From contig CBDEUM010000030.1 of NCBI GenBank assembly GCA_965242925.1, positions 160,001-224,000 on the forward strand: 64,000 nt of DNA, in the 5' to 3' direction. A model generated the notes under the pieces. The model did no database searches and was not told the DNA's origin. It saw only the letters and a list, made by a program, of their open reading frames with translations. Position 1 is the stretch's first letter. Each line of letters starts with the position of its first letter. The DNA is from Roseibacillus sp. (GTDB lineage: Bacteria; Verrucomicrobiota; Verrucomicrobiia; Verrucomicrobiales; Akkermansiaceae). Shown piece after piece: positions 1-64,000 of the stretch. Position numbers and translations under genes: made by a program.

Positions 1-590
1 AACTCATCACCCACGGTCTCCGCCAATTGCTGGGCAACATGCAGGAAAATCATGGGAACCCCGAGCGAGCGGGTCGAGCGCTCCTCCGTCCACTTTGCTT
101 CCCCGGTCGGCAGGCGCCCCTCGATATACTCCAGGCACAGGCGGAACAGTTGCCGGGCCTGCTCCGTCGAGTCCCCGCAACCCGCGGCCGCCCCGTAGGA
201 AGCCAGGGCCATGACCGCGAAGGCCTCGGAAAAAAAATAACGCCTTTTGCGAAGCGGCTTTCCCTCCCGCGTGACCAGGAAAAACATGCGGTCATCCTCG
301 TCAAAACAATGATCGCGCAGGAAATCGACTCCGCTCCGGGCCCCCTCCAACCACTCCGACCGGGGCTCCACCGTCCGATGCAGCGTCGACAGCAGCCAGG
401 AGAAGCGACCCTGGAACCAGACCGGCTTGTCATCATCGAGCAGGGCCCCGTCCCGTTCCCGCATGGTCAGGTAGCCCCCGTGCGTGGTGTCCAGCGCCCG
501 GGGCAACCAGAACGGCAGGGTGTCCTCCAGCAGGCTCGTTCGATAGAACGCCCCAAGCTCGCTGAGTTCCTCCTCTTGATATCCCCTCAT
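1..590 (-). CDS. N-acylglucosamine 2-epimerase (AGE family), 3' end runs off the window
   Basis: Not in the ORF track. Manual translation from ATG 590 gives MRGYQEEELSELGAFYRTSLLEDTLPFWLPRALDTTHGGYLTMRERDGALLDDDKPVWFQGRFSWLLS...KPLRKRRYFFSEAFAVMA, with typical AGE motifs. Lies downstream of nanA and the SSS gene. Confidence 0.9.
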   Translation of the reverse strand, partial: MRGYQEEELSELGAFYRTSLLEDTLPFWLPRALDTTHGGYLTMRERDGALLDDDKPVWFQGRFSWLLSTLHRTVEPRSEWLEGARSGVDFLRDHCFDEDDRMFFLVTREGKPLRKRRYFFSEAFAVMALASYGAAAGCGDSTEQARQLFRLCLEYIEGRLPTGEAKWTEERSTRSLGVPMIFLHVAQQLAETVGDE

Positions 591-639
591 CACTTCTTGG
601 GATCCTGAGTGGCCGGGACGCAGGAATACCCCTTCCCCC

Positions 640-3387
640 CTATCCTTCGGTTCTCCCCCCGTGAACGGAAAGTTCCTCACCCTGCCCCGTTCCCCCTCCC
701 GTCGCCAGACTCACGAGATAACCCACCACCAGGCAGGAAGCGAAACCGATGAAGGCATTCAGGATTCCTGCAACCTGAATCTTCTCCCCTACCAGGCCCA
801 GTTTGTCTGCGAATTTGATGAAGGCAACGATGCTGATTCCGACCACCGCCCCGGCCATCGCTCCCATTCCATTCCCGCGCTTCGTAAAGATCCCCAACGC
901 GAATATTCCGCCCAACGACCCAGTCGCCAATCCGATGATTCCCATGAAGGTATCAAAGGCGTTCTGGATGTTGGCTGCTGCCACCAGCGCCGCTCCCCCG
1001 ATTCCCAGGAGACCCACGATGATGACGACCCACTTCGCGGACTTGAGATAATCCTCGTCGCTGGCGTCCGGACGGATCAGGCGACCGTCTACATCCTTGG
1101 TCCAGGCCGTGGCGATACTGTTGAGGGAGCTCGAGATCGATGACTGGGAGGCCGCAAAGACCGCCGCAATGATGAGGCCCGCCACCCCCACCGGGAGCTG
1201 CTGCATGATGAAGAAGGGGAGAATCCCGTCGTTCCGCTCCATCGCCGGATCCAGCAGGGCTGGTTGGGTCTTGTAGAAAGCGTAGAGGGCGGTCCCCAGC
1301 AGGAAGAATACAATCGAAAAGCAGACCGACATCCACATCGTGGTCCAGAGCGACTTCCGCGCCCCTCCGATATCCTTCGTGGTGACATAGCGCTGCACCA
1401 CATCCTGGCCCGAGGTGTACTGGATCAACGAGTTGAACCCGAAGGCGAGGAAGATCACCAGGCCAGCCTTGGTCCCATCCTTGATGTCCCACTCCAGGGT
1501 CAGGTTCTGCAGCAACTTGGAATCACTGTTCGCAATCGAGAACAATTCCCCTAATCCCCCCTCGAGCCGGGTCACCACCAGGATGAAACAGAGGATCGCC
1601 CCACCCAGCAGGACCACCGCCTGGATGGCATCGGTCCACACCACCGCCTCGATCCCTCCCATCACGGTGTAGACCACGCACAGCAACCCGATGATGATAA
1701 TGGCGGCGTAGATATCGATATTGGAAACCGCGGACAGGGCCACTGCCGGCAGGTAGAGCACAATCGCAATCCGTCCGATATGCGCGAAGATGAACGAAAA
1801 GCTACCGAAGAGGCGCACGCCCAGGTTAAAACGCCTCTCGAGATAAAGGTAGGCACTGGTGAGATCGAGCTTCCGGAAGAAGGGCAGGTAGAAGCAGACC
1901 ACCACCGGGATGAGGATCAGCATCGCCAGTTGACCGATGTACCAGGTGATATCCGTTCCGTAGGCCCGCGCCGGGATGCTCATGAAGGTGATCGAACTGA
2001 GGACCGTCGCGAAGATCGAGAGGCCGGCCACCAGGAAGGGAATCTTCTGCCCTCCGCGGAAGTAGGCCTCCGTGGTAGCGGCCGCCTTGCGTCTCATGAA
2101 CCAGTAACCGATCCCCACCATCCCCGCGAGATAGACCCCCACCACGATCCAGTTCACCAACCCCAGCCTGGAATCAAGCTTCTGGACCTGAGCCATGATT
2201 ACCTGAGGAGAACGGATACCCGGCTTGATCTCGCCGGTGGGAACGATGAACTTCCCCTTCCACTCCACCACCGGGGTAGTCACCGGAACTGAGATCGGAA
2301 GATCACCCGCCGATTCCGGCAGGTTGCCGGTAGCAGCCCAACTGTCCGTAATCGCATCGTAAGCCCAGAGCGTACGTTCAAACCCGGGATGCTCTTCCCC
2401 GGCCCCATTCAGTTCCGGGCGGTCCTCAAACTGTTGCCGCCAGTAGTCCGCCGAGACCCCACCCAGCATGAGGAGATGCGAAACCCCCACCGGCAGGGCG
2501 GCCGAAGGTGCCGCACTCATCCCCTGCGGTAGATCTACCAGACGCTTCCAAACCGGCTTTTCCCCCTTCATGTTGAGCACGTAACAGTCAGGCAGGATAT
2601 CGAGCTTCTCCTGGTGCACCCTCCCGGGTGCGGGATCTGCCGAGTCGGCATAGTCACGTCCCCCGAACATGTAGAACTGGTCTGACCGCACCCCGGCAAC
2701 CGCATAAGCGCGCCCCCGGGCCATCTCGTCCTTCCCGGTCTCCGGCCAGGGGAGAGGCTCCCACTTCCACTCTCCCTCCTCCTTGCTCGTGTCGAGCATG
2801 TAGGCCTCCTGCGCCGTCCTGAATCCGCCTCCCCCCTTGTTGGTCGCTCCCCCCACCACGATCACCGTCTCTCCCACCACTCCGGCCACACCCTCCACGA
2901 TGGGCAGGGGATACTTGAGCCGTGGGCTGAAGGTCAGTTTTCCCGTCCCATCAACGGTCACCTCCCACACCGCATCGGTGGCGGCCTTCTCCTTGCCCCC
3001 GATGAAAAGAGTCGATCCCCGACTGGGAAGAGTGACCGACATCCCGTAGGCCACCCGCTGTCCAAGCGGACCCTCCAACTTCTCCCACACGGCATCCCCG
3101 GACCCCAGCTCCAGCTTGAAGGCGAGGTCATAGTAGACCTTCACCGGATTCTTTTCCTTCTCCCACGGCCGACCTTTCGGAAAGTTGGCCCCCCCGGCCA
3201 CCACCAGGTAGTCCTTCTTTGTCTCCTTGCTGGTCACGATCCCGGCAAAGGTCCCCGCGAATCCTTCCTCGTCGGGAAGGGCGGGCAGGTGATTCCAGGA
3301 CAACGGGCCCTTGGCGGTCTCTTCAGAGAGGAGGGAGGGACCGCACAGAGCAACGGACAAGGCGAGGACAGGAATGAATGACTTCAT
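640..3387 (-). CDS. Fusion of Kelch-repeat NanM-like (sialic acid mutarotase-like) domain and sodium:solute symporter (SiaT-like)
   Basis: Signal peptide; Kelch motifs (VVAGGANFP, LFIGG, FYMFGGR, GEIKPGIRSP); C-terminal SSS motifs (YFRGG, SAYLYLERRF, GGIEAVVWTD, QDVVQRY). Confidence 0.9.
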   Translation of the reverse strand: MKSFIPVLALSVALCGPSLLSEETAKGPLSWNHLPALPDEEGFAGTFAGIVTSKETKKDYLVVAGGANFPKGRPWEKEKNPVKVYYDLAFKLELGSGDAVWEKLEGPLGQRVAYGMSVTLPSRGSTLFIGGKEKAATDAVWEVTVDGTGKLTFSPRLKYPLPIVEGVAGVVGETVIVVGGATNKGGGGFRTAQEAYMLDTSKEEGEWKWEPLPWPETGKDEMARGRAYAVAGVRSDQFYMFGGRDYADSADPAPGRVHQEKLDILPDCYVLNMKGEKPVWKRLVDLPQGMSAAPSAALPVGVSHLLMLGGVSADYWRQQFEDRPELNGAGEEHPGFERTLWAYDAITDSWAATGNLPESAGDLPISVPVTTPVVEWKGKFIVPTGEIKPGIRSPQVIMAQVQKLDSRLGLVNWIVVGVYLAGMVGIGYWFMRRKAAATTEAYFRGGQKIPFLVAGLSIFATVLSSITFMSIPARAYGTDITWYIGQLAMLILIPVVVCFYLPFFRKLDLTSAYLYLERRFNLGVRLFGSFSFIFAHIGRIAIVLYLPAVALSAVSNIDIYAAIIIIGLLCVVYTVMGGIEAVVWTDAIQAVVLLGGAILCFILVVTRLEGGLGELFSIANSDSKLLQNLTLEWDIKDGTKAGLVIFLAFGFNSLIQYTSGQDVVQRYVTTKDIGGARKSLWTTMWMSVCFSIVFFLLGTALYAFYKTQPALLDPAMERNDGILPFFIMQQLPVGVAGLIIAAVFAASQSSISSSLNSIATAWTKDVDGRLIRPDASDEDYLKSAKWVVIIVGLLGIGGAALVAAANIQNAFDTFMGIIGLATGSLGGIFALGIFTKRGNGMGAMAGAVVGISIVAFIKFADKLGLVGEKIQVAGILNAFIGFASCLVVGYLVSLATGGGTGQGEELSVHGGRTEG

Positions 3388-4316
3388 GAGACTTCAGTAT
3401 CTTGCAGGTTGACCCACTCAAACCAGCCCATTGCCTCGAGCTGGCGGCGGAGTTCGGAAAGCTGCTCGCTGGTGGCAGGCTCGATGGGGCGACGAGCGGG
3501 ACCGCAATCGATTCCCACCATCGACATCATCGCCTTCAGGCTGGCGCGCCCGCAGGTGCCCAGCATGGCCTCCAGCATTTCGAGGGCCCGGGCCTGCCAG
3601 ATCCTCGCCCCGGCAAGGTCCCCTGTCTCGAAGGCCTTCCGCACCTGGTGATAAAGCGGAGCAGCATAATTATAGGTGCTCCCCACCGCTCCCTCATAGC
3701 CCTGCGCCAGGGACTGAATATAAGCCTCATCCGTTCCGCTCAGGAACTCAAGGCCCGGCCCCGCCTTCTGGAGAGCAGACAGGTTATAGGAGGTCCCCGC
3801 ATCGGTGTACTTGATTCCACAGAAGGTCGGGATCGCCTCCACTGCCAGCTCCGTGAAGCGCATTGGATTCATGGAGGCCCCGGAGAGAGCCGGGATGTGA
3901 TAATAATAAAACGGGGTGGCCGGGGCCCCTTCCGCGATGGCAGCCATGAACTCCACCAGTCCACGCTCCCCCTCGGCCTGGAAGTAACCGGTCGGAGTCG
4001 CCGAGATGGCATCGGCTCCGCTGGCTTGCGCGTGGGCCGCCAGCGCAGCCGCCGCCTTCATGCTGTTGTGCCCCACCTGCACCACCGCCTGCATCCGTCC
4101 CTGGCAGTACTGGAGATAGGCTTCCGCCACCGCCATCCGTTCCTCATCGGTCAGGGACATCCCTTCCCCCGTGCTCCCCGCAATATAGACCCCGGCGATT
4201 CGGTTGCGTTCCAGGTGGTCCACGATCTCGGGCACCAACCCCAGGTTGAGCTCCCCGTCATCGGTCATCGGGGTCACCACCGCGGCCACCAGGCCCTGCA
4301 TTCCAAGAGGCTTCAT
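3384..4316 (-). CDS. nanA: N-acetylneuraminate lyase (DHDPS family)
   Basis: GSTGEG, YYYHIP, GIKYT and GAVGSTYN motifs; sialic-acid cluster context. Start uncertain (the ORF extends to 4367). Confidence 0.85.
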   Translation of the reverse strand: MKPLGMQGLVAAVVTPMTDDGELNLGLVPEIVDHLERNRIAGVYIAGSTGEGMSLTDEERMAVAEAYLQYCQGRMQAVVQVGHNSMKAAAALAAHAQASGADAISATPTGYFQAEGERGLVEFMAAIAEGAPATPFYYYHIPALSGASMNPMRFTELAVEAIPTFCGIKYTDAGTSYNLSALQKAGPGLEFLSGTDEAYIQSLAQGYEGAVGSTYNYAAPLYHQVRKAFETGDLAGARIWQARALEMLEAMLGTCGRASLKAMMSMVGIDCGPARRPIEPATSEQLSELRRQLEAMGWFEWVNLQDTEVS

Positions 4317-4465
4317 TCCAGGTTCGTCACTTGCGGAAAGAGCGAGCTTGGCGGGGTGAGGAAACATTTCAAGTCATTCGACCGCCCCCTTCATCCGGGA
4401 GGACCGCACAAGGATGATCCTTCTTTCTCGGCAGGCAGCCCCTTGTCCCTACAGTGACTCCCGCC

Positions 4466-5374
4466 ATGAAACGACGCACCTTCTGCCAGCTCGCGGGGGC
4501 CACCGCCCTCACCGGGCCCGTTTACGCCGGGAAGGCAAAGCAATCGTTCAAGCTCAACTATCTCGTCTCCTCCGCCATGTACGGGACCACCGCCCTCGAC
4601 AAGGTCCTGCCCGAGATCCGGAAGGCCGGGACCAACTTCATTGACATCTGGCCCCGGCCGCACGCCAACCATCGCGAACAGGTCGCCATGATGGGTCTCG
4701 AGGCCTTCGAGGAACTCCTCGCCAGACATGAGGTCAACCTGGGGGTCCTCACCCAGTATAAACTCGGACCCTTCGGGCTCGCACCCGAACTGCCGGTGGC
4801 CCGGCGCTTCGGTTGCCGGATCATTGTGTGCGGGGCAAGCGGCAACCGCAGGGCCACCGGCCCGGCCCTCAAGGCCGAGGTGAAGAAATTCACCGAGGAG
4901 ATGAAACCCCATGCCGATGCCGCCGCCGAGCACGGCGTCACCATCGCGGTGGAAAACCACAGCGGACAGATCCTCGCCACTCCCGATGGCATCAGGTGGT
5001 TTGCCGAACTGGCCACCCACCCTCATCTCGCTCTCGCTTTCGCCCCCCACCATCTTGCCCAGGATGGCGAACTGCAGGGCGACCTCCTTGCCGGTCTCGG
5101 CAGCAAGGTGGCCTTCTTCTACGGACAGCAGCATGGAGCAGGATCAAGCCGGAAGCAACCGCGCGAAAAGGAACTGCTGCAGATGCCCGGTCGCGGCCCT
5201 CTCGACTTCACCCCTCTCCTGCGTGGACTGAAGAAGATCAACTTCACCGGCTTCACCGAGCCCTTCATGCACCCCTTTCCCCGCGGCATTCCCATCCACG
5301 ACTCCACCGCCGGGGTAACGACCGAGATCAACCGCTCCCGGGTTTACCTTGAGAAGTGCCTGCACAACCTTTGA
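4466..5374 (+). CDS. Sugar phosphate isomerase/epimerase (xylose isomerase-like TIM barrel), Tat-exported
   Basis: MKRRTFC twin-arginine signal; IAVENH motif; FTEPFMH. Confidence 0.8.
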   Translation: MKRRTFCQLAGATALTGPVYAGKAKQSFKLNYLVSSAMYGTTALDKVLPEIRKAGTNFIDIWPRPHANHREQVAMMGLEAFEELLARHEVNLGVLTQYKLGPFGLAPELPVARRFGCRIIVCGASGNRRATGPALKAEVKKFTEEMKPHADAAAEHGVTIAVENHSGQILATPDGIRWFAELATHPHLALAFAPHHLAQDGELQGDLLAGLGSKVAFFYGQQHGAGSSRKQPREKELLQMPGRGPLDFTPLLRGLKKINFTGFTEPFMHPFPRGIPIHDSTAGVTTEINRSRVYLEKCLHNL

Positions 5375-5448
5375 TCCCGGCAACATGATCGCATCCCGCG
5401 CTTTACACCCGTTGGTGAAGTGATCCACTAGTCTCCACCCACTCCACC

Positions 5449-6021
5449 ATGTCCCAGGTCCTCCTCATCGTCGGTGACGCCACCGAAACCGTCGACACCC
5501 TCTACCCCTACTACCGCCTCATCGAGGGCGGCTTCCAACCGGTGGTGGCCGCCCCGGAAAAACGCCGCTACCAGATGGTCCTGCACGAGGTCCAGCCGGG
5601 CTGGACCATCACCCGCGAATGGGAAGGCTACTCCATCGAGGCCGACGTGGCCTTCAGCGAAATCGACCCCGCTGACTACCTCGGCATCTTCTTCAGTGGA
5701 GGCCGGGCCCCGGAATACATCCGCTACGACGAGGACCTCGTCCGCATCACCCGGCACTTCTTCGAGGAAAATAAACCGGTCGCCTCCGTCTGCCACGGGG
5801 TTGAGATCCCCGCCTTTGCCGACTGCGTCCGGGACCGCCGGATGGCCACCGTTCCCAAGTGCCGGTTCGACCTCGAGGTCTGCGGGGGCGTTTTCGTCGA
5901 TGAGCCCTGCGTGGTGGACGGAAACCTCATCAGCGGCCGCACCTACCACGACAGCGGACACTTCGTCGGGAAGTGGATCGCTCTTCTCGAGGAAGCCCGG
6001 GCCTCCGCGGCCACCGGCTGA
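5449..6021 (+). CDS. DJ-1/PfpI family protein
   Basis: GGRAPEYIR, VASVCHG and VVDGNLIS motifs. Confidence 0.9.
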   Translation: MSQVLLIVGDATETVDTLYPYYRLIEGGFQPVVAAPEKRRYQMVLHEVQPGWTITREWEGYSIEADVAFSEIDPADYLGIFFSGGRAPEYIRYDEDLVRITRHFFEENKPVASVCHGVEIPAFADCVRDRRMATVPKCRFDLEVCGGVFVDEPCVVDGNLISGRTYHDSGHFVGKWIALLEEARASAATG

Positions 6022-6094
6022 AACCCTCCCATTCCGGACTAGAATCCCCCCTTCCCCTTCCCCTGAATCCCTCTACACTCCCGCCGTGAAAACC

Positions 6095-6784
6095 ATGCGC
6101 TTATCCCTCATCCTCACCACCTTTGCCCTCTCTCTCGCCCTCCCGGCCCACGCCGACAAGGAACTGCCTGTCATCCACAAGGAAGACTTCTCCAAGGATG
6201 CCAGCGCCTGGCAGACCACTGACGACAGCAAGTGGAAACTCACCACCGTGGAGGGCAACCAGGTCTTTGAACTCCTCGGCGTCTCCAAGTATCGTCCCCC
6301 CTTCCGCAGTCCCCACAGCATTGCGCTCCTGAAGGACAGGATCGTGGGTTCCTTCGTCCTCACCGCCCGGATCCAGACCACCCAGACCTCCCGGGGGCAC
6401 CGTGACCTCTGCTTCTTCTTCAACTACCAGGATCCCTCCCACTTCTACTACCTCCACCTCGGAGAAAAGCCCGACCCCAACTCGAGCCAGATCTTCATCG
6501 TCAACCATGCCGCCCGCAAGAACCTCATCCTCACCAAGGAAGGCATCCCCTGGAAGAACGGCCAATTCCACGACCTCAAGATCGTGCGCGACGTCGAGAG
6601 TGGAAAAATCGACGTCTACTTCGACGACATGGAGAAGCCCGTGAAGTCGGCGGTGGACAAGACCTTCACCTGGGGACAGGTCGGCATCGGCTCCTTCGAC
6701 GACAGGGGCTACTTCGACGACATCGTCCTGCGCGGGGTCAAGATCAAGAAGGGGAAGGCCGAGGGCCTGCATCCCAAGAAATGA
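6095..6784 (+). CDS. Secreted beta-sandwich protein (ConA-like/DUF1080-like)
   Basis: Signal peptide MRLSLILTTFALSLALPAHA; GQVGIGSFDD and YFDDIVL motifs; true start lies inside ORF 5474..6784. Confidence 0.7.
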   Translation: MRLSLILTTFALSLALPAHADKELPVIHKEDFSKDASAWQTTDDSKWKLTTVEGNQVFELLGVSKYRPPFRSPHSIALLKDRIVGSFVLTARIQTTQTSRGHRDLCFFFNYQDPSHFYYLHLGEKPDPNSSQIFIVNHAARKNLILTKEGIPWKNGQFHDLKIVRDVESGKIDVYFDDMEKPVKSAVDKTFTWGQVGIGSFDDRGYFDDIVLRGVKIKKGKAEGLHPKK

Positions 6785-6831
6785 TCCACGCTTGCCACCC
6801 CCGCACCCCTGCGCTAAGTCTCCGCCCAGAT

Positions 6832-6906
6832 GCTCGGTTAACTCAGTGGTAGAGTGCATCCTTCACACGGATGAAGTCACTGGTTCAAATCCAGTACCGA
6901 GCACCA
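6832..6906 (+). tRNA. tRNA-Val (anticodon CAC)
   Basis: GCTCGGT acceptor stem pairing with ACCGAGC, D-loop AGTGGTA, anticodon arm CATCC-TT-CAC-AC-GGATG, T-loop GGTTCAAATCC, encoded CCA. Confidence 0.97.
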
Positions 6907-7069
6907 TCTCTCCCCTGACGGACTGGACGCCCCCTGTCAGTTGAGCGTCCCGGGAGATATCGCCTCGCACCCTGCGGAAAACCACCAGCGGCCTAAATCC
7001 GTACTCTGTAAATTCGATTTCCCTTAGAAGGATTGTCTATATACCGTGGGGGTAGCGCTGCACATTACC

Positions 7070-9808
7070 ATGAACATACTCTCCTCCACTCATTCACCCG
7101 CCAGGCGGGTTGCCCTCTTCTCGATCCTCTGCCTCTGCCCGGTCGCAGCCACTCTACGTGCCGCCCCGGATTCAATCGTCCAGGAAGTGACCTTGGAAAA
7201 TGAGACTGTGACCATGCGCCTTACGCGGCAGGACCTCCGCGGCGCGCACTTCGACTACAGGTCACAGCAGGCCGGGGGCGGATTCCGTCGTCTCATTCCC
7301 GTTCCCGAGCGCTCCTACCTGGGGACCGTGGACGGGGCTCCGGGCGCCGTATCCTGTGGCATCCAACTTGACGACGGCACCTTCAAGGGCGCTATCCTGT
7401 TCGAACGGGGCACTACTTGGTACACCCTTGGCGAAAGCGTGATCCGAACCCAGGCGCTCCCCTACGAGAACTTTACCGATTACAGGTTTCCTGTCGGACC
7501 GACCGTCACCTCAGGCCAGGGAGGCTCCCGGATGCATGCCTTCGACCTCGCTGTTGACGTTTCCAGCAACTATTACACTCAGGCCGGGAACCAACCAGCA
7601 CCTGCCCTGGAGCGGGTGGAATTCACCGTGGCTCTCACGAGGGCCATTTACATGAGGGATGCTCTGATTCGTCCCTACCTGGGACGCGTCATCCTGCGGA
7701 CCGATGCCGGTCAGGATCCCTATAACGGCGCGCCCAATTTCTATAATATCGCGACCCGGGCGCGGGATGAATGGAATATCAATCAGGGCGATTCTGTCCG
7801 CCACCTCGTGGCAATCGTCTGGGGAGGAGGATCTCTATATGGGTGGTCCTGGAGAGGAGCGGTTGGAACAAATAATGGATATTCCGCCGTCCAGAGCGGC
7901 CCTGCGGGAGAATTTGATGACCTCCTGAGAAGACAACTTGGATACAACTGGAATTGCGCGCAAGACGCAGGAGGAAATCCTGAAGGCTTGGGCATCATGG
8001 GAAACGGCGGACCTGCCCGGATCAGCGGATGCGAAAACTACCTGATCCTCAATTATCGCAACCTCAGAGCCAATGCGGGCGTTATCCAGAGGGATCAAGA
8101 CGGTTACAGCGAGGTGGAGCTCCCACCATATGCAAGCATGGATACCGTCCAATTCCAGCGGCCAATGACTGGCTCCGTGCTGGTATCAGATAATCATCCC
8201 GTCCGAGTCCTCGTCCCCCATCGCAACCTCGGAGCTACGTGGCACGGCGGCAATGAGCCCTACAATGACCAGGCTTGGAATACCGGCGTGAATGGCGTGG
8301 GTTTCGAACGCAACCCCAACAACAACATCAATTACACCGCCTACATCAGGACAGATGTGAATTCTGAGATGGCAACCAACACGAGTTGTTTCATCCGCAT
8401 CCCCTTCACTGCAGATGAAGAAGGTCTTTCGACCTGGAACAGGATGACCTTTCAGATGCGATATGATGATGGATTCATCGCCTATCTTAACGGCAGAGAG
8501 GTTTTGTCCGTCAACGCCCCCCTGAACCCAGGCCATCTCTCTTCCGCAACGCAACTCAACGCAGACAGCTCAGCCATCAACTACCAGAGGTTCAACCTCA
8601 CAGAGCACCTCGATGTCCTGCAGGCAGGAGAGAACATGCTCGCCATCCACGGCCTCAATGAAAGCACCGGAAGCAGCGACTTTCTCATTCAGGCCAAACT
8701 GATTGCCGGGATCGATTCCGGATTGCCCTCCCCGCCAACAGCCATATCCCCGCTCAACAATGACCATGATGCCAACGGACAACTGCTCACCCTGTCCTCC
8801 TTCGAGGCCAACAGCGCTGCTGGTGGAACTGTAACACGGGACGGCAGTCGACTCGTCTACACGCCTCCCCTGACCCTCGCGGGAGAGGACTGGTTCCACT
8901 ACACGATCTCTGACACAGCTGGAAAAACAGGTCGAGGAGTGGTTCTTATTGATTCCACTCCTTTCCTCAACAACCTCGACCTCACTCCATCAAGTCGCTC
9001 GATTTCCGCATCCGGTGGTTCCTTTCACCTGGACGTCGAATCAAGAACCTCCTGGAATTGGCGCCGAAGGACGGAAACCAGTACGTGGCTCACGACCGGC
9101 GAACCCTTCACTCAGGTCGGCAATCAGATGTTTTCGTATAATGCCGCCATCAACCCTTCCCCCCTGCCGCGGACCGCACAGCTCATCTTCACCGAGGGCG
9201 ACACCATGCAGATTCACGAAATCACCCAGGCCGGCAACCCCGATATCCACGGCAATACCCGGGAGACCGCAGCCGTGCTCGAGGTTGATTCCCCCCTCTC
9301 AGCCAGCTTGGACAGTCCGGGCGATGTCGATTTCTTCAAAATAGAGGTCGCGGCCGAGAGCATCCTGACCCTGGGAACAACAGGCCAGACGGATACACTT
9401 GGCACATTGATGGATTCTTCGGGGAGAATCCTGATTCAGAATAACAATGGCATCAACGGCGGTGAGATAAACTTCCAGATCCTCTACCGCGCGAGACCCG
9501 GGACCTACTACCTCCGGGTCCGACACCCTCTGGCCAGCGGCACGGGACAATACGTCCTGACTGGTTCGCTGGCGTTCATTCCTTACCTGACCATCCGATC
9601 CACTGATAGCGAACAAGGGGAGACAATTGTCGATCTGGCTTTCACCAGTCAGACCGGGGAATCCTACCGGATCGAGAGTTCCGCTGACCTGGTCAATTGG
9701 GACACCGTCGAGGAAGGCTTGCTCGCAGAGAGCACGACTGTCGAACGCAGTTACCCTTTCAACACCACCGCGAGTCCAAGGCTGTTCCTTCGCGTGCGGC
9801 AGGAATAA
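7070..9808 (+). CDS. Large secreted multidomain protein: degenerate reprolysin (M12B)-like domain, beta-sandwich, Ig/cadherin-like, BACON-like, PPC-like and conserved C-terminal domain
   Basis: Signal peptide; RQLGYNWNCAQD at the zinc-motif position; YDDGFIAYLNGREV; NDHDANG...FHYTISD; DIHGNT...DVDFFKI; C-terminal YRIESSADLVNW...FLRVRQE. Confidence 0.75.
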   Translation: MNILSSTHSPARRVALFSILCLCPVAATLRAAPDSIVQEVTLENETVTMRLTRQDLRGAHFDYRSQQAGGGFRRLIPVPERSYLGTVDGAPGAVSCGIQLDDGTFKGAILFERGTTWYTLGESVIRTQALPYENFTDYRFPVGPTVTSGQGGSRMHAFDLAVDVSSNYYTQAGNQPAPALERVEFTVALTRAIYMRDALIRPYLGRVILRTDAGQDPYNGAPNFYNIATRARDEWNINQGDSVRHLVAIVWGGGSLYGWSWRGAVGTNNGYSAVQSGPAGEFDDLLRRQLGYNWNCAQDAGGNPEGLGIMGNGGPARISGCENYLILNYRNLRANAGVIQRDQDGYSEVELPPYASMDTVQFQRPMTGSVLVSDNHPVRVLVPHRNLGATWHGGNEPYNDQAWNTGVNGVGFERNPNNNINYTAYIRTDVNSEMATNTSCFIRIPFTADEEGLSTWNRMTFQMRYDDGFIAYLNGREVLSVNAPLNPGHLSSATQLNADSSAINYQRFNLTEHLDVLQAGENMLAIHGLNESTGSSDFLIQAKLIAGIDSGLPSPPTAISPLNNDHDANGQLLTLSSFEANSAAGGTVTRDGSRLVYTPPLTLAGEDWFHYTISDTAGKTGRGVVLIDSTPFLNNLDLTPSSRSISASGGSFHLDVESRTSWNWRRRTETSTWLTTGEPFTQVGNQMFSYNAAINPSPLPRTAQLIFTEGDTMQIHEITQAGNPDIHGNTRETAAVLEVDSPLSASLDSPGDVDFFKIEVAAESILTLGTTGQTDTLGTLMDSSGRILIQNNNGINGGEINFQILYRARPGTYYLRVRHPLASGTGQYVLTGSLAFIPYLTIRSTDSEQGETIVDLAFTSQTGESYRIESSADLVNWDTVEEGLLAESTTVERSYPFNTTASPRLFLRVRQE

Positions 9809-9923
9809 TTTTCCTGCCTGCCCCCACTGAAGCCCTTCCTTCCAGAGACCACATTCACGGCAGGCGCAGACACGAATGGGTCTTATCGTCACAGCACCCA
9901 GTCGACCACGCTCCGTCCATCGC

Positions 9924-10760
9924 ATGAGAAACCCCTTTGTCCGGTTCCTCTTCCTGGCTTCCCTGGTCCCTCTCACGTCCTGCGGAGAACAGGCTCAGCC
10001 TCTCCCCCCGGACGAGGGACCCACCCCCCTGCTCCGCGCCCACGCCCACAACGACTACCGCCACAAACGTCCGCTTCTCGACGCGCTTGAGCAGGGATTC
10101 TGCAGCGTGGAGGCCGACATCTTTCTTCGGGGCGACAAACTCCATGTCGCTCACACCCGCTTGGGAATCCGCAAGGACCGCACCCTTGAGGAACTCTACC
10201 TCAAACCCCTGGCGAAACGCGTCCGTGCCAACGAGGGGAGTGTCTATCCCGGGAAGGAGCGCTTCATCCTCCTCATCGACATCAAGTCTGATGGGAACGA
10301 GACCTATCCCGTCCTCGACAAGCTCCTCACCCGCTACCAAACCCTTTTCACCGCCCACCTCAACGGCAGGGAGCGCCCCGGTCCCGTCACCGCAATCCTG
10401 AGCGGAGGGCGACCACGGGCCCTGGTGGAGTCCGACCTCACCCGCTACTGCGCCCTCGACGGCAGAGCCGGTGACCTCGGCGCCGGGACCCCGTCCCATC
10501 TCATCCCGCTGGTCAGCGATAAGTGGTCGAACCACTTCAAATGGCGTGGACGGGGCCCCATGCCAGTCGGGGAGAGAACCTCACTGGAGGAGTTCGTGAC
10601 CCGCGCCCGGAAGGACGGACGCCTCCTGCGTTTCTGGGCCGTTCCCGACCGGTCCGAGTGCTGGCAGGTCCTCCACGACACCGGGGTGGATCTCATCAAC
10701 ACCGACAAGCTCAAGGAACTGGCCCGGTTCCTCCGCAGGACCACCCCGGTCGCCCCGTAA
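9924..10760 (+). CDS. PI-PLC/glycerophosphodiester phosphodiesterase-like lipoprotein
   Basis: Lipobox LTSC; AHAHNDY, SVEADI, LLIDIK, LRFWA and GVDLINTD motifs. Confidence 0.8.
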   Translation: MRNPFVRFLFLASLVPLTSCGEQAQPLPPDEGPTPLLRAHAHNDYRHKRPLLDALEQGFCSVEADIFLRGDKLHVAHTRLGIRKDRTLEELYLKPLAKRVRANEGSVYPGKERFILLIDIKSDGNETYPVLDKLLTRYQTLFTAHLNGRERPGPVTAILSGGRPRALVESDLTRYCALDGRAGDLGAGTPSHLIPLVSDKWSNHFKWRGRGPMPVGERTSLEEFVTRARKDGRLLRFWAVPDRSECWQVLHDTGVDLINTDKLKELARFLRRTTPVAP

Positions 10761-10782
10761 CCGCTCCCCGCACTCCCTCCTC

Positions 10783-12183
10783 CTAGAACTCCACCGTTTC
10801 CCCCAGCACACCCACGCTTACATCCCCGTCGTGCACTTCCTGCAGGGCCGTCCGGAAGGTCTCCGAGCGTTCCTGCTCCCCGTGCACGAGCCAGACTTTC
10901 CCGCGTGGTCCCGTCATGGCCCCGAAGTAGTCGAGCAGTTCGGAGTGATCGGCATGGCCGGAAAAGGAATCAAGTTCCTCCACTGCGGCCTTCACCTTGA
11001 AGGTCTCCCCGAAGATTCTGACCTCCTCCCAGCGTTGGCGGATTTTCCAGCCGAGGGTCTGCTGCGCACAATAGCCCACGAAAAGAACGGTGGTCCGGGG
11101 ATCCCCGATTCCATTGCGCAGGTGGTGCAGGATGCGTCCCGCCTCACACATACCGGAAGCGGAAATGATGATGGCCTGCCCTTCCTGCGCATTCAGGTCC
11201 TTCGACTTCTGCACTTCCCGGATGAGGGTCAGCCCGTCAAACCCGAAGGGGTTGCGTTTCTCGTGAAGAAAGCGGTGCACCTCCTCGTTGAAACACTCGG
11301 GATGCAGTCGGAAGATCTCGGTGGCATTCACCGCCAGGGGACTGTCGACGTAGACCGGGACCTCCGGAATGCGCTCCTCCTCGAAAAGTTGATGCAGGGC
11401 CCAGAGCAGGGCCTGGGTCCTCTCCACCGCAAAGGCCGGGATCAGGATCTTACCCCCCCGCTCCAGGGAACGCTCGAGAATCGCCACCAGCCGATCGTCC
11501 GCCCTGGTCGGCATCTCGTGCTCGCGCCCCCCGTAGGTGCTCTCCATCAGGAGAAAGTCGATCTCCCGGGCCACCGCCGGATCACGCAGGATATCATTGT
11601 CCCCCCGCCCCACATCCCCGGAGAAGAGGAAGCGTTTCTTCTCGCCGTCCTCCTGGTCCTCGATTTCCAGCAGGACCTGGGCACTGCCCAGGATGTGCCC
11701 GGCGTCCAGAAAGGTCAGAGACACTCCGTCAGAGATGGGCAACGGACGATCATATCCCACATTGACGAACTGTCGCATGCAGGCATCCGCATCCTCCACC
11801 GAATAGATTGGTTCCCGCAGGGGTTGGCCCTCCTTCTTCAGCCGTTTGTTGAGCCACTTCACATCACTGGCCTGGATCCGTGCGCAATCGGCCAGCATGA
11901 TCTGGCAGAGATCCCGAGTCGCGAAGGTGGCGTATATGTTACCACTGTAGCCCTTGCTGCAGAGATTGGGCAGGTTTCCGCTGTGATCGATGTGGGCATG
12001 AGAGAGCACCACCGCGTCGATGGAGGCCGGATCAAGGTGCGGGAAACAGCAGTTGATCTCGTACTCGTCCTGCCGTCGCCCCTGGTAGAGTCCACAATCG
12101 AGCAGGATTCTTTTCCCATTCACCTCCAGCAGATGCTGGGATCCCGTCGTGGTGCCGGCTGCTCCGCAGAATTTCAATTTCAT
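10783..12183 (-). CDS. MBL-fold beta-CASP RNA-metabolising metallo-hydrolase
   Basis: SHAHIDHSG, AGHILGSA, MESTYG, SASGMCEAGR and FSGHAD motifs. Confidence 0.93.
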   Translation of the reverse strand: MKLKFCGAAGTTTGSQHLLEVNGKRILLDCGLYQGRRQDEYEINCCFPHLDPASIDAVVLSHAHIDHSGNLPNLCSKGYSGNIYATFATRDLCQIMLADCARIQASDVKWLNKRLKKEGQPLREPIYSVEDADACMRQFVNVGYDRPLPISDGVSLTFLDAGHILGSAQVLLEIEDQEDGEKKRFLFSGDVGRGDNDILRDPAVAREIDFLLMESTYGGREHEMPTRADDRLVAILERSLERGGKILIPAFAVERTQALLWALHQLFEEERIPEVPVYVDSPLAVNATEIFRLHPECFNEEVHRFLHEKRNPFGFDGLTLIREVQKSKDLNAQEGQAIIISASGMCEAGRILHHLRNGIGDPRTTVLFVGYCAQQTLGWKIRQRWEEVRIFGETFKVKAAVEELDSFSGHADHSELLDYFGAMTGPRGKVWLVHGEQERSETFRTALQEVHDGDVSVGVLGETVEF

Positions 12184-12260
12184 AAGGATGCTGGCAGCAA
12201 TTTAGGAGCCTATCGTCGCAAAGTCCAAGACCGAAGGTCACAGACAGCACTGCCCGGAAC

Positions 12261-12974
12261 CTACCGCCGCAGGACCTTTCCCGCCACCCGCCGACCCACC
12301 TCCCTGGCGATCTTGCGCTCCATGTCCCGGCCCATGAGAATCTCGATCGCTCCCGGCACGGCCTGCCGGTAGGCCAGCGACTTGCAGGCCAGCACCACCG
12401 CCTCGCTCTCGCGCAGGCGGGGAAAGACATGAGACTCGTCGATAATAGTGGCCATCATCCTGGCCGCCTGCACCTCGACCTGCAGCGAGGACAGTGACAT
12501 CAGGCTGCCCGCCCCGAGAGCCGCGGCGGCCAGTGCAAGTCCCAGGCCGGCCGGAATTTTGGCCACCACCACGGCAAATATCAGCACCACCAGAGTGAAG
12601 ATGGGAAAGGCGAAGCTGAACTTCACCGCCCACTGGCGCCACTTGAGCAGATCCGGATTACTGGTGGCCACCAGAGCGTGCCCACACAGGAGGGCCACCT
12701 CGCCCAGGGCCAGAACGTTCTTCGCCCCCACCAGGCGTTTGGAGAGCATCAGCTTGACCGGTTTGCCCACCTTGACCTCTGCCCTGCGTTTCTCGATCAC
12801 CTCCACCTTGCCGGATATCCCTGCCTTGGAGAGGAGAAGATCCGCCAGTTCCCGCCCGGTCCGCGAGGTCTCCCCGTCGCCCGCCGAACGCACCCCACGA
12901 TCACAGAAGAGCTTCCTTACCACCACTGAGAGAATGATGGGAAGGAGTGAAATCAGAAGGATCACCCGTGACAC
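12261..12974 (-). CDS. Membrane protein resembling the putative neutral zinc metallopeptidase (YugP-like) family, with a degenerate HExxH
   Basis: N-terminal TM, TGRELADLLL, VALLCGHAL, two TMs, LQVEVQAARM; matches the family layout as I recall it. Confidence 0.55.
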   Translation of the reverse strand: MSRVILLISLLPIILSVVVRKLFCDRGVRSAGDGETSRTGRELADLLLSKAGISGKVEVIEKRRAEVKVGKPVKLMLSKRLVGAKNVLALGEVALLCGHALVATSNPDLLKWRQWAVKFSFAFPIFTLVVLIFAVVVAKIPAGLGLALAAAALGAGSLMSLSSLQVEVQAARMMATIIDESHVFPRLRESEAVVLACKSLAYRQAVPGAIEILMGRDMERKIAREVGRRVAGKVLRR

Positions 12975-13032
12975 GATCGGACTCTACCCCAAATTCCCGG
13001 GAACCAACACCAAATAGACCGGGTTCTCCGTG

Positions 13033-15594
13033 CTACCTCCACTCATGCCTCGGATAGCGTCCCGCGAGATCCTTCTTCATCCGGGGGTAACCACTCACCC
13101 AGAAACTCTCCAGGTCCTGGGTCACCTGCCAGGGACGCTGGTTCGGCGCGAGAATCTGCACCTGTACCGGACGACCGGAAATGGCAGGGGTCTCCCTGAC
13201 GCCATACAGCTGCTGTACCCTGAGGGCGATGGAGGGATCCTTCCCGGCTTCGTATCCCACCTTCGCCCCCACCCCATTGGCCAGTTCAATCCGTTCCGGG
13301 GCATAACTCTCGAGGGCTGCGGACTGGGGGGCGGAGAGCCAGTCCCGGAGAACGGGCCAGACCTCGCGGTCCTTCACCTCCCGGTAAGAACGCGCCTTCC
13401 TGCACACCTGCGTGACAATCAGCTTCTTCTCCTCGTCACCAATGGGGCTGATTCCCAGCTCGGGCATGGATCGTGCAACAAAGGCCACCCGCGCGATCCA
13501 GCGCTCCACCTTGGCGTCCCATCGCTTGAGCAGGAGGGACCCGCTCACGATGTGATCCGCCAACAGGGCCGCCGCTTCCTCCTCACCCACTTCCCCCCCT
13601 TCCTTCTCCTCGATCACGAGATCATGGAACATCACCCGCCGGCGGACCACCACGCGCCGCGCCACTTCGTCAAAGACCGCTCCTGCCTCCTTCCGGAACC
13701 CCATCGGGAACAACTCCCGCAACCACTCCTCCTCCACTCGAACTGCATGCCTGAGATGGACCGTCATCTCCCGTCCCTGAACCTCCGTCATCCCGGTGGC
13801 CACCAACACCATCGCCTCCCGCGCCACGCTCCCCTCATCCAGTTTCCCGCGTCTCCCTCCGGCCACCCGACAGGCCAGCGATCCCCGGCTGGTCCGCACT
13901 GCCACGTGGTCCCCATAGGCTGCCAGCACGGCCCGGCCCAGGGGCACACGCAGTTCCTCCATCGCCACCTGGCCTGAACGAACCGATGGTCGACCCGCGA
14001 GGGCGCAAAGTTGCTTCCAGACCTGCAGGGTTTCCCTCGTCTGCCGGGCATGAATGGCAAACTCGCCGCAACGAACGGGATCGAAACGCATACTCTCCGC
14101 AGCCTCGCAGGCCCGCCACTGGGCCTCAAAATCAGATCGATCACCATCCCCCTGGAAGTGCCCCCGCTGGGCACGGGTGGCCTTTCTGGCAAACACTCCC
14201 TCGCTCTGGAGAACTGCCGCCGCAAAACAGGCCTCCGCCACACAGCCTTCCTCCTCGGCAGCTTCCAGAAGGCGTGCTGCGCGGGGATGCAACGGATAAC
14301 GCGCCATCGATGCTCCCACTTCCGTGATCGCTCCCTCCCCGTCCACCGCTCCCAGCATTTCCAGCAGACGCTCCGCCCGTCGGAGGGAATCCTCCTCCGG
14401 GGTATCCAACCAGCGGAACTCCCGCACCTCTCCCACCCTCCCGGCCTTCAGGTAGAGAACCGCCTCCGCCAGATCGACCCGGTGCACCTCAGGTCGCTCG
14501 AACTCCGGGCGCCGGGCGTGGTCCCGCTCGCTCCACAACCTCACGCACCGACCCGGCTCGGTTCTCCCCGCGCGCCCAGCCCGCTGCTGAGCCGCCGCCT
14601 GAGAAATCTTCCGGATGGTCAGGGTGTCGATCCCGCGCCGGGCATCGTAGGAAGCAATCCGTGCAAGGCCCGAATCAATCACCGCGATCACCCCGTCAAT
14701 CGTGATCGAAGTCTCCGCCACGTTAGTTGCCACGATGATCCGGGGCGTCTCACCAGGATCAATCGCTTCCGCTTGCGCGGCCGGAGAGAGGGCGGAATAC
14801 AGGGCTTTCACCTCCCAACCCCGCGCCCAACTGCTTCGCTCCAGCAGCTCCACCGTCCTGCGAATCTCATAGGCCCCGGGGAGAAAGACCAGCATCCTCT
14901 CTCCTCCACTGCCCCCGGATTCCCTTCCCTCGTTGCGCACGAGGATCTCTTCCCGGCAGGCCTTCCCCACCTGTTCCCAGACCGGCACGGTTTCCATCGC
15001 CCCGTGCCTCCCCCGCCTGGGAGGTGGAGGAGGTTGATGGAAAATCTCCACCGGATACATTCGCCCCCCTGCCTCCAGCACTTCGCAGGGATGCAGGTAG
15101 TCCGCCAATCCTGCTGTTTCCAGGGTAGCGGACATGACGAGAACCCGGAGTTTCGGCCGCCCGCCTTCCTGCAAATCGAGCACACGAGCCAGGGAAAGAT
15201 CGGAGGCCAGTCTCCGCTCATGAAACTCGTCGAAGAGCACCGCACCCACTCCCTCCAGTTCCGGGTCGTCGCGCAACCAGCGCTGCAATACTCCGTCCGT
15301 GACGTAGACGATCCTCGTCCGCTCGCCGTAGCAGGTGTCGAAACGCACCGCATAGCCCACCTCCTCCCCCAGCTTCACTCCGAGTGAGCGGGCCACGAAC
15401 CCGGCCAGCAGACGCGCTGCGATCCGGCGGGGCTGAACCACCACGATCATTCCCTCCACCTGGGAGGCCTGCAGGATCATGGCGGGCACCCCGGTCGATT
15501 TTCCCGATCCCGTGGGTGCCCGCAAAAGAATCCTCCCGCCTTGCCGCAGGCACTCCTCCAACTCCTCCCGGATCTCGAAAACAGGTAGAACCAC
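13033..15594 (-). CDS. hrpB: ATP-dependent RNA helicase HrpB
   Basis: APTGSGKST, DEFHER, MSAT, ATNVAETSITI, QRAGRAGR; C-terminal QVTQDLESFW...YPRHEW. Confidence 0.95.
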   Translation of the reverse strand: MVLPVFEIREELEECLRQGGRILLRAPTGSGKSTGVPAMILQASQVEGMIVVVQPRRIAARLLAGFVARSLGVKLGEEVGYAVRFDTCYGERTRIVYVTDGVLQRWLRDDPELEGVGAVLFDEFHERRLASDLSLARVLDLQEGGRPKLRVLVMSATLETAGLADYLHPCEVLEAGGRMYPVEIFHQPPPPPRRGRHGAMETVPVWEQVGKACREEILVRNEGRESGGSGGERMLVFLPGAYEIRRTVELLERSSWARGWEVKALYSALSPAAQAEAIDPGETPRIIVATNVAETSITIDGVIAVIDSGLARIASYDARRGIDTLTIRKISQAAAQQRAGRAGRTEPGRCVRLWSERDHARRPEFERPEVHRVDLAEAVLYLKAGRVGEVREFRWLDTPEEDSLRRAERLLEMLGAVDGEGAITEVGASMARYPLHPRAARLLEAAEEEGCVAEACFAAAVLQSEGVFARKATRAQRGHFQGDGDRSDFEAQWRACEAAESMRFDPVRCGEFAIHARQTRETLQVWKQLCALAGRPSVRSGQVAMEELRVPLGRAVLAAYGDHVAVRTSRGSLACRVAGGRRGKLDEGSVAREAMVLVATGMTEVQGREMTVHLRHAVRVEEEWLRELFPMGFRKEAGAVFDEVARRVVVRRRVMFHDLVIEEKEGGEVGEEEAAALLADHIVSGSLLLKRWDAKVERWIARVAFVARSMPELGISPIGDEEKKLIVTQVCRKARSYREVKDREVWPVLRDWLSAPQSAALESYAPERIELANGVGAKVGYEAGKDPSIALRVQQLYGVRETPAISGRPVQVQILAPNQRPWQVTQDLESFWVSGYPRMKKDLAGRYPRHEWR

Positions 15595-15769
15595 TGCCCC
15601 TTTCTTAGCCCTCCAGACCTGACATCCAAATCCTAATTCTCACCGGCAAATCCTTGTAATTACAGCAGAATCGGCCCTTATCAATACTGCTCCCCATCTC
15701 CCGGCAACCTCCGGTCCGGGCCCGCGTTATTTCTTTGCACCTCAGCCTAAACCAAATTAAGTTACTCTC

Positions 15770-16042
15770 ATGACAAACACCGTGGCGTTCATCGGTGGCC
15801 TCGGCGGTCCGGAGATCGCGGTCATCTTCATAATCGTCCTCCTTCTCTTCGGGGCCAAGAAAATCCCCGAGCTTGCCCGTGGACTTGGAAAGAGCATGGG
15901 TGAGTTCAAACGTGCCCGGGACGACTTTGAAGACGAAATCAGGATGGCTGAAATGGACACCTCCAACGAAACCGAGGAAAAAAAGGTCGCGACCGAGGAA
16001 GCCAAGCACAAGGAAGAAGCTTCGGCCTCCGAGGATTCCTGA
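15770..16042 (+). CDS. tatA: Twin-arginine translocase subunit TatA/E
   Basis: [36 protein letters not shown]. Confidence 0.95.
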
Positions 16043-17157
16043 TGCACCGCCTCCTCTCAAAATCCTCTTTCTTTCGCGCCCCGCAGCATGCCGGGGCGTT
16101 TCTTTTTCTCTTCTTTTCCCTTCTCCTGTCCGGTTGTGGCGACAAGGAGGAGTTTTCCGATTGGGAACGGACCGAAAAACCGCCCCCGGAAGAATCCGAG
16201 CTATCTACCACGTCTGAGCACGAGTCGGAATCCGCTGCGCTGGCGACCCCCCCTGCACCGGAGACCACGTCAGCTCCTCCTGACGGGAAGGACAACCAAC
16301 GGAGCACCCAGCTCCGCTTTCTCTCCTACAACGTCCGGAACTATCTCACCATGTCCCGTTTCGTCGACGGTGAACGCAAAGACCGGCGCAAACCTGCCCG
16401 GGAGGTGGAGGCCCTCGTCAGGATCATCGTGGAGGCCCAACCCGATGTCCTTGGCATCAGCGAAATTGGAACGGCGAAGGACCTCGCTGAGCTGAAGGAG
16501 AAGCTCTCCGAGGCGGGGCTCGCCTTGAAATACTCCGAGCATGCCGGAGGAGCCGATGAGACGCGCCGCCTCGCCCTCCTCTCCCGCTACCCCATCGTGG
16601 CCGTCAATTCGCAGGGAGCTGACGGCTCACTCGTCTACCAGTCGGTTGACGCCGACAACAACCCCAAGGAATTCGCCATGCAGCGGGGAATCCTCGACGC
16701 CACCATAGAAGCTGGCACCCGCAGGATCCGCTTCCTGGGAGTGCACCTGAAATCCAAGCGCGAAACTCCCGAGGGTCACCAGGATCTCATGCGCCGCCAC
16801 GAAGCCTACCTCCTGCGCAAACATGCCGACCGCATCCTGCAGGAGAGGCCCGGAACTCTCCTCTGCGTTTATGGCGATCTCAATGAGACACGCCGGGAGA
16901 GCCCCGTCCGCTCCATCCAGGGCCCCACCCAGTCAACACGCTACCTCGAACCGCTTTCCCACAAGGACTCTCGCGGCGAAGTGTGGACTCATTACTGGGA
17001 TTATCAGCACCTCTACTCCCGCTTCGACTACGTCCTCGCCAGCCGGTCCCTTCGACCACTCTTCAACCAGAAGGCCAGCCATATCATCGATGACCCCCGA
17101 TGGTCTGTCGCATCCGACCACCGTGCCCTGTTGAGCATATTCGACCTGGAGAAATGA
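16042..17157 (+). CDS. Endonuclease/exonuclease/phosphatase family lipoprotein
   Basis: Lipobox LLSGC; SYNVRNY, PDVLGISEI, GVHLKS, YGDLN, FDYVL and SDHRAL motifs. Confidence 0.88.
   Translation: MHRLLSKSSFFRAPQHAGAFLFLFFSLLLSGCGDKEEFSDWERTEKPPPEESELSTTSEHESESAALATPPAPETTSAPPDGKDNQRSTQLRFLSYNVRNYLTMSRFVDGERKDRRKPAREVEALVRIIVEAQPDVLGISEIGTAKDLAELKEKLSEAGLALKYSEHAGGADETRRLALLSRYPIVAVNSQGADGSLVYQSVDADNNPKEFAMQRGILDATIEAGTRRIRFLGVHLKSKRETPEGHQDLMRRHEAYLLRKHADRILQERPGTLLCVYGDLNETRRESPVRSIQGPTQSTRYLEPLSHKDSRGEVWTHYWDYQHLYSRFDYVLASRSLRPLFNQKASHIIDDPRWSVASDHRALLSIFDLEK
16077..16107 (+). terminator. Putative intrinsic terminator after tatA
   Basis: CGCCCCG-N8-CGGGGCG hairpin followed by TTTCTTTTT. 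Confidence 0.6.
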
Positions 17158-17164
17158 GCTTCTC

Positions 17165-18130
17165 CTAGGCCGCACCCCTGGCCTGCTCCGCCAGATCCGC
17201 CTCGATCGCCTCAAGCACATCTTCCTCCGGGTGGAAATCCGCAGCGTGATAAGAACTGCGTACCAGCGGCCCACTGGCGACATGTCGGAACCCCTTCTCC
17301 AGGGCCGCCTCCCGCAGTTTCTCAAATCGTTCGGGCGTAATGTAATCCACCACCGGAAGGTGCATCACACTGGGCCGCAGGTACTGCCCCATAGTCAAAA
17401 CCGTCACTCCATGCTCCAGGAGATCGTCCATGGCCTGCAACACTTCCTCCTCCCGTTCACCCAGGCCCAGCATGAGGCCACTCTTGGTTGCCACTTTCCC
17501 GTCAACGATGTCCTTGGCTTTCCTCAGGACGCTGAGCGAGCGCTGGTATTGTGCCCGACTGCGCACCAGGGGCGTAAGACGTTCCACGGTCTCAATGTTA
17601 TGATTAAAGATATGGGGGCGTGCCGCCATCACCAGTTCAAGGGCCCAGTCCTTGTCATTAAAGTCCGGCACGAGAACCTCGATGATGATCTTGGGATTAC
17701 AGGCGCGTACCGCCTCGATGGTGCGTTGAAAATGTTCCGCTCCGCCGTCCTTCAGGTCGTCCCTGGCCACCGCAGTGATCACGATGTGATTGAGATTCAT
17801 GCGCTTCGTAGCCTCCGCCACCCGCTCCGGTTCATCCTCCTCGAGAGCCTCTGGTCTGGCGGTCTTGACCGCACAGAAGCCACAGGCCCGCGTACATCTC
17901 TCGCCCGCGATCATGAAGGTGGCCGTGCCCTGCCCCCAGCATTCCCAGCGATTGGGACACTGCGCCTCCTCACAAACGGTAACCAGTTTCAGGTCGTTGA
18001 TGAGGGACTTCGTCGACCAAAAAGCCGGATTGTGAGGCAGCCGTACACGAATCCAGTCCGGCTTCTGCTCCCGGTGCAACCCAGGATCCATCAACATCTT
18101 TGGACCGCGATCAACACCACACCCGCTCAT
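17165..18130 (-). CDS. lipA: Lipoyl synthase
   Basis: CEEAQCPNRWEC, CTRACGFC and GPLVRSSYHA motifs. Confidence 0.97.
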   Translation of the reverse strand: MSGCGVDRGPKMLMDPGLHREQKPDWIRVRLPHNPAFWSTKSLINDLKLVTVCEEAQCPNRWECWGQGTATFMIAGERCTRACGFCAVKTARPEALEEDEPERVAEATKRMNLNHIVITAVARDDLKDGGAEHFQRTIEAVRACNPKIIIEVLVPDFNDKDWALELVMAARPHIFNHNIETVERLTPLVRSRAQYQRSLSVLRKAKDIVDGKVATKSGLMLGLGEREEEVLQAMDDLLEHGVTVLTMGQYLRPSVMHLPVVDYITPERFEKLREAALEKGFRHVASGPLVRSSYHAADFHPEEDVLEAIEADLAEQARGAA

Positions 18131-18200
18131 TACTTCGAAACGCTACGTCCCCATCCCGAAATACAAAATCATAATTTCAAGATTCTGAATCTCAGTAATT

Positions 18201-19269
18201 CTACTCACCAGGCGGGATCTTCAGGACTTCCCCCACCAGGATCCTGTCCGGATTTGTAATGCCGCTAGCCCTGATGATAGCCGCCACCGTCACCTTGTGA
18301 AAACGGCCAATCTCAGAAATGGTATCGCCCGGTTGCACAATATACTCCCTGAAATCATCCTGTGAACCGGACTCGGGGGCTGGTTCGGGGGCTGGTTCGG
18401 GGGCTGGTTCGGGGGCTGGTTCGGGGGCTGGTTCGGGGGCTGGTTCGGGGGCTGGTTCGGGGGCAGGTTCGGGGGCAGGTTCGGGGGCTGGTTCGGGGGC
18501 AGGGTCGGGGGCAGGGTCGGGGGCAGGGTCGGGGGCAGGGTCGGGGAGGGTCGGGGGCTGGGTCGGGGGCAGGGTCGGGGGCAGGGTCGGGGGCAGGGTC
18601 GGGGGCAGGGTCGGGGGCAGGGTCAGGGTCGGGGCAGGGTCGGGCGCAGGGTCGGGGACAGGGTCGGGGACAGGGTCGGGGGCAGGGTCGCAGGGTCGGG
18701 GGCAGGGTCGTCGGGGCAGGGTCGGGGACAGGGTCGGGGACAGGGTCGGGGGCAGGGTCGGGGGCTGGTTCGGGGGCAGGGTCGGGGGCTGGTTCGGGGG
18801 CAGGGTCGGGGGCTGGTTCGGGGGCAGGGTCGGGGGCAGGGTCGAGCGGCGTCGGTTGCTGAGTTCCACTTATCCTACTATGCAATCCTGCATGCCATGT
18901 CTCCGGACCTTCCACCTGGAGTGCTGTCAGAAACTTCTGGCGTTCCGCTTCCGGGAGCCCCTCAACCAGGGCGGCGAGCTCGGACGATTCCTGCTCACTC
19001 AGCTGGTTTTCCAGAGCCCCCAACCGTGCCTGTAGGGCCGCCAACCTGCTCTCCTCAGCCTGCACCGTGGACTCCAGACCGCTCACCACCACTGCACGCA
19101 GATTCATGTGCTCGTCGCGTAACTTCCTGAGCGCGAAAGCCACTGCAATCAGGGACATCAGGACGACCAGACCGATCAGAGTGGCGAGCACCCGGAAACC
19201 ACCAGTCACCGACGGCTTCACCTTCGGTGTATTGCGAAACATTCCGTGACTACTCTTTCCTGCCATCAA
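18201..19269 (-). CDS. Membrane-anchored LysM protein with Pro-rich (PDPA/PEPA) linker; frame disrupted inside the repeat
   Basis: N-terminal TM and coiled coil in ORF 18355..19269; LysM (EYIVQPGDTISEIG...NPDRILVGEVLKIP) in ORF 18201..18869; total length 1069 nt is not a multiple of 3. Confidence 0.75.
18370..18845. repeat. 12-bp tandem repeat array (GGGGGCAGGGTC / GGGGGCTGGTTC variants)
   Basis: Direct inspection; encodes the PDPA/PEPA/PDPV linker. Confidence 0.95.
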
Positions 19270-19347
19270 CTACCATCAAGCATGTAACCAAAACCAACAC
19301 GGGGGTCGAGAATTGATGCCGCCCTTTTTACATTCTCTTATAGCACC

Positions 19348-20498
19348 TTACTCAACCGGGATCTTGATGATCCGACCCACCCTGATCCTGTTGGGATTGG
19401 TGATCCCATTGGCCCGCGCCAGAGCCCGGGCACTCACCTTGTATTCCTGAGCAATTCGGGAAAGCGAGTCCCCCGGCCGAATCCTGTATTCCTTGGATTT
19501 TGCAGAGGACCCACCGGCAGGGTCCGGGGCAGGGTCCGGGGCAGGGTCCGGGGCAGGGTCCGGGGCAGGGTCCGGGGCAGGGTCCGGGGCAGGGTCCGGG
19601 GCAGGGTCCGGGGCAGGGTCCGGGGCAGGGTCCGGGGCAGGGTCCGGGGCGGGGCAGGGGCAGGGTCCGGCACAGGGTCCGGCACAGGGTCCGGGTCCGG
19701 GTCCGGGTCCGGGTCCGGGTCCGGGTCCGGGTCCGGGTCAGGGTCCGGGGCAGGGTCCGGGGCAGGGTCCGGGGCAGGGGCAGGGTCCGGCACAGGGTCC
19801 GGGTCCGGGTCCGGCACAGGGTCCGGCACAGGGTCCGGCACAGGGTCCGGCACAGGGTTCGGCACAGGGTTCGGCACAGGGTCCGGCACAGGGTCCGGCA
19901 CAGGGTCCGGCACAGGGTCCGGCACAGGGTCCGGCACAGGGTCCGGCACAGGGTCCGGCACAGGGTCCGGCACAGGGTCCGGCACAGGGTCCGGCACAGG
20001 GTTCGGCACAGGGTCCGGCACAGGGTCCGGCACAGGGTCCGGGGCGGGGTCCGGCGCAGGGTTCGGCACAGGGTCTGGCGTGGGGTCACCAGATAATACC
20101 CCCTCACTGGTCGAAGGCCGGCCACCATCAAGAGCCCCCAGAGCTGCCAGGAGAGCCTCACGCTCCTCTGCGTTGCGGGAGGCCAGGAAACCCATGACCT
20201 CCAGTTCGGCTGGCTTGTGCCGATGCCATATCCCACTCAGGGTTCCCTTCACGCTGTGAAATTCCTTCCCGGTTTCCTGCTTCAGGGCCGCAAGCTCAGC
20301 GCTCAGGACCGCCATTTCCCCGGATTCCTCTTGCTCAAGGGAGCTTAGCTCGTCTTTCAGGCGCTCAAGGGATACCGCAATCCAGCCAACTGCCAGCAGG
20401 ACCGCCACCCCCATCACTCCGGCTACCACCCGGAATTTTCCTCCGTCCGCCGCCGGTTCGGCGTCCTGAAACAACTCTTGTCTCTTTTCCTCCGTCAT
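19348..20498 (-). CDS. Second membrane-anchored LysM protein with Pro-rich ([10 protein letters not shown]) linker; 1-nt frameshift near 19650
   Basis: N-terminus in ORF 19434..20498; manual translation of another frame gives [47 protein letters not shown] with TAA at 19348-19350. Confidence 0.75.
19515..20080. repeat. 12-bp and 6-bp tandem repeat array (GGCACAGGGTCC, GGGGCAGGGTCC, GGGTCC)
   Basis: Direct inspection. Confidence 0.95.
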
Positions 20499-20593
20499 CC
20501 CGTCGCCATTTCCCTTTTAGACAAAGGTTCACCTCTTTGTCTAGTGAGGCCTTGAGGAAGTTCTCTCCGAGTCGGCCCCAGGCGGATTCTCTC

Positions 20594-21193
20594 TCACCGC
20601 CTTCCTTCAAAAGCACGCGACACGGTGAGCGCATCCGCGTGTTCCAAGTCGCCCCCTGCGGGCAACCCCTGGGCCAATCGGGTTGTCGAACAATCCTGCT
20701 CCACGAGCAGACCGTCCAGATAATTGGCCGTGGCCTCCCCCTCCACATCCGCGCTCAGCGCCAGAATAATCTCCACCTGCGGGAGACGTCCCATCCGCTT
20801 CAGCAACGATGCGATCCGCAGGTCGTCCGGACCGACATTGTCGAGGGGCGAGAGCTTGCCTCCCAGACAATGATACATTCCCTTGAAGGCCCCAGAACGC
20901 TCGATGGGAAGAACATCCGTAGCCTGCTCCACGACACAGAGCTGACCCGTGTCTCGCCCCTGAGCCGAACAGATCGGGCATCCCTCCACGGTGGCAAAAA
21001 AACCACACTCGGGACAGGAGGTGACCTGGCTGGCCGCTCCCTGGATCGATTCCGCCAGCCCATTGGGCTGAGCCTTGGGGCTCTGTAGCAACCACAGGGC
21101 TATCCTCTCCGCGCCGCGCGGTCCCACGCCCGGAAGACGTCTGAGTTCCTCAATTAAATCGCTGACTGGTTGCGGATAGTCGGCCCGGGCCAT
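20594..21193 (-). CDS. recR: Recombination mediator RecR
   Basis: LPGVGPRGAERIA HhH, C4 zinc finger, Toprim (LCVVE, EGEATANY, TRLAQGLP). Confidence 0.95.
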   Translation of the reverse strand: MARADYPQPVSDLIEELRRLPGVGPRGAERIALWLLQSPKAQPNGLAESIQGAASQVTSCPECGFFATVEGCPICSAQGRDTGQLCVVEQATDVLPIERSGAFKGMYHCLGGKLSPLDNVGPDDLRIASLLKRMGRLPQVEIILALSADVEGEATANYLDGLLVEQDCSTTRLAQGLPAGGDLEHADALTVSRAFEGRR

Positions 21194-21261
21194 GAAGGAG
21201 AATAACGCCTCCATGCCCGGTTGTCAGCACAGTCCCGCCCGCCTGAAGAATTCTCTGCTCC

Positions 21262-21759
21262 TCAGCCCGTCCTGCGCCCCTGCTCCTTGGAGATCGAAAT
21301 GACCTTCCCCTCACCCGGCAAACCCACAATTTCACAAGGCATGGGATGCTGACGCGCCCACATGGCAGAGCAAAAGGCACTCCACCCTGCACAGAGCAGC
21401 GCAACCATGGGGCTCCAGAAGACACCCCAGAGCGCAACCACGGGGGAGGCCGCGGCCACGAGCACCAGAAAGGTTGCCGCCAGAAGAACCCGCCGAGCCA
21501 GGCCGGGCACCTCCAGAAGTACGAAAGCCAGTCCGTAAGTCAGAACCAGAAGCACCAGGATCGCCCACCACGGTTGCCCGCTTGCCTCCAGGGGGAACCC
21601 GGCTTCCTGATAGCTCACCAGAAGCGCCTTCTCTCTATCCACCAAAAGCCCGGAAACGCGTAGCACAAGGCCGACCGCCATTGCAAAACTGCCCACCACG
21701 GCCGTTACGGTGAGGGGATGGCGATGGGCCACGTATTGCTCTGTTGGGATGTCACCCAT
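21262..21759 (-). CDS. Hypothetical membrane protein
   Basis: Several hydrophobic segments; ATG 21759 overlaps the stop of the upstream ATPase gene. Confidence 0.65.
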   Translation of the reverse strand: MGDIPTEQYVAHRHPLTVTAVVGSFAMAVGLVLRVSGLLVDREKALLVSYQEAGFPLEASGQPWWAILVLLVLTYGLAFVLLEVPGLARRVLLAATFLVLVAAASPVVALWGVFWSPMVALLCAGWSAFCSAMWARQHPMPCEIVGLPGEGKVISISKEQGRRTG

Positions 21760-23386
21760 CTTTGGAATCGCTGTCGTCCGGGGAATCTTCCGTTCCGGCG
21801 ACATCACCACGATAACTCCTGACCACCAGTTCACTCAAGTAATTGTCCGGATCCTCCACGGCCTCCGGGCCCAGCTCAAAGCACGCTCGGCCCGTGTTTT
21901 TCTGAATCAACTTCAGACCAAACTGCACATCTCGAAACCGCTGGCGGCACAACTGGAGAAGGCTTCTCCCCTGGCTGGCAGCCTCTTCCGCCAGCTGGGC
22001 AAGGGCCTCATCGGTCAGGGATAGTTCTACCCCATGCTCCTCCCGGAAGTCGCGACAGAACACCTCCAGCTCACGGGCAGCCTTCTCCACGTCCACCTGG
22101 CGCCCCAGCTCACGATACTGCTCAAGCAGTTCCTCCCGGCCGTCGATCAATCCGTCCGTGATCGTGAGCTCGGAGACCGAAGTCCCCGGCAACTCAAACT
22201 TGAAATCCCGCAGGAGACGTTCGCACACCGTCATGAGGGCCCGGGCACCGGTGTTCTCCTTCTCCGCCAGCTCGGCAATCCTCTCGATTGCGCTGTCTTC
22301 GAAACGGGCCCGGATTCCGTAGGCCTCGAACTCACGCTCATACTGCCGCAGGAGACTGCCCTCCGAAAACTTCATGATCTTCTTGAGGTCGGCCGCGTTC
22401 AACTTCTCGCATACCACCCGCACCGGCAGGCGTCCGATGAATTCCGCCTCAAACCCGAAATCAATGAAGTCCTGGGTCTCCACCTGATTGAAAAGTTCCC
22501 CGTCCATGGGACGTTCCACCGGATCCGCCCCGAAACCGATCTGCCCTTCGCTGAGACGCTTGCGCACCACCTTCTCCAACCCGGAAAAGGCTCCGCTCAC
22601 GATGAAGAGAATGTGGCGGGTATTGACCGTATCCCTGGCTGACTCACCACCCCGCTGCATGCTCATCATCGACTTCATCTGGCTCCGAATGTCCATCGGG
22701 TTGGTGAGCGGCACCTCGGTCTCTTCCATCAGTTTGAGCAGGGTCGTCTGCACCCCCCGCCCACTGACGTCCCGCCCGATCATTTCGCTGCGGGTGGCCA
22801 GCTTGTCGATCTCATCGATGTAGATGATCCCGAACTCAGCCAGTTCGACATCTCCCTCGGCCTTTTGCACCAGATCACGCACCAGGTCATCCACATCTCC
22901 ACCCACATATCCGGTTTCCGAGAACTTGGTGGCATCAGCCTTCACGAAGGGAACCCCGATCAACTCGGCAATGTGCTTGATCAGGTAGGTTTTCCCCACT
23001 CCGGTGGGTCCCACCACGATCACGTTCTGCTTCTGCAACTCGATCCCTTCCGGCAGCTTCCCGCGCTCGTTCTCCAGACTGCGGAGGTATTTGGCATGAT
23101 TGTAATGGTCGCACACCGCTATCGAGAGAGCCTTCTTGGCCTCATCCTGCCGAATCACAAAGCGATCGAGGTGCGCCTTGATGTCACGGGGAATGTAATT
23201 GAACTCAAAAACACTGTCAGCGGACCGCTCATCAGAAACCTCCGGCTCATCGTCCTCCACCTCCTGATTCATCCCAGGCATGGTCCACTGGACGTTGCCC
23301 ATCTTTCCGAAGAGCTCCTGTAGACCGCGCTGCAACTCCTCCGGAGTCGGACTTGTCCCCGGACTTTTCTTATCATCATCAGACAT
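21752..23386 (-). CDS. ClpX-like AAA+ ATPase without the N-terminal zinc-binding domain
   Basis: GPTGVGKT, DATKFSETGYVG, IDEIDK, RDVSGRGVQ and IGF loop; no C4 motif; C-terminal extension. Confidence 0.85.
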   Translation of the reverse strand: MSDDDKKSPGTSPTPEELQRGLQELFGKMGNVQWTMPGMNQEVEDDEPEVSDERSADSVFEFNYIPRDIKAHLDRFVIRQDEAKKALSIAVCDHYNHAKYLRSLENERGKLPEGIELQKQNVIVVGPTGVGKTYLIKHIAELIGVPFVKADATKFSETGYVGGDVDDLVRDLVQKAEGDVELAEFGIIYIDEIDKLATRSEMIGRDVSGRGVQTTLLKLMEETEVPLTNPMDIRSQMKSMMSMQRGGESARDTVNTRHILFIVSGAFSGLEKVVRKRLSEGQIGFGADPVERPMDGELFNQVETQDFIDFGFEAEFIGRLPVRVVCEKLNAADLKKIMKFSEGSLLRQYEREFEAYGIRARFEDSAIERIAELAEKENTGARALMTVCERLLRDFKFELPGTSVSELTITDGLIDGREELLEQYRELGRQVDVEKAARELEVFCRDFREEHGVELSLTDEALAQLAEEAASQGRSLLQLCRQRFRDVQFGLKLIQKNTGRACFELGPEAVEDPDNYLSELVVRSYRGDVAGTEDSPDDSDSKDG

Positions 23387-23455
23387 CGGGGCGGAACATC
23401 GCCCCAAAATCGATCTTGTCAATGATTGCCGGTGGTGCGGATAACCTGCTTCCCC

Positions 23456-25822
23456 TTACTCCCCGAAATCCTCCAGGATCTGCTCCCACCGCCCCCGGAA
23501 ATCGGGCCGCCGATCGATCAACTCCCCGGCCATCCCACGGGCCTCGTCCTTCAGGTTGCCGAGCCATGCGAACGCCACAGCCTGCAGCAACCGGTCTCCC
23601 TTTTTCTCAACGGTGTTGGGATCGTCGATCAGGGCGCGATGCAGCACCAGCAGGGAAACCGGTTCGATCTCCTTCCAACGCAGGGAAAGCGCCGCGCCAT
23701 CCTTCTCAACCATCAGCCCCCCTTTCTGAGAACCGATAATCTGGGTGTAGCGCGTGCCAGTGCGCGTGTTGAGAATCACTCCGTTGGCCCCGGGACCAAG
23801 GGCGCGGGCCAATTCCTGGACGAAAACCTCCGCTTCCCCGCAGAAAAAGAGGAGGGCTGCCCGTTGATTCCGCTCCAGTCCGCCGGCCAACTCGATCTTC
23901 TGCAGCGCCTTGGCCCCTTCCGGAAATTGTGCATTCGCAAAGTATCTCTCGCCCACTTCCTCGAGCAGGACCCTCCAGTCATCCTGCACTTTTCGGGTTC
24001 GGAGGTATCTCAATCGCCCTCTCAATCCGCTCTGCCAGACCTTCACGTTGAAACGGGCCCGTCCCCGCGTCAGCAGGGAGGCATAGAGCTCGTCCAGTGC
24101 CTCGATACTGGCCTGCAGCTCAGCCCGGTTTTTTCCCTCGACCCCATAATCCGCCTTTCCCAGGAGCTTGTAATCCACGAGGTAGCGCCGGGCCAACTGC
24201 CGATAGGTGCCCATCCATTCAGCTTTCGGCCAGGGCCCGTTCCGTGAGAGCTTGCTGAACATCGCTTGCGCGCGTTCCAGTTCACCCTGCTCCCACATCT
24301 TCAACGCCATCGCGAAAAAGACCGTCGCTCGAAAGGGTTGATCCAGCACCTCGGGCACGCGTTCCTGTGGAACGAAGCGCAGATTGGTGAGGAGTTCCGC
24401 AGCCGACTGCAGTCGCCGCCCCATCACTGTATCCGCGGCCCGGCGCTCGCCGACAAAATCGTAGAGATCGGCCAGGTGCTGGCGGGCATCCGCACTTCGT
24501 CCGTCCAGAAAGGCCGCCACCGCTGCCTCGAAACCCGCCCAAGCCGCCGTCTCGGTGGGTGCCTGCTCCTTATGCCAGACCCGGAGGAACTGTTCCTCCG
24601 CCACCACAAAGTCATCATCGGCCAGGGCCTGCCGTGCACCTTCGTAGGCCTCGTTGATCTGCATCGCCACTTCCGGGTCCAGAGTGGGATCCCGTTCCGG
24701 ATCGAGGACAAGATGCGACCCCTTCGAATCCTCCTCTTCCGAATCCCCCTTCCCCACCCTGAAGAAATGGATGCTTCCCGCCACCAAGGCAGCGAACACC
24801 ACCGCCCACACGCCCAACGACCACACCCGGCGATGGACGTCCTGCCGCTCGCGGCGTTTGGCGCGGATTACGCCGTGCACGGGCACCTTTGTCCCCTTCG
24901 CCTTCAAGACCATTCGAGCCATTTCCAGGTCGGTCCGGAACTCCTCGTAGTCCTCGAATCGTCGGGCCGGATCATGCTTCATCGCTTGCTCCACGATCTG
25001 CACGATCTCGTTGGAGAGCCAGGGTGCCACTTTCTTCAGGGACGGAACCTCCTTCTTGGCCTCACCGGCGGCCTGATTGGTGATCTCCTTCAACTCCACC
25101 GGCGGAACACCCGCCAGGGCGTGGTAGAGCGTGGCCCCGAGAGCATAGATATCCGCCCGGTGATCTTCCTCGGCGTGCTCGAGCACCTCCGGGGCCACGT
25201 AGGTGGGGGTGGCCCAGATCTCGTCGGAGCGAACCGTTCCATCCTCCGTCAGCAACGACAGCCCGAAGTCCACCAGTTTGGCTGTCTCATCCTCGTCGAT
25301 GAGGATATTAGCCGGCTTGATATCCCGATGGATGAGCCCCGCACTCAGGGCAGCCCGCAATCCGTCCACAACCTGCAGCGCCAACCGGATTACCGCATCC
25401 TCCGGCAGAGCTCCGTGCACCGACATGCGCTCGTCCAGACTCTGCCCCGAGACGAGTTCCATTGCGATGAAGTAACGATCGAAGGCTCGTCCCACCTTGT
25501 AGACCCGTACCACATTGGGATGACTGACCGTGGCAGTGAGCCGGGCCTCGCTCTTGAACTGCTCTTCACGCTTCTCGTTCGCGGAAAACTTTTCGTTCAG
25601 CACCTTGACCGCAATGTCCCGGTCCAGGGTGAGATCGCGGGCCACGAACACCACGCTCATCCCCCCGAAGGCGATGCGCCGGACAAGGTGGTAGGACCCC
25701 ATCTCGGTCTTCACCCTCACCTCCTCCCCGCATTCCGGGCAGCGCACGCGGCTGTAGGGCCCCACGTCCGTCACATCCATCTCGCCCGAGCAATTCGGAC
25801 AGGTGGCCAGGTGCGTGCTCAC
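23456..25822 (-). CDS. Ser/Thr protein kinase with N-terminal Zn ribbon and a TM segment
   Basis: CPNC...CPEC, GGMSVVF, AVKVL, HRDIKPANIL, DFG, YVAPE. Start uncertain. Confidence 0.92.
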   Translation of the reverse strand: MSTHLATCPNCSGEMDVTDVGPYSRVRCPECGEEVRVKTEMGSYHLVRRIAFGGMSVVFVARDLTLDRDIAVKVLNEKFSANEKREEQFKSEARLTATVSHPNVVRVYKVGRAFDRYFIAMELVSGQSLDERMSVHGALPEDAVIRLALQVVDGLRAALSAGLIHRDIKPANILIDEDETAKLVDFGLSLLTEDGTVRSDEIWATPTYVAPEVLEHAEEDHRADIYALGATLYHALAGVPPVELKEITNQAAGEAKKEVPSLKKVAPWLSNEIVQIVEQAMKHDPARRFEDYEEFRTDLEMARMVLKAKGTKVPVHGVIRAKRRERQDVHRRVWSLGVWAVVFAALVAGSIHFFRVGKGDSEEEDSKGSHLVLDPERDPTLDPEVAMQINEAYEGARQALADDDFVVAEEQFLRVWHKEQAPTETAAWAGFEAAVAAFLDGRSADARQHLADLYDFVGERRAADTVMGRRLQSAAELLTNLRFVPQERVPEVLDQPFRATVFFAMALKMWEQGELERAQAMFSKLSRNGPWPKAEWMGTYRQLARRYLVDYKLLGKADYGVEGKNRAELQASIEALDELYASLLTRGRARFNVKVWQSGLRGRLRYLRTRKVQDDWRVLLEEVGERYFANAQFPEGAKALQKIELAGGLERNQRAALLFFCGEAEVFVQELARALGPGANGVILNTRTGTRYTQIIGSQKGGLMVEKDGAALSLRWKEIEPVSLLVLHRALIDDPNTVEKKGDRLLQAVAFAWLGNLKDEARGMAGELIDRRPDFRGRWEQILEDFGE

Positions 25823-25935
25823 CGCACCAAGGTAGCGGTAGCGCCGAGGCGGTAGCAAGGAGCGTTCTGGGACGCGCGCCTCGCTCCGTCACCTCGTTAC
25901 TTGCTCCCTGCGGCGTCCTGCCCCACCCTCCGGCC

Positions 25936-26916
25936 GTGACCATCACCGTCCAGGGGGACAGCGGAGAACGACTCGATTTGTTCCTCGCCCGGGAACTCCC
26001 CGATCTTTCCCGCTCGCGCATCCAGGCTCTGCTGAAGGACGGTCACATCCTCCTCAACGGCGGCAGAACGAGGCCCAGAACCCCGGTCACGCCCGGTGAC
26101 TCCATCACCGTGAAGCTTCCAGACCTGCAACCGACGAACCTTGTCCCCCAAGACATTCCCCTCGATATCCTTCATGAGGACGAAGATATCATCGTCATCA
26201 ACAAACCGGTGGGGCTGGTCGTCCATCCCGCTGCAGGCCATCCCGACGGCACCCTCGTCAATGCCCTCCTTCACCATTGCCGGGGAGACCTGCCGGGAGT
26301 GGGTGGCGTGGAACGCCCCGGAATCGTGCACCGACTCGACAAGGAAACGAGTGGCTGTATCGTGACCGCCAGGACCGATCGCGGCCTCCAGTCGCTCCTC
26401 GGTCAATTCTCCGCCCGCCAGACCACCAAGCTCTACCTGGCGGTCACCGAGCGCTCCCCGGTGCAACCCTCCGGCTCTATCTTCACCCACATCGGACGCC
26501 ATCCCGTGAACCGCCAGAAGCAGGCTGTTCTCAATCCGGGGGCGGGATCGGGTCGACCCGCCATTACGGACTACCACATCCTTGCCAGAAACGAGACCCC
26601 TCCCTGGGCTCTTGTCCTCTGCCACCTGCACACCGGCCGCACCCACCAGATTCGCGTCCACATGAAACACCTTGGCTGTCCCCTTCTGGGCGATCCCGTC
26701 TATGCGAAACCCGGTCGACAACCGGTCGAAACCGGGCGTCTCATGCTGCATGCCTGGCGTCTCGGTTTTACCCATCCCGTCAGTGGTGAATTCAAAATCT
26801 ACGAGGCTCCCCTTCCCAGGGAGTTTGAGCCCTTCCTCCCCGACCCCGGGCGCCTCGAACTCATCCGCAAGACCAGCCCGGACGCTCTCGGAGCAGCCCT
26901 CCATCCGGACGCCTGA
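25936..26916 (+). CDS. RluA-family pseudouridine synthase (RluD-like)
   Basis: S4 domain; NKPVGLVVHP, HRLDKETSG and GRTHQIRVH motifs. Confidence 0.93.
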   Translation: MTITVQGDSGERLDLFLARELPDLSRSRIQALLKDGHILLNGGRTRPRTPVTPGDSITVKLPDLQPTNLVPQDIPLDILHEDEDIIVINKPVGLVVHPAAGHPDGTLVNALLHHCRGDLPGVGGVERPGIVHRLDKETSGCIVTARTDRGLQSLLGQFSARQTTKLYLAVTERSPVQPSGSIFTHIGRHPVNRQKQAVLNPGAGSGRPAITDYHILARNETPPWALVLCHLHTGRTHQIRVHMKHLGCPLLGDPVYAKPGRQPVETGRLMLHAWRLGFTHPVSGEFKIYEAPLPREFEPFLPDPGRLELIRKTSPDALGAALHPDA

Positions 26917-26947
26917 CCTTCCCCCCGAACATCCAGCCACCTCCTTC

Positions 26948-27910
26948 GTGAACATCACCTTTCTCGATTCCTCCACTCTCACCCGCGGCGATATCGACTT
27001 CGGCCCCCTGGAAGCGATGGGCACCTTCACGCCCCATGAGCACACCGCCCCCTCCGAGGTCACCGCGCGTTGTCGCGGGGTGGAGGTTATTCTCACCAAC
27101 AAAGTCGTCCTCGATTCCAGGATCATCGAATCCCTTCCCGATCTGAAACTCATCCTGGTATGCGCCACCGGTGTCAACGTGGTCGATCTCGAAGCGGCCA
27201 GGAACCGGAACATACCGGTCTGCAACGTGGCCGGTTACTCCACCCCCAGTGTGGCCCAACATACTGCCGCCCTGCTCCTGGCCCTTGCCACCCGGGTGCA
27301 CCGCCTCGCCACCGAACATGACGAGTGGCCCCATTCCCCGATCTTCACCCGGCTCACCCATCCCGTTACTGAACTGTCCGGCCAGGCATGTGGTATCGTC
27401 GGCCTCGGAGAAATCGGGTCGGCCTTCGCCACCATCGCGGAGGCTCTCGGAATGAAGGTGCAGATCCTGGCCCGGAAGGGTTCCCCCAACACCAACCGGC
27501 CTGAGCTTCCCCGTCTCGCGGCCCGGGAGTTCTTCGCCACGTCGGACGTCATTTCCCTGCACTGCCCCCTCACCGTCGGAAACGAGGGCATGATCGACAG
27601 CGAAACCCTGGCTGCCATGAAGCCGGGGGCCCTCCTCCTCAACGTGAGCCGCGGCCCCCTCGTCGACGAGCTTGCCCTGGCCGGAGCCCTGCGCAGCGGC
27701 CACCTCGCCGGAGCCGGGCTCGACGTCCTCTCGACAGAACCGCCCCCGGCGGACCATCCCCTCCTCGCGGCCGACCTCGTCGACAGAAACCTCATCATCA
27801 CCCCCCACACCGCCTGGCTTTCCCTTCAATCACGACAGCGCCTCCTCACCGGGGTCGTGGACAACCTGGAGAACTGGTTGGCAGGAACCCCCTCCAACCG
27901 CGTTGCCTGA
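26948..27910 (+). CDS. D-2-hydroxyacid dehydrogenase (glycerate dehydrogenase-like)
   Basis: GTG start at 26948; GIVGLGEIG, SLHCPL, NVSRGPLVDE, DVLSTEP and ITPHTAW motifs. Confidence 0.9.
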   Translation: MNITFLDSSTLTRGDIDFGPLEAMGTFTPHEHTAPSEVTARCRGVEVILTNKVVLDSRIIESLPDLKLILVCATGVNVVDLEAARNRNIPVCNVAGYSTPSVAQHTAALLLALATRVHRLATEHDEWPHSPIFTRLTHPVTELSGQACGIVGLGEIGSAFATIAEALGMKVQILARKGSPNTNRPELPRLAAREFFATSDVISLHCPLTVGNEGMIDSETLAAMKPGALLLNVSRGPLVDELALAGALRSGHLAGAGLDVLSTEPPPADHPLLAADLVDRNLIITPHTAWLSLQSRQRLLTGVVDNLENWLAGTPSNRVA

Positions 27911-27915
27911 CGGCC

Positions 27916-28161
27916 ATGGACGATGGCATCGAACAACTGGTTCCCGCAGTGGAACAACAGCTGATCTCTCCGGAGACCCCTTACGTAGACGAAACCTACC
28001 AACGCCTCCTGCAGGATCCGGACATCGACGAAGAGGAAGCCAAGCTCATGATTGCGCTCTGTCTCGCTGACGAGTCGGAGTGCATGGTGGCCGGAAATCG
28101 TGAATTCGACGTCGCGCGCTACCGGACTCTTCTCACCCTCCTCCCCAAGCTGCCCGGATAA
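27916..28161 (+). CDS. Small acidic hypothetical protein
   Basis: Operon spacing and host-like codon usage. Confidence 0.65.
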   Translation: MDDGIEQLVPAVEQQLISPETPYVDETYQRLLQDPDIDEEEAKLMIALCLADESECMVAGNREFDVARYRTLLTLLPKLPG

Positions 28162-28180
28162 CCCCTCACTCCTTTGATCC

Positions 28181-28615
28181 GTGCTCAGAGCATTCCTTCT
28201 TGGATGCCGGAAGCGGTTCAGCCCGCTCCTCAACCGGCCCTGCCGCGCACTCGGCAACGACCATCTCGCGATCGGCGCGCTGGGTGAGAAAATCGCCTGT
28301 GCCCACCTGCGGGCCGAAGGCAGACGAATCCTTTACCGCAATTTCCGCGCTCCCGGGGGCGGTGAAATCGACGTCGTGGCACGGGACGGCAGAACCCTGA
28401 GCTTCGTGGAAGTAAAGACCCGCACCAGTGAAGAATTTGGTCGGCCCCTTGAGGCGGTCGATCACCGGAAGAAAAAGTTCATGCAACGCGGGGCCAACGA
28501 ATGGCTCCGCCTCCTCGGCACCCGTGAACTCCCCTGGCGCTTTGATGTCGTCGAGGTCATCCTGCCCGAGGGAGAAAAACCCCGCGTTAAAACAGTAGAA
28601 GATGTGACGGGGTAG
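28181..28615 (+). CDS. YraN family (UPF0102) protein
   Basis: GALGEKIA, GEIDVVA, FVEVKTR and RFDVVEV motifs. Confidence 0.9.
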   Translation: MLRAFLLGCRKRFSPLLNRPCRALGNDHLAIGALGEKIACAHLRAEGRRILYRNFRAPGGGEIDVVARDGRTLSFVEVKTRTSEEFGRPLEAVDHRKKKFMQRGANEWLRLLGTRELPWRFDVVEVILPEGEKPRVKTVEDVTG

Positions 28616-28639
28616 CGCAACCGGAGCATGCAACTTGAG

Positions 28640-29506
28640 TCACTCTCCGTCCCCAATCAGCTCACGCAACTGGCTGACCGGCACGCAGTTTTTGAAAACC
28701 ATCTGCAGGTTATTCTGCACGCCTTCCTTCTCGGTGTAATAGAGCGACTCGGTACTGGCTGCAATGCCCACCACTTGACCTTCCTCATTTAGCACCGGTG
28801 CGCCGCTTGAGCCCCTGCCAAAGTCGGCAGTAATCGCCATGGCCGGCACCGGCTTGCGATTTCGCTGCATTACAAAATACCGCGCCACCCGGCCCTCGCT
28901 CAGCGTGTAGAACTTACGGTTCGGATGGCTGAACAGGTTAACCTTGGCGCCGACCGGGGCTGGCAAGCCAAGCGCGATCGGCTTAATGCCCGTCTTTGGC
29001 AAGCGCAACACGGCAAGGTCATGTCGCTCGCTCGATGCTACCACATCTTCGACCATGAACATACGCCCATCGAAAAGCCGGACAGCCAAACCGGATCGCT
29101 CTGGATTTCCGGCGACGTGATAGTTTGTCACCACCAAGTCCTCAGCAATCAGGAATCCACTTGCCGGAGCAATATGCCAGCGCGGGCACCTTTTGCACTT
29201 GTAAACCCCACCGACCACAGCCACCGCCTTTTGCGCTTCGTCCACGCTTGACAGACTGGCATCAGGCAACTGCAGCTTGGCTTTAGGTTCTTTTTTTAAC
29301 TTCTCGATCAGCACCTTCATCTCCACGACCGAGCCTGAGTCCATCAACTCCGTTACCTTGGCCGTCATCTGCTCGATAATCTGCCGGTCATTAATTACCG
29401 CCGGCTCAGGTTGGCTCGGGGCTGGCACTTCCTCATTCGGAATCGAGGTGCACCCGCAAAGCACCAATCCTGCAATCACAACCGGCAATAGTTTGATCCA
29501 ATTCAT
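28640..29506 (-). CDS. Trypsin-like serine protease lipoprotein
   Basis: Lipobox LCGC; ASGFLI, TNYHV, HDLAVL and GSSGAPV motifs. Confidence 0.85.
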   Translation of the reverse strand: MNWIKLLPVVIAGLVLCGCTSIPNEEVPAPSQPEPAVINDRQIIEQMTAKVTELMDSGSVVEMKVLIEKLKKEPKAKLQLPDASLSSVDEAQKAVAVVGGVYKCKRCPRWHIAPASGFLIAEDLVVTNYHVAGNPERSGLAVRLFDGRMFMVEDVVASSERHDLAVLRLPKTGIKPIALGLPAPVGAKVNLFSHPNRKFYTLSEGRVARYFVMQRNRKPVPAMAITADFGRGSSGAPVLNEEGQVVGIAASTESLYYTEKEGVQNNLQMVFKNCVPVSQLRELIGDGE

Positions 29507-29758
29507 TATTACAAACTCATCTTAGAGAAGCTGTTGCGAGGCCACCAGCGATTAGTCGCGGCGGGGATGATCCTCCTGCTGAAAGAGCCCCATGGCGGGA
29601 CGCAAGCTGGCAGCTGAAGAAGAAACGAGCTGCATTCCATCTCGTAAGGAATTCGCAGGAAGCCCTCAACTACCGGAACAACCCGGACCAAGGCCCGGGA
29701 GAACATGAGTGTCGCCAGGTAAAGAAATCAGGGAAACTCAGAAGAGCGTTCTCCGTCA

Positions 29759-30364
29759 TCAGACCAACTCTGCCACCGGGGCGAAGGATCGGCGGTGCTC
29801 GCGACAGGGCCCGTGCCGCCTGAGAGCCTCCAGATGGGCCTTTGTCCCATAGCCCTTGTGCTTCTCGAACCCATAGACCGGAAATTCCTCCGCCAGTTCC
29901 TGCATCCGTCTGTCCCGGCTCACCTTTGCAATGATGCTGGCAGCTGCGATGGAAAAACTGATCCCGTCCCCCTTCACCACCCCGCGGGAGGCCAGGGGAA
30001 ACCGCGGCACATCCAGGCCGTCAATCAGGCAGAAGGCCGGACGGGATTCGAGGGCCAGGGCCGCCCGTCCCATGGCGGCATGCGTCGCGCGCAGGATATT
30101 GCGCTCGTCGATCTCGGGAACTTCCACGAAGGACAGCCCCCAGCAGATACCGGGATCGGTGGTGATCTCCTCGAAGAGGGCCTCCCGGCGCCTGGCCGTC
30201 AACTTTTTGGAATCATCGAGCAACTCGTGCCGGTAGCCGGAAGGCAGGATGACCGCGGCTGCTGCCACCGGACCGGCCAGTGGTCCCCGACCGGCCTCGT
30301 CGATCCCCGCAACCGGCTCCGTTCCGCTCTCGATCAATTCACGCTCCAGCCTCAGGTCCGGCAT
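29759..30364 (-). CDS. rnhB: Ribonuclease HII
   Basis: GIDEAGRGPLAGPV, DSKKL, IAAASIIAKV and KGYGT motifs. Confidence 0.96.
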   Translation of the reverse strand: MPDLRLERELIESGTEPVAGIDEAGRGPLAGPVAAAAVILPSGYRHELLDDSKKLTARRREALFEEITTDPGICWGLSFVEVPEIDERNILRATHAAMGRAALALESRPAFCLIDGLDVPRFPLASRGVVKGDGISFSIAAASIIAKVSRDRRMQELAEEFPVYGFEKHKGYGTKAHLEALRRHGPCREHRRSFAPVAELV

Positions 30365-30421
30365 CCCCGCTTCCTAGCGTATGGGAGGCACAAACTCGAC
30401 CCGGAACTTCAACCTGGAAGG

Positions 30422-30904
30422 CTACCAACTGCGGTAGTCCTCCGGTTCATGCCGGCGCGTGGCGGCCAGCGAACACTTCATGTAGAGTTCACCCACCTCC
30501 GGAACCACGTTGCCTCCAAGCTGATAGGTTCCCCTCGAAGGGCACCGGGGAATTTCCGCGACGTACTTCCCCGGACCAACCAGTTCTTCCACAAGGTCTA
30601 CCGGAGGATTGGCCCAGGAGAGATCCTGCCCGGGCTGATAGGGGCTGGAATGGGTGTAGGAACGCATCGACACCTGCATGTGCCGGATCTGCATCACGCA
30701 AAACACCCGGTCCGATCCCGCCTTCCAGCTCCGGGCCGCAAACCACAACAGGGAAGTGAGCATCAGCAGAACGAAAAGGACGACCGAGATCTCAATCAGG
30801 GTCATGCCCCGGCGCAAGCCGGCACGCCGATTATGTGGCCCCGGGAGCGGTCTCCGGGAGCACAAGGCACCACGAACCCGGGGCGCGGAAGAGAACAGTT
30901 TCAT
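30422..30904 (-). CDS. Prepilin-type N-terminal cleavage/methylation domain protein
   Basis: RRG-MTLIE plus a hydrophobic helix. Confidence 0.8.
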   Translation of the reverse strand: MKLFSSAPRVRGALCSRRPLPGPHNRRAGLRRGMTLIEISVVLFVLLMLTSLLWFAARSWKAGSDRVFCVMQIRHMQVSMRSYTHSSPYQPGQDLSWANPPVDLVEELVGPGKYVAEIPRCPSRGTYQLGGNVVPEVGELYMKCSLAATRRHEPEDYRSW

Positions 30905-31004
30905 GTTGGAAGGGCGAACCGGACGCTCGGCTCGAATGATTAGAGTATATTGATATTACACAATTCCAGCGGGATTCAACCGAAACCCGCCCATCCGGTA
31001 ATGA

Positions 31005-32348
31005 TTACCGCCTCGTGATTCCGCTTTCGCCGCCCCCACCCCTCTGCGCCAGGAAATAGATCACCAGTCCAACCACCAGAGTAGCAAGGCCCCAGAGAGT
31101 CTCCCCCGGTTTATCCCTGATGATGTAGACCACCATCCAGGCATTCACCGCCACGAAGAGAGCCGGGGTGAAGGGATAGCCCCAGGCCTTCACCGGGCGG
31201 GAGAGGTCCGGTTGCCGCACGCGCAACCAGAACACCCCTGCCACCGTCACCAGGGCAAAGAAAACGAGCAGAAGTTCAATGTAGACCAGGACCTGCTCGA
31301 AGGAACTGGTCAGGATCAGGACGAGCACCACCGCAGCCTGCAGGAAGATCGCGTTGGCAGGGATGCCCGAACGCGACTTCCGGGCAAGCACACTCAACCC
31401 ACGAAAGTCCTCTCCCATCCGCTGGGCCACCCGTGGTCCCACCCAGATCATGGCACTCAGTGCAGAGACCATCCCGAAACTGATCAGTCCCGCCATCACC
31501 CGGCCTCCCGTCTCACCCAGGACATGACCAGCTGCCACCTTGGCGACATCCATCTCACCCGCCATGCTTTCCATGGGAGCGCTGTAGAGAAAGGCCCCAT
31601 TGAGCAGGAGATAGAGCAGGGTCACGATGCCCGTCCCCACCAACAGGGCGCGCGGCACCGTCCGCTCCGGTTCCCGAACTTCATCGACGATGTAGGTTGC
31701 CGCGTTCCAGCCCGTGTAGGCATACATCACGAACACGAGGGCGATGGCGAATTCCGGGCTGAAGAGCAGTTTCAGGTCGCCCTTGCGGGGCAGGAAAGAA
31801 ACGTCCTGTCGCTCCCCCAGGAGGAAGCAGGCCAAAAGGAGGACCAGAATGAAGATCACCTTCAGGGCGGTGAAGACACTCTGGAAACGCGCTCCCAGCC
31901 CGATCGGTCTGAGATGAATGCCCGCCACTGCCAGCACCACGACTACCGACAGGATCCGTGGCCAGGTCTCTCCCCCGAGAGCCATCGCTCCGGAAAAATA
32001 GGTTCCGAAGGCCATCGCTCCCAGCGCAATGGGTGCTGCAAACCCCACCGTCACCGAGATCCATCCCGCCAGGAACCCCAGCGACGGATGGTAGACCTGG
32101 GAGAGCAGGTGATACTCGCCCCCCGAGCGCGGAAAGGCCGCCGCCAGCTCCCCGTAACACACCGCCCCGCACAGGGCGCACCCGCCACCCAGGGCCCAGA
32201 GAACCATCAACACGAATCCCGACTGAATGTCCACCAACTGGTATCCCAGGCTGGTGAAGACCCCGGTCCCCACCATGTTACCCACCACCACCGCGATGGC
32301 CGGCACCAGGGTGACCGGTCGCGATGAGGCGGACCCTCCCTCCGTCAT
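31005..32348 (-). CDS. APC-family amino acid permease
   Basis: GNMVGTGVF, YGELAAAFPRSGGEY, YAYTGWN; multiple TMs. Confidence 0.92.
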   Translation of the reverse strand: MTEGGSASSRPVTLVPAIAVVVGNMVGTGVFTSLGYQLVDIQSGFVLMVLWALGGGCALCGAVCYGELAAAFPRSGGEYHLLSQVYHPSLGFLAGWISVTVGFAAPIALGAMAFGTYFSGAMALGGETWPRILSVVVVLAVAGIHLRPIGLGARFQSVFTALKVIFILVLLLACFLLGERQDVSFLPRKGDLKLLFSPEFAIALVFVMYAYTGWNAATYIVDEVREPERTVPRALLVGTGIVTLLYLLLNGAFLYSAPMESMAGEMDVAKVAAGHVLGETGGRVMAGLISFGMVSALSAMIWVGPRVAQRMGEDFRGLSVLARKSRSGIPANAIFLQAAVVLVLILTSSFEQVLVYIELLLVFFALVTVAGVFWLRVRQPDLSRPVKAWGYPFTPALFVAVNAWMVVYIIRDKPGETLWGLATLVVGLVIYFLAQRGGGGESGITRR

Positions 32349-32515
32349 GCCCTCAACTTAAACACCGGACCCCACGTCGAAAGATCAATCTGGTCCGGAT
32401 TATTCCTGCCTGACCGTGAGAAGACCGTCCTCCTGCTGCCAAGCCGCTGGCGCGATCCTCCTGGGCCCGTGCGCTTGTCAGGAACGGAAAAATGGTGTCT
32501 AAGTGTGACACGCTC

Positions 32516-33727
32516 ATGAAGCCCGCCCCCGGTTCCCTGCTTTCCGCCGTCGTGGTCCTCTCCCTCGTCCTCGGCTTCAGTCTGATGGCCCAGCGGGATG
32601 GCGGAAAGTCCCCCGCCCCGGCGGGCCAGGCGGCCGGAAACGTTATTGTTCCTCCTCCCCTGGAAGATCTGGGGAAGGACTATAAGGTCAGGCTGGTCTA
32701 TTTTGTTCCCAGCGACCGCAAGGTGAAGCCCGGTTACCGGGAAAAGTGCGCAGTCCTCATGCGGGTCGTGTCCGACATTTTCCGGAGGGAAATGAAGGCC
32801 AACGGACACAGAACGCGGGGACTGGACTTTGAGTTCGCCCCGGATGGCCGCCTCCAGGTCCACCTCGTGAATGCCAGGCAACCCTCCGCCTTTTACACCG
32901 GAGAACCCTTTGATGTGGATCGTCTCCTGAACTCCCAGCAACAGGAAATCTGGGAAACCACCGGCTATTCCCGCAACCGGCCCACCCTCGTGTTTTCGGA
33001 GGCCGGAGCCGTGGCCGAAGCCAGGCCCGTCCCTCACGTCTATTCGGGTCTCGCCTGCGTGTCCGGCGACATTTTCCGCGACGAGGTCACCGCCTCCACC
33101 ATCGAGGAACAGCTGCGCTACTTCATGGACCCGACCCTGGTGACCAAGGTGGCGGGATCGGAAAAGCGCTCCCGGAACCAGGAATCACAGACCAGCAATG
33201 GCGTCCTCATCCACGAACTGGGCCACATCTTCGGGATGCTGCACGACACCCGTGATCCCCGCAACATCATGATGCGCGGATACGATCATCTCGGACAGAT
33301 GTTCGACCGCAAGACCGCGCCCAGTCGCCCGGTCCGCTTCTCCCCGGCCCACGCTCGAATGGCCGCCGTCAGCCGCTTCTTCAGCGAATCCTTCGACAAG
33401 AGAGACACCAAGGCCCCTGAGATCCACGAATTCAAGGTCGCCAGTCCCCCGCAGGCCGGTGAGAAGACCGTCAAACTCTCCCTCAGCATGAGCGATGACA
33501 AGGGACTGGGACCCCTCGTTGTTCTCCAGCGGGGCGGCGGACAGATCGACGCCCTCGTGAAGGACCTCTCGCTGAAGGGAGCGAGAAAGCGGTCCGGGAT
33601 CCTGACTGCCACAGCTCCCCGGCCCCTGGTGGCCGGACAACCCTTGATCTTCATCGTGAACCTCTTTGATGTGAATGGGAACCTGAGCCAGGCTGTCATC
33701 AACTCACAGGTGACGGCCAAGGAGTGA
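32516..33727 (+). CDS. Secreted zinc metallopeptidase (metzincin-like)
   Basis: Signal peptide; HELGHIFGMLHD followed by Met-turn NIM. Confidence 0.8.
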   Translation: MKPAPGSLLSAVVVLSLVLGFSLMAQRDGGKSPAPAGQAAGNVIVPPPLEDLGKDYKVRLVYFVPSDRKVKPGYREKCAVLMRVVSDIFRREMKANGHRTRGLDFEFAPDGRLQVHLVNARQPSAFYTGEPFDVDRLLNSQQQEIWETTGYSRNRPTLVFSEAGAVAEARPVPHVYSGLACVSGDIFRDEVTASTIEEQLRYFMDPTLVTKVAGSEKRSRNQESQTSNGVLIHELGHIFGMLHDTRDPRNIMMRGYDHLGQMFDRKTAPSRPVRFSPAHARMAAVSRFFSESFDKRDTKAPEIHEFKVASPPQAGEKTVKLSLSMSDDKGLGPLVVLQRGGGQIDALVKDLSLKGARKRSGILTATAPRPLVAGQPLIFIVNLFDVNGNLSQAVINSQVTAKE

Positions 33728-33977
33728 GAACTACGCCATCAGCTCTCGCAAGAGCTGTGCCCGGCTGACTCTCCATTTCTCCCAGTGCTCAAATTCAGAA
33801 ATCGGAGTGGACGAACTGCGGGAAACTCTCTTAGACGAGGCCGGGGACAGCGCTAGCCAGTTCAACGCTCTACGGGCCAAATTCGCACTCTCAGCGCCGA
33901 GGAACGCCGCACCCTGCTTCGCAACCGCCGAAATCGAGAGCTCCGATTGCGTCACTTTCCTTGTGCTCCAGGCCTTT
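33722..33977 (+). pseudogene. Decayed fragment of a tyrosine integrase homologous to 39214..40443
   Basis: Aligns by eye with ~39582-39930 (GAGAACTACGCCATCAGC..., GCCAGTTCAA, ATTCGCACTCTC, GATTGCGTCA, CTCCAGGCCTTT), with substitutions and a ~95-bp internal deletion. Confidence 0.9.
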
Positions 33978-34396
33978 CCTGATCACAAAAACATTTATTT
34001 GCCTGCGCGGACGCCAGATTGAAATCTCCGAATGATGATCAGAACCCTACGCGAGCGCGGACAGCACACCAATAACATGGAGAGGCTTCCTTTCTCTCAA
34101 CTGGCTGCCCGAATGCTAGGGCATGGAAACCTCGATCCGGTAGAACGATCATCGCAAGTCCCGGCCATTGCGGGCAAACGAGGTGAACCCCGTGCGGAGA
34201 TTCTGGAGTCAACACGGCGCGACCACTGCTTAAACTGTGGGGATTGAATCATCTGGGTTGCCGTTCTCTGCTGGTTCAGCGATCGCAAAAATCGTGCTGG
34301 CCTTGGGCAAATGAAGGTGATCTTCCCCAATTCATAGGGATGCGTCCCACCTTGATGTCTTGTTGGGGACAGAGTGGCACGGTAGAGTGGTGCCGC

Positions 34397-36739
34397 TTGA
34401 TTGATCCACCTGCTCATCTTCGATCTCTCACAATTCCCCTGCTGTCGATTGGAGTCTTACTCGGCGGATGGGTGACCGCGGCCCCCGATTTCGAGAAGGA
34501 GGTCAGGCCGGTCTTGCAGCAGTATTGCTTCAGTTGTCACGGTCCCGAAAAACAAAAGGGCAAGTTCCGTCTCGATACTTTGTCACCAGACCTTGTGAAA
34601 GAGCGGCGTGCAGCAGAGCATTGGCACGAAGTGCGGATCGCTCTCAATTTGGCAGAAATGCCGCCGAAAGAGAAACCTGCGCCCAACGATGCGGAGCGAA
34701 GAATAGTCTTGGCGTGGCTCGATGATGCGATCGCAAAAGCGAACGAAACGTTCCGCTCGACAGGAGGCCGCGTGGTGATGCGCCGGCTTAACAATGCAGA
34801 GTATCAGAACACGATGCGGGATCTCTTTGGCCTCGATGTGACCTATGCCCGCGATCTTCCGCCCGACGCTGTGTCACCGGAGGGGATGCGCAATAATGGC
34901 AGCGCGCTTCAAATGTCCGGATTGCAGTTCGATTACTATCTCAAGGCTGCCCGGGAGGCTCTCGATCGGGCCATTGTCACCGATTCGGCCCCGGAAGTCT
35001 TTGAGCACAGCTTTGAAAAGTCGACAGAAGAGCGTTGGATTGACGGGGTCCAGCCCTCCAACAGTATTGGCGACAAGCGCGAATTTCTCGTGCGAATCAA
35101 AGATCAGTATCCCGACCAGGGAGCTTTCCGAATCCGCATCCGCGCCAAAACGGTTATCGCGGAAGAAAAGAACGCGGTGCCCTACATGAAGGTGCATGTC
35201 GGTTACCGTCCGGACACCCTGGTGGATCGAGAGCTTCTCGGGGCACGGGTGCTCACTAACGAGGAGGCGCAGGACTTTGAGTTCGTCGGACAACTGGAGA
35301 ACTTTCCTCTGCCAGTTCGGAAACAGGGGAAGTTTCCCGGGTTGGTGATCTCGGTGACCAATGAGGGGGCCAATGTCGGGATCGAGTCGCTGGAATTCAA
35401 AGCTCCACTCTTCGATGCCTGGCCGCCGGAACATCATACGCGTATTCTCCACGACTCCGAGCTGAGAAAGACTGATGAGGGAGCATACGGTCGGGAGGTG
35501 ATTGCCCGGTTTTTGGCAAGGGCCTGGCGTCAGCCCGTGACCGAGAAGGAAATCGACCGCTTTCACAGGTTTTTCGGAAAAATACGGCCGGAAATGGCGA
35601 CCTTTGAAGAGGCCCTCAAGGAGTCCCTGGCAATGGCTCTGGTGTCCCCGGCATTTCTTTACATTTTGGAACCGGATTCTGCGAGCGCTAGAAATCTCAA
35701 TCCCTACGAACTGGCCTCTCGCCTGAGCTATTTCCTGTGGAGCACGATGCCGGATGCAGATCTGTTAGACGCGGCACGCATCGGAACATTGGGTCGGCAT
35801 GACGGCTTGAAGGGCCAGGTGAACCGCATGATCGCCGATTCCAGATGCGATCGCTTCATCGACCAATTCACCTCGCAGTGGCTGGATCTGGAAGCAGGTG
35901 ATCGCCTCGTGATCGATCAGAAAGCCTATCCCGGATTTCGACCCAGTCTGAAGGAGGAGATGCGGCTAGAGACGCAACACTTCTTTGGGGAGCTTCTGCG
36001 AAAGAATCTCAGTGCGCGTAATTTCCTTCAGTCCGATTTCGCGATGTTAAACGATCGAATGGCCCGGCACTATGGCATTGAGGGGGTGCGCGGGCGCAAC
36101 TTCCGGCGAGTGGCCCTCACGGGGGAGCGTGCGATGCGTCGCGGCGGCCTGTTGACGCACGCATCAATTCTATTAGGAACCTCTACCGGCGTGGATGCCC
36201 ATCTCATCAAGCGCGGAGTCTTTGTGCGGAAGCGCCTCTTGGGTGATCCCCCGGCGCCCCCGCCTCCGAATGTTCCGGAGTTGGAAACGGCGGACGAGGA
36301 GTTCGGCAGACTGCCCGTTCGCGAGCAATTGGAGAGGCATCTAAAGGACGCTGCTTGTGCGGACTGTCATCGAGGCATCGATCCCTGGGGTTACGCCCTG
36401 CAGGAGTTCGATGCGGTGGGAAAGTGGAGGAAAGAAGTGGTGCGACCGAATAACGGCAAGGACGGGGTTCCCTTGCCGGTGGATGCACGGGCGCAACTTC
36501 CCGACGGCCGAGAGGTCAATGGAATTCACGAATTAAGGGGCTACTTGCTGGAGCACCGGGAGGAACAATTTGCTCGCGCCCTTGTTTCCAAGTTGCTCAC
36601 CTATGCCCTCGGTCGCAGCTTGAAATTCTCTGATCAAAGCGTTATAGACATCCTGACCAAGGACTTTCTCAAGAATGACCTCCGACTAGCGGATTTAGTG
36701 GAAAGCATCGCTGTCAGTGTAATGTTTCAAACCAAGTAG
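34397..36739 (+). CDS. Planctomycete-type cytochrome c / DUF1587-1592-1588-1585 (PSD) domain protein
   Basis: CFSCH and CADCH heme motifs; RRLNNAEYQNT, ELASRLSYFLW, RGGLLT and KLLTYALGR motifs. Start uncertain (the ORF opens at 34244). Confidence 0.9.
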   Translation: MIDPPAHLRSLTIPLLSIGVLLGGWVTAAPDFEKEVRPVLQQYCFSCHGPEKQKGKFRLDTLSPDLVKERRAAEHWHEVRIALNLAEMPPKEKPAPNDAERRIVLAWLDDAIAKANETFRSTGGRVVMRRLNNAEYQNTMRDLFGLDVTYARDLPPDAVSPEGMRNNGSALQMSGLQFDYYLKAAREALDRAIVTDSAPEVFEHSFEKSTEERWIDGVQPSNSIGDKREFLVRIKDQYPDQGAFRIRIRAKTVIAEEKNAVPYMKVHVGYRPDTLVDRELLGARVLTNEEAQDFEFVGQLENFPLPVRKQGKFPGLVISVTNEGANVGIESLEFKAPLFDAWPPEHHTRILHDSELRKTDEGAYGREVIARFLARAWRQPVTEKEIDRFHRFFGKIRPEMATFEEALKESLAMALVSPAFLYILEPDSASARNLNPYELASRLSYFLWSTMPDADLLDAARIGTLGRHDGLKGQVNRMIADSRCDRFIDQFTSQWLDLEAGDRLVIDQKAYPGFRPSLKEEMRLETQHFFGELLRKNLSARNFLQSDFAMLNDRMARHYGIEGVRGRNFRRVALTGERAMRRGGLLTHASILLGTSTGVDAHLIKRGVFVRKRLLGDPPAPPPPNVPELETADEEFGRLPVREQLERHLKDAACADCHRGIDPWGYALQEFDAVGKWRKEVVRPNNGKDGVPLPVDARAQLPDGREVNGIHELRGYLLEHREEQFARALVSKLLTYALGRSLKFSDQSVIDILTKDFLKNDLRLADLVESIAVSVMFQTK

Positions 36740-36760
36740 CCGTATCGTCCTGAGCCTATC

Positions 36761-38110
36761 ATGTCTTCCTCCCGACCTTGGCAACTGAATCGACGCACCT
36801 TCTTGCGTGGCGCGGGAGCCGCCTTGGCCTTGCCCACCTTGGAATGCATGGGAGCGCGGGCGCCAAAGGATGAGCCTCGTCGTCTGGCCGCGATCTATTT
36901 CCCCTTCGGAGTGTCGATGCCGCCTGGGGACAGCGGGAAGACGGAGTGGAGCTGGTTCCCCCAGACCGAAGGAGCCGACTACCTGTTCACACAGGCTCTC
37001 AAGCCGCTTGAGGCGCTGCGGAAGGACATCTCCATCCTTGGAGGACTTTCCCATCCTGAAGTGCGCAAGATCGGAGGACACGACAGCGGCGACACCTTTT
37101 TGACAGGGTGCGATCTCATCGGGCGCGATCTGCTCAACGTGCAGTCGATGGATCAGATCGCAGCGGAACAACTTTCCGATCAAACGCGCTTCTCCTCGCT
37201 CGTGATGTCGACGGACGGCGGAGTCGGTGAGCCCACCCGTTCGAGTACGCTTTCTTACAATCAGCACGGGCGGCCAATTCCTGCGCTCAATCAGCCACGT
37301 CAAATCTTTGAACGGTTCTTCGGAGCGGGCGATGACGCGACTCAACGGGGACGCCGACGCTTGCGCAGCGCGGCACACATGCTGGATCTGGTTCTGGAGG
37401 ATGCCAGCGAGGTGCGGCGCAAGCTTGGCAAAAACGACCGGGAAAAACTCGATGAGTATCTTGATTCAGTTCGCGATGTCGAAAAAAGAGTGGAGCGGTC
37501 TCAGGCATGGATGGACCTTCCCGGGCCGGAGTTGACCGACGCCGATCGGGAGCGCCTCAAATTGGATTCCGATTCCAAGGTGCCGGAGGATTACGTCGCA
37601 ACCATGTACGAGCTGATCTACCTGGCTTTCCGCACCGATTCGACGCGGGTGGCCACCTATCAGATCGGAAGCATGGGCGATGCCACCTCGCTGAGTGGCA
37701 AGTTCCCGCAATTGTTGGGTTTGGGCCCCAACCTGCATAGTCTCTGCCATGGTTGGAATAAGCCGGAAGGAATCGAGCCTCTGGGCAGGTGGGATCAGTT
37801 CCTCAGCCGCAAATTCGCGGAGTTCCTTACCCGGATGAAGGAAACACCGGCCAATGCCGAGGGCACCCTCAGCCTTCTCGACCAGACGTCGATCCTTTAC
37901 GGTAGCAGCAACAGCACTACCCACACGAACCTGAATTACCCGTTAGTGCTGGCCGGGGGAAAAGGGCTTGGCTTCCAACATGGATCGTATCACCGCTTCG
38001 ACCAATCGACACCCCTGGCAAACTTGCAGTTCACCATGTTGAAGCAGGCGGGCATTTCGGTGGAGTCCTTTGCAGGCAGTAACGGCCTGATGCAAGAGGT
38101 GCTCGGATAG
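36761..38110 (+). CDS. DUF1552 domain protein, Tat-exported
   Basis: NRRTFLRGAG Tat signal, LALPTLECM, SMDQIAA, KLDEYLDSVR and FRTDSTRVAT motifs; usual partner of the DUF1592 protein. Confidence 0.9.
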   Translation: MSSSRPWQLNRRTFLRGAGAALALPTLECMGARAPKDEPRRLAAIYFPFGVSMPPGDSGKTEWSWFPQTEGADYLFTQALKPLEALRKDISILGGLSHPEVRKIGGHDSGDTFLTGCDLIGRDLLNVQSMDQIAAEQLSDQTRFSSLVMSTDGGVGEPTRSSTLSYNQHGRPIPALNQPRQIFERFFGAGDDATQRGRRRLRSAAHMLDLVLEDASEVRRKLGKNDREKLDEYLDSVRDVEKRVERSQAWMDLPGPELTDADRERLKLDSDSKVPEDYVATMYELIYLAFRTDSTRVATYQIGSMGDATSLSGKFPQLLGLGPNLHSLCHGWNKPEGIEPLGRWDQFLSRKFAEFLTRMKETPANAEGTLSLLDQTSILYGSSNSTTHTNLNYPLVLAGGKGLGFQHGSYHRFDQSTPLANLQFTMLKQAGISVESFAGSNGLMQEVLG

Positions 38111-38317
38111 CCAGTAGTTCCGGTTGCGATGTGACGAGACCTGACCCGGTCGAGCGCTAACTCACCATCACCCCGCCACCGCTGGCTCTCTGATGTCCTT
38201 GCGACTCCTGCCAGTCAAGGGAGCACCGTTTCGACAAGCCGCCGCCCAATGACGTTTCCAGCACCGGGCCACCCCCTGCCCAGTGCCCGGGAAGCCTGTG
38301 CCAAGGGTCCGGGGATT

Positions 38318-38911
38318 TTAACGGTCGCGCGAATCACGCCCTTCTGGCCGTCCCCCGCGTCCTCGGCGGCCCCGGTCACCGAAACTTTTCATCCGCTCGC
38401 TCAGTGCCTCGATCATGGCGGCCTGTTCCGCATCGTCGAGTTGGCCGTCCCCATTGGTATCAACCTCGTCGAAACCACCGGAGAAGGGACCGGAAACTTC
38501 CTCCTTGGAAAGGAGGCCATCCCCATTCGTATCCCGTTCCTTCATGCGCGCGCTGATCTGCTCCGTGATACGGGCGAATCGTTCAGCCCGCTCCTCAGAC
38601 TCTCGTTCTTCCCGCCGCTCCGCTCGTTCCTCGGCGCTCCGGGGCAACGGAATCGACGGGTCCAGCTTGACGACGGGCTTGGGGGCTGCCGGAGGGGCCT
38701 CAGCCTCGGGAACAGCAGGATCTGGCGCCGGAATGGATCGTTCTGACGTTTCACCCCGGGGGGAAGATTTCCTGTTTCCTTCGGTCCGCGGGCGGGGAGG
38801 CCGATCCGAATTGAGGCTTTCCGAGTTTGCCGCAGCTTCGTCATCGCCGCAGGAAGTCAGCACGAATGCCCCGAAAACCATCGTCGAAAGAAAGACGTAA
38901 AACAGTTTCAT
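38318..38911 (-). CDS. EF-hand domain lipoprotein
   Basis: Lipobox LTSC; DTNGDGLLSKEE and DTNGDGQLDDAE. Confidence 0.8.
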   Translation of the reverse strand: MKLFYVFLSTMVFGAFVLTSCGDDEAAANSESLNSDRPPRPRTEGNRKSSPRGETSERSIPAPDPAVPEAEAPPAAPKPVVKLDPSIPLPRSAEERAERREERESEERAERFARITEQISARMKERDTNGDGLLSKEEVSGPFSGGFDEVDTNGDGQLDDAEQAAMIEALSERMKSFGDRGRRGRGGRPEGRDSRDR

Positions 38912-38966
38912 AAGGCAACCTTGCTACTGCAGCGCCTCACTGCCGTCAATAAGTGAACCCGCAAAT

Positions 38967-39042
38967 CCCCGGATTATCGTAACCCGTTGAGCGCCAGTGG
39001 AGCCAATGGTCGGATTTGAACCGACGACCTGATCATTACGAA
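38967..39042. repeat. att site (left copy): 3' part of tRNA-Thr plus 31 bp of flank
   Basis: Identical to 48034-48109 except for one mismatch (38976 A vs 48043 C). Confidence 0.95.
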
Positions 39043-39126
39043 ACCAACGGGCTATTGGTAACTCATTAAGTGTCAACGCTTATTGCGGACGGTTTTTTGC
39101 GGTTTCCGGCGTTTCTTGTTGAATCT

Positions 39127-39146
39127 TTGGGCACCATTGGGCACCA
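39127..39146. promoter_or_regulatory. Putative integrase arm-type binding sites (TTGGGCACCA x2)
   Basis: Tandem decamer just inside the left att; the same motif pair occurs at 47996-48016. Confidence 0.6.
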
Positions 39147-39213
39147 AGGGAGGGTTAATCCGCAGCTCTCAACGGCGCCGTAAAGCCACCAAAAAACAAC
39201 ATTCTGACAGGCC

Positions 39214-40443
39214 ATGGCCCGTTACCCGCAATTCCAAGTCAAGCGCGTCCCTGGCAAGAGCACTCGCCGCTGGCAACTCACCATTCCAGCCACCCAGAGT
39301 GAAACCAGACAACGCCGCCGCCTCTATTTCAAGACCCGCGAAAAGGCGATGGCGGAGCGGGACCGGCGCCGGGCCGAGAAAGAGCAATTTGGTCGCCGGG
39401 CCCTCCACTGCGACCCGGGGCTGCGGGCCGAGGCGCTGAAGGCCACGGAGATACTCAAACCCCTCGGAGCCACCATTACCGAGGCGGTGCGGGAGTTCGT
39501 CGAGCGCAGGGAGCGGGCCAATGCCTCGCGGCCCTTCGGAGAGCTCTTCGCCGAGATTGCCGAGCAAAAGCAGCTCACCCGAAGCGAGAACTACGCCATC
39601 AGCTTCCGCAAGAGCTGCGCCCGGCTAACTCCCCATTTCTCCCAGCGCCCGATTTCAGAAATCACGGCGGACGAACTTCGGGATGCTCTCTCCCGGGAGG
39701 CCGGTAATAGCGCCAGCCAGTTCAATGCCCTGCGAGCCCATGCTTCTGTGGTCTGGGGGGTGGCAGCAAAACGCGGATGGGCCCCAAAGAACCTGACAGG
39801 CGCGGTCGATAAAATGGAGCGCAGGGCTGCCCCTATTCGCACTCTCACCGTCGAGGAACTGCGCACCCTGCTTGCAACCGCGGAAATAGAGAGCCCTGAT
39901 TGCGTCATTCCCATCGCCCTCCAGGCCTTTGCAGGCGTTCGAACCGAGGAATTGCGGCGTCTGCGCTGGGACTGCCTGGACTTGGAGGAGGGCGAAATGG
40001 CCCTCGACGAATCCATCACGAAAACAAACCACTACCGGGTCGTTTCGCTCCAGCCCAACCTTCTCGCCTGGATCAGGCGCTACGCCCCTGCCAAAGCCCA
40101 CCGTTGGGGGCCGCTTATCCCTGCTGACTGGAAGCGCAAGGCCACTCGCATTCGCAACCGGGCGGGTTGGGCCGTGGTCGATCTCAAAACTAAGGACAGC
40201 GCCGCTGCCCAGCCACCCGCAGAGGCACCTGCATGGCCTACCAATGCCCTAAGGAAGTCTTTTGGTTCAGCCCACCTGAAGGCCTTCGGCAGTCTGGATA
40301 CTACTATCACAGAGATGGGACATCATGGTGATCCACGTACGTTCTGGCGATTCTATCACAGGGGATATTCAAGACGGGAAGCCCTCGCCTACTGGCAAAG
40401 CGGACCAGGGGGCGAGGAGATCAAGTTCACGGTGGCGGCATGA
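39214..40443 (+). CDS. Tyrosine recombinase / phage-type integrase
   Basis: Catalytic pattern GVRTEE (R), TKT (K), NALRKSF (xxxR), MGH, RFY (Y); adjacent to att. Confidence 0.93.
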   Translation: MARYPQFQVKRVPGKSTRRWQLTIPATQSETRQRRRLYFKTREKAMAERDRRRAEKEQFGRRALHCDPGLRAEALKATEILKPLGATITEAVREFVERRERANASRPFGELFAEIAEQKQLTRSENYAISFRKSCARLTPHFSQRPISEITADELRDALSREAGNSASQFNALRAHASVVWGVAAKRGWAPKNLTGAVDKMERRAAPIRTLTVEELRTLLATAEIESPDCVIPIALQAFAGVRTEELRRLRWDCLDLEEGEMALDESITKTNHYRVVSLQPNLLAWIRRYAPAKAHRWGPLIPADWKRKATRIRNRAGWAVVDLKTKDSAAAQPPAEAPAWPTNALRKSFGSAHLKAFGSLDTTITEMGHHGDPRTFWRFYHRGYSRREALAYWQSGPGGEEIKFTVAA

Positions 40444-40952
40444 ATGAGGCAGATGAGGGAAAGCGACCGTCTATCGCCGATCTGCACGACTTGCTTTGTC
40501 ACTACGGCGGACGCGTAGTCCTTCATCATGAGAGCGGGACACCATGGACTTTCGCGGCCCCCCGCGGCGAGATGCAGGAGGCAGTGAATCGCTATCTGGG
40601 CTCCCAGAAAGATTCGCCGGACCAGGAGGCAGCAGCAAGGGATCTCGGACGTTGGGTTGAGCTGATACTTTTGGAAGGAAAGGAGAACGCGCGATCGGAA
40701 CTTTGCTATCTTGCATTACGCCTCGGAAAAGACGTTGAGAAAGGGCCAACCAAACAAGCCGAAGTCGTTGGCAAGGTCATGGAATTCGTGTGGGACCGAC
40801 GGGAGAAGGAGCTTTCCACAGGAGCGTTAACGGCCGCGTTGCCACACATTGGGGAAAGCACCATCCGAGAGGTCCTCGCAGAGATTGGGAAGCGAGGAAT
40901 CCTCACAATCGACGACCGTGAGAAGTGGGGAAAGGGATCTCCAGAAAAATAA
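40440..40952 (+). CDS. Hypothetical protein, possible C-terminal winged helix
   Basis: ATGA overlap with the integrase stop; C-terminal LSTGALTAALPHIGESTIREVL resembles an HTH. Confidence 0.6.
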   Translation: MNEADEGKRPSIADLHDLLCHYGGRVVLHHESGTPWTFAAPRGEMQEAVNRYLGSQKDSPDQEAAARDLGRWVELILLEGKENARSELCYLALRLGKDVEKGPTKQAEVVGKVMEFVWDRREKELSTGALTAALPHIGESTIREVLAEIGKRGILTIDDREKWGKGSPEK

Positions 40953-41005
40953 AAAAGTTCCGGAGATAGGTGCACCCCGGAGGGAATCGAATAAGACCCC
41001 TGGGA

Positions 41006-41227
41006 ATGGCTACAAATGAAACTACACCGAAGGCCGTCGGTCCGGAAGAGGTGGCGATCTTTCTATCGCTGTTCCTCCCTGACGGAAGACCGAACCGCGA
41101 AAAGGTTCTCAAACTCGTGCGACAGGGGAAAATTCCCTGCGTACGATTTTCCAACAAGGTGATCCGCTTCTATCTCGATGAAGTGGAAGCGGCCACCCGC
41201 GGCAGAAAGGAGGAGGCGCGTGGGTAA
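41006..41227 (+). CDS. Excisionase/AlpA-like small HTH DNA-binding protein
   Basis: KVLKLVRQGKIPCVRFSNKVIRFYLDEVEA, typical of the HTH_17/Xis fold. Confidence 0.75.
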   Translation: MATNETTPKAVGPEEVAIFLSLFLPDGRPNREKVLKLVRQGKIPCVRFSNKVIRFYLDEVEAATRGRKEEARG

Positions 41228-41639
41228 TATCAACGACATTTTCGCCGGCGACTACCTTCGCGCTGAGGACCTTCCCGCCGGCCGACCGGTGTGGGTGGAG
41301 ATCAGGAGCGTCGATGTCCGCCACTTCCCGGACGGAGCAAAGCTGGAACTAGCTTTCAAGGACAAGCGGAAACACTTCCTGGCAAACATGACCAATTCTC
41401 GAATCATCGCTGACCTCTACGGGGGCGAGACTGACGATTGGATCGAAAGGATGATTGGGCTGTACTCCACCAAGGTTGAGTTCCAGGGCCGGATGGTGCC
41501 TTGCATCCGCGTGAAGCCGCCCGAGAGCGTCCGCCACCGGGACGAACGGCCATTGGTGGATCCAGAACCGCCGATGAAGGATTCCCGTGCAGTATTGCGG
41601 AGCTATTCGGCCGACGACGAGGAGGAATTGCCTTTCTGA
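41220..41639 (+). CDS. Phage-type putative ssDNA-binding protein
   Basis: AGGAGG RBS before GTG 41220; YLRAEDL...NMTN...YG.ETDDW...VEFQG...IRV pattern; acidic tail DDEEELPF. Confidence 0.65.
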   Translation: MGNINDIFAGDYLRAEDLPAGRPVWVEIRSVDVRHFPDGAKLELAFKDKRKHFLANMTNSRIIADLYGGETDDWIERMIGLYSTKVEFQGRMVPCIRVKPPESVRHRDERPLVDPEPPMKDSRAVLRSYSADDEEELPF

Positions 41640-41662
41640 CAGATGAAGTCTGGAAAGAGAAC

Positions 41663-41684
41663 ACCCGCGGTGGCAGCCGCGGGT
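41663..41684. promoter_or_regulatory. GC-rich hairpin between the SSB-like and rep-like genes
   Basis: ACCCGCGG-TGGCAG-CCGCGGGT inverted repeat. Confidence 0.4.
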
Positions 41685-41837
41685 AAAGTGAAGACCAGTG
41701 CTGAGAGGCAAATGATCAACGAGGTGACTCTAATAGCCCGCGGACCAGAATTCAAGTGCAGTGTATTCTGTGCGGTTTCTGGCATGAGGACAGGCACTGG
41801 AGAGCTTGGGTTTCTCTAATTTGAGGAAGGAGGCATT

Positions 41838-42611
41838 TTGAGCATTCCAGCTTTGAACTGGGCCAAGGAAGACTGCAAGGCTCGCGGTTCCTTGCGGGGA
41901 ATCATCATGGTGCTTGCTGACCATGCCTCTCCAAAACCCACCCAGGGAACCGGGGATTTTCATGTCTGCTGGACGGGGCAGAAAACAATAGCCAGAGAGT
42001 CCGGATGGTCCGTGAGGTGCGTTGAGGACAACATTCCCAAACTAGCCAAGCACGACATCAAGGTTCTTCCCAGGCGGGTGCCAACGCCAAACGGAGCATG
42101 CAACCTTTACGTCTTTCCAATCAGTGATTCCCTAGAGGTTCCCACGGCATACGTGGAAACTGACGAGAAGGTTCCCACATCTGGTGCTGAGGTTCCCACG
42201 ACTCGCACGGAGGTTCCCACATCTCACGCAGAAGTTCCCACGGGTCCTGCGGGTAAACCCAAACCTAAACCCAAAGAGGAACCAGAATTAAAACCCAGTC
42301 CATCCAGCGAGCGAGCTACTGCTGAAGACGTTAATCTTCTTTGTAAGGAAACCACAGAAGGGGTTCTCTGGAAAGATGCGGGGGTTGGGCCGGGTTCGGC
42401 ATGTACGCTCAATGATCTATTTCTTAAAATCCAGACCTTGAAGAACCTGCTCCCTGAGCAGCGATGCAGAGCGCACCAAATCGCTCGCAAGGTCTGGGCG
42501 GACACTGATGGCGGCAAGCACCTCAGCGGCAAGCCTGTGAGGGACCTACAGGCAGTCCTGATGACCCGGCTCCAGAGTGAAGGTGTGATTAAGAAGAAGC
42601 GGAGGAAATGA
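41838..42611 (+). CDS. Phage-type replication initiator with N-terminal winged helix (HTH_36-like)
   Basis: GGAGG RBS and TTG start; MSIPALNWA...IIMVLADHA...CWTGQKTIARESGWSVRCV; internal iteron-like repeats. Confidence 0.7.
   Translation: MSIPALNWAKEDCKARGSLRGIIMVLADHASPKPTQGTGDFHVCWTGQKTIARESGWSVRCVEDNIPKLAKHDIKVLPRRVPTPNGACNLYVFPISDSLEVPTAYVETDEKVPTSGAEVPTTRTEVPTSHAEVPTGPAGKPKPKPKEEPELKPSPSSERATAEDVNLLCKETTEGVLWKDAGVGPGSACTLNDLFLKIQTLKNLLPEQRCRAHQIARKVWADTDGGKHLSGKPVRDLQAVLMTRLQSEGVIKKKRRK
42136..42297. repeat. Putative replication origin: five A(G/A)GTTCCCAC iterons plus an A-rich tract
   Basis: Copies at 42136, 42169, 42190, 42211 and 42232 (spacing 33, 21, 21, 21), followed by TAAACCCAAACCTAAACCCAAAGAGGAACCAGAATTAAAACCC. 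Confidence 0.7.
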
Positions 42612-42871
42612 CACAATCCACGCGGATTTTGGCAGGTCATTATCTGACAGGAGGCACGTGGAATAAGTGGTGGTTCCTTGTTTTGGAATGGCCCATGAAA
42701 TTCTCCCCCCATGCCCCCCGCATCGCACCCTCGATTGCGGCCGGTAGGGTTCCCATTGCCTCAGATTTGGGCCCGGCCCGCTGGTGAACGTCACGGGATT
42801 ACGGCCCTGAGGAATACCTTGGCGGCATTGGAGGCTACTGGGGCGGCCGGAACTGTCAGTAACTCGCGGCG

Positions 42872-45800
42872 TTACGGCGTTCCTTCGGGAACATCGGTCA
42901 CCCAGGGATAGAGGCTGAAGCGGTAACGATAGATCGCGGCCTCGCTGTCACGAGCCAGAGTAGACCCGATTTGTAGTCCCTCGCTGGTGAGCCAATTCGC
43001 GTTCAAACCGCCGTAGTTGGCACCAATAGTAACCCAGGCGCGATCCTCACCCGCGGTGCTACGCTGAAGCTCCACCATCACGTCCGGCGGCAGACCTGCG
43101 AGATCGACAGCCTGAACGAGAACGTCCGAATCGGTGACCCCCACCGAAAAAGGAATGCGGGGAGCGCTGTCGGGATCGAGCGGATCCCGGTCGAAGATAT
43201 ATTCCAACAGGTTCACGTTACCATCGCGATCCGGATCGGACAACGCTCCACTAATTGCGAGATCGTCAAGCTGAGCTTGGTCGAACGTCCGCGCCCGCCA
43301 GGTTGCCATTGGGCTCATGAGGTCCAACCGAATGGGCAGGCGGAAAAACTTGTCCGGTTCCAATGTGGGAGAAAATTCGACGACAAAACGATCCGACCCG
43401 ACCAGCGGCACGGTAACTTTATCGGGTGCGTCGGAATAAGTGGCTTGCCAACTGTCAACCAAGCGCAGCAGCGTTATGGTTCCACTGGCCGGTTCTTCCA
43501 CTACCGTGACCGAGAAATAGGGTGGAATCGGCAAAGAAAAGTGCTCTGTTGCAGGCAGTCCAGCAGTTATGGGAGGCTGGAGTGTTCCACGTAAACTGGT
43601 TGCCCATATATAAAACTTGATTGGGTTCGACACGCCGGCCTCGGTGGTCACCTGGTAACTGAGAGAAGTGACTCCCGTAAAATCGGGAGTGGGGTGAAAA
43701 CGAAAATCTCCCGTCTGAGGATCAACATCGAGGACAGTTCCCTCGGCCTGCGAATCATCGACGACCAGATCGAGGATCTCCCGGTAGGGAGCCCCATTTT
43801 CATCAAACAATCCGTCGTTGCTGTACAGGTTGTGGTGAAGCGTACTTGTATCAAAGATGGTAGTAGGATCCGCAACAAACCAGTCCGGTTCCCCGGCGAC
43901 CCTGGTCGAGCCAGGACCCACCTCGATAGCCACCACCGCTTCCTCCATTCTGACCAGCTGGAGGCTGTCCAGTTGGAAGCCCAGGTCTGAGCTGCTGGGT
44001 GTTATCGGGTTGAGGCCGTTGTGCAGGGAAATCGCCAGACAGTGATTTCCAGCAGAGAGTTCGACTTGATCCACGTTGACGACATGCTCGGCAGTTTCTT
44101 CTGGCCCTCCGGCCCAGGCCTCAGCAGTTCCTTCCGCCATGAGGAAGTAGCCGTCGGGCGCGGTCAACGCCACATGGACACCGGGCTCGAAGGAGCGAAA
44201 GAGCTCCTCGCCATCGAGGTAGGCAATCACGCCGTCATCCCGGCGTATCCGGGCCTCCAGCCGATAAATGCCCGACTCGGCAACCGGGAACATCGCACGC
44301 AGATAGGCTGTATAGCGCCGTTCAGGTTCGGGAAGGCCGAGGTTTATGTCGGGAGCTAAACCGCTCCCTGGTTCGGGAACTAAATTCCCGAGCACACCGT
44401 ATCCTATGGAGCCACCTTGCGCCCGGAGCCACGTTCGGGGCACGTCAAATCCGAGGGTGTTCCACTCCTCATCGAACCCCGGAGTATCCAGCCCGGGGGG
44501 ACGGCCGTCGAGGGGATTGAACGCTCGCCACGTCGATCGAACGTTCAGCACTGGGACCGGTTCACCGAGTTCCACAGCGTAGCTGAAGAGTTCCGTGCCA
44601 ATAAAATTCCGATGCGGTCGATAGCTGAAGGTTCCATCCGGGTTGAAGGTCAGATCCCCGTGCTCGGGGTCACGAGTCACCCAGACTTCACCCGGTAGCG
44701 GATCCGGCAGTCCCGCGTCATTCTGAAGCACACCCGGATGCACCAGCCCATCGGCAACAAGCGTTCTTCCCTGGGCCATGGCATAACCGTCGTCGGCAAG
44801 GTTGGTAACGGGGACGCTACCTGCGTCATTCGGGTCAGATCCTTCCACGATTTCATCCCCGTCATTAAAGCCGTCTCCATCTGTATCTGAGTCATTGGGA
44901 TTGGTGCCATGGACTACAATCTCCTGGTAGTTGGTCAGCCCGTCCCCGTCCGGGTCCCGGCCGTCCCGGTCAAAGTCCGCTCCCACCGTTTGGTTCTCGT
45001 CCATCATAGTCAGGCTGAGCGGGTTATCGGTGCCGGTGGCGTCCCCGGTCCAACCGGTGAAGAGATAGCCGGGGTCAGGGATGGCAGTGAGCGTGGCGCT
45101 GGTGCCGGGGAGGTAGGTTCCAGCACCTCTGATAGTGCCATTTTGTGAATTGCCAATGGCCAGTATCGCGAAAATATGAAGCGGATAAACCCTCACGTGC
45201 CCGGCATTGTCGCCATTTCCATTGTTACCTTCCGCCCCAATAGCCACCCGGTTACCATCAGCACTAAGAGAGACACTCCAACCGCTATAATCGCCAGCGG
45301 CCTCGCCATCGATATCCTGTCCAAGTTGGATCCACGTGTTTCCAGATAATTCATAAATGCGCACGTGCCCGGCAAGGGTGCCATTTCCATCGTTGCCGGG
45401 CGCCCCAATAGCCACCCGGTTACCATCCGCACTAAGAGAGACACTCCAGCCGCTCCCATCGTCAGCGGCCTCGCCCTCGATATCCTGTCCAAGTTGGATC
45501 CACGTGTTGCCAGATAACTCATAGATGCGTACGTGCCCGGGAAGCGCCGAGGGAGACCGGCCCCATCGTTGGGGCGCCCCAATAGCCACCCGGTTACCAT
45601 CAGCACTAAGAGAGACACTATGGCCGCTCTGGTCGTCAGCAGCCTCGCCATCGATATCCTGTCCAAGTTGGATCCACGTGTTGCCAGATAACTCGTAGAT
45701 GCGTACGTGTCCGGCATTGGTGCCATTTTCATCGTTCCAAGGCGCCCCAATAGCCACCCGGTTACCATCAGCACTAAGAGAGACACTATAGCCGCTATCG

Positions 45801-46408
45801 TCGCCAGCGGTCTCGCCATCGATATCCGATCCAAGTTTGATCCAACTGCGTCCAGATAACTCATAGATGCGCACGTGCCCGGCTCGGTCGCCATTTCCAT
45901 CGTTACCGTACGCCCCAATAGCCACCCGGTTACCATCAGCACTAAGAGAGACACTATAGCCGCTAAGGTCGCCAACGGCCTCGCCATCGATATCCTGTCC
46001 AAGTTGGATCCACGTGTTGCCAGATAACTCGTAGATGCGTACGTGCCCGGCATCGGAGCCATTTCCATCGTTGCCGGGCGCCCCAATAGCCACCCGGTTG
46101 CCATCAGCACTAAGAGAGACACGATAGCCGCTCCCATCGTCAGCGGCCTCGCCCTCGATATCCTGTCCAAGTTGGATCCACGTGTTGCCAGATAACTCAT
46201 AGAGGCGTACGTGCCCGGCATCGGAGCCATTTCCATCGTTCCAAGGCGCCCCAATAGCCACCCGGTTGCCATCAGCACTAAGAGAGACACTCTCGCCGCT
46301 CCAATCGCCAGCGGCCTCACCATCGATATCCTGTCCGAGCTGACTTTGCGCTGCGGCACCCTGCACCAAGCAAAGGATCGCAGCCAAAAGTAGGACAATT
46401 GTTTTCAT
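42872..46408 (-). CDS. Secreted adhesin-like protein: 7-blade FG-GAP-like beta-propeller, InlB-B-like repeat, Ca-binding DxDxDG repeats and Ig/cadherin-like domains
   Basis: Signal peptide; seven 56-aa repeats (VSLSADGNRVAIGA...GHVRIY); PDPGYLFTGWTGD; DPDGDGLTNYQE; NPDGTFSYRP. Confidence 0.9.
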   Translation of the reverse strand: MKTIVLLLAAILCLVQGAAAQSQLGQDIDGEAAGDWSGESVSLSADGNRVAIGAPWNDGNGSDAGHVRLYELSGNTWIQLGQDIEGEAADDGSGYRVSLSADGNRVAIGAPGNDGNGSDAGHVRIYELSGNTWIQLGQDIDGEAVGDLSGYSVSLSADGNRVAIGAYGNDGNGDRAGHVRIYELSGRSWIKLGSDIDGETAGDDSGYSVSLSADGNRVAIGAPWNDENGTNAGHVRIYELSGNTWIQLGQDIDGEAADDQSGHSVSLSADGNRVAIGAPQRWGRSPSALPGHVRIYELSGNTWIQLGQDIEGEAADDGSGWSVSLSADGNRVAIGAPGNDGNGTLAGHVRIYELSGNTWIQLGQDIDGEAAGDYSGWSVSLSADGNRVAIGAEGNNGNGDNAGHVRVYPLHIFAILAIGNSQNGTIRGAGTYLPGTSATLTAIPDPGYLFTGWTGDATGTDNPLSLTMMDENQTVGADFDRDGRDPDGDGLTNYQEIVVHGTNPNDSDTDGDGFNDGDEIVEGSDPNDAGSVPVTNLADDGYAMAQGRTLVADGLVHPGVLQNDAGLPDPLPGEVWVTRDPEHGDLTFNPDGTFSYRPHRNFIGTELFSYAVELGEPVPVLNVRSTWRAFNPLDGRPPGLDTPGFDEEWNTLGFDVPRTWLRAQGGSIGYGVLGNLVPEPGSGLAPDINLGLPEPERRYTAYLRAMFPVAESGIYRLEARIRRDDGVIAYLDGEELFRSFEPGVHVALTAPDGYFLMAEGTAEAWAGGPEETAEHVVNVDQVELSAGNHCLAISLHNGLNPITPSSSDLGFQLDSLQLVRMEEAVVAIEVGPGSTRVAGEPDWFVADPTTIFDTSTLHHNLYSNDGLFDENGAPYREILDLVVDDSQAEGTVLDVDPQTGDFRFHPTPDFTGVTSLSYQVTTEAGVSNPIKFYIWATSLRGTLQPPITAGLPATEHFSLPIPPYFSVTVVEEPASGTITLLRLVDSWQATYSDAPDKVTVPLVGSDRFVVEFSPTLEPDKFFRLPIRLDLMSPMATWRARTFDQAQLDDLAISGALSDPDRDGNVNLLEYIFDRDPLDPDSAPRIPFSVGVTDSDVLVQAVDLAGLPPDVMVELQRSTAGEDRAWVTIGANYGGLNANWLTSEGLQIGSTLARDSEAAIYRYRFSLYPWVTDVPEGTP

Positions 46409-46420
46409 AGCACCGTGACT

Positions 46421-47912
46421 CTACTCCTCCACGACGCGCAGGAACCATCTGGGTCTTGCAGACGGGTTGAAGGAATAGGAGCGTTGGATGATGTCGCCGG
46501 TACCGGTGATGCCCGCTTCCTCGACGCTCCAGTCCCGCAGGTTGGAGGAACTCTCGATCCGGTAGGGCTTACCGCTCTCGGCGGTGAATCCAAGGCTCAG
46601 GGCGTAGAGTTGACCCGGTCGCACGATGAATGTTTCCAACGTCAGATCGAGTGTCAGCGTTTCATCGCCTGGAAGCTGATAAACCCTCACGTGCCCGGCA
46701 CCGCCGCCATTTCCATCGTTATAGATCGCCCCAATAGCCACCCGGGTACCATCAGCACTAAGAGAGACACTATAGCCGCTATCGTCGCCAGCGGTCTCGC
46801 CATCGATATCCGATCCAAGTTTGATCCAACTGCGTCCAGATAACTCATAGATGCGCACGTGCCCGGCACCGCCGCCATTTCCATCGTTAGAGGGCGCCCC
46901 AATAGCCACCCGGTTACCATCAGCACTAAGAGAGACACTATAGCCGCTAAGGTCGCCAGCGGCCTCGCCATCGATATCCTGTCCAAGTTGGATCCACGTG
47001 TTTCCAGATAACTCGTAGATGCGTACGTGCCCGCCACCGCCGCCATTTCCATCGTTTCCTTCCGCCCCAATAGCCACCCGGTTACCATCAGCACTAAGAG
47101 AGACACTATAGCCGCTAAGGTCGCCAGCGGCCTCGCCATCGATATCCTGTCCAAGTTGCATGCTCCCGCGTCTAGATAACTCATAGATGCGTACGTGCCC
47201 GGCATGGAGGCCATTCCCACGGTTATAGGGCGCCCCAATAGCCACCCGGTTACCATCAGCACTAAGGGAGATACTCATGCCGCTCTGGTCGTAAGCGTTC
47301 TCGCCATCAATATCCTGTCCAAGTTGGATCCACCCGCGTCTAGATAACTCATAGATGCGTACGTGCCCGGCATCGGGGCCATTTCCATCGTTCCGGAACG
47401 CCCCAATAGCCACCCGGTTACCATCAGCACTAAGAGAGACACGATAGCCGCTCTGGTCGCCACCGGCCTCGCCATCGATATCCTGTCCAAGTTGGATCCA
47501 CGTGTTTCCAGATAACTCGTAGATGCGCACGTGCCCGACATGTGCCACCGTTCCTGATCGCCCCAATAGCCACCCGGTTACCATCAGCACTAAGAGAGAC
47601 ACTATAGCCGCTCCCATCGTCAGCGGCCTCGCCATCGATATCCTGTCCGAGCTGCACCCAACTGTTTCCAGATAACCCGTAGATGCGTACGTGCCCGGCA
47701 CTGGAGCCATTTTCATCGTTCCGGGGCGCCCCAATAGCCACCCGGTTGCCATCAGCACTAAGAGAGACACTCCTGCCGCTACTGTCGCCAGCGGCCTCGC
47801 CATCGATATCCTGTCCAAGCTGACTTTGCGCTGCGGCACCCTGCACCAAGCAAAGGATCGCAGCCAAAAGCAGGACGCGTGTAAGAAATGTTGCCCTAGC
47901 CGTTCCGGTCAC
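46421..47912 (-). pseudogene. Second 7-blade FG-GAP-like beta-propeller protein with conserved C-terminal domain; frameshift near 47545
   Basis: ORF 47430..47912 holds the signal peptide and blades 1-2; ORF 46421..47839 holds blades 3-7 and the C-terminus; the blade-2 loop is 22 nt instead of 30 nt. Confidence 0.8.
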
Positions 47913-47995
47913 AAGAAGTCCATTAACACTTTCGACACAGGGGTAGCAAAACCTAGCGGTGCAAATTTAGGGCAGGAACGCCAATTCCTTGTTTT

Positions 47996-48016
47996 TTGGG
48001 CACCTATTGGGCACCA
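47996..48016. promoter_or_regulatory. Putative integrase arm-type binding sites (TTGGGCACC x2)
   Basis: TTGGGCACCTATTGGGCACCA just inside the right att. Confidence 0.6.
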
Positions 48017-48064
48017 GCCAGAAGCGGCCGGACCCCCGGATTCTCGTAACCCGTTGAGCGCCAG

Positions 48065-48139
48065 TGGAGCCAATGGTCGGATTTGAACCGACGACCTGAT
48101 CATTACGAATGACCTGCTCTACCCCTGAGCTACATTGGC
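48065..48139 (-). tRNA. tRNA-Thr (anticodon CGT)
   Basis: Reverse complement GCCAATGTAGCTCAGGGGTAGAGCAGGTCATTCGTAATGATCAGGTCGTCGGTTCAAATCCGACCATTGGCTCCA. Confidence 0.97.
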
Positions 48140-48509
48140 TTTTTACTGGCGTTCAGGAGGTTGGGTTGCTTTTGCCCGTCTCCAGCTTGCAAGCGGAGAA
48201 GGGATCGGCACTGGAGATGCCCCCGGACGGCCGCGATTTACCCCCGGCCTGATCTCTTCGCAAGCCTGTATCGGCCGACGCCCCCCCTTTGCCCTCTCTC
48301 CACCGCTGGATCCGCAGGTTTCCCATTGCCCCCCGATTCCCGGGTCCCTCCCCACAGCCAGTCAGTGTCCTCGGCCTGCCACGTTCCGGTCGATTACAAA
48401 AAGGGGCCCGATATGTAATAGCCTGCGGAGATCGGAGCCATTTTGATCTCAATTCGTAAAGGATGACAGTTTTTCGGCTTGGCTGTGTGACCCGGTCAAT
48501 GCCAACCTT

Positions 48510-49151
48510 ATGAAAATGCTTGAATGGTGGCTCAACTTGGAACCCGAAGGGATGCAGACCTTCGTGACGATCGGGGTCGCATCCAGCGCGGTTCTTTTTC
48601 TCCAAATGATCTTCATCCTGGCGGGCGGGGCTTTTGATATTCCTGATTTCGATCTTGATGTCGGGGAAGGAGGAGCCACCGGAATGTTCTCGATCCGGGG
48701 AATCGGAGCCTTCTTCACCGGATTCGGATGGACCGGAGCCGCCATGCTCGACGGGGGAAATTCCCTCCTGATGTCCGTCCTGGCCGCAACCCTCGTGGGG
48801 GTGGCGGTGCTGGTCGGCTTCGTAGGGCTGATGCGCTGGCTCTATAGCCTGCGCTCGGAGGGCACCAAGGACTACAACAACGCCATCAACCAGATCGGCA
48901 GTGTCTATGTTCCCATCCCCCCCCGACGCCAGGGCCTCGGTCAGATCGAAGTTCTCGTCCAGGGGCGCACGACGACCGTCAGGGCGCTCAGCGATAACGA
49001 AGAACGCATCGAGAACCGGACCGCCGTCAAGGTGATCGAACTGGTGGATGAGAGAACGCTCCTCGTGGAGACTCTGAGTCCATCCCCCGGGGAGGACACC
49101 CCGGAAGAGGCAACCGGTCCGGAACCCGGAAACGACGACCCCACCTCCTGA
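48510..49151 (+). CDS. NfeD-like membrane protein (flotillin partner)
   Basis: Three TMs plus OB-like C-terminus (GSVYVPIP...GQIEV); directly upstream of the SPFH gene. Confidence 0.8.
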   Translation: MKMLEWWLNLEPEGMQTFVTIGVASSAVLFLQMIFILAGGAFDIPDFDLDVGEGGATGMFSIRGIGAFFTGFGWTGAAMLDGGNSLLMSVLAATLVGVAVLVGFVGLMRWLYSLRSEGTKDYNNAINQIGSVYVPIPPRRQGLGQIEVLVQGRTTTVRALSDNEERIENRTAVKVIELVDERTLLVETLSPSPGEDTPEEATGPEPGNDDPTS

Positions 49152-49178
49152 CAATCAACAATCAACAATCAACAATCA
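49151..49178. repeat. Heptamer tandem repeat (ACAATCA)x4
   Basis: Direct inspection; ends 10 nt before ATG 49188. Confidence 0.9.
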
Positions 49179-49187
49179 ACAACAACC

Positions 49188-50695
49188 ATGAATACAATCG
49201 ACCTCATCTCACCTCTCGCTCAAGCCGGCAGCGGCGGCACCTTCCTGCTAATCGGGATTGTTTCCCTCATCGTTGTGGGCCTCGGAACGCTCGTTTTTTT
49301 CTTTTCACGATACAAGCGCTGTCCCTCGGACCGGATCCTCGTGATCTACGGTAAGACCAAGGGCGGAGGATCCTCCAAGTGTATCCATGGGGGGGCGGCA
49401 TTCGTTGTGCCCCTGTTCCAGGACTTCCAGTTTCTTGATCTCACCCCCATCCCCATTGACATCAAGCTCGAGGGGGCACTTTCCAAGCAGAACATCCGGG
49501 TCACTACCCCCTCCACCTTCACCGTCGGCATCTCCACTGAGCGGGCGTGATGGAGAACGCGGCCGAACGTCTATTGGGGCTCGACCTCAACCAGATCCGA
49601 CTCCTTGGGCAGGATATCATCTTCGGACAGATGCGGGTGGTCATTGCCACCATGGACATTGAGTCCATCAACGCCGACCGTGACCTCCTGATCGAGAAGA
49701 TCACCGCCGGGGTGGAGGTCGAACTGACCAAGATCGGCCTGGGCCTGATCAACGTGAATATCCAGGACGTTACCGACGAGTCCGGTTACATCGAGGCCCT
49801 TGGAAAGGAGGCCGCCGCGCGGGCCATCAATGAGGCCAAGATCAGTGTGGCCCAACAGGAGCGGGATGGTGAGATCGGTAAGAATAACGCCGAACGGGAG
49901 CAGCGCGTGCAGGTCGCTGCCGCCCAGGCAACGGCTGTCGAGGGGGAGAATGTCGCCAAGATCAAGGTGGCGCAATCGGACGCGGCTCGGCGCGAGCGGG
50001 AAGCCGAGGCGGAACGCCTGGCAGGAGCTGCCGAGAAGGTCAAGGCCGCTCAGGCCCTGGAGGAGGCTTACGGATCCGAGCAGAAGGCCGAGAGCGCCCG
50101 TGCCCTGCGGGAGAGGGCCACCCAGCATGCCAACATCGTGATCCCCGCCGAGATCGAGAAGTCCAAGATCGAAACCCTGGCCGAGGCTGAGGCCGAGCAA
50201 ACCCGTCGACTCAAGAAGGGCGAGGCCGACGGCATCCAGTTCGTGATGGAGGCCGAGGCCCGGGGAACCCTCGCCACCCTGCAGAGCAAGGCCCAGGGCT
50301 TCGGGGACATCGTCAAGGCTTCCGGAGGGGGAGCCGATGACGCCACCCTGCTCCTTGTCACCGAACAGTTGCCCGCCCTCATCGAGGAACAGGTGAAGGC
50401 CATTGCCAATCTCAAGATTGACTCCGTCACGGTGTGGGATTCGGGCGGAAAGGGAAAAAACGGGAAGAATGATACCGCGGAATTTGTCTCTGGTCTCGTG
50501 GGGGCATTACCCCCGTTGCATCAGCTCACCCGGAACGTTGGAATCGAGTTGCCTGAGTTCCTGGGCAAACTGACCGATAACCCCGACGAAGCAGCCCGGA
50601 TCATTAAGAAGGCCAAGCAGGTGCCGCCCCCGGAGGCCCCGTTAGAGGTGGTGGAGGACCGCACTGACGATGGGGAGACCCTCGAAACGGAATAA
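49188..50695 (+). CDS. Flotillin/SPFH family protein, split by an apparent 1-nt deletion near 49541
   Basis: RYKRCPSDRILVIYG...FTVGISTE in ORF 49188..49550 continues as VMENAAERLLG...EALGKEAAA in ORF 49547..50695. Confidence 0.85.
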
Positions 50696-50801
50696 GCGGG
50701 CACATCAGTTGCCCGCCCTGATTCCCCAGGCTGCAAACGGCTAAGCCGGGGTTGGGGAGCCCCCTTTTGGGATAAACGCCCAGGGGGGCACCCTCTTCCT
50801 T

Positions 50802-51809
50802 TCACTCCTCCCGGACCCGCCAGAACAACGCCGACCGGCTTTCCGCTTCGGCAGAAAGAATAATCCTGACCGGGGCCCCGGTTCCCTGCACACCGGACCG
50901 TCGTATTCGCCACCTCACCAGGTTCGGGGATTCCTCCACGAGGTAGAATTTGCCGGCCGCGGTGCTGAAGGTCAGGGAGATGCCTTCCAGAGACCCCAGA
51001 GGGGGAAAAATGGGACTGAGATTCAGGATCGAAAGCGCAGTGCGCACCGCGGGGGGATCGGGAAAATCCACCACGCTGTCCAGCCACTCGAGATACTGGG
51101 TCACCCGGGTCTGGTAATCGTAGGCCCCATACTGGCCAACCCTCACCCCCCTCGGACCGTCACCCCAGGAATTGAGTCCCGCGATATGGGACACCCCGTC
51201 GACCTCGATGAAGGCCGGTCCCCCGCTGTCGCCGGCCGCCCCCACGCCCTCCAGGGGGGTCACTCCCTTCTCCCCGGGACGCTCGAAGAGGATCTCAATG
51301 AAGTGCTCGTTGACCTGGCTCACGACGTTGGTGCACTTGCGCAGTTTGCCGTCATTGCTGGCCCCACGTTCTCCCCGCACCCCGGTTCCGCTATCACCCC
51401 GGCCAACGAGCGTGATGACCGATCCGGTCTCCTCCGGTCCTCGGTAAATTGGAAGGGGCGCGACTCCCTGCACTGGCTCCGAGAGGCGCACAAGGGCGAT
51501 GTCATACTCGTCCCGTCTCCGGTTCCACTGGGGGTGCAGGATCACTTCCGCCACCGTATACGCCACTCCATTGACCTGGAGCACCTTTCCCGCATTCACT
51601 TCCGCCGCACAGTGGGCCACGGTGAGGAGGTAGGACTCGTGGACGAGGGTGGCGGTGCAGTCTCCCCTCTCGATGAGATCCACGAGGGCCGGGTAGTCCG
51701 AGTCAGCAACAACGTAATCGGAATCGGGCAGATCATCGCGGATGATGATCCCCGACGCGGTCGGCAGGAAAAGTAACCACAGAGCCACCACTGCGAGGCC
51801 ACGGCTCAT
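50802..51809 (-). CDS. Secreted S1 (trypsin-like) serine protease with conserved C-terminal domain
   Basis: LTVAHC, DIALVRL and GDSGGP triad motifs; signal peptide. Confidence 0.9.
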   Translation of the reverse strand: MSRGLAVVALWLLFLPTASGIIIRDDLPDSDYVVADSDYPALVDLIERGDCTATLVHESYLLTVAHCAAEVNAGKVLQVNGVAYTVAEVILHPQWNRRRDEYDIALVRLSEPVQGVAPLPIYRGPEETGSVITLVGRGDSGTGVRGERGASNDGKLRKCTNVVSQVNEHFIEILFERPGEKGVTPLEGVGAAGDSGGPAFIEVDGVSHIAGLNSWGDGPRGVRVGQYGAYDYQTRVTQYLEWLDSVVDFPDPPAVRTALSILNLSPIFPPLGSLEGISLTFSTAAGKFYLVEESPNLVRWRIRRSGVQGTGAPVRIILSAEAESRSALFWRVREE

Positions 51810-51954
51810 GCCCCGTAAAGCTGAGTGCATGCCCAAGCTTGCTATGGAAACAAGGGAATTACCAGATCCGGGTTGCAGGGATGGAAAAGCCCGGAAGCTC
51901 CCTCCCGGACGAGACTTTCCCCCACGAATCCACGAAGCGTTGCGGGCAGGGTTC

Positions 51955-53460
51955 CTACTTCCTCCCGCACCTCTTGAGGATGGCCTTCACGAGGCCGGGG
52001 ATATCGCTTTCGGCGGCCTCAATCTCGGGCTCATGGCCCTGTTCGCGCAACTTACCACTGGTAACGGGACCGATGCTGGCGGCCTTGCAACCCTCCGGCC
52101 AGGGTAACCCGAGGGCAAAAAAGCTCTCCACCGTGGACCCGCTCGTGAAGGTGATCACATCGGCTCCGTCTTCGCTGAGACGCTCCACCGCCCCGGTGGG
52201 ATCCCCGCTCTCCGGAACGTTGCGATAGGCAATGCACTTGTCCACGATGGCCCCCTGCTTCATGAGCTCCTCGTAGAGGATATCCCGTGTTTCCTCCGCC
52301 TTCACCCACAGGACCGTCTGGCTATCGACGTGTTCCCTGCTGAAAGCCTCCACCAGGCCCTCCGCCACGAAGGTCTCGGGAAGCAGGTCAGTGGCGAAGC
52401 GATACTCCGCGATTTTCTTCGCCGTGCTCGGGCCGATCGCCGCAATCTTCGGCTTGCCGAAACTGCGGGCGTCGTCGTAGGCCGCAAAAAAGGCGTCAAA
52501 GAAGCGTTCCACCCCGTTGGGACTGGTAAAGACCACCCAGTCGTAGGTGTGCACGTCGGCAATCAGCCGGGAAAACTCCACCCGGTCCTCCGGCGGCTCG
52601 ATACGGATGGTCGGCAACTCGACCACATCCGCTCCCAGTTCCAGCAACCGCGCGCTCAACTCCCCGGCCTGCTCCCGGGTGCGGGTCACCACCACCCGCT
52701 GACCGAACAAGGGACGCGACTCAAACCAGTTGATCTTGGCCCGCTCCTTCACCACCTCTCCCAGGATGGCGACCGCCGGGGACTTGAACTGTTCCTTCTC
52801 CGCGATCTCCGCCATGGTGGCCAGCGTGCCCTCAATGGTGCGCTGCCGTCCGGTGGTGGCCCAGCGCGTCAGGGCCATGGGCGTCCCGGGATCGGCTCCG
52901 TGCTCGATCAAGGCAGCGGTAATCTCTGCCAACCGCGAGACCCCCATGAGAAAAACCCGGGTCCCGTCCGCCTCTGCCAGTTTACGATAGTCGAGACTGG
53001 TTTCCTCCTTGGTCGGATCCTCGTGGCCGGTGAAGATGGTGAGCTGAGAGCAGTGATCGCGGTGAGTGACCGGAATCCCCGCATAAGCGGCCCCGCCAAT
53101 CGCCGAGGAAATTCCCGGCACGATCTCGAAGGGCACCCCCGCCTCAGCCAGTTCGGCAGCCTCTTCCCCTCCCCGCCCGAAGATCATGGGATCCCCTCCC
53201 TTCAGGCGCACCACCGTTTTCCCTTCCTTCGCCTTTTCCACGATCAGGGCGTTGATTCCCTCCTGGGGGAGGGCGTGATCCGCTGCGCGCTTGCCCGCAA
53301 AAATCTTCTCGCACCCCTTGGGCAGCCAGTGAAGGAACTCTGCACTGCTGAGGGCATCGTAGATGAGCACGTCCGCCTTCACGAGACACTCCCGTCCCTT
53401 CACGGTCAGCAGGCCGGGATCCCCCGGCCCAGCCCCTACGAGGTAACATTTTCCAGTCAT
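51955..53460 (-). CDS. cobA: Uroporphyrinogen-III C-methyltransferase / synthase fusion (CobA-HemD)
   Basis: LVGAGPGDPGLLT, RLKGGDPMIFGRGGEE; HemD part VVVTRTREQA, FTSPNGV, ASIGPVT. Confidence 0.95.
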   Translation of the reverse strand: MTGKCYLVGAGPGDPGLLTVKGRECLVKADVLIYDALSSAEFLHWLPKGCEKIFAGKRAADHALPQEGINALIVEKAKEGKTVVRLKGGDPMIFGRGGEEAAELAEAGVPFEIVPGISSAIGGAAYAGIPVTHRDHCSQLTIFTGHEDPTKEETSLDYRKLAEADGTRVFLMGVSRLAEITAALIEHGADPGTPMALTRWATTGRQRTIEGTLATMAEIAEKEQFKSPAVAILGEVVKERAKINWFESRPLFGQRVVVTRTREQAGELSARLLELGADVVELPTIRIEPPEDRVEFSRLIADVHTYDWVVFTSPNGVERFFDAFFAAYDDARSFGKPKIAAIGPSTAKKIAEYRFATDLLPETFVAEGLVEAFSREHVDSQTVLWVKAEETRDILYEELMKQGAIVDKCIAYRNVPESGDPTGAVERLSEDGADVITFTSGSTVESFFALGLPWPEGCKAASIGPVTSGKLREQGHEPEIEAAESDIPGLVKAILKRCGRK

Positions 53461-54458
53461 TGATTTTTCCTTCTAGGTTCACCGCCGCGTGCCAGTCCTG
53501 CCAATAATCTTGCTGCCAACCCCTCGCTGTCCTCCCCCTCTCCGGACACCTCGCCCACAAGGGGCTCCGGTTCATCATCCTCGAATACCACCGCCCGCAG
53601 GAGGAGATTACCAGTCCCCCCGCCCTCGTCATCCTTTCTTATCATCGTCCCATTCACTCCCACCGGGGTGTCACACCCGGCCCCCAGCAGAGCGAGAAAA
53701 CTACGTTCCGCCCGCACGGTCAACATGGACTCTGTATCGTTCACTGCTTCGCACGTCGAGAGTGCCCCGTCATCACCAGCCCGGATTTCAAGGGCCACCG
53801 CTCCCTGCCCCCCCGCAGGCACAAAGCTCTTTTCATCCAGTTCCTCGGCGTAGGCCTCCTTCCCCTCACTTGCCACCAGTCCGTCCCCCAGCAATCCAAG
53901 CCGGGCCAATCCCGCCTGGGCCAGCAGGAGTCCGTCAATCTCCCCGGACTCGTGCAACTTGCGGATCCTCGTGGGGACATTCCCCCGGATATCAACCACC
54001 TGCAGGTCCGGGCGCAGGGACTCTAACAGGCGGCGGCGGCGCACGGAACTGGTGGCCACCGTTGCGCCCTTGCGCAAACCACCCAGGCCTCCCTCTTCCG
54101 TTGTAACAAGAACATCCCGCACCGCGGCCCGGGGCAGGACCGCCGCGATGGCAAAGTCTTCCTCCAGCACACTGGGAACGTCCTTCAGGCTATGCACCGC
54201 CACATCGATCTCGCCCGCCTCCAGGGCCAGTTCAAGCTCCTTGATAAAGATCCCCTTGTCCACCTGCGCAACCTGGGCCACCTCGCTGAGGGGAACATCC
54301 GTCCGCTGGTCCCCGGTGGTCTTGATGATCCGGCGCTCGATCTCAAGTCCGGGCCAGGCCCCCCGCAGGGCCTCCTCGACCATGCCGGCCTGGACCAGGG
54401 CAAGGGCACTGCCCCGCGTTCCCAGCACGATCCTTCCCTGCCCTGCCTTCTCACTCAC
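53457..54458 (-). CDS. hemC: Hydroxymethylbilane synthase
   Basis: LGTRGSALALVQ, AVHSLKDVP, IRGNVPTRI and LGAGCDTP motifs. Confidence 0.96.
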   Translation of the reverse strand: MSEKAGQGRIVLGTRGSALALVQAGMVEEALRGAWPGLEIERRIIKTTGDQRTDVPLSEVAQVAQVDKGIFIKELELALEAGEIDVAVHSLKDVPSVLEEDFAIAAVLPRAAVRDVLVTTEEGGLGGLRKGATVATSSVRRRRLLESLRPDLQVVDIRGNVPTRIRKLHESGEIDGLLLAQAGLARLGLLGDGLVASEGKEAYAEELDEKSFVPAGGQGAVALEIRAGDDGALSTCEAVNDTESMLTVRAERSFLALLGAGCDTPVGVNGTMIRKDDEGGGTGNLLLRAVVFEDDEPEPLVGEVSGEGEDSEGLAARLLAGLARGGEPRRKNQ

Positions 54459-55462
54459 GATTCAAATAATCCACTCTCGACCAGTTCCTGGTCAATGATG
54501 CTCTCGCAAAGCTTGATCTGTTCCTCCCGCTGGCCCTTGGCCTCCAGCGCGATCTCCTTCAGGGTATCGATATCGTAGAGATAGACCTCCTCGATCTCTC
54601 CCACTTCCGGTTCAATGTCGCGCGGAACCGCAATGTCGATCAGGAACAACGGCCGGTAGCGACGTTGGCGGCGCACCGCCTCCACGTGACTTCGATCCAT
54701 CACCGCGTGTGGGGCCCCGGTGGAGGATATGACCACGTCCACCTCCTGCAACACGTCCTGCCAGTCGTCGAAACGCACGGCCTCGCCGGCCAGCTCCTCG
54801 GCCAGCTCCTCGGCCCGCTCGGACGAACGGTTTGTCACAAAGATGCTGCGTGCGCCCCGCGACAGCAGACTCCGGGCGGTGGTGCGGCTCATTTCCCCCG
54901 CCCCGATCACCATCACCCGGCTGTTACGTAGATGGCCGAAGATCTTTTCGGCGAGGTCAACCGCCACGCTCCCCACCGAGGTCTGCCCTTCCTGGATCCC
55001 GGTGTGGGTCCGCACCTTCTTCCCGATCCCGAAGGCCTTCTGGAAAAGCTTGTTCAGGGTCCGCGAGGTCGTCCCGCTCTTCAGGGCCACCTGGTAGGCT
55101 TTCTTGACCTGTCCGAAAATCTCGGTCTCCCCCAGCACCATCGAATCAATCCCTGAAACCACGCGGCAGAGGTGCCGGGCCGCTTCTGCCCGATTCTTCT
55201 CATAGAGATGTTCCGTCCTCAGGGCCTCCCCGGCGTGCGCCTGCAGGAAGGAACGCAGATGATCACTCGCCCTCCCGCAGTCCTCCACCGCTGCATAATA
55301 CTCCGTCCGGTTGCAGGTGGAGAGCACCACGCTCTCCTCGATCCCTTCAACCTCGCAGATCCTCACCGCTTCTTCCCCGAGCTTGCTCTCCGATACCGCA
55401 AAGAGCTCCCGTATCTCCACGGGAGCAGTCTGGTGATTGAGACCAAGACAGACGATGTCCAT
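54455..55462 (-). CDS. hemA: Glutamyl-tRNA reductase (short form)
   Basis: GLNHQTAPVEIRE, LSTCNRTE, GETEIFGQVK, IGAGEM and DIAVPRDIE motifs. Confidence 0.95.
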   Translation of the reverse strand: MDIVCLGLNHQTAPVEIRELFAVSESKLGEEAVRICEVEGIEESVVLSTCNRTEYYAAVEDCGRASDHLRSFLQAHAGEALRTEHLYEKNRAEAARHLCRVVSGIDSMVLGETEIFGQVKKAYQVALKSGTTSRTLNKLFQKAFGIGKKVRTHTGIQEGQTSVGSVAVDLAEKIFGHLRNSRVMVIGAGEMSRTTARSLLSRGARSIFVTNRSSERAEELAEELAGEAVRFDDWQDVLQEVDVVISSTGAPHAVMDRSHVEAVRRQRRYRPLFLIDIAVPRDIEPEVGEIEEVYLYDIDTLKEIALEAKGQREEQIKLCESIIDQELVESGLFES

Positions 55463-55467
55463 TTTCC

Positions 55468-56235
55468 TTAGACGAACGCGAAGACGAGCAGGGAGAGCAC
55501 GAAGAGGACAATCACACTGCCCGAGAGGCGCCGGGGCGTGATCCCACGCCAGAAGTGCAGGCCGATCACAACGAGATAAGCCAGCCAGGTCACCACCGCG
55601 GCCACGAGGTGCGTCCCATAGGCGCTCTCCCGTTCCATCATGAAGGCGGCCACGATTCCCACCGTGAGGATGCCTGCTCCCAGCGTGGTGAGCCGCACCA
55701 CCGAATCCAACAGCGAGCGCACCGGAGGCAGGTTCCGGAAAAGGGATGAACCCAGCTGGTGCTTCTTGAGCTTCTTGTTGAGCACGAGGAACATCAGGGC
55801 CGCCACCGCCGCCAGCGCAAAGGCCCCGTAGGAGAGAACTGAAAACGCTGCGTGCGACTCGCCCCAGGGATCCACTTCCTCAACCGCCACCGGATGGCGA
55901 TCCATCACCCCCGGCACGAGGGCCACCACCTGGAAAATCGCCACCACGGGTGCGGTAAAGAGTCCGAGGAGGGAGATCCGGTAAGCCGGCCCCACCACGA
56001 GGTAGAAGAGGACCAGCGACCAGGCCAGGAAGGCGAGGATTTCTCCATAATCTCCCAGTGGGCACTTGCCCCGCAATTCGCCCCGTATTCCAAGCACCCC
56101 GAGCTGGCAGAGAAAGGCCAGGAGCATGCAGACAACCGTTCCCCGGTTTCGCGTCCCCGCCCGGACGGACCGCACCCCCAGTGCCCCGCCCAGAACGACG
56201 AGCGCCGTTGCCGCCACCAAAAGCCACTGCGCCAT
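55468..56235 (-). CDS. Cytochrome c assembly (CcsA/HemX-like) membrane protein
   Basis: About 8 TMs with HAAFSVLSYG; first gene of the hem operon. Confidence 0.8.
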   Translation of the reverse strand: MAQWLLVAATALVVLGGALGVRSVRAGTRNRGTVVCMLLAFLCQLGVLGIRGELRGKCPLGDYGEILAFLAWSLVLFYLVVGPAYRISLLGLFTAPVVAIFQVVALVPGVMDRHPVAVEEVDPWGESHAAFSVLSYGAFALAAVAALMFLVLNKKLKKHQLGSSLFRNLPPVRSLLDSVVRLTTLGAGILTVGIVAAFMMERESAYGTHLVAAVVTWLAYLVVIGLHFWRGITPRRLSGSVIVLFVLSLLVFAFV

Positions 56236-56484
56236 GGCCTTTCCATGCTCCCCGACACCTCTTCATGCAAGTGAAACCTCCGTGCTTGCAGAGTAATTTT
56301 GTCAGCCCTGAAACCGGTCCGTGCTCCATCCGAATCCAACCCTTCCGTGAAATCACGAACCGGGATGCCAACCAGACCCCCTGTTTCCAAGGCAATCTCC
56401 ACTCCGGAGGAGGCCGTTCGTTATCGGAGCAACCCTTGAAAATTTGTCTGTCCCCTCCCCCCCCCAGCGAGCTAAGCAAACTCC

Positions 56485-57009
56485 ATGTCCGACGCCGAAA
56501 CTCTGCGCTCTGCACTTCGCGATATCCCCGATTTCCCGAAACCAGGGATCATCTTCAAGGACATCACTCCCATCCTCGGGAACGGCGAACTATTCCAGAC
56601 CTCCATCCGACTGCTGGCGGAAACCGCCAGGGATGCAGCAATCGACAAGGTGGTGGGCATCGATGCCCGCGGCTTCATTTTCGCGGCAGCGGTAGCGGAT
56701 CGCCTCAAGGCCGGCTTTGTGCCCATCCGCAAGAAGGGGAAACTGCCCTGGAAAACCCGGGAGGCCAGCTACACCCTCGAATACGGCGAAGCCGTGATGG
56801 AAATCCACCAGGACGCGGTGAATCCCGGTGAGAAAATCCTGCTGGTGGACGATCTCCTCGCCACCGGCGGCACTGCAGCCGCGGCAGTCCGGCTCCTTAA
56901 CCAGGCGGAGGCGGAAATCGTTTCCGTTTCCTTCCTTATTGAACTGACCTTCCTGGAGGGACGGGCCAAGCTGGGCGATCACGCCATTTCCTCCGTGTTA
57001 TCCTACTAG
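56485..57009 (+). CDS. apt: Adenine phosphoribosyltransferase
   Basis: IPDFPKPGIIFKDIT, ARGF, RKKGKLP and VDDLLATGGT motifs. Confidence 0.97.
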   Translation: MSDAETLRSALRDIPDFPKPGIIFKDITPILGNGELFQTSIRLLAETARDAAIDKVVGIDARGFIFAAAVADRLKAGFVPIRKKGKLPWKTREASYTLEYGEAVMEIHQDAVNPGEKILLVDDLLATGGTAAAAVRLLNQAEAEIVSVSFLIELTFLEGRAKLGDHAISSVLSY

Positions 57010-57092
57010 CGGGAAGGAAAAGCCCCGGAAAGACCGCACCCCGAGGTGTTTTTCCCGATAGCGCTTCTGCCTGAGTCGCGTTAGCCTGAATC

Positions 57093-59351
57093 ATGCGGCG
57101 ATTCTCTGTCTCCCTATTCTCTCTGGCCTGCACCCTGTCCGCTGCGCTCTGCCAGGACCTTCCCGAACCGGACAAGGAACCACCCGGCGAGGGAGCCAAA
57201 GAGTCCTCCACGCCCGGGGAAACCGAAACCACTCCGGACCAGACGGCCCAGTCCGTGGAGGAGTTGGCTCGCCTGGCACGTCGTTCTGCAGTGGTTATCC
57301 GCCATGGTGGGCGCACCGGGGGAGAGGGCGGCACCGGAAGCGGCTTCGTGATCTCTGAGCAGGGCCTGATCGCAACCTGCGCCCATGTCATCGGGGAGTC
57401 CCGCCCGCTCACCGTTCATTTTGATGACGGATCCGAGCACAAGGTCACCAGCATCCATGCCTGGGATGCCAAGCTCGATCTCGCCGTCCTGCAGATCGAC
57501 TGCGGCGACAAGACGCTCATGCCAATCAGGCTGGCGGAAGCCAACTCCATCACCCAGGGTGCCGAGGTGGTAGCCATGGGCGCGCCACACGGCCTTGAGT
57601 TCAGCGTGGTAAGAGGCGTCCTCTCTGCCCTGCGGGAGTTCGACGGGCGCGCACTGCTCCAGGTTGCCATCCCGGTGGAACCCGGGAACAGTGGCGGCCC
57701 CCTTCTCGATCGTGATGGACGGGTGCACGGCCTGCTCACCATGAAATCGGCGGTCACTGATAACCTCGGCTTCGCCGTTCCGGTAGAAGCCCTTCACCGG
57801 CTTCTGGAAAAACCCAACACCGTCCCGATGGAGAAGTGGCTCACCATCGGCAAGCTCGATCCAAAGCGTTGGAATACCCTCATGGGATCAAATTGGAAGC
57901 AGCGGGCCGGCCGCATCACGGTCGACAATCCGGGTGACGGCTTTGGCGGACGAAGCCTCTGCCTTTCCCTGCGCGAAGTGCCCGAAATCCCATACGAGGT
58001 AGCAGTCGAGGTCCTCCTTGACGACGAGGCCGGAGCGGCCGGGCTCGCCTTCGAATCAGATGGTGCGGACCGGCACTACGGATTCTACCCCAGTGGCGGA
58101 GGTCTCCGTCTCACCCGTTTCGATGGGCCTGATGTCTTCACCTGGAATATCCTCCAGCAACTCCAGAGCGATGCCTACCAACCAGGCGAGTGGAATCGGC
58201 TGCGCGTGCGAGTGGAAGAAAAGAAAATCACCTGCTTCGTCAATGGGGAGAAGGCAGTCGAACTGGAAGACGGCAATCTTCGTGGCGGACGGGTGGGGCT
58301 GACCAAGTTCCGCCAGACCGAGGCAACGTTCCGTGGCTTCCGACTGGGACCCGATCTCGCGAAGGAGAATGCAGCACCTGATCTGATCGCCAGGATCGAA
58401 AAGCAGATTGGCCGACTCAAACGAAACCCGGGAAATGAAAAAGCCCTCGAACAACTGAGCCAGGCCCCTGCCCTCGCCCGCCCCCTTCTCAAGCGCGAAG
58501 TGGAATCCCTGCGGGCCCAGGCCGATGCCCTCGAGGAGCAATCCCGTGCCATCCATCGACGAGCGATTGCGGATGAAATCACCAGGACGCTGGCCGGCGA
58601 CGAGGGCGACCGCGTCTTCCGGGCGGGACTCCTGATCGCCCGCCTCGACAACACTGAAATCCGGGTAGACGACTACCTTGAGGAAGTTGATCGCATGGCA
58701 TCCGAGATCGAGGCCCGCATTCCCGGGCAGGCCGGGATCACCGAGAAGGTCGAAGCGGTCGCGACCTATCTTTTCAAGGACAACGGTTTTCACGGGAGCC
58801 GAAGCGACTACTACAATCGCTCCAACAGCTACCTGAACGAAGTGATCGATGATCGTGAAGGCATACCCATCACCCTTTCCCTTCTTTTTGTCGAACTGGC
58901 ACGACGGGTGGGCGTAGAGATGCACGGACTGGGCCTGCCCGGCCATTTCGCAGCCTGTTACGAAGCAGATGGAAAGCGTATCATCATTGACCCCTTCGAG
59001 GGCGGCGTAACCATGAGCACGGAGGACGCCGACGCTCTCCTCTTCAATGCCGGAATTGAAGGCACCGCAGCCGGGATGGAAGTGGCCAGACCCAAAGAGA
59101 TTGCAACCCGGATGCTTCGCAACCTCCAGTCTATCGCAATCGAGGAGAAGGAGTTCTCCGACGCCCTGAGCTATGTTGGCATCATCATGAACCTCAATCC
59201 CGACTCATCGCAGGACCGACTGAACCGCGCCCTCCTCAATCTGCAGGTTGGAAACACCGAGCAAGCCAAACCGGATCTCCAGTGGATCCTTGATAACGAA
59301 CCGGAGGGCATCCACCTGGGAAGGATCAGGGATCTGTTCGACCGCCTGTAA
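57093..59351 (+). CDS. Secreted trypsin-like peptidase fused to DUF1080-like, SirB1/transglutaminase-like and TPR domains
   Basis: GSGFVI, TCAHV, DLAVL, GNSGGP; GEWNRLRV; NSYLNEVIDDREGIPITLS, GLPGHF, RMLRNL. Confidence 0.85.
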   Translation: MRRFSVSLFSLACTLSAALCQDLPEPDKEPPGEGAKESSTPGETETTPDQTAQSVEELARLARRSAVVIRHGGRTGGEGGTGSGFVISEQGLIATCAHVIGESRPLTVHFDDGSEHKVTSIHAWDAKLDLAVLQIDCGDKTLMPIRLAEANSITQGAEVVAMGAPHGLEFSVVRGVLSALREFDGRALLQVAIPVEPGNSGGPLLDRDGRVHGLLTMKSAVTDNLGFAVPVEALHRLLEKPNTVPMEKWLTIGKLDPKRWNTLMGSNWKQRAGRITVDNPGDGFGGRSLCLSLREVPEIPYEVAVEVLLDDEAGAAGLAFESDGADRHYGFYPSGGGLRLTRFDGPDVFTWNILQQLQSDAYQPGEWNRLRVRVEEKKITCFVNGEKAVELEDGNLRGGRVGLTKFRQTEATFRGFRLGPDLAKENAAPDLIARIEKQIGRLKRNPGNEKALEQLSQAPALARPLLKREVESLRAQADALEEQSRAIHRRAIADEITRTLAGDEGDRVFRAGLLIARLDNTEIRVDDYLEEVDRMASEIEARIPGQAGITEKVEAVATYLFKDNGFHGSRSDYYNRSNSYLNEVIDDREGIPITLSLLFVELARRVGVEMHGLGLPGHFAACYEADGKRIIIDPFEGGVTMSTEDADALLFNAGIEGTAAGMEVARPKEIATRMLRNLQSIAIEEKEFSDALSYVGIIMNLNPDSSQDRLNRALLNLQVGNTEQAKPDLQWILDNEPEGIHLGRIRDLFDRL

Positions 59352-59462
59352 ATCCGGAGCCCCCCCCGCACGGCTCCAATCGTCCCTCCTTCATCCCGGC
59401 AGGCCCTCCAACCCCTCATTCGCGACCTTTCCATCTTCCCTCCCTTCCCCCACACTGTCCCC

Positions 59463-62222
59463 GTGGCGACCGAAGTGCCCCCTGATCCCGTCCCCGAGAT
59501 CCTCAATCCGGATCGACTCGTGGAACTTCCCGCGGGCGAACGGCTTCTTCTCTACAAGGATTACATGGCGGAGGAGAATGCCCGCCTCCGCAAGGTCCAC
59601 GACGAGGGCGGCGGCGGGTGCGAGGTGGCCTCTCTTCGTTCCGCCGTAATCGACGGACTCCTCAACTCCCTTTTCCACACCGCGGTTCTCGGGACCGCCG
59701 CGCCCGGTCGCGTCACTCTCGTGGCTAACGGTGGTTACGGGCGGGGCCTGCTCAATCCTGGTTCCGATATCGACCTCCTCTTCCTCCTTCCACGTGCTTC
59801 CCATAGTATCAACAAACGCCTGAAGGACCTGATCGGAGACGTGCTCTATCCCCTCTTCGATCTCGGATTCAAGGTCGGCCACGCCTCCCGCTCCATTCCT
59901 GAATGCATCTCGGAAGCCAAACGCGACCCCATTACCCGGACTTCACTCTTTGATCACCGTCAACTTTGCGGAGACAAGGCCCTCTACGAAAAGTTCGCTC
60001 GCCGCTTCCGTCAGGACTGCATCCTAAGGGACCGGGTCCGATTCTTTGAGGAACGCCGCTCCGATATCGAAGAGCGCTACCTTAAGTTCTCGTCCACGGT
60101 CTTCCTGCAGGAACCGAATCTGAAGGAAAGCCCCGGCGGCATGCGCGACTTCCATAACCTGCTTTGGATTTCCGACGCGCTCTTCGGCACCCGTGACCTT
60201 GAGGAACTGCATGCGCGCGGCACCCTCACTACCAACGCCTGCAACGAACTGCGCGAGGGTTTCGACTTCCTCCATCGGGTTCGTAACTGCGTGCACTATC
60301 ATACCGGGAAGGCCACCGACATTCTGACCCTGCGGTTCCAGGGAATTGTCACCGAGACCTTCCAGTATCGGCACAGGACCAAACTGCGACGCATTGAAGC
60401 CCTCATGCGGGATTACTATCTGCACGCGCGGGACATCCACCAGCACACCGCCAGCGTCTTTGAAATCGCTGAGATTGAAACACCGGTCCTGCGCCCCTTC
60501 CGCCTTTCCTCCTGGATACCCTTCAGCAGAAAATCCGGGATCAGGAAATTTGACGGTTTCGTTGCCGAGGAGGGCCGACTCTCCCCCGAACATGACGGGA
60601 TCTTCGAAGAAGATTCCGGGCGACTCCTGCGTCTTTTTCTCCATTGCCAGAAACATCATCTCCGCCCCTCCCCTCCCCTGCGCAAACTCATCAAGGCTAA
60701 CTGGGACAAGATCGACAAGGCCTTCAACTACAACCGGGAGAATCGCCGCACCTTCCGGACGATCCTGGAGAAGAAGGGACAGGTCGGGCGCACCCTCCGA
60801 CTCATGCACCGTTGCGGGATACTGGGCCGTTATTTTCCCGAGTTCGGTGCCTTGGAGTGCCTCGTCCAGCACGAGTTCTTTCATCGCTACACCGCCGATG
60901 AGCACACCCTGCGCTGCATCGATCAACTCGACGCCCTCATCGAGTCCGACAATCCCGCAGTGGATCGCTACCGGCAACTTCTCATCAATATAGAGGACCC
61001 CTACGCACTTTACCTTGCCGTGCTACTGCACGATTCCGGAAGGGCCGAGAACGTCCGGGAGCATATCGACGGCTCCCAGATCCTGGCCAACAAGGTCTGT
61101 CGACGGCTCCAGATAAGTCACGGCCGCCGACAACTCATCATGTTCCTGGTCGACCACCATCTCACCCTCTGGCGGTTCGCCACCAAGCGAAACATCGACG
61201 ATCCCGATGTAGTGGCGGAGTTCTCCGGTCTCATGAAGAATCGGCAATTCTTGGATGCCCTGTTGCTTTTCACCTACGCGGATTCCAGTGGGACCAACGA
61301 GGAAGCCTGGGGTCCCTGGAAGGAAACCCTTATCGTGCAACTCTACAGATCTACCCGGGCGGTCCTCAAGAAGGGATACGGAGCCTACGATGCGGAATTC
61401 CGCGGCAAACTTGAGAATCTCCGGAAGAAGGTCCGGGGGAATCTGCACAAACGCTACTCTGAAATCACCGACGAGCACTTTCAGCAGATGCCTAAACGCT
61501 ACTTTCGCTATCGCGATGCTCTGAGCGTAAAGACCCACATCCGCGCCATCTGGCAATACTTCGATCGACGGAGGCGACGCCCGGACACTCCTTTCGAGTC
61601 CGCCGTGCAGTGGCTTGAGTATCCCGATCAGGGATACACCGAACTCACCGTAGTGACCCACGACCGTCACCTTCTCCTTGAGAAAATCTGCTGCTCCCTG
61701 GCTGCTCACGAAATCAACATCCTCTCCGCTGACATCTACACCCGTGCAGACGGAGTGGCGCTCGACATCTTCCGGGTCTGCACCACCGACATGCAGGCGG
61801 TGAAAAACTCCTACCGGCAAATGAGTGCGGTGATGACCCTCTATGAGGTTAACCAGGAAGACCACTACGATCCAACCAGCTATCTCGAGGTAAAGAACAA
61901 CTTTCTCCGAGGGAACGACGACGACGCCATCCCCTTTCCGGTCCGCGCCTATATCGACAACGAGAGCGACCCCGGCACCACCGTGATCGAGATCCAGGCC
62001 ATCGACCGCATCGGACTCCTCCACGACCTCCTCCACACCATCAACCAGCACGGTCTCGACACCATCCACGCCCGGATCAGCACCGAAAAGGGCGCCGCCC
62101 TGGACACCTTTTACGTCCAGACTACCGAAGACGGCGGAAAACTGAATCGAATCGATGCTCTCTCCTCTCTGCAGGGGGCCCTCGAAGAGGTCATCCTTCC
62201 CTCCGGGGCCGATCGCGCCTGA
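59463..62222 (+). CDS. glnD: [Protein-PII] uridylyltransferase
   Basis: GGYGRG...SDIDLL, EPNLKESPGGMRD, HRYTADEH, LLHD and two ACT domains. Confidence 0.95.
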   Translation: MATEVPPDPVPEILNPDRLVELPAGERLLLYKDYMAEENARLRKVHDEGGGGCEVASLRSAVIDGLLNSLFHTAVLGTAAPGRVTLVANGGYGRGLLNPGSDIDLLFLLPRASHSINKRLKDLIGDVLYPLFDLGFKVGHASRSIPECISEAKRDPITRTSLFDHRQLCGDKALYEKFARRFRQDCILRDRVRFFEERRSDIEERYLKFSSTVFLQEPNLKESPGGMRDFHNLLWISDALFGTRDLEELHARGTLTTNACNELREGFDFLHRVRNCVHYHTGKATDILTLRFQGIVTETFQYRHRTKLRRIEALMRDYYLHARDIHQHTASVFEIAEIETPVLRPFRLSSWIPFSRKSGIRKFDGFVAEEGRLSPEHDGIFEEDSGRLLRLFLHCQKHHLRPSPPLRKLIKANWDKIDKAFNYNRENRRTFRTILEKKGQVGRTLRLMHRCGILGRYFPEFGALECLVQHEFFHRYTADEHTLRCIDQLDALIESDNPAVDRYRQLLINIEDPYALYLAVLLHDSGRAENVREHIDGSQILANKVCRRLQISHGRRQLIMFLVDHHLTLWRFATKRNIDDPDVVAEFSGLMKNRQFLDALLLFTYADSSGTNEEAWGPWKETLIVQLYRSTRAVLKKGYGAYDAEFRGKLENLRKKVRGNLHKRYSEITDEHFQQMPKRYFRYRDALSVKTHIRAIWQYFDRRRRRPDTPFESAVQWLEYPDQGYTELTVVTHDRHLLLEKICCSLAAHEINILSADIYTRADGVALDIFRVCTTDMQAVKNSYRQMSAVMTLYEVNQEDHYDPTSYLEVKNNFLRGNDDDAIPFPVRAYIDNESDPGTTVIEIQAIDRIGLLHDLLHTINQHGLDTIHARISTEKGAALDTFYVQTTEDGGKLNRIDALSSLQGALEEVILPSGADRA

Positions 62223-62343
62223 TCCCCCGAGCTACGCTTCATCAAAGGACACTCCCTCCCACCGATCCGTCTTCAGCCGGGCACTGCCATCCCGGAGCTC
62301 CTGCTGTCTGAAAGACAGAACTGCCCCGACCCAGTCCAACGGA

Positions 62344-63306
62344 CTACGGTCGCGGGTCAGGCACTACCAGTCTTTCGCGAGCAGCATCCCTGGTGGGAGC
62401 ACCTCCATTCACCCACTGCTCGTACAGAGCCCAGCCCTGCTTGACCAGACCCTGGGTCCGCCCAAAGCGGTCCTGACTGCCAATTACCACGCAGATAAGG
62501 CGGCGCGGGGTGAGCCGGGTTGCTCCGTCCGGTAACTTTTCGACCACAGGCTGCAGTTCTGAACTGGTGGCCAGACATTGACCTGCCAGTCTGGTCATCC
62601 CGGTCTTAATTCCATTGATATTCTGCTGTCCCAGCAGCTTGTTGGTGTTCTGTACCTTGAATCCCCTGATAGTGCCCTCGTGCTGAAAACTCAGATTGCG
62701 GCTTTTCTGTTTAACAAAAAAGGCGAACCCGGGTTCCCGCATGGCGTAAATGCAAAGCCGTGCCATGTCCGTGGCGGTCGAGTAGCCTCGTCTCTTGGAT
62801 AGATTAAGCCCATGCGGGTTGACGAACCTGGTCCTCCTCATTCCCAGCTCCTCGGACAGGGTGTTCATCTCCGTCACAAAGGCCTTCACCGGATCTCCCG
62901 TCCTGCCCCGGGCCTGCAGGATGCCGTAGCCCACGTAGTGGGCAAGCGATTGGGCCGCTGCGTTGTCCGATCCCAGGAGAGCAGAATAGAGTGCATTGCG
63001 CAGAGAGATGCGGTCCCCCGGAAACAGGCCCATTGGATTCGAACCTCCCAGACTGGCAACCGAGGGGGGCACGAGCATCTCCGTTCCCAGATCAGTCCTG
63101 GTGGCCTTGGCCCAATCCAGAACGACCATTGCGGTAGCCACCTTGGTCAGGCTCGCTACCGGCTTCCTCTCCAGGGCTGCCTGGGTCAGAAGAATCCGGC
63201 CAGAATTGGCCTCCACCACAAAGTAAGCCTCCCCGGCACGGGTGGTCATGGTGCTCAGAACAAGAAGAAAGGAAAGGATCAGACGGGCAGGGAGACAATT
63301 TGTCAC
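62344..63306 (-). CDS. D-alanyl-D-alanine carboxypeptidase (peptidase S11)
   Basis: ASLTK, SDN, NPHGL and KTG motifs. Start uncertain. Confidence 0.9.
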   Translation of the reverse strand: MTNCLPARLILSFLLVLSTMTTRAGEAYFVVEANSGRILLTQAALERKPVASLTKVATAMVVLDWAKATRTDLGTEMLVPPSVASLGGSNPMGLFPGDRISLRNALYSALLGSDNAAAQSLAHYVGYGILQARGRTGDPVKAFVTEMNTLSEELGMRRTRFVNPHGLNLSKRRGYSTATDMARLCIYAMREPGFAFFVKQKSRNLSFQHEGTIRGFKVQNTNKLLGQQNINGIKTGMTRLAGQCLATSSELQPVVEKLPDGATRLTPRRLICVVIGSQDRFGRTQGLVKQGWALYEQWVNGGAPTRDAARERLVVPDPRP

Positions 63307-63782
63307 TTGGAGCAATACGCAGATTTCCCGGGAAATATAGACCCCCAACCTTACCCACCACAACCCCCAATCCCAGCAGGTCCGGGACTTCGGGCATTTC
63401 CCTTGCCGTGGACAGACCTCCCGGGTACTTTCCTTCCCGACACGGAGAAATCTTCGATGCGCATGCTTGGCACTCGATTCCCGAACGGCAGTCTTATCGG
63501 CTTCGCCCTGACACCTGACGGGAACTCCGGACCAGTCGCCCGATCAACCAGGCGGCTGCCCACCTCTTGGGCCACCCGGCCCTTCCTTGCGGGAACGCTA
63601 CCAGTAACACGCCAAGCAAGCGGATTTATTACCAGACTCAATCGAACTCAGGGACAGCGACCTAATCGAATGACGCTATCAACGCCAGTTCTGCCCCATC
63701 TAATTGAGTATCTGGAGAGTCCGCAGGATGGCATCGATGCGCCTGTCGCGTTCCCGCGCGAACCCGAACCGAAACAAAACAC

Positions 63783-64000
63783 ATGTCCGATTCTTCGACT
63801 CGATCACGGCGAACAGATTCCGGAGGAGACTCCGGTAATCACCGTAATAGAAATCGAAACAGAAACCGCAACCGAAATCACAACCGATCCCGCAGTGGCG
63901 GAGCCGGTGGTGGTCAACAGTCCGGCAGTCGCCGCTCCGGTGGCCGCCGTCCTCGTCGGGGCCCGAAACCTGTTCCGCTGACCTGGTGGCAGAAGATCCT
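63783..64000 (+). CDS. Arg/Asn/Gly-rich N-terminus of a probable RNA-binding protein, runs off the window
   Basis: Not in the ORF track. ATG 63783 reads MSDSSTRSRRTDSGGDSGNHRNRNRNRNRNRNHNRSRSGGAGGG...PKPVPLTWWQKI, open to the window end. The product call rests on composition and recalled similarity only. Confidence 0.55.
   Translation, partial: MSDSSTRSRRTDSGGDSGNHRNRNRNRNRNRNHNRSRSGGAGGGQQSGSRRSGGRRPRRGPKPVPLTWWQKI

What the first reader, a model, noticed from the sequence alone, without database searches (positions are those of the whole stretch)
45185..47912. Mobile pair of 7-blade beta-propeller genes with fixed DNA framework and codon-level hypervariable sites: candidate diversifying binder system
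Seen: 14 blades of ~168 bp across two tandem genes. The framework GTCTCTCTTAGTGCTGATGG(C/T)AACCGGGTGGCTATTGGGGCG is almost invariant, including synonymous positions. Variation is whole-codon and concentrated at a few sites. The residue before SG reads W,G,L,D,Q,G,Y / S,G,Q,Q,L,L,D. The residue after SG reads E,Y,Y,Y,H,W,W / R,Y,Y,M,Y,Y,Y. The pair after IGA reads PW,PG,YG,PW,PQ,PG,EG / PR,IR,FR,PY,EG,PS,IY. The pair after NG includes SD, DR, TN, TL, DN, SS, PD, LH, GG. Established: in integrin-alpha/FG-GAP propellers such loops form the ligand-binding face. Inference: homogenised frameworks with aromatic/charged variable loops behave like a repeat-protein binding repertoire under diversifying selection, here carried as the sole cargo of an integrative element.
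Basis: partly seen in the sequence, partly recalled or inferred. Interest (0 to 1): 0.8.

Follow-up and report, generated by a model that had tools for sequence, protein, structure and literature searches.

The report
Repetitive propeller genes with variable loops
Two neighbouring genes on a small mobile DNA element encode secreted integrin-like seven-bladed propellers whose blades are almost copies of each other except at six loop positions on one face; this looks like a fast-changing binding surface, but it is typical of a very large protein family in marine bacteria and viruses.

Summary
On the minus strand, 14 blades of about 168 nt lie in two tandem genes. The 42-nt core is exact in 11 of 14 blades and within 2 mismatches in all 14. 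Six codons per blade (14, 17, 33, 34, 40, 41) carry nearly all the amino-acid variety. Their dN is 1.32, against a framework dS of 0.16.

By strand order in an AlphaFold model (pLDDT 89.7), the six sites lie in the two loops on the same face of an integrin-alpha-like propeller.

The genes sit in a 9,067-bp tRNA-Thr integrative element with a tyrosine integrase. Contigs from three metagenome studies show the precise empty site.

- Gene B is broken by an 8-nt deletion in blade 2.
- Blade A5 has a compensated frameshift.
- Gene A runs on for about 770 more residues.
- The pattern is not special to this element. The family has 51,094 clusters, the same positions vary in relatives, and it is common in viral contigs.
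- No reverse transcriptase was found.

Verdict: this is a new member of a known kind, most likely evolving by concerted evolution plus diversifying selection, as in fungal NLR repeats. This scan noted the same pattern earlier on other DNA.

The parts
38967..39042 (.). attL: a 76-nt direct repeat that copies the 3' part of tRNA-Thr plus 31 nt downstream of it
   Evidence: It is 99% identical to 48034-48109, with a spacing of 9067 nt. Contigs of runs X2, X4 and X6 join 38937-38966 directly to 48034.
39214..40443 (+). Tyrosine integrase, 409 aa
   Evidence: Pfam Phage_integrase at 43.9 bits and Phage_int_M at 32.2 bits. PHROG phrog_1 integrase, E 4e-28.
40440..40952 (+). 170-aa ORF of unknown function inside the element
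   Evidence: No family above cut-off in Pfam, NCBIfam or PHROGs.
40970..41227 (+). 85-aa ORF, possibly an excisionase-like HTH protein
   Evidence: Pfam HTH_17 at 20.4 bits, below the 27-bit cut-off. This is a weak hit.
41178..41639 (+). 153-aa ORF of unknown function
   Evidence: phrog_21613 (function unknown), E 1e-7.
41838..42611 (+). 257-aa ORF, weakly like a replication initiator, with an internal 21-nt repeat
   Evidence: PHROG replication-initiation families at E 4.6e-6 to 4.6e-4. Pfam HTH_36 below cut-off. Repeat family D6 at 42169-42242.
42872..46408 (-). Gene A, 1178 aa. It consists of a signal-peptide-like N-terminus, a seven-bladed FG-GAP_2 propeller, an InlB-type B-repeat, TSP3 repeats, and Big_9/cadherin-like domains.
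   Evidence: ORF. Pfam FG-GAP_2 E 9.3e-33, Flg_new_2 E 1.3e-18, TSP3_bac E 2e-12, Big_9 E 5.6e-10.
45185..46345 (-). Propeller A: blades A1-A7. Six are 168 nt; A5 is 174 nt, with a -2/+8 compensated frameshift near 45545-45572.
   Evidence: Model m06e957818ad4: pLDDT 89.7, pTM 0.91. Fold match to integrin alpha.
44800..44801 (.). Module boundary after the TSP3 linker. In sequencing runs, the sequence on either side of it is joined to other partners.
   Evidence: Loose ends fall at 44800/44801 in all four runs laid. In X1 the depth is 3.4 to the left and 6.7 to the right. Relatives L014, L020 and L025 diverge from the window exactly there.
46421..47912 (-). Gene B. It has the same signal peptide, seven blades B1-B7, and a ~70-aa C-terminal domain. 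It is interrupted by an 8-nt deletion in the 2-3 loop of blade B2, near 47543.
   Evidence: Two overlapping ORFs in different frames. Blade B2 is 160 nt. FG-GAP_2 hits on both ORFs.
48034..48109 (.). attR: the second copy of the 76-nt repeat, overlapping the tRNA
   Evidence: Contigs of X2, X4 and X6 diverge from the window exactly at 48034.
48065..48139 (-). tRNA-Thr (CGT), the integration target
   Evidence: ARAGORN.

Best explanation
Genes A and B encode secreted modular surface or extracellular proteins. Each has at its N-terminus a seven-bladed, integrin-alpha-type (FG-GAP_2) beta-propeller of the 'highly repetitive' kind.

The 168-nt blades are kept alike by recent amplification and by recombination between blades and between the two genes (concerted evolution). 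Six codons per blade are the exception. Codons 14 and 17 lie in the loop from strand 4 to strand 1. Codons 33, 34, 40 and 41 lie in the loop from strand 2 to strand 3. Selection keeps these six different. With 7 blades this puts about 42 variable side chains, rich in aromatic and charged residues, on one face of the disc, which is the likely ligand-binding face. The ligand is unknown; a glycan or a cell-surface molecule is the best guess.

The pair was brought in by a 9.07-kb tRNA-Thr integrative element with a tyrosine integrase. Gene B is now a pseudogene or a split gene.

Shown: the repeats, the site-specific excess of non-synonymous change, the fold, the loop assignment, the element boundaries and empty site, and the family-wide recurrence. 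Inferred: selection as the cause, binding as the function, secretion, and recombination as the homogenising process.
For: In the window:
1. Framework pS is 0.147 and pN 0.064. At the six sites pN is 0.62 (dN 1.32), about 8 times the framework dS of 0.164. Diversity at four-fold degenerate framework sites is 0.128.
2. Blades of A and B intermix in framework distance: A3-B6 differ at 1 position, B1-B5 at 2, and A3-B3 and A3-B5 at 3 each, out of 108 columns. There is no A(i)-B(i) pairing. A 121-nt exact tract is shared between A3/A4 and B6/B7.

Structure:
3. The model has 7 x 4 strands. Strands occupy unit positions 18-21, 27-32, 43-51 and 54 to +7. The six sites therefore fall in the 4-1 and 2-3 loops, which in a beta-meander lie at the same end of the blade. 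The best solved folds are integrin alpha propellers.

Independent relatives show the same positions:
4. In 29 fetched proteins with at least 6 full blades, within-protein entropy peaks at positions 12, 14, 17, 33, 34, 40 and 41 (1.8-2.3 bits). Positions 2, 4, 26, 27 and 49-54 vary between proteins but not within them.
5. The ratio of hypervariable-site dN to framework dS is 6.6, 5.6, 5.9 and 3.9 in loci L009, L016, L019 and L021.
6. In 22 of 22 viral loci with at least 5 full blades, pN at the six sites exceeds framework pS.
7. Two near-allelic proteins, P0011 and P0012, differ at 13 of 72 hypervariable positions against 31 of 587 framework positions (Fisher p 3.6e-4).
8. At these positions the family favours Y, W, F, R, Q and L.

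Mobile element:
9. The element is defined by the att repeats, the tRNA, the integrase and the empty site.
10. Occurrence is patchy: the propeller was found in 4 of 19 other genomes of the genus, and the integrase has no match above 32% identity in them.
Against: - No binding or expression data exist. The ligand is a guess.
- The comparison of hypervariable dN with framework dS assumes that both have the same age. If short conversion tracts homogenise the framework but stop at the mismatched loop codons, the ratio overstates the rate of adaptive change. Selection for retained diversity would still be needed.
- Comparisons between blades are between paralogues, not a proper site-model test on orthologous alleles.
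- Coordinates of the model were not available to me. 'One face' rests on strand order and on the recalled integrin literature, not on measured distances.
- The assembly is a 42-contig draft, and unitigs break in the repeats. Blade order, the B2 deletion and the A5 indels could be assembly errors. No contig of the four runs showed an alternative at those two places, but coverage there was not shown piece by piece.
- Only 527 of 3865 blades and 22 of 78 viral loci were regular enough to be counted.
Confidence: 0.75

Rival explanations
1. Relaxed constraint only. The blades were amplified recently and the six loop positions are simply free to drift. There is no diversifying selection and no special binding role.
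For: The sites are in surface loops. The framework is under purifying selection, with pN/pS of 0.43 overall and 0.19 in the core, so loops would look variable by contrast. Gene B is already decaying.
Against: Neutral sites cannot diverge faster than synonymous sites. Here dN at the six codons is 1.32 against a framework dS of 0.16. The excess recurs in 4 related loci and in 22 of 22 viral loci. Residue use at these sites is biased toward aromatics and Arg, not random.
Confidence: 0.1
2. Silent-cassette variation. The broken gene B serves as a store of alternative blades or loops that are copied by segmental gene conversion into the expressed gene A. This would work like the vls or pilS cassettes of pathogens (that comparison is recalled, not tested here).
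For: The two genes are adjacent and in the same orientation, and share their signal-peptide coding sequence and framework. Gene B is frameshifted. A 121-nt exact tract is shared between A3/A4 and B6/B7. A and B blades intermix. In the window, the same 33-34 pair occurs with different 40-41 pairs, for example PW with SD and TN, and PG with SD and TL.
Against: Only one A-B tract of 70 nt or more was found. Gene B keeps its own start, signal peptide and C-terminal domain, so it looks like a recently broken gene and not a promoterless cassette. No within-population switching was seen. The contigs laid cannot show it. Most relatives have single intact genes with the same pattern.
Confidence: 0.06
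3. Targeted mutagenesis. A dedicated enzyme, such as the reverse transcriptase of a diversity-generating retroelement, rewrites the loop codons.
For: The variation is confined to a few codons, and all three codon positions change.
Against: No RVT_1 match in the 4.58-Mb, 89.9%-complete genome, although the same search rang in 3 of 14 control genomes. There is no template repeat. The only copies of the blade in the genome are these two genes. The changes are not limited to adenine-derived positions (codon table). The element encodes only an integrase and small ORFs.
Confidence: 0.02
4. Assembly artefact. The two-gene layout, the frameshift and some blade mosaics come from mis-joining 85-93% identical repeats from mixed strains.
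For: This is a draft assembly. Unitigs of all four runs break in the repeats, and 66 of the 140 X1 records laid fit two places. X1 shows twofold depth steps, a second path at 44801 and a variant joint 46700>46063. The related contig L014 has a 4-blade second propeller where P0012 has 7.
Against: The codon pattern itself cannot be an artefact. It appears in thousands of proteins, including ones on long contigs from named isolates, for example a 3.79-Mb contig of an Algibacter strain, and in 22 of 22 viral loci. The unique flanks (42800-45257, 46367-46700, 47841-48200) are each covered by X1 contigs, with at most one differing letter.
Confidence: 0.15

Closest known systems
Highly repetitive beta-propellers recently amplified from single blades (Pereira & Lupas 2022, PMC9218822; I read passages only)
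   Same: Blades are near-identical down to the nucleotide level. [quoted passage not shown] That paper also reports independent amplification in close homologues, which fits the positions here that vary between proteins but not within them.
   Different: The passages found do not treat variable loop positions. 'Hypervariable' occurs 0 times in the text. Their examples are mainly WD40/WRAP. Here the repetitive propeller sits on an integrative element and next to a broken twin.
Fungal NLR repeats with high internal conservation (HET-E/NWD WD40 propellers; Dyrka et al. 2014, PMC4986451, passages read; Paoletti 2007 as cited there)
   Same: A beta-propeller with repeats about 85% alike, concerted evolution with repeat exchange within and between genes, and positive diversifying selection on a few positions per repeat that map to the interaction surface.
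   Different: A different propeller superfamily (WD40 against FG-GAP/VCBS). Those are intracellular NOD-type receptors, whereas these are secreted modular proteins. There is no NACHT/NB-ARC domain here. RIP mutagenesis is fungal. Repeat-number polymorphism was not established here.
Integrin alpha-subunit beta-propeller and bacterial integrin-type propellers (Chouhan et al. 2011, PMC3192720; abstract and passages read)
   Same: A seven-bladed FG-GAP fold, with Foldseek TM 0.70-0.74 and E about 1e-17 to integrin alpha-V, alpha-5, alpha-6 and alpha-M headpieces. Bacterial versions are more regular than the human ones and are sometimes tandem. In integrins the 4-1 and 2-3 loops form the ligand-binding upper face (recalled from Springer 1997 and Xiong 2001, not read here).
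   Different: Sequence identity to integrins is only 16-21%. No solved structure was found by sequence at E <= 0.001. There is no beta-subunit partner and no transmembrane or cytoplasmic part. Calcium-loop status was not tested.
tRNA-targeting integrative elements and genomic islands with a tyrosine integrase
   Same: A direct repeat of the tRNA 3' end at both borders, the integrase next to attL, small regulatory and replication-like ORFs, cargo at the far end, and an empty site in other populations.
   Different: It is very small (9.07 kb), and more than half of it is the two propeller genes. No conjugation, mobilisation or capsid genes were recognised. In relatives the same att site holds a different island, with a P0012-like propeller gene directly at attL.

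Membership tests
FG-GAP_2 (PF14312) integrin-alpha-type seven-bladed propeller | Pfam model matched above its gathering score, in repeated copies | tested here: met
   Gene A scores 112.6 bits against a cut-off of 23, in 6 stretches. The gene B ORFs score 71.7 and 38.6 bits.
FG-GAP_2 (PF14312) integrin-alpha-type seven-bladed propeller | Seven four-stranded blades closing into a toroid, with a fold like integrin alpha | tested here: met
   AlphaFold2 model with pLDDT 89.7, pTM 0.91 and 27 strands. At least 500 PDB matches, the top ones integrin alpha headpieces at TM 0.70-0.74. This is a prediction, not a solved structure.
FG-GAP_2 (PF14312) integrin-alpha-type seven-bladed propeller | Calcium-binding hairpin in the 1-2 loop (DxDxDG type) | not tested
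   The 1-2 loop here is invariant (unit positions 22-26), but it was not compared with the calcium motif and no metal was modelled.
Highly repetitive (recently amplified) beta-propellers | High identity between consecutive blades, at the nucleotide level too | tested here: met
   85% matches over 6.8 copies in each array. Framework pS 0.147. The 42-nt core is exact in 11 of 14 blades.
Repeat domains under concerted evolution plus diversifying selection (fungal NLR type) | Excess non-synonymous change at a few positions per repeat that map to the binding surface | tested here: met
   dN of 1.32 at six codons against a framework dS of 0.16. The sites are in the 4-1 and 2-3 loops. The result recurs in relatives. 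This is a proxy test, not a codon site model.
Repeat domains under concerted evolution plus diversifying selection (fungal NLR type) | Repeat exchange within and between genes, and repeat-number polymorphism | tested here: inconclusive
   A and B blades intermix, and there is one 121-nt shared tract. L014 has 4 blades where P0012 has 7, but that may be assembly collapse.
Repeat domains under concerted evolution plus diversifying selection (fungal NLR type) | NOD (NACHT/NB-ARC) signalling architecture | tested here: not met
   No such domain in gene A or gene B. This locus may work like the fungal repeats but is not a member of that family.
Diversity-generating retroelement | Reverse transcriptase plus a template repeat with adenine-specific changes | tested here: not met
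   0 RVT_1 matches in the own genome (89.9% complete), with controls positive in 3 of 14 genomes. No further blade copy in the genome. The changes affect all bases.
tRNA-integrating tyrosine-recombinase element | Integrase, flanking direct repeats that include the tRNA 3' end, and an empty site elsewhere | tested here: met
   Integrase. A 76-nt repeat at 99% identity. tRNA-Thr. Contigs of X2, X4 and X6 join 38966 to 48034.
tRNA-integrating tyrosine-recombinase element | Excisionase and transfer functions | tested here: inconclusive
   Only a sub-threshold HTH_17 hit and weak replication-initiator PHROG hits. No transfer genes were recognised.
Silent-cassette antigenic variation (vls/pilS type; recalled) | Promoterless donor cassettes and one-way segmental conversion into an expression site | tested here: inconclusive
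   Gene B is broken but keeps its start and signal peptide. One shared tract was found. There are no population data that could show switching.

The most novel reading that the evidence does not exclude
The tandem pair is a working two-part variation device. The frameshifted gene B is kept as a donor archive of blades and loops. Short-tract gene conversion shuffles these into the expressed gene A, so a small integrative element delivers a self-diversifying binder to new hosts. This would be a bacterial counterpart, based on secreted proteins, of fungal NLR repeat shuffling or of silent-cassette antigenic variation, and it would use a propeller module that is also widespread in marine phages and giant viruses.
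Probability: 0.07. Interest if true: 0.75.

Novelty: new member of a known kind. Interest (0 to 1): 0.35.

Why it matters
This family is one of the commonest secreted repeat modules in marine bacteria and their viruses. The propeller of gene A matched 51,094 clusters at 50% identity, and 479 of 583 candidate viral stretches encode a relative. Yet no solved structure is detectable by sequence, and I found no paper on its variable positions. A full-text search for FG-GAP + hypervariable + bacteria gave 3 papers, none about this.

The window gives a clean, compact example of a fixed scaffold with six variable codons per blade on one face. It sits on a mobile element whose borders and empty site are both defined. 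If the variable face binds glycans or cell surfaces, the family would be a natural scaffold for changeable specificity in particle, host or prey attachment.

As a single locus, however, it is ordinary for its family.

Tried and rejected
- Scan of genome contigs with gene A. Only 3 of 45 pattern matches encoded relatives (Saprospiraceae, Flavobacteriales, and one marginal hit). It was of no use for close relatives.
- Integrase against viral contigs. There were 3 pattern matches and none was a relative, so the element could not be tied to a known virus.
- Integrase in 19 genomes of the same genus. The best match is 32% identical. No sister element was found in those searched.
- NCBIfam and Pfam on the C-terminal domain of gene B. 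No family matched.
- Sequence search of the PDB with propeller A. There were 0 hits at E <= 0.001.
- Promoter and terminator scan of 42600-48200. It found 0 promoter-like sites (shuffles average 2.9) and 3 terminator-like sites (shuffles average 4.0). This is uninformative for a Verrucomicrobiota-like host.
- nhmmer extraction of DNA units. It merged neighbouring blades and gave only 15 full units. I replaced it with six-frame protein HMM mapping.
- Laying Logan contigs to look for loop variants within a population. Contigs break in the repeats and drop rare variants. A variant loop at 46700-46726 in X6 and a joint 46700>46063 in X1, X2 and X4 exist, but they cannot be told apart from paralogues or other strains.
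- Earlier notes of this scan for this genome. There were none.


Full report
WHAT IS THERE

The window is part of a 4.58-Mb draft genome in 42 contigs, 89.9% complete. A housekeeping gene next to the locus (51955-53460) has its closest named relatives in marine Akkermansiaceae/Verrucomicrobiota MAGs, at 72-78% identity.

Two adjacent genes lie on the minus strand.

- Gene A (42872-46408, 1178 aa) starts with a hydrophobic signal-peptide-like segment. Then come seven FG-GAP_2 blades, an InlB-type B-repeat (Flg_new_2), bacterial TSP3 repeats and Big_9/cadherin-like domains.
- Gene B (46421-47912) begins with nearly the same signal-peptide coding sequence. It has seven blades and a roughly 70-residue C-terminal domain with no family match.

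CHECKING THE OBSERVATION

Tandem Repeats Finder reports two arrays of period 168, each with 6.8 copies and 85% matches. Anchor motifs give 7 + 7 units. It matched in 0 of 100 shuffles.

Six codons (14, 17, 33, 34, 40, 41) have 5-7 different residues and 1.8-2.65 bits of entropy. Codons 12 and 52-54 are moderately variable. The rest is nearly fixed.

- Blade B2 is 160 nt. An 8-nt deletion in its NDGNG loop shifts the frame, so gene B is split into two overlapping ORFs.
- Blade A5 is 174 nt. It has a -2 and a +8 indel about 20 nt apart, so a short stretch is read out of frame and gives an aberrant loop. The structure model is poor there.
- Gene A continues about 770 residues beyond the propeller.

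IS IT MORE THAN CHANCE OR DRIFT?

I used Nei-Gojobori counts over all blade pairs, masking the two indel loops and the tails of the last blades.

| Codon class | pS | pN | dS | dN |
|---|---|---|---|---|
| 50 framework codons | 0.147 | 0.064 | 0.164 | not given |
| 6 variable codons | not used | 0.62 | not used | 1.32 |

Diversity at 26 four-fold degenerate framework sites is 0.128. Non-synonymous divergence at the six codons is therefore about eight times the synonymous divergence around them. Neutral drift cannot produce that. Of the 483 pairwise comparisons at these codons, 313 differ by two or three bases.

The framework is not strictly invariant at silent sites. Only the 42-nt core nearly is.

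STRUCTURE

An AlphaFold2 model of propeller A, built on a 16-sequence alignment, has mean pLDDT 89.7 and pTM 0.91, with seven four-stranded blades. Foldseek finds integrin alpha headpieces first, at TM 0.70-0.74, E about 1e-17 and 16-21% identity. No solved structure is detectable by sequence.

In unit coordinates the strands are 18-21, 27-32, 43-51 and 54 to +7 of the next unit. Positions 12, 14 and 17 therefore lie in the 4-1 loop, and 33, 34, 40 and 41 in the 2-3 loop. In a beta-meander these two loops are at the same end of the blade. The invariant 1-2 loop and the mildly variable 3-4 loop are at the other end.

From memory of Springer 1997 and Xiong 2001, which I did not read here, the 4-1/2-3 face is the ligand-binding face in integrins.

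THE MOBILE ELEMENT

A 76-nt direct repeat (38967-39042 and 48034-48109, 99% identical, 9067 nt apart) contains the 3' part of tRNA-Thr(CGT) at 48065-48139. Next to attL lies a tyrosine integrase. It is followed by four small ORFs, one weakly HTH_17-like and one weakly like a replication initiator.

I laid Logan contigs of four runs on 42800-48200. Contigs of three metagenome studies (X2, X4, X6) leave the window exactly at 48034 and continue with a sequence that matches window 38937-38966 without a mismatch. That is the empty site, so the 9.07-kb segment is a discrete insertion. The two propeller genes make up 5,041 of its 9,067 nt.

The integrase has no match above 32% identity in the 19 other genomes of the genus that were searched. 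The propeller was found in 4 of those 19, and in 12 of 41 relatives when G000 itself is counted.

NOT SPECIAL TO THIS ELEMENT

An exhaustive phmmer search with propeller A finds 51,094 clusters (at 50% identity) at E <= 0.001, and 11,091 at E <= 1e-30. The word-indexed search returns more than 5,200 hits. Many are multi-propeller proteins of marine Bacteroidota with T9SS sorting domains, and others come from Verrucomicrobiota and Gammaproteobacteria.

Of the 245 proteins fetched, 244 contain blades. Of their 3865 blades, 527 are full and ungapped. In the 29 proteins with at least six such blades, within-protein entropy is highest at positions 12, 14, 17, 33, 34, 40 and 41 (1.8-2.3 bits). Positions 2, 4, 26, 27 and 49-54 differ between proteins but are uniform within each one. 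That is the mark of independent amplification or concerted evolution.

At the variable positions the family favours Y, W, F, R, Q and L.

The exact 42-nt framework occurs in 15 metagenome stretches. Blades from related genes give these ratios of hypervariable-site dN to framework dS:

| Locus | Ratio |
|---|---|
| L009 | 6.6 |
| L016 | 5.6 |
| L019 | 5.9 |
| L021 (same genus, different framework) | 3.9 |

Two near-allelic full-length proteins, P0011 and P0012, differ at 13 of 72 hypervariable positions against 31 of 587 framework positions (p 3.6e-4).

In IMG/VR viral contigs, 479 of 583 pattern matches encode relatives, among them phage and giant-virus contigs. Of the 78 loci kept, 22 have at least five regular blades. 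In all 22, pN at the six positions exceeds framework pS. Positions 17, 14, 34 and 33 are among the six most variable in 21, 20, 19 and 14 of the 22 loci.

An earlier report of this scan on other DNA (e1-5306782) reached the same reading. Another (e1-5409339) described blade swapping in phage tail genes.

HOW THE BLADES STAY ALIKE

Framework distances mix A and B blades freely: A3-B6 differ at 1 position, B1-B5 at 2, and A3-B3 and A3-B5 at 3 each, out of 108 columns. There is no A(i)-B(i) correspondence. One 121-nt exact tract links the A3/A4 junction with the B6/B7 junction.

In the window, the same 33-34 pair occurs with different 40-41 pairs. This suggests short exchanges or recurrent change.

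No reverse transcriptase is present in the assembled genome, there is no extra blade copy that could act as a template, and the changes are not adenine-specific. A retroelement mechanism is therefore not supported.

MODULAR SHUFFLING AROUND THE PROPELLER

Relatives L014, L020 and L025 (L025 is from the same genus) carry the left chromosomal flank, including the att copy. About 230 nt further on they have the 3' end of a P0012-like two-propeller gene. They match gene A only from 44801 upward.

All four runs show alternative partners at 44800/44801. In X1, which holds 80% of the sampled words and may be the source sample, depth is 3.4 on the left of that point and 6.7 on the right. The alternative C-terminus is not in the assembled genome.

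This point is therefore a module boundary that recombines. It is also the weakest joint of the assembly.

Elsewhere the propeller is fused to BspA-type LRRs, next to a tRNA-Asn (L017).

COMPARISON WITH WHAT IS KNOWN

Highly repetitive propellers amplified from single blades are catalogued, and FG-GAP/alpha-integrin members make up 2% of that data set. I read passages only of PMC9218822, and they do not discuss variable positions.

Regular seven-bladed integrin-type propellers in bacteria, sometimes in tandem, were described in 2011 (PMC3192720, abstract and passages).

The closest working analogue is the fungal NLR repeat system. There, WD40 propellers have about 85% internal identity, evolve by concerted evolution with repeat exchange, and show positive selection on four positions per repeat on the interaction surface (PMC4986451, passages). 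The present genes lack any NOD domain, so they may work like that system but are not members of it.

A full-text search for FG-GAP + hypervariable + bacteria gave three papers, none on this topic. I consulted no supplements.

VERDICT

The locus shows a diversified binding face on a homogenised scaffold and is carried by a real integrative element. One of the two genes is broken, no dedicated diversifying mechanism is evident, and the pattern is a general property of a very large family that this scan has met before.

It is a new member of a known kind, of moderate interest. Its main value is as a compact, well-bounded example.

The cassette-donor reading of the broken twin remains possible but unlikely; I put it at about 7%.

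Noticed in passing
window 46421-46640 (C-terminus of gene B); 50802-51010 (C-terminus of the trypsin-like protease gene 50802-51836); about 9593-9805; also contigs C12 and C23 of G000: A C-terminal domain of about 70 residues, ending in a short acidic tail, is shared by gene B, a secreted trypsin-like protease, a 926-aa ORF and others in this genome, and by P0011/P0012. It has no Pfam or NCBIfam match. It may be a lineage-specific sorting or anchoring signal.
   Followed up: partly
window 33708-33884: A fragment that is 69% identical to residues 119-177 of the element's integrase, with an in-frame TGA. It is probably the remnant of an older related element about 5 kb upstream.
   Followed up: no
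window 42169-42242: Three tandem 21-nt units inside the replication-initiator-like ORF 41838-42611, encoding a short repeated peptide.
   Followed up: no
window 44800/44801: A sharp branch point in contigs of all four runs laid. The Big_9/cadherin-like C-terminal part of gene A and the propeller-TSP3 part are each joined to other partners in other populations. Relatives diverge from the window at the same base.
   Followed up: partly
L017:2884-9623: In a 240-kb metagenome contig, a 1277-aa protein combines FG-GAP_2 blades with BspA-type leucine-rich repeats, Flg_new_2 and TSP3, next to a tRNA-Asn. Beside it are an RCC1-propeller/TSP3 protein and an 876-aa ORF with weak NACHT/AAA hits.
   Followed up: no
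L014:2..2506 compared with P0012: An allele of the two-propeller gene has only 4 blades in its second propeller where P0012 has 7. This is either true repeat-number polymorphism or assembly collapse.
   Followed up: no
proteins P0075, P0091, P0106: Close family members are filed under eukaryotic algae (Pycnococcus, Chaetoceros, Aureococcus), two of them with T9SS-type names. This suggests bacterial contamination of those assemblies or gene transfer.
   Followed up: no
L046-L123 (IMG/VR): The propeller family is frequent in viral contigs, including several giant-virus MAG contigs, at up to 70% identity to propeller A.
   Followed up: partly
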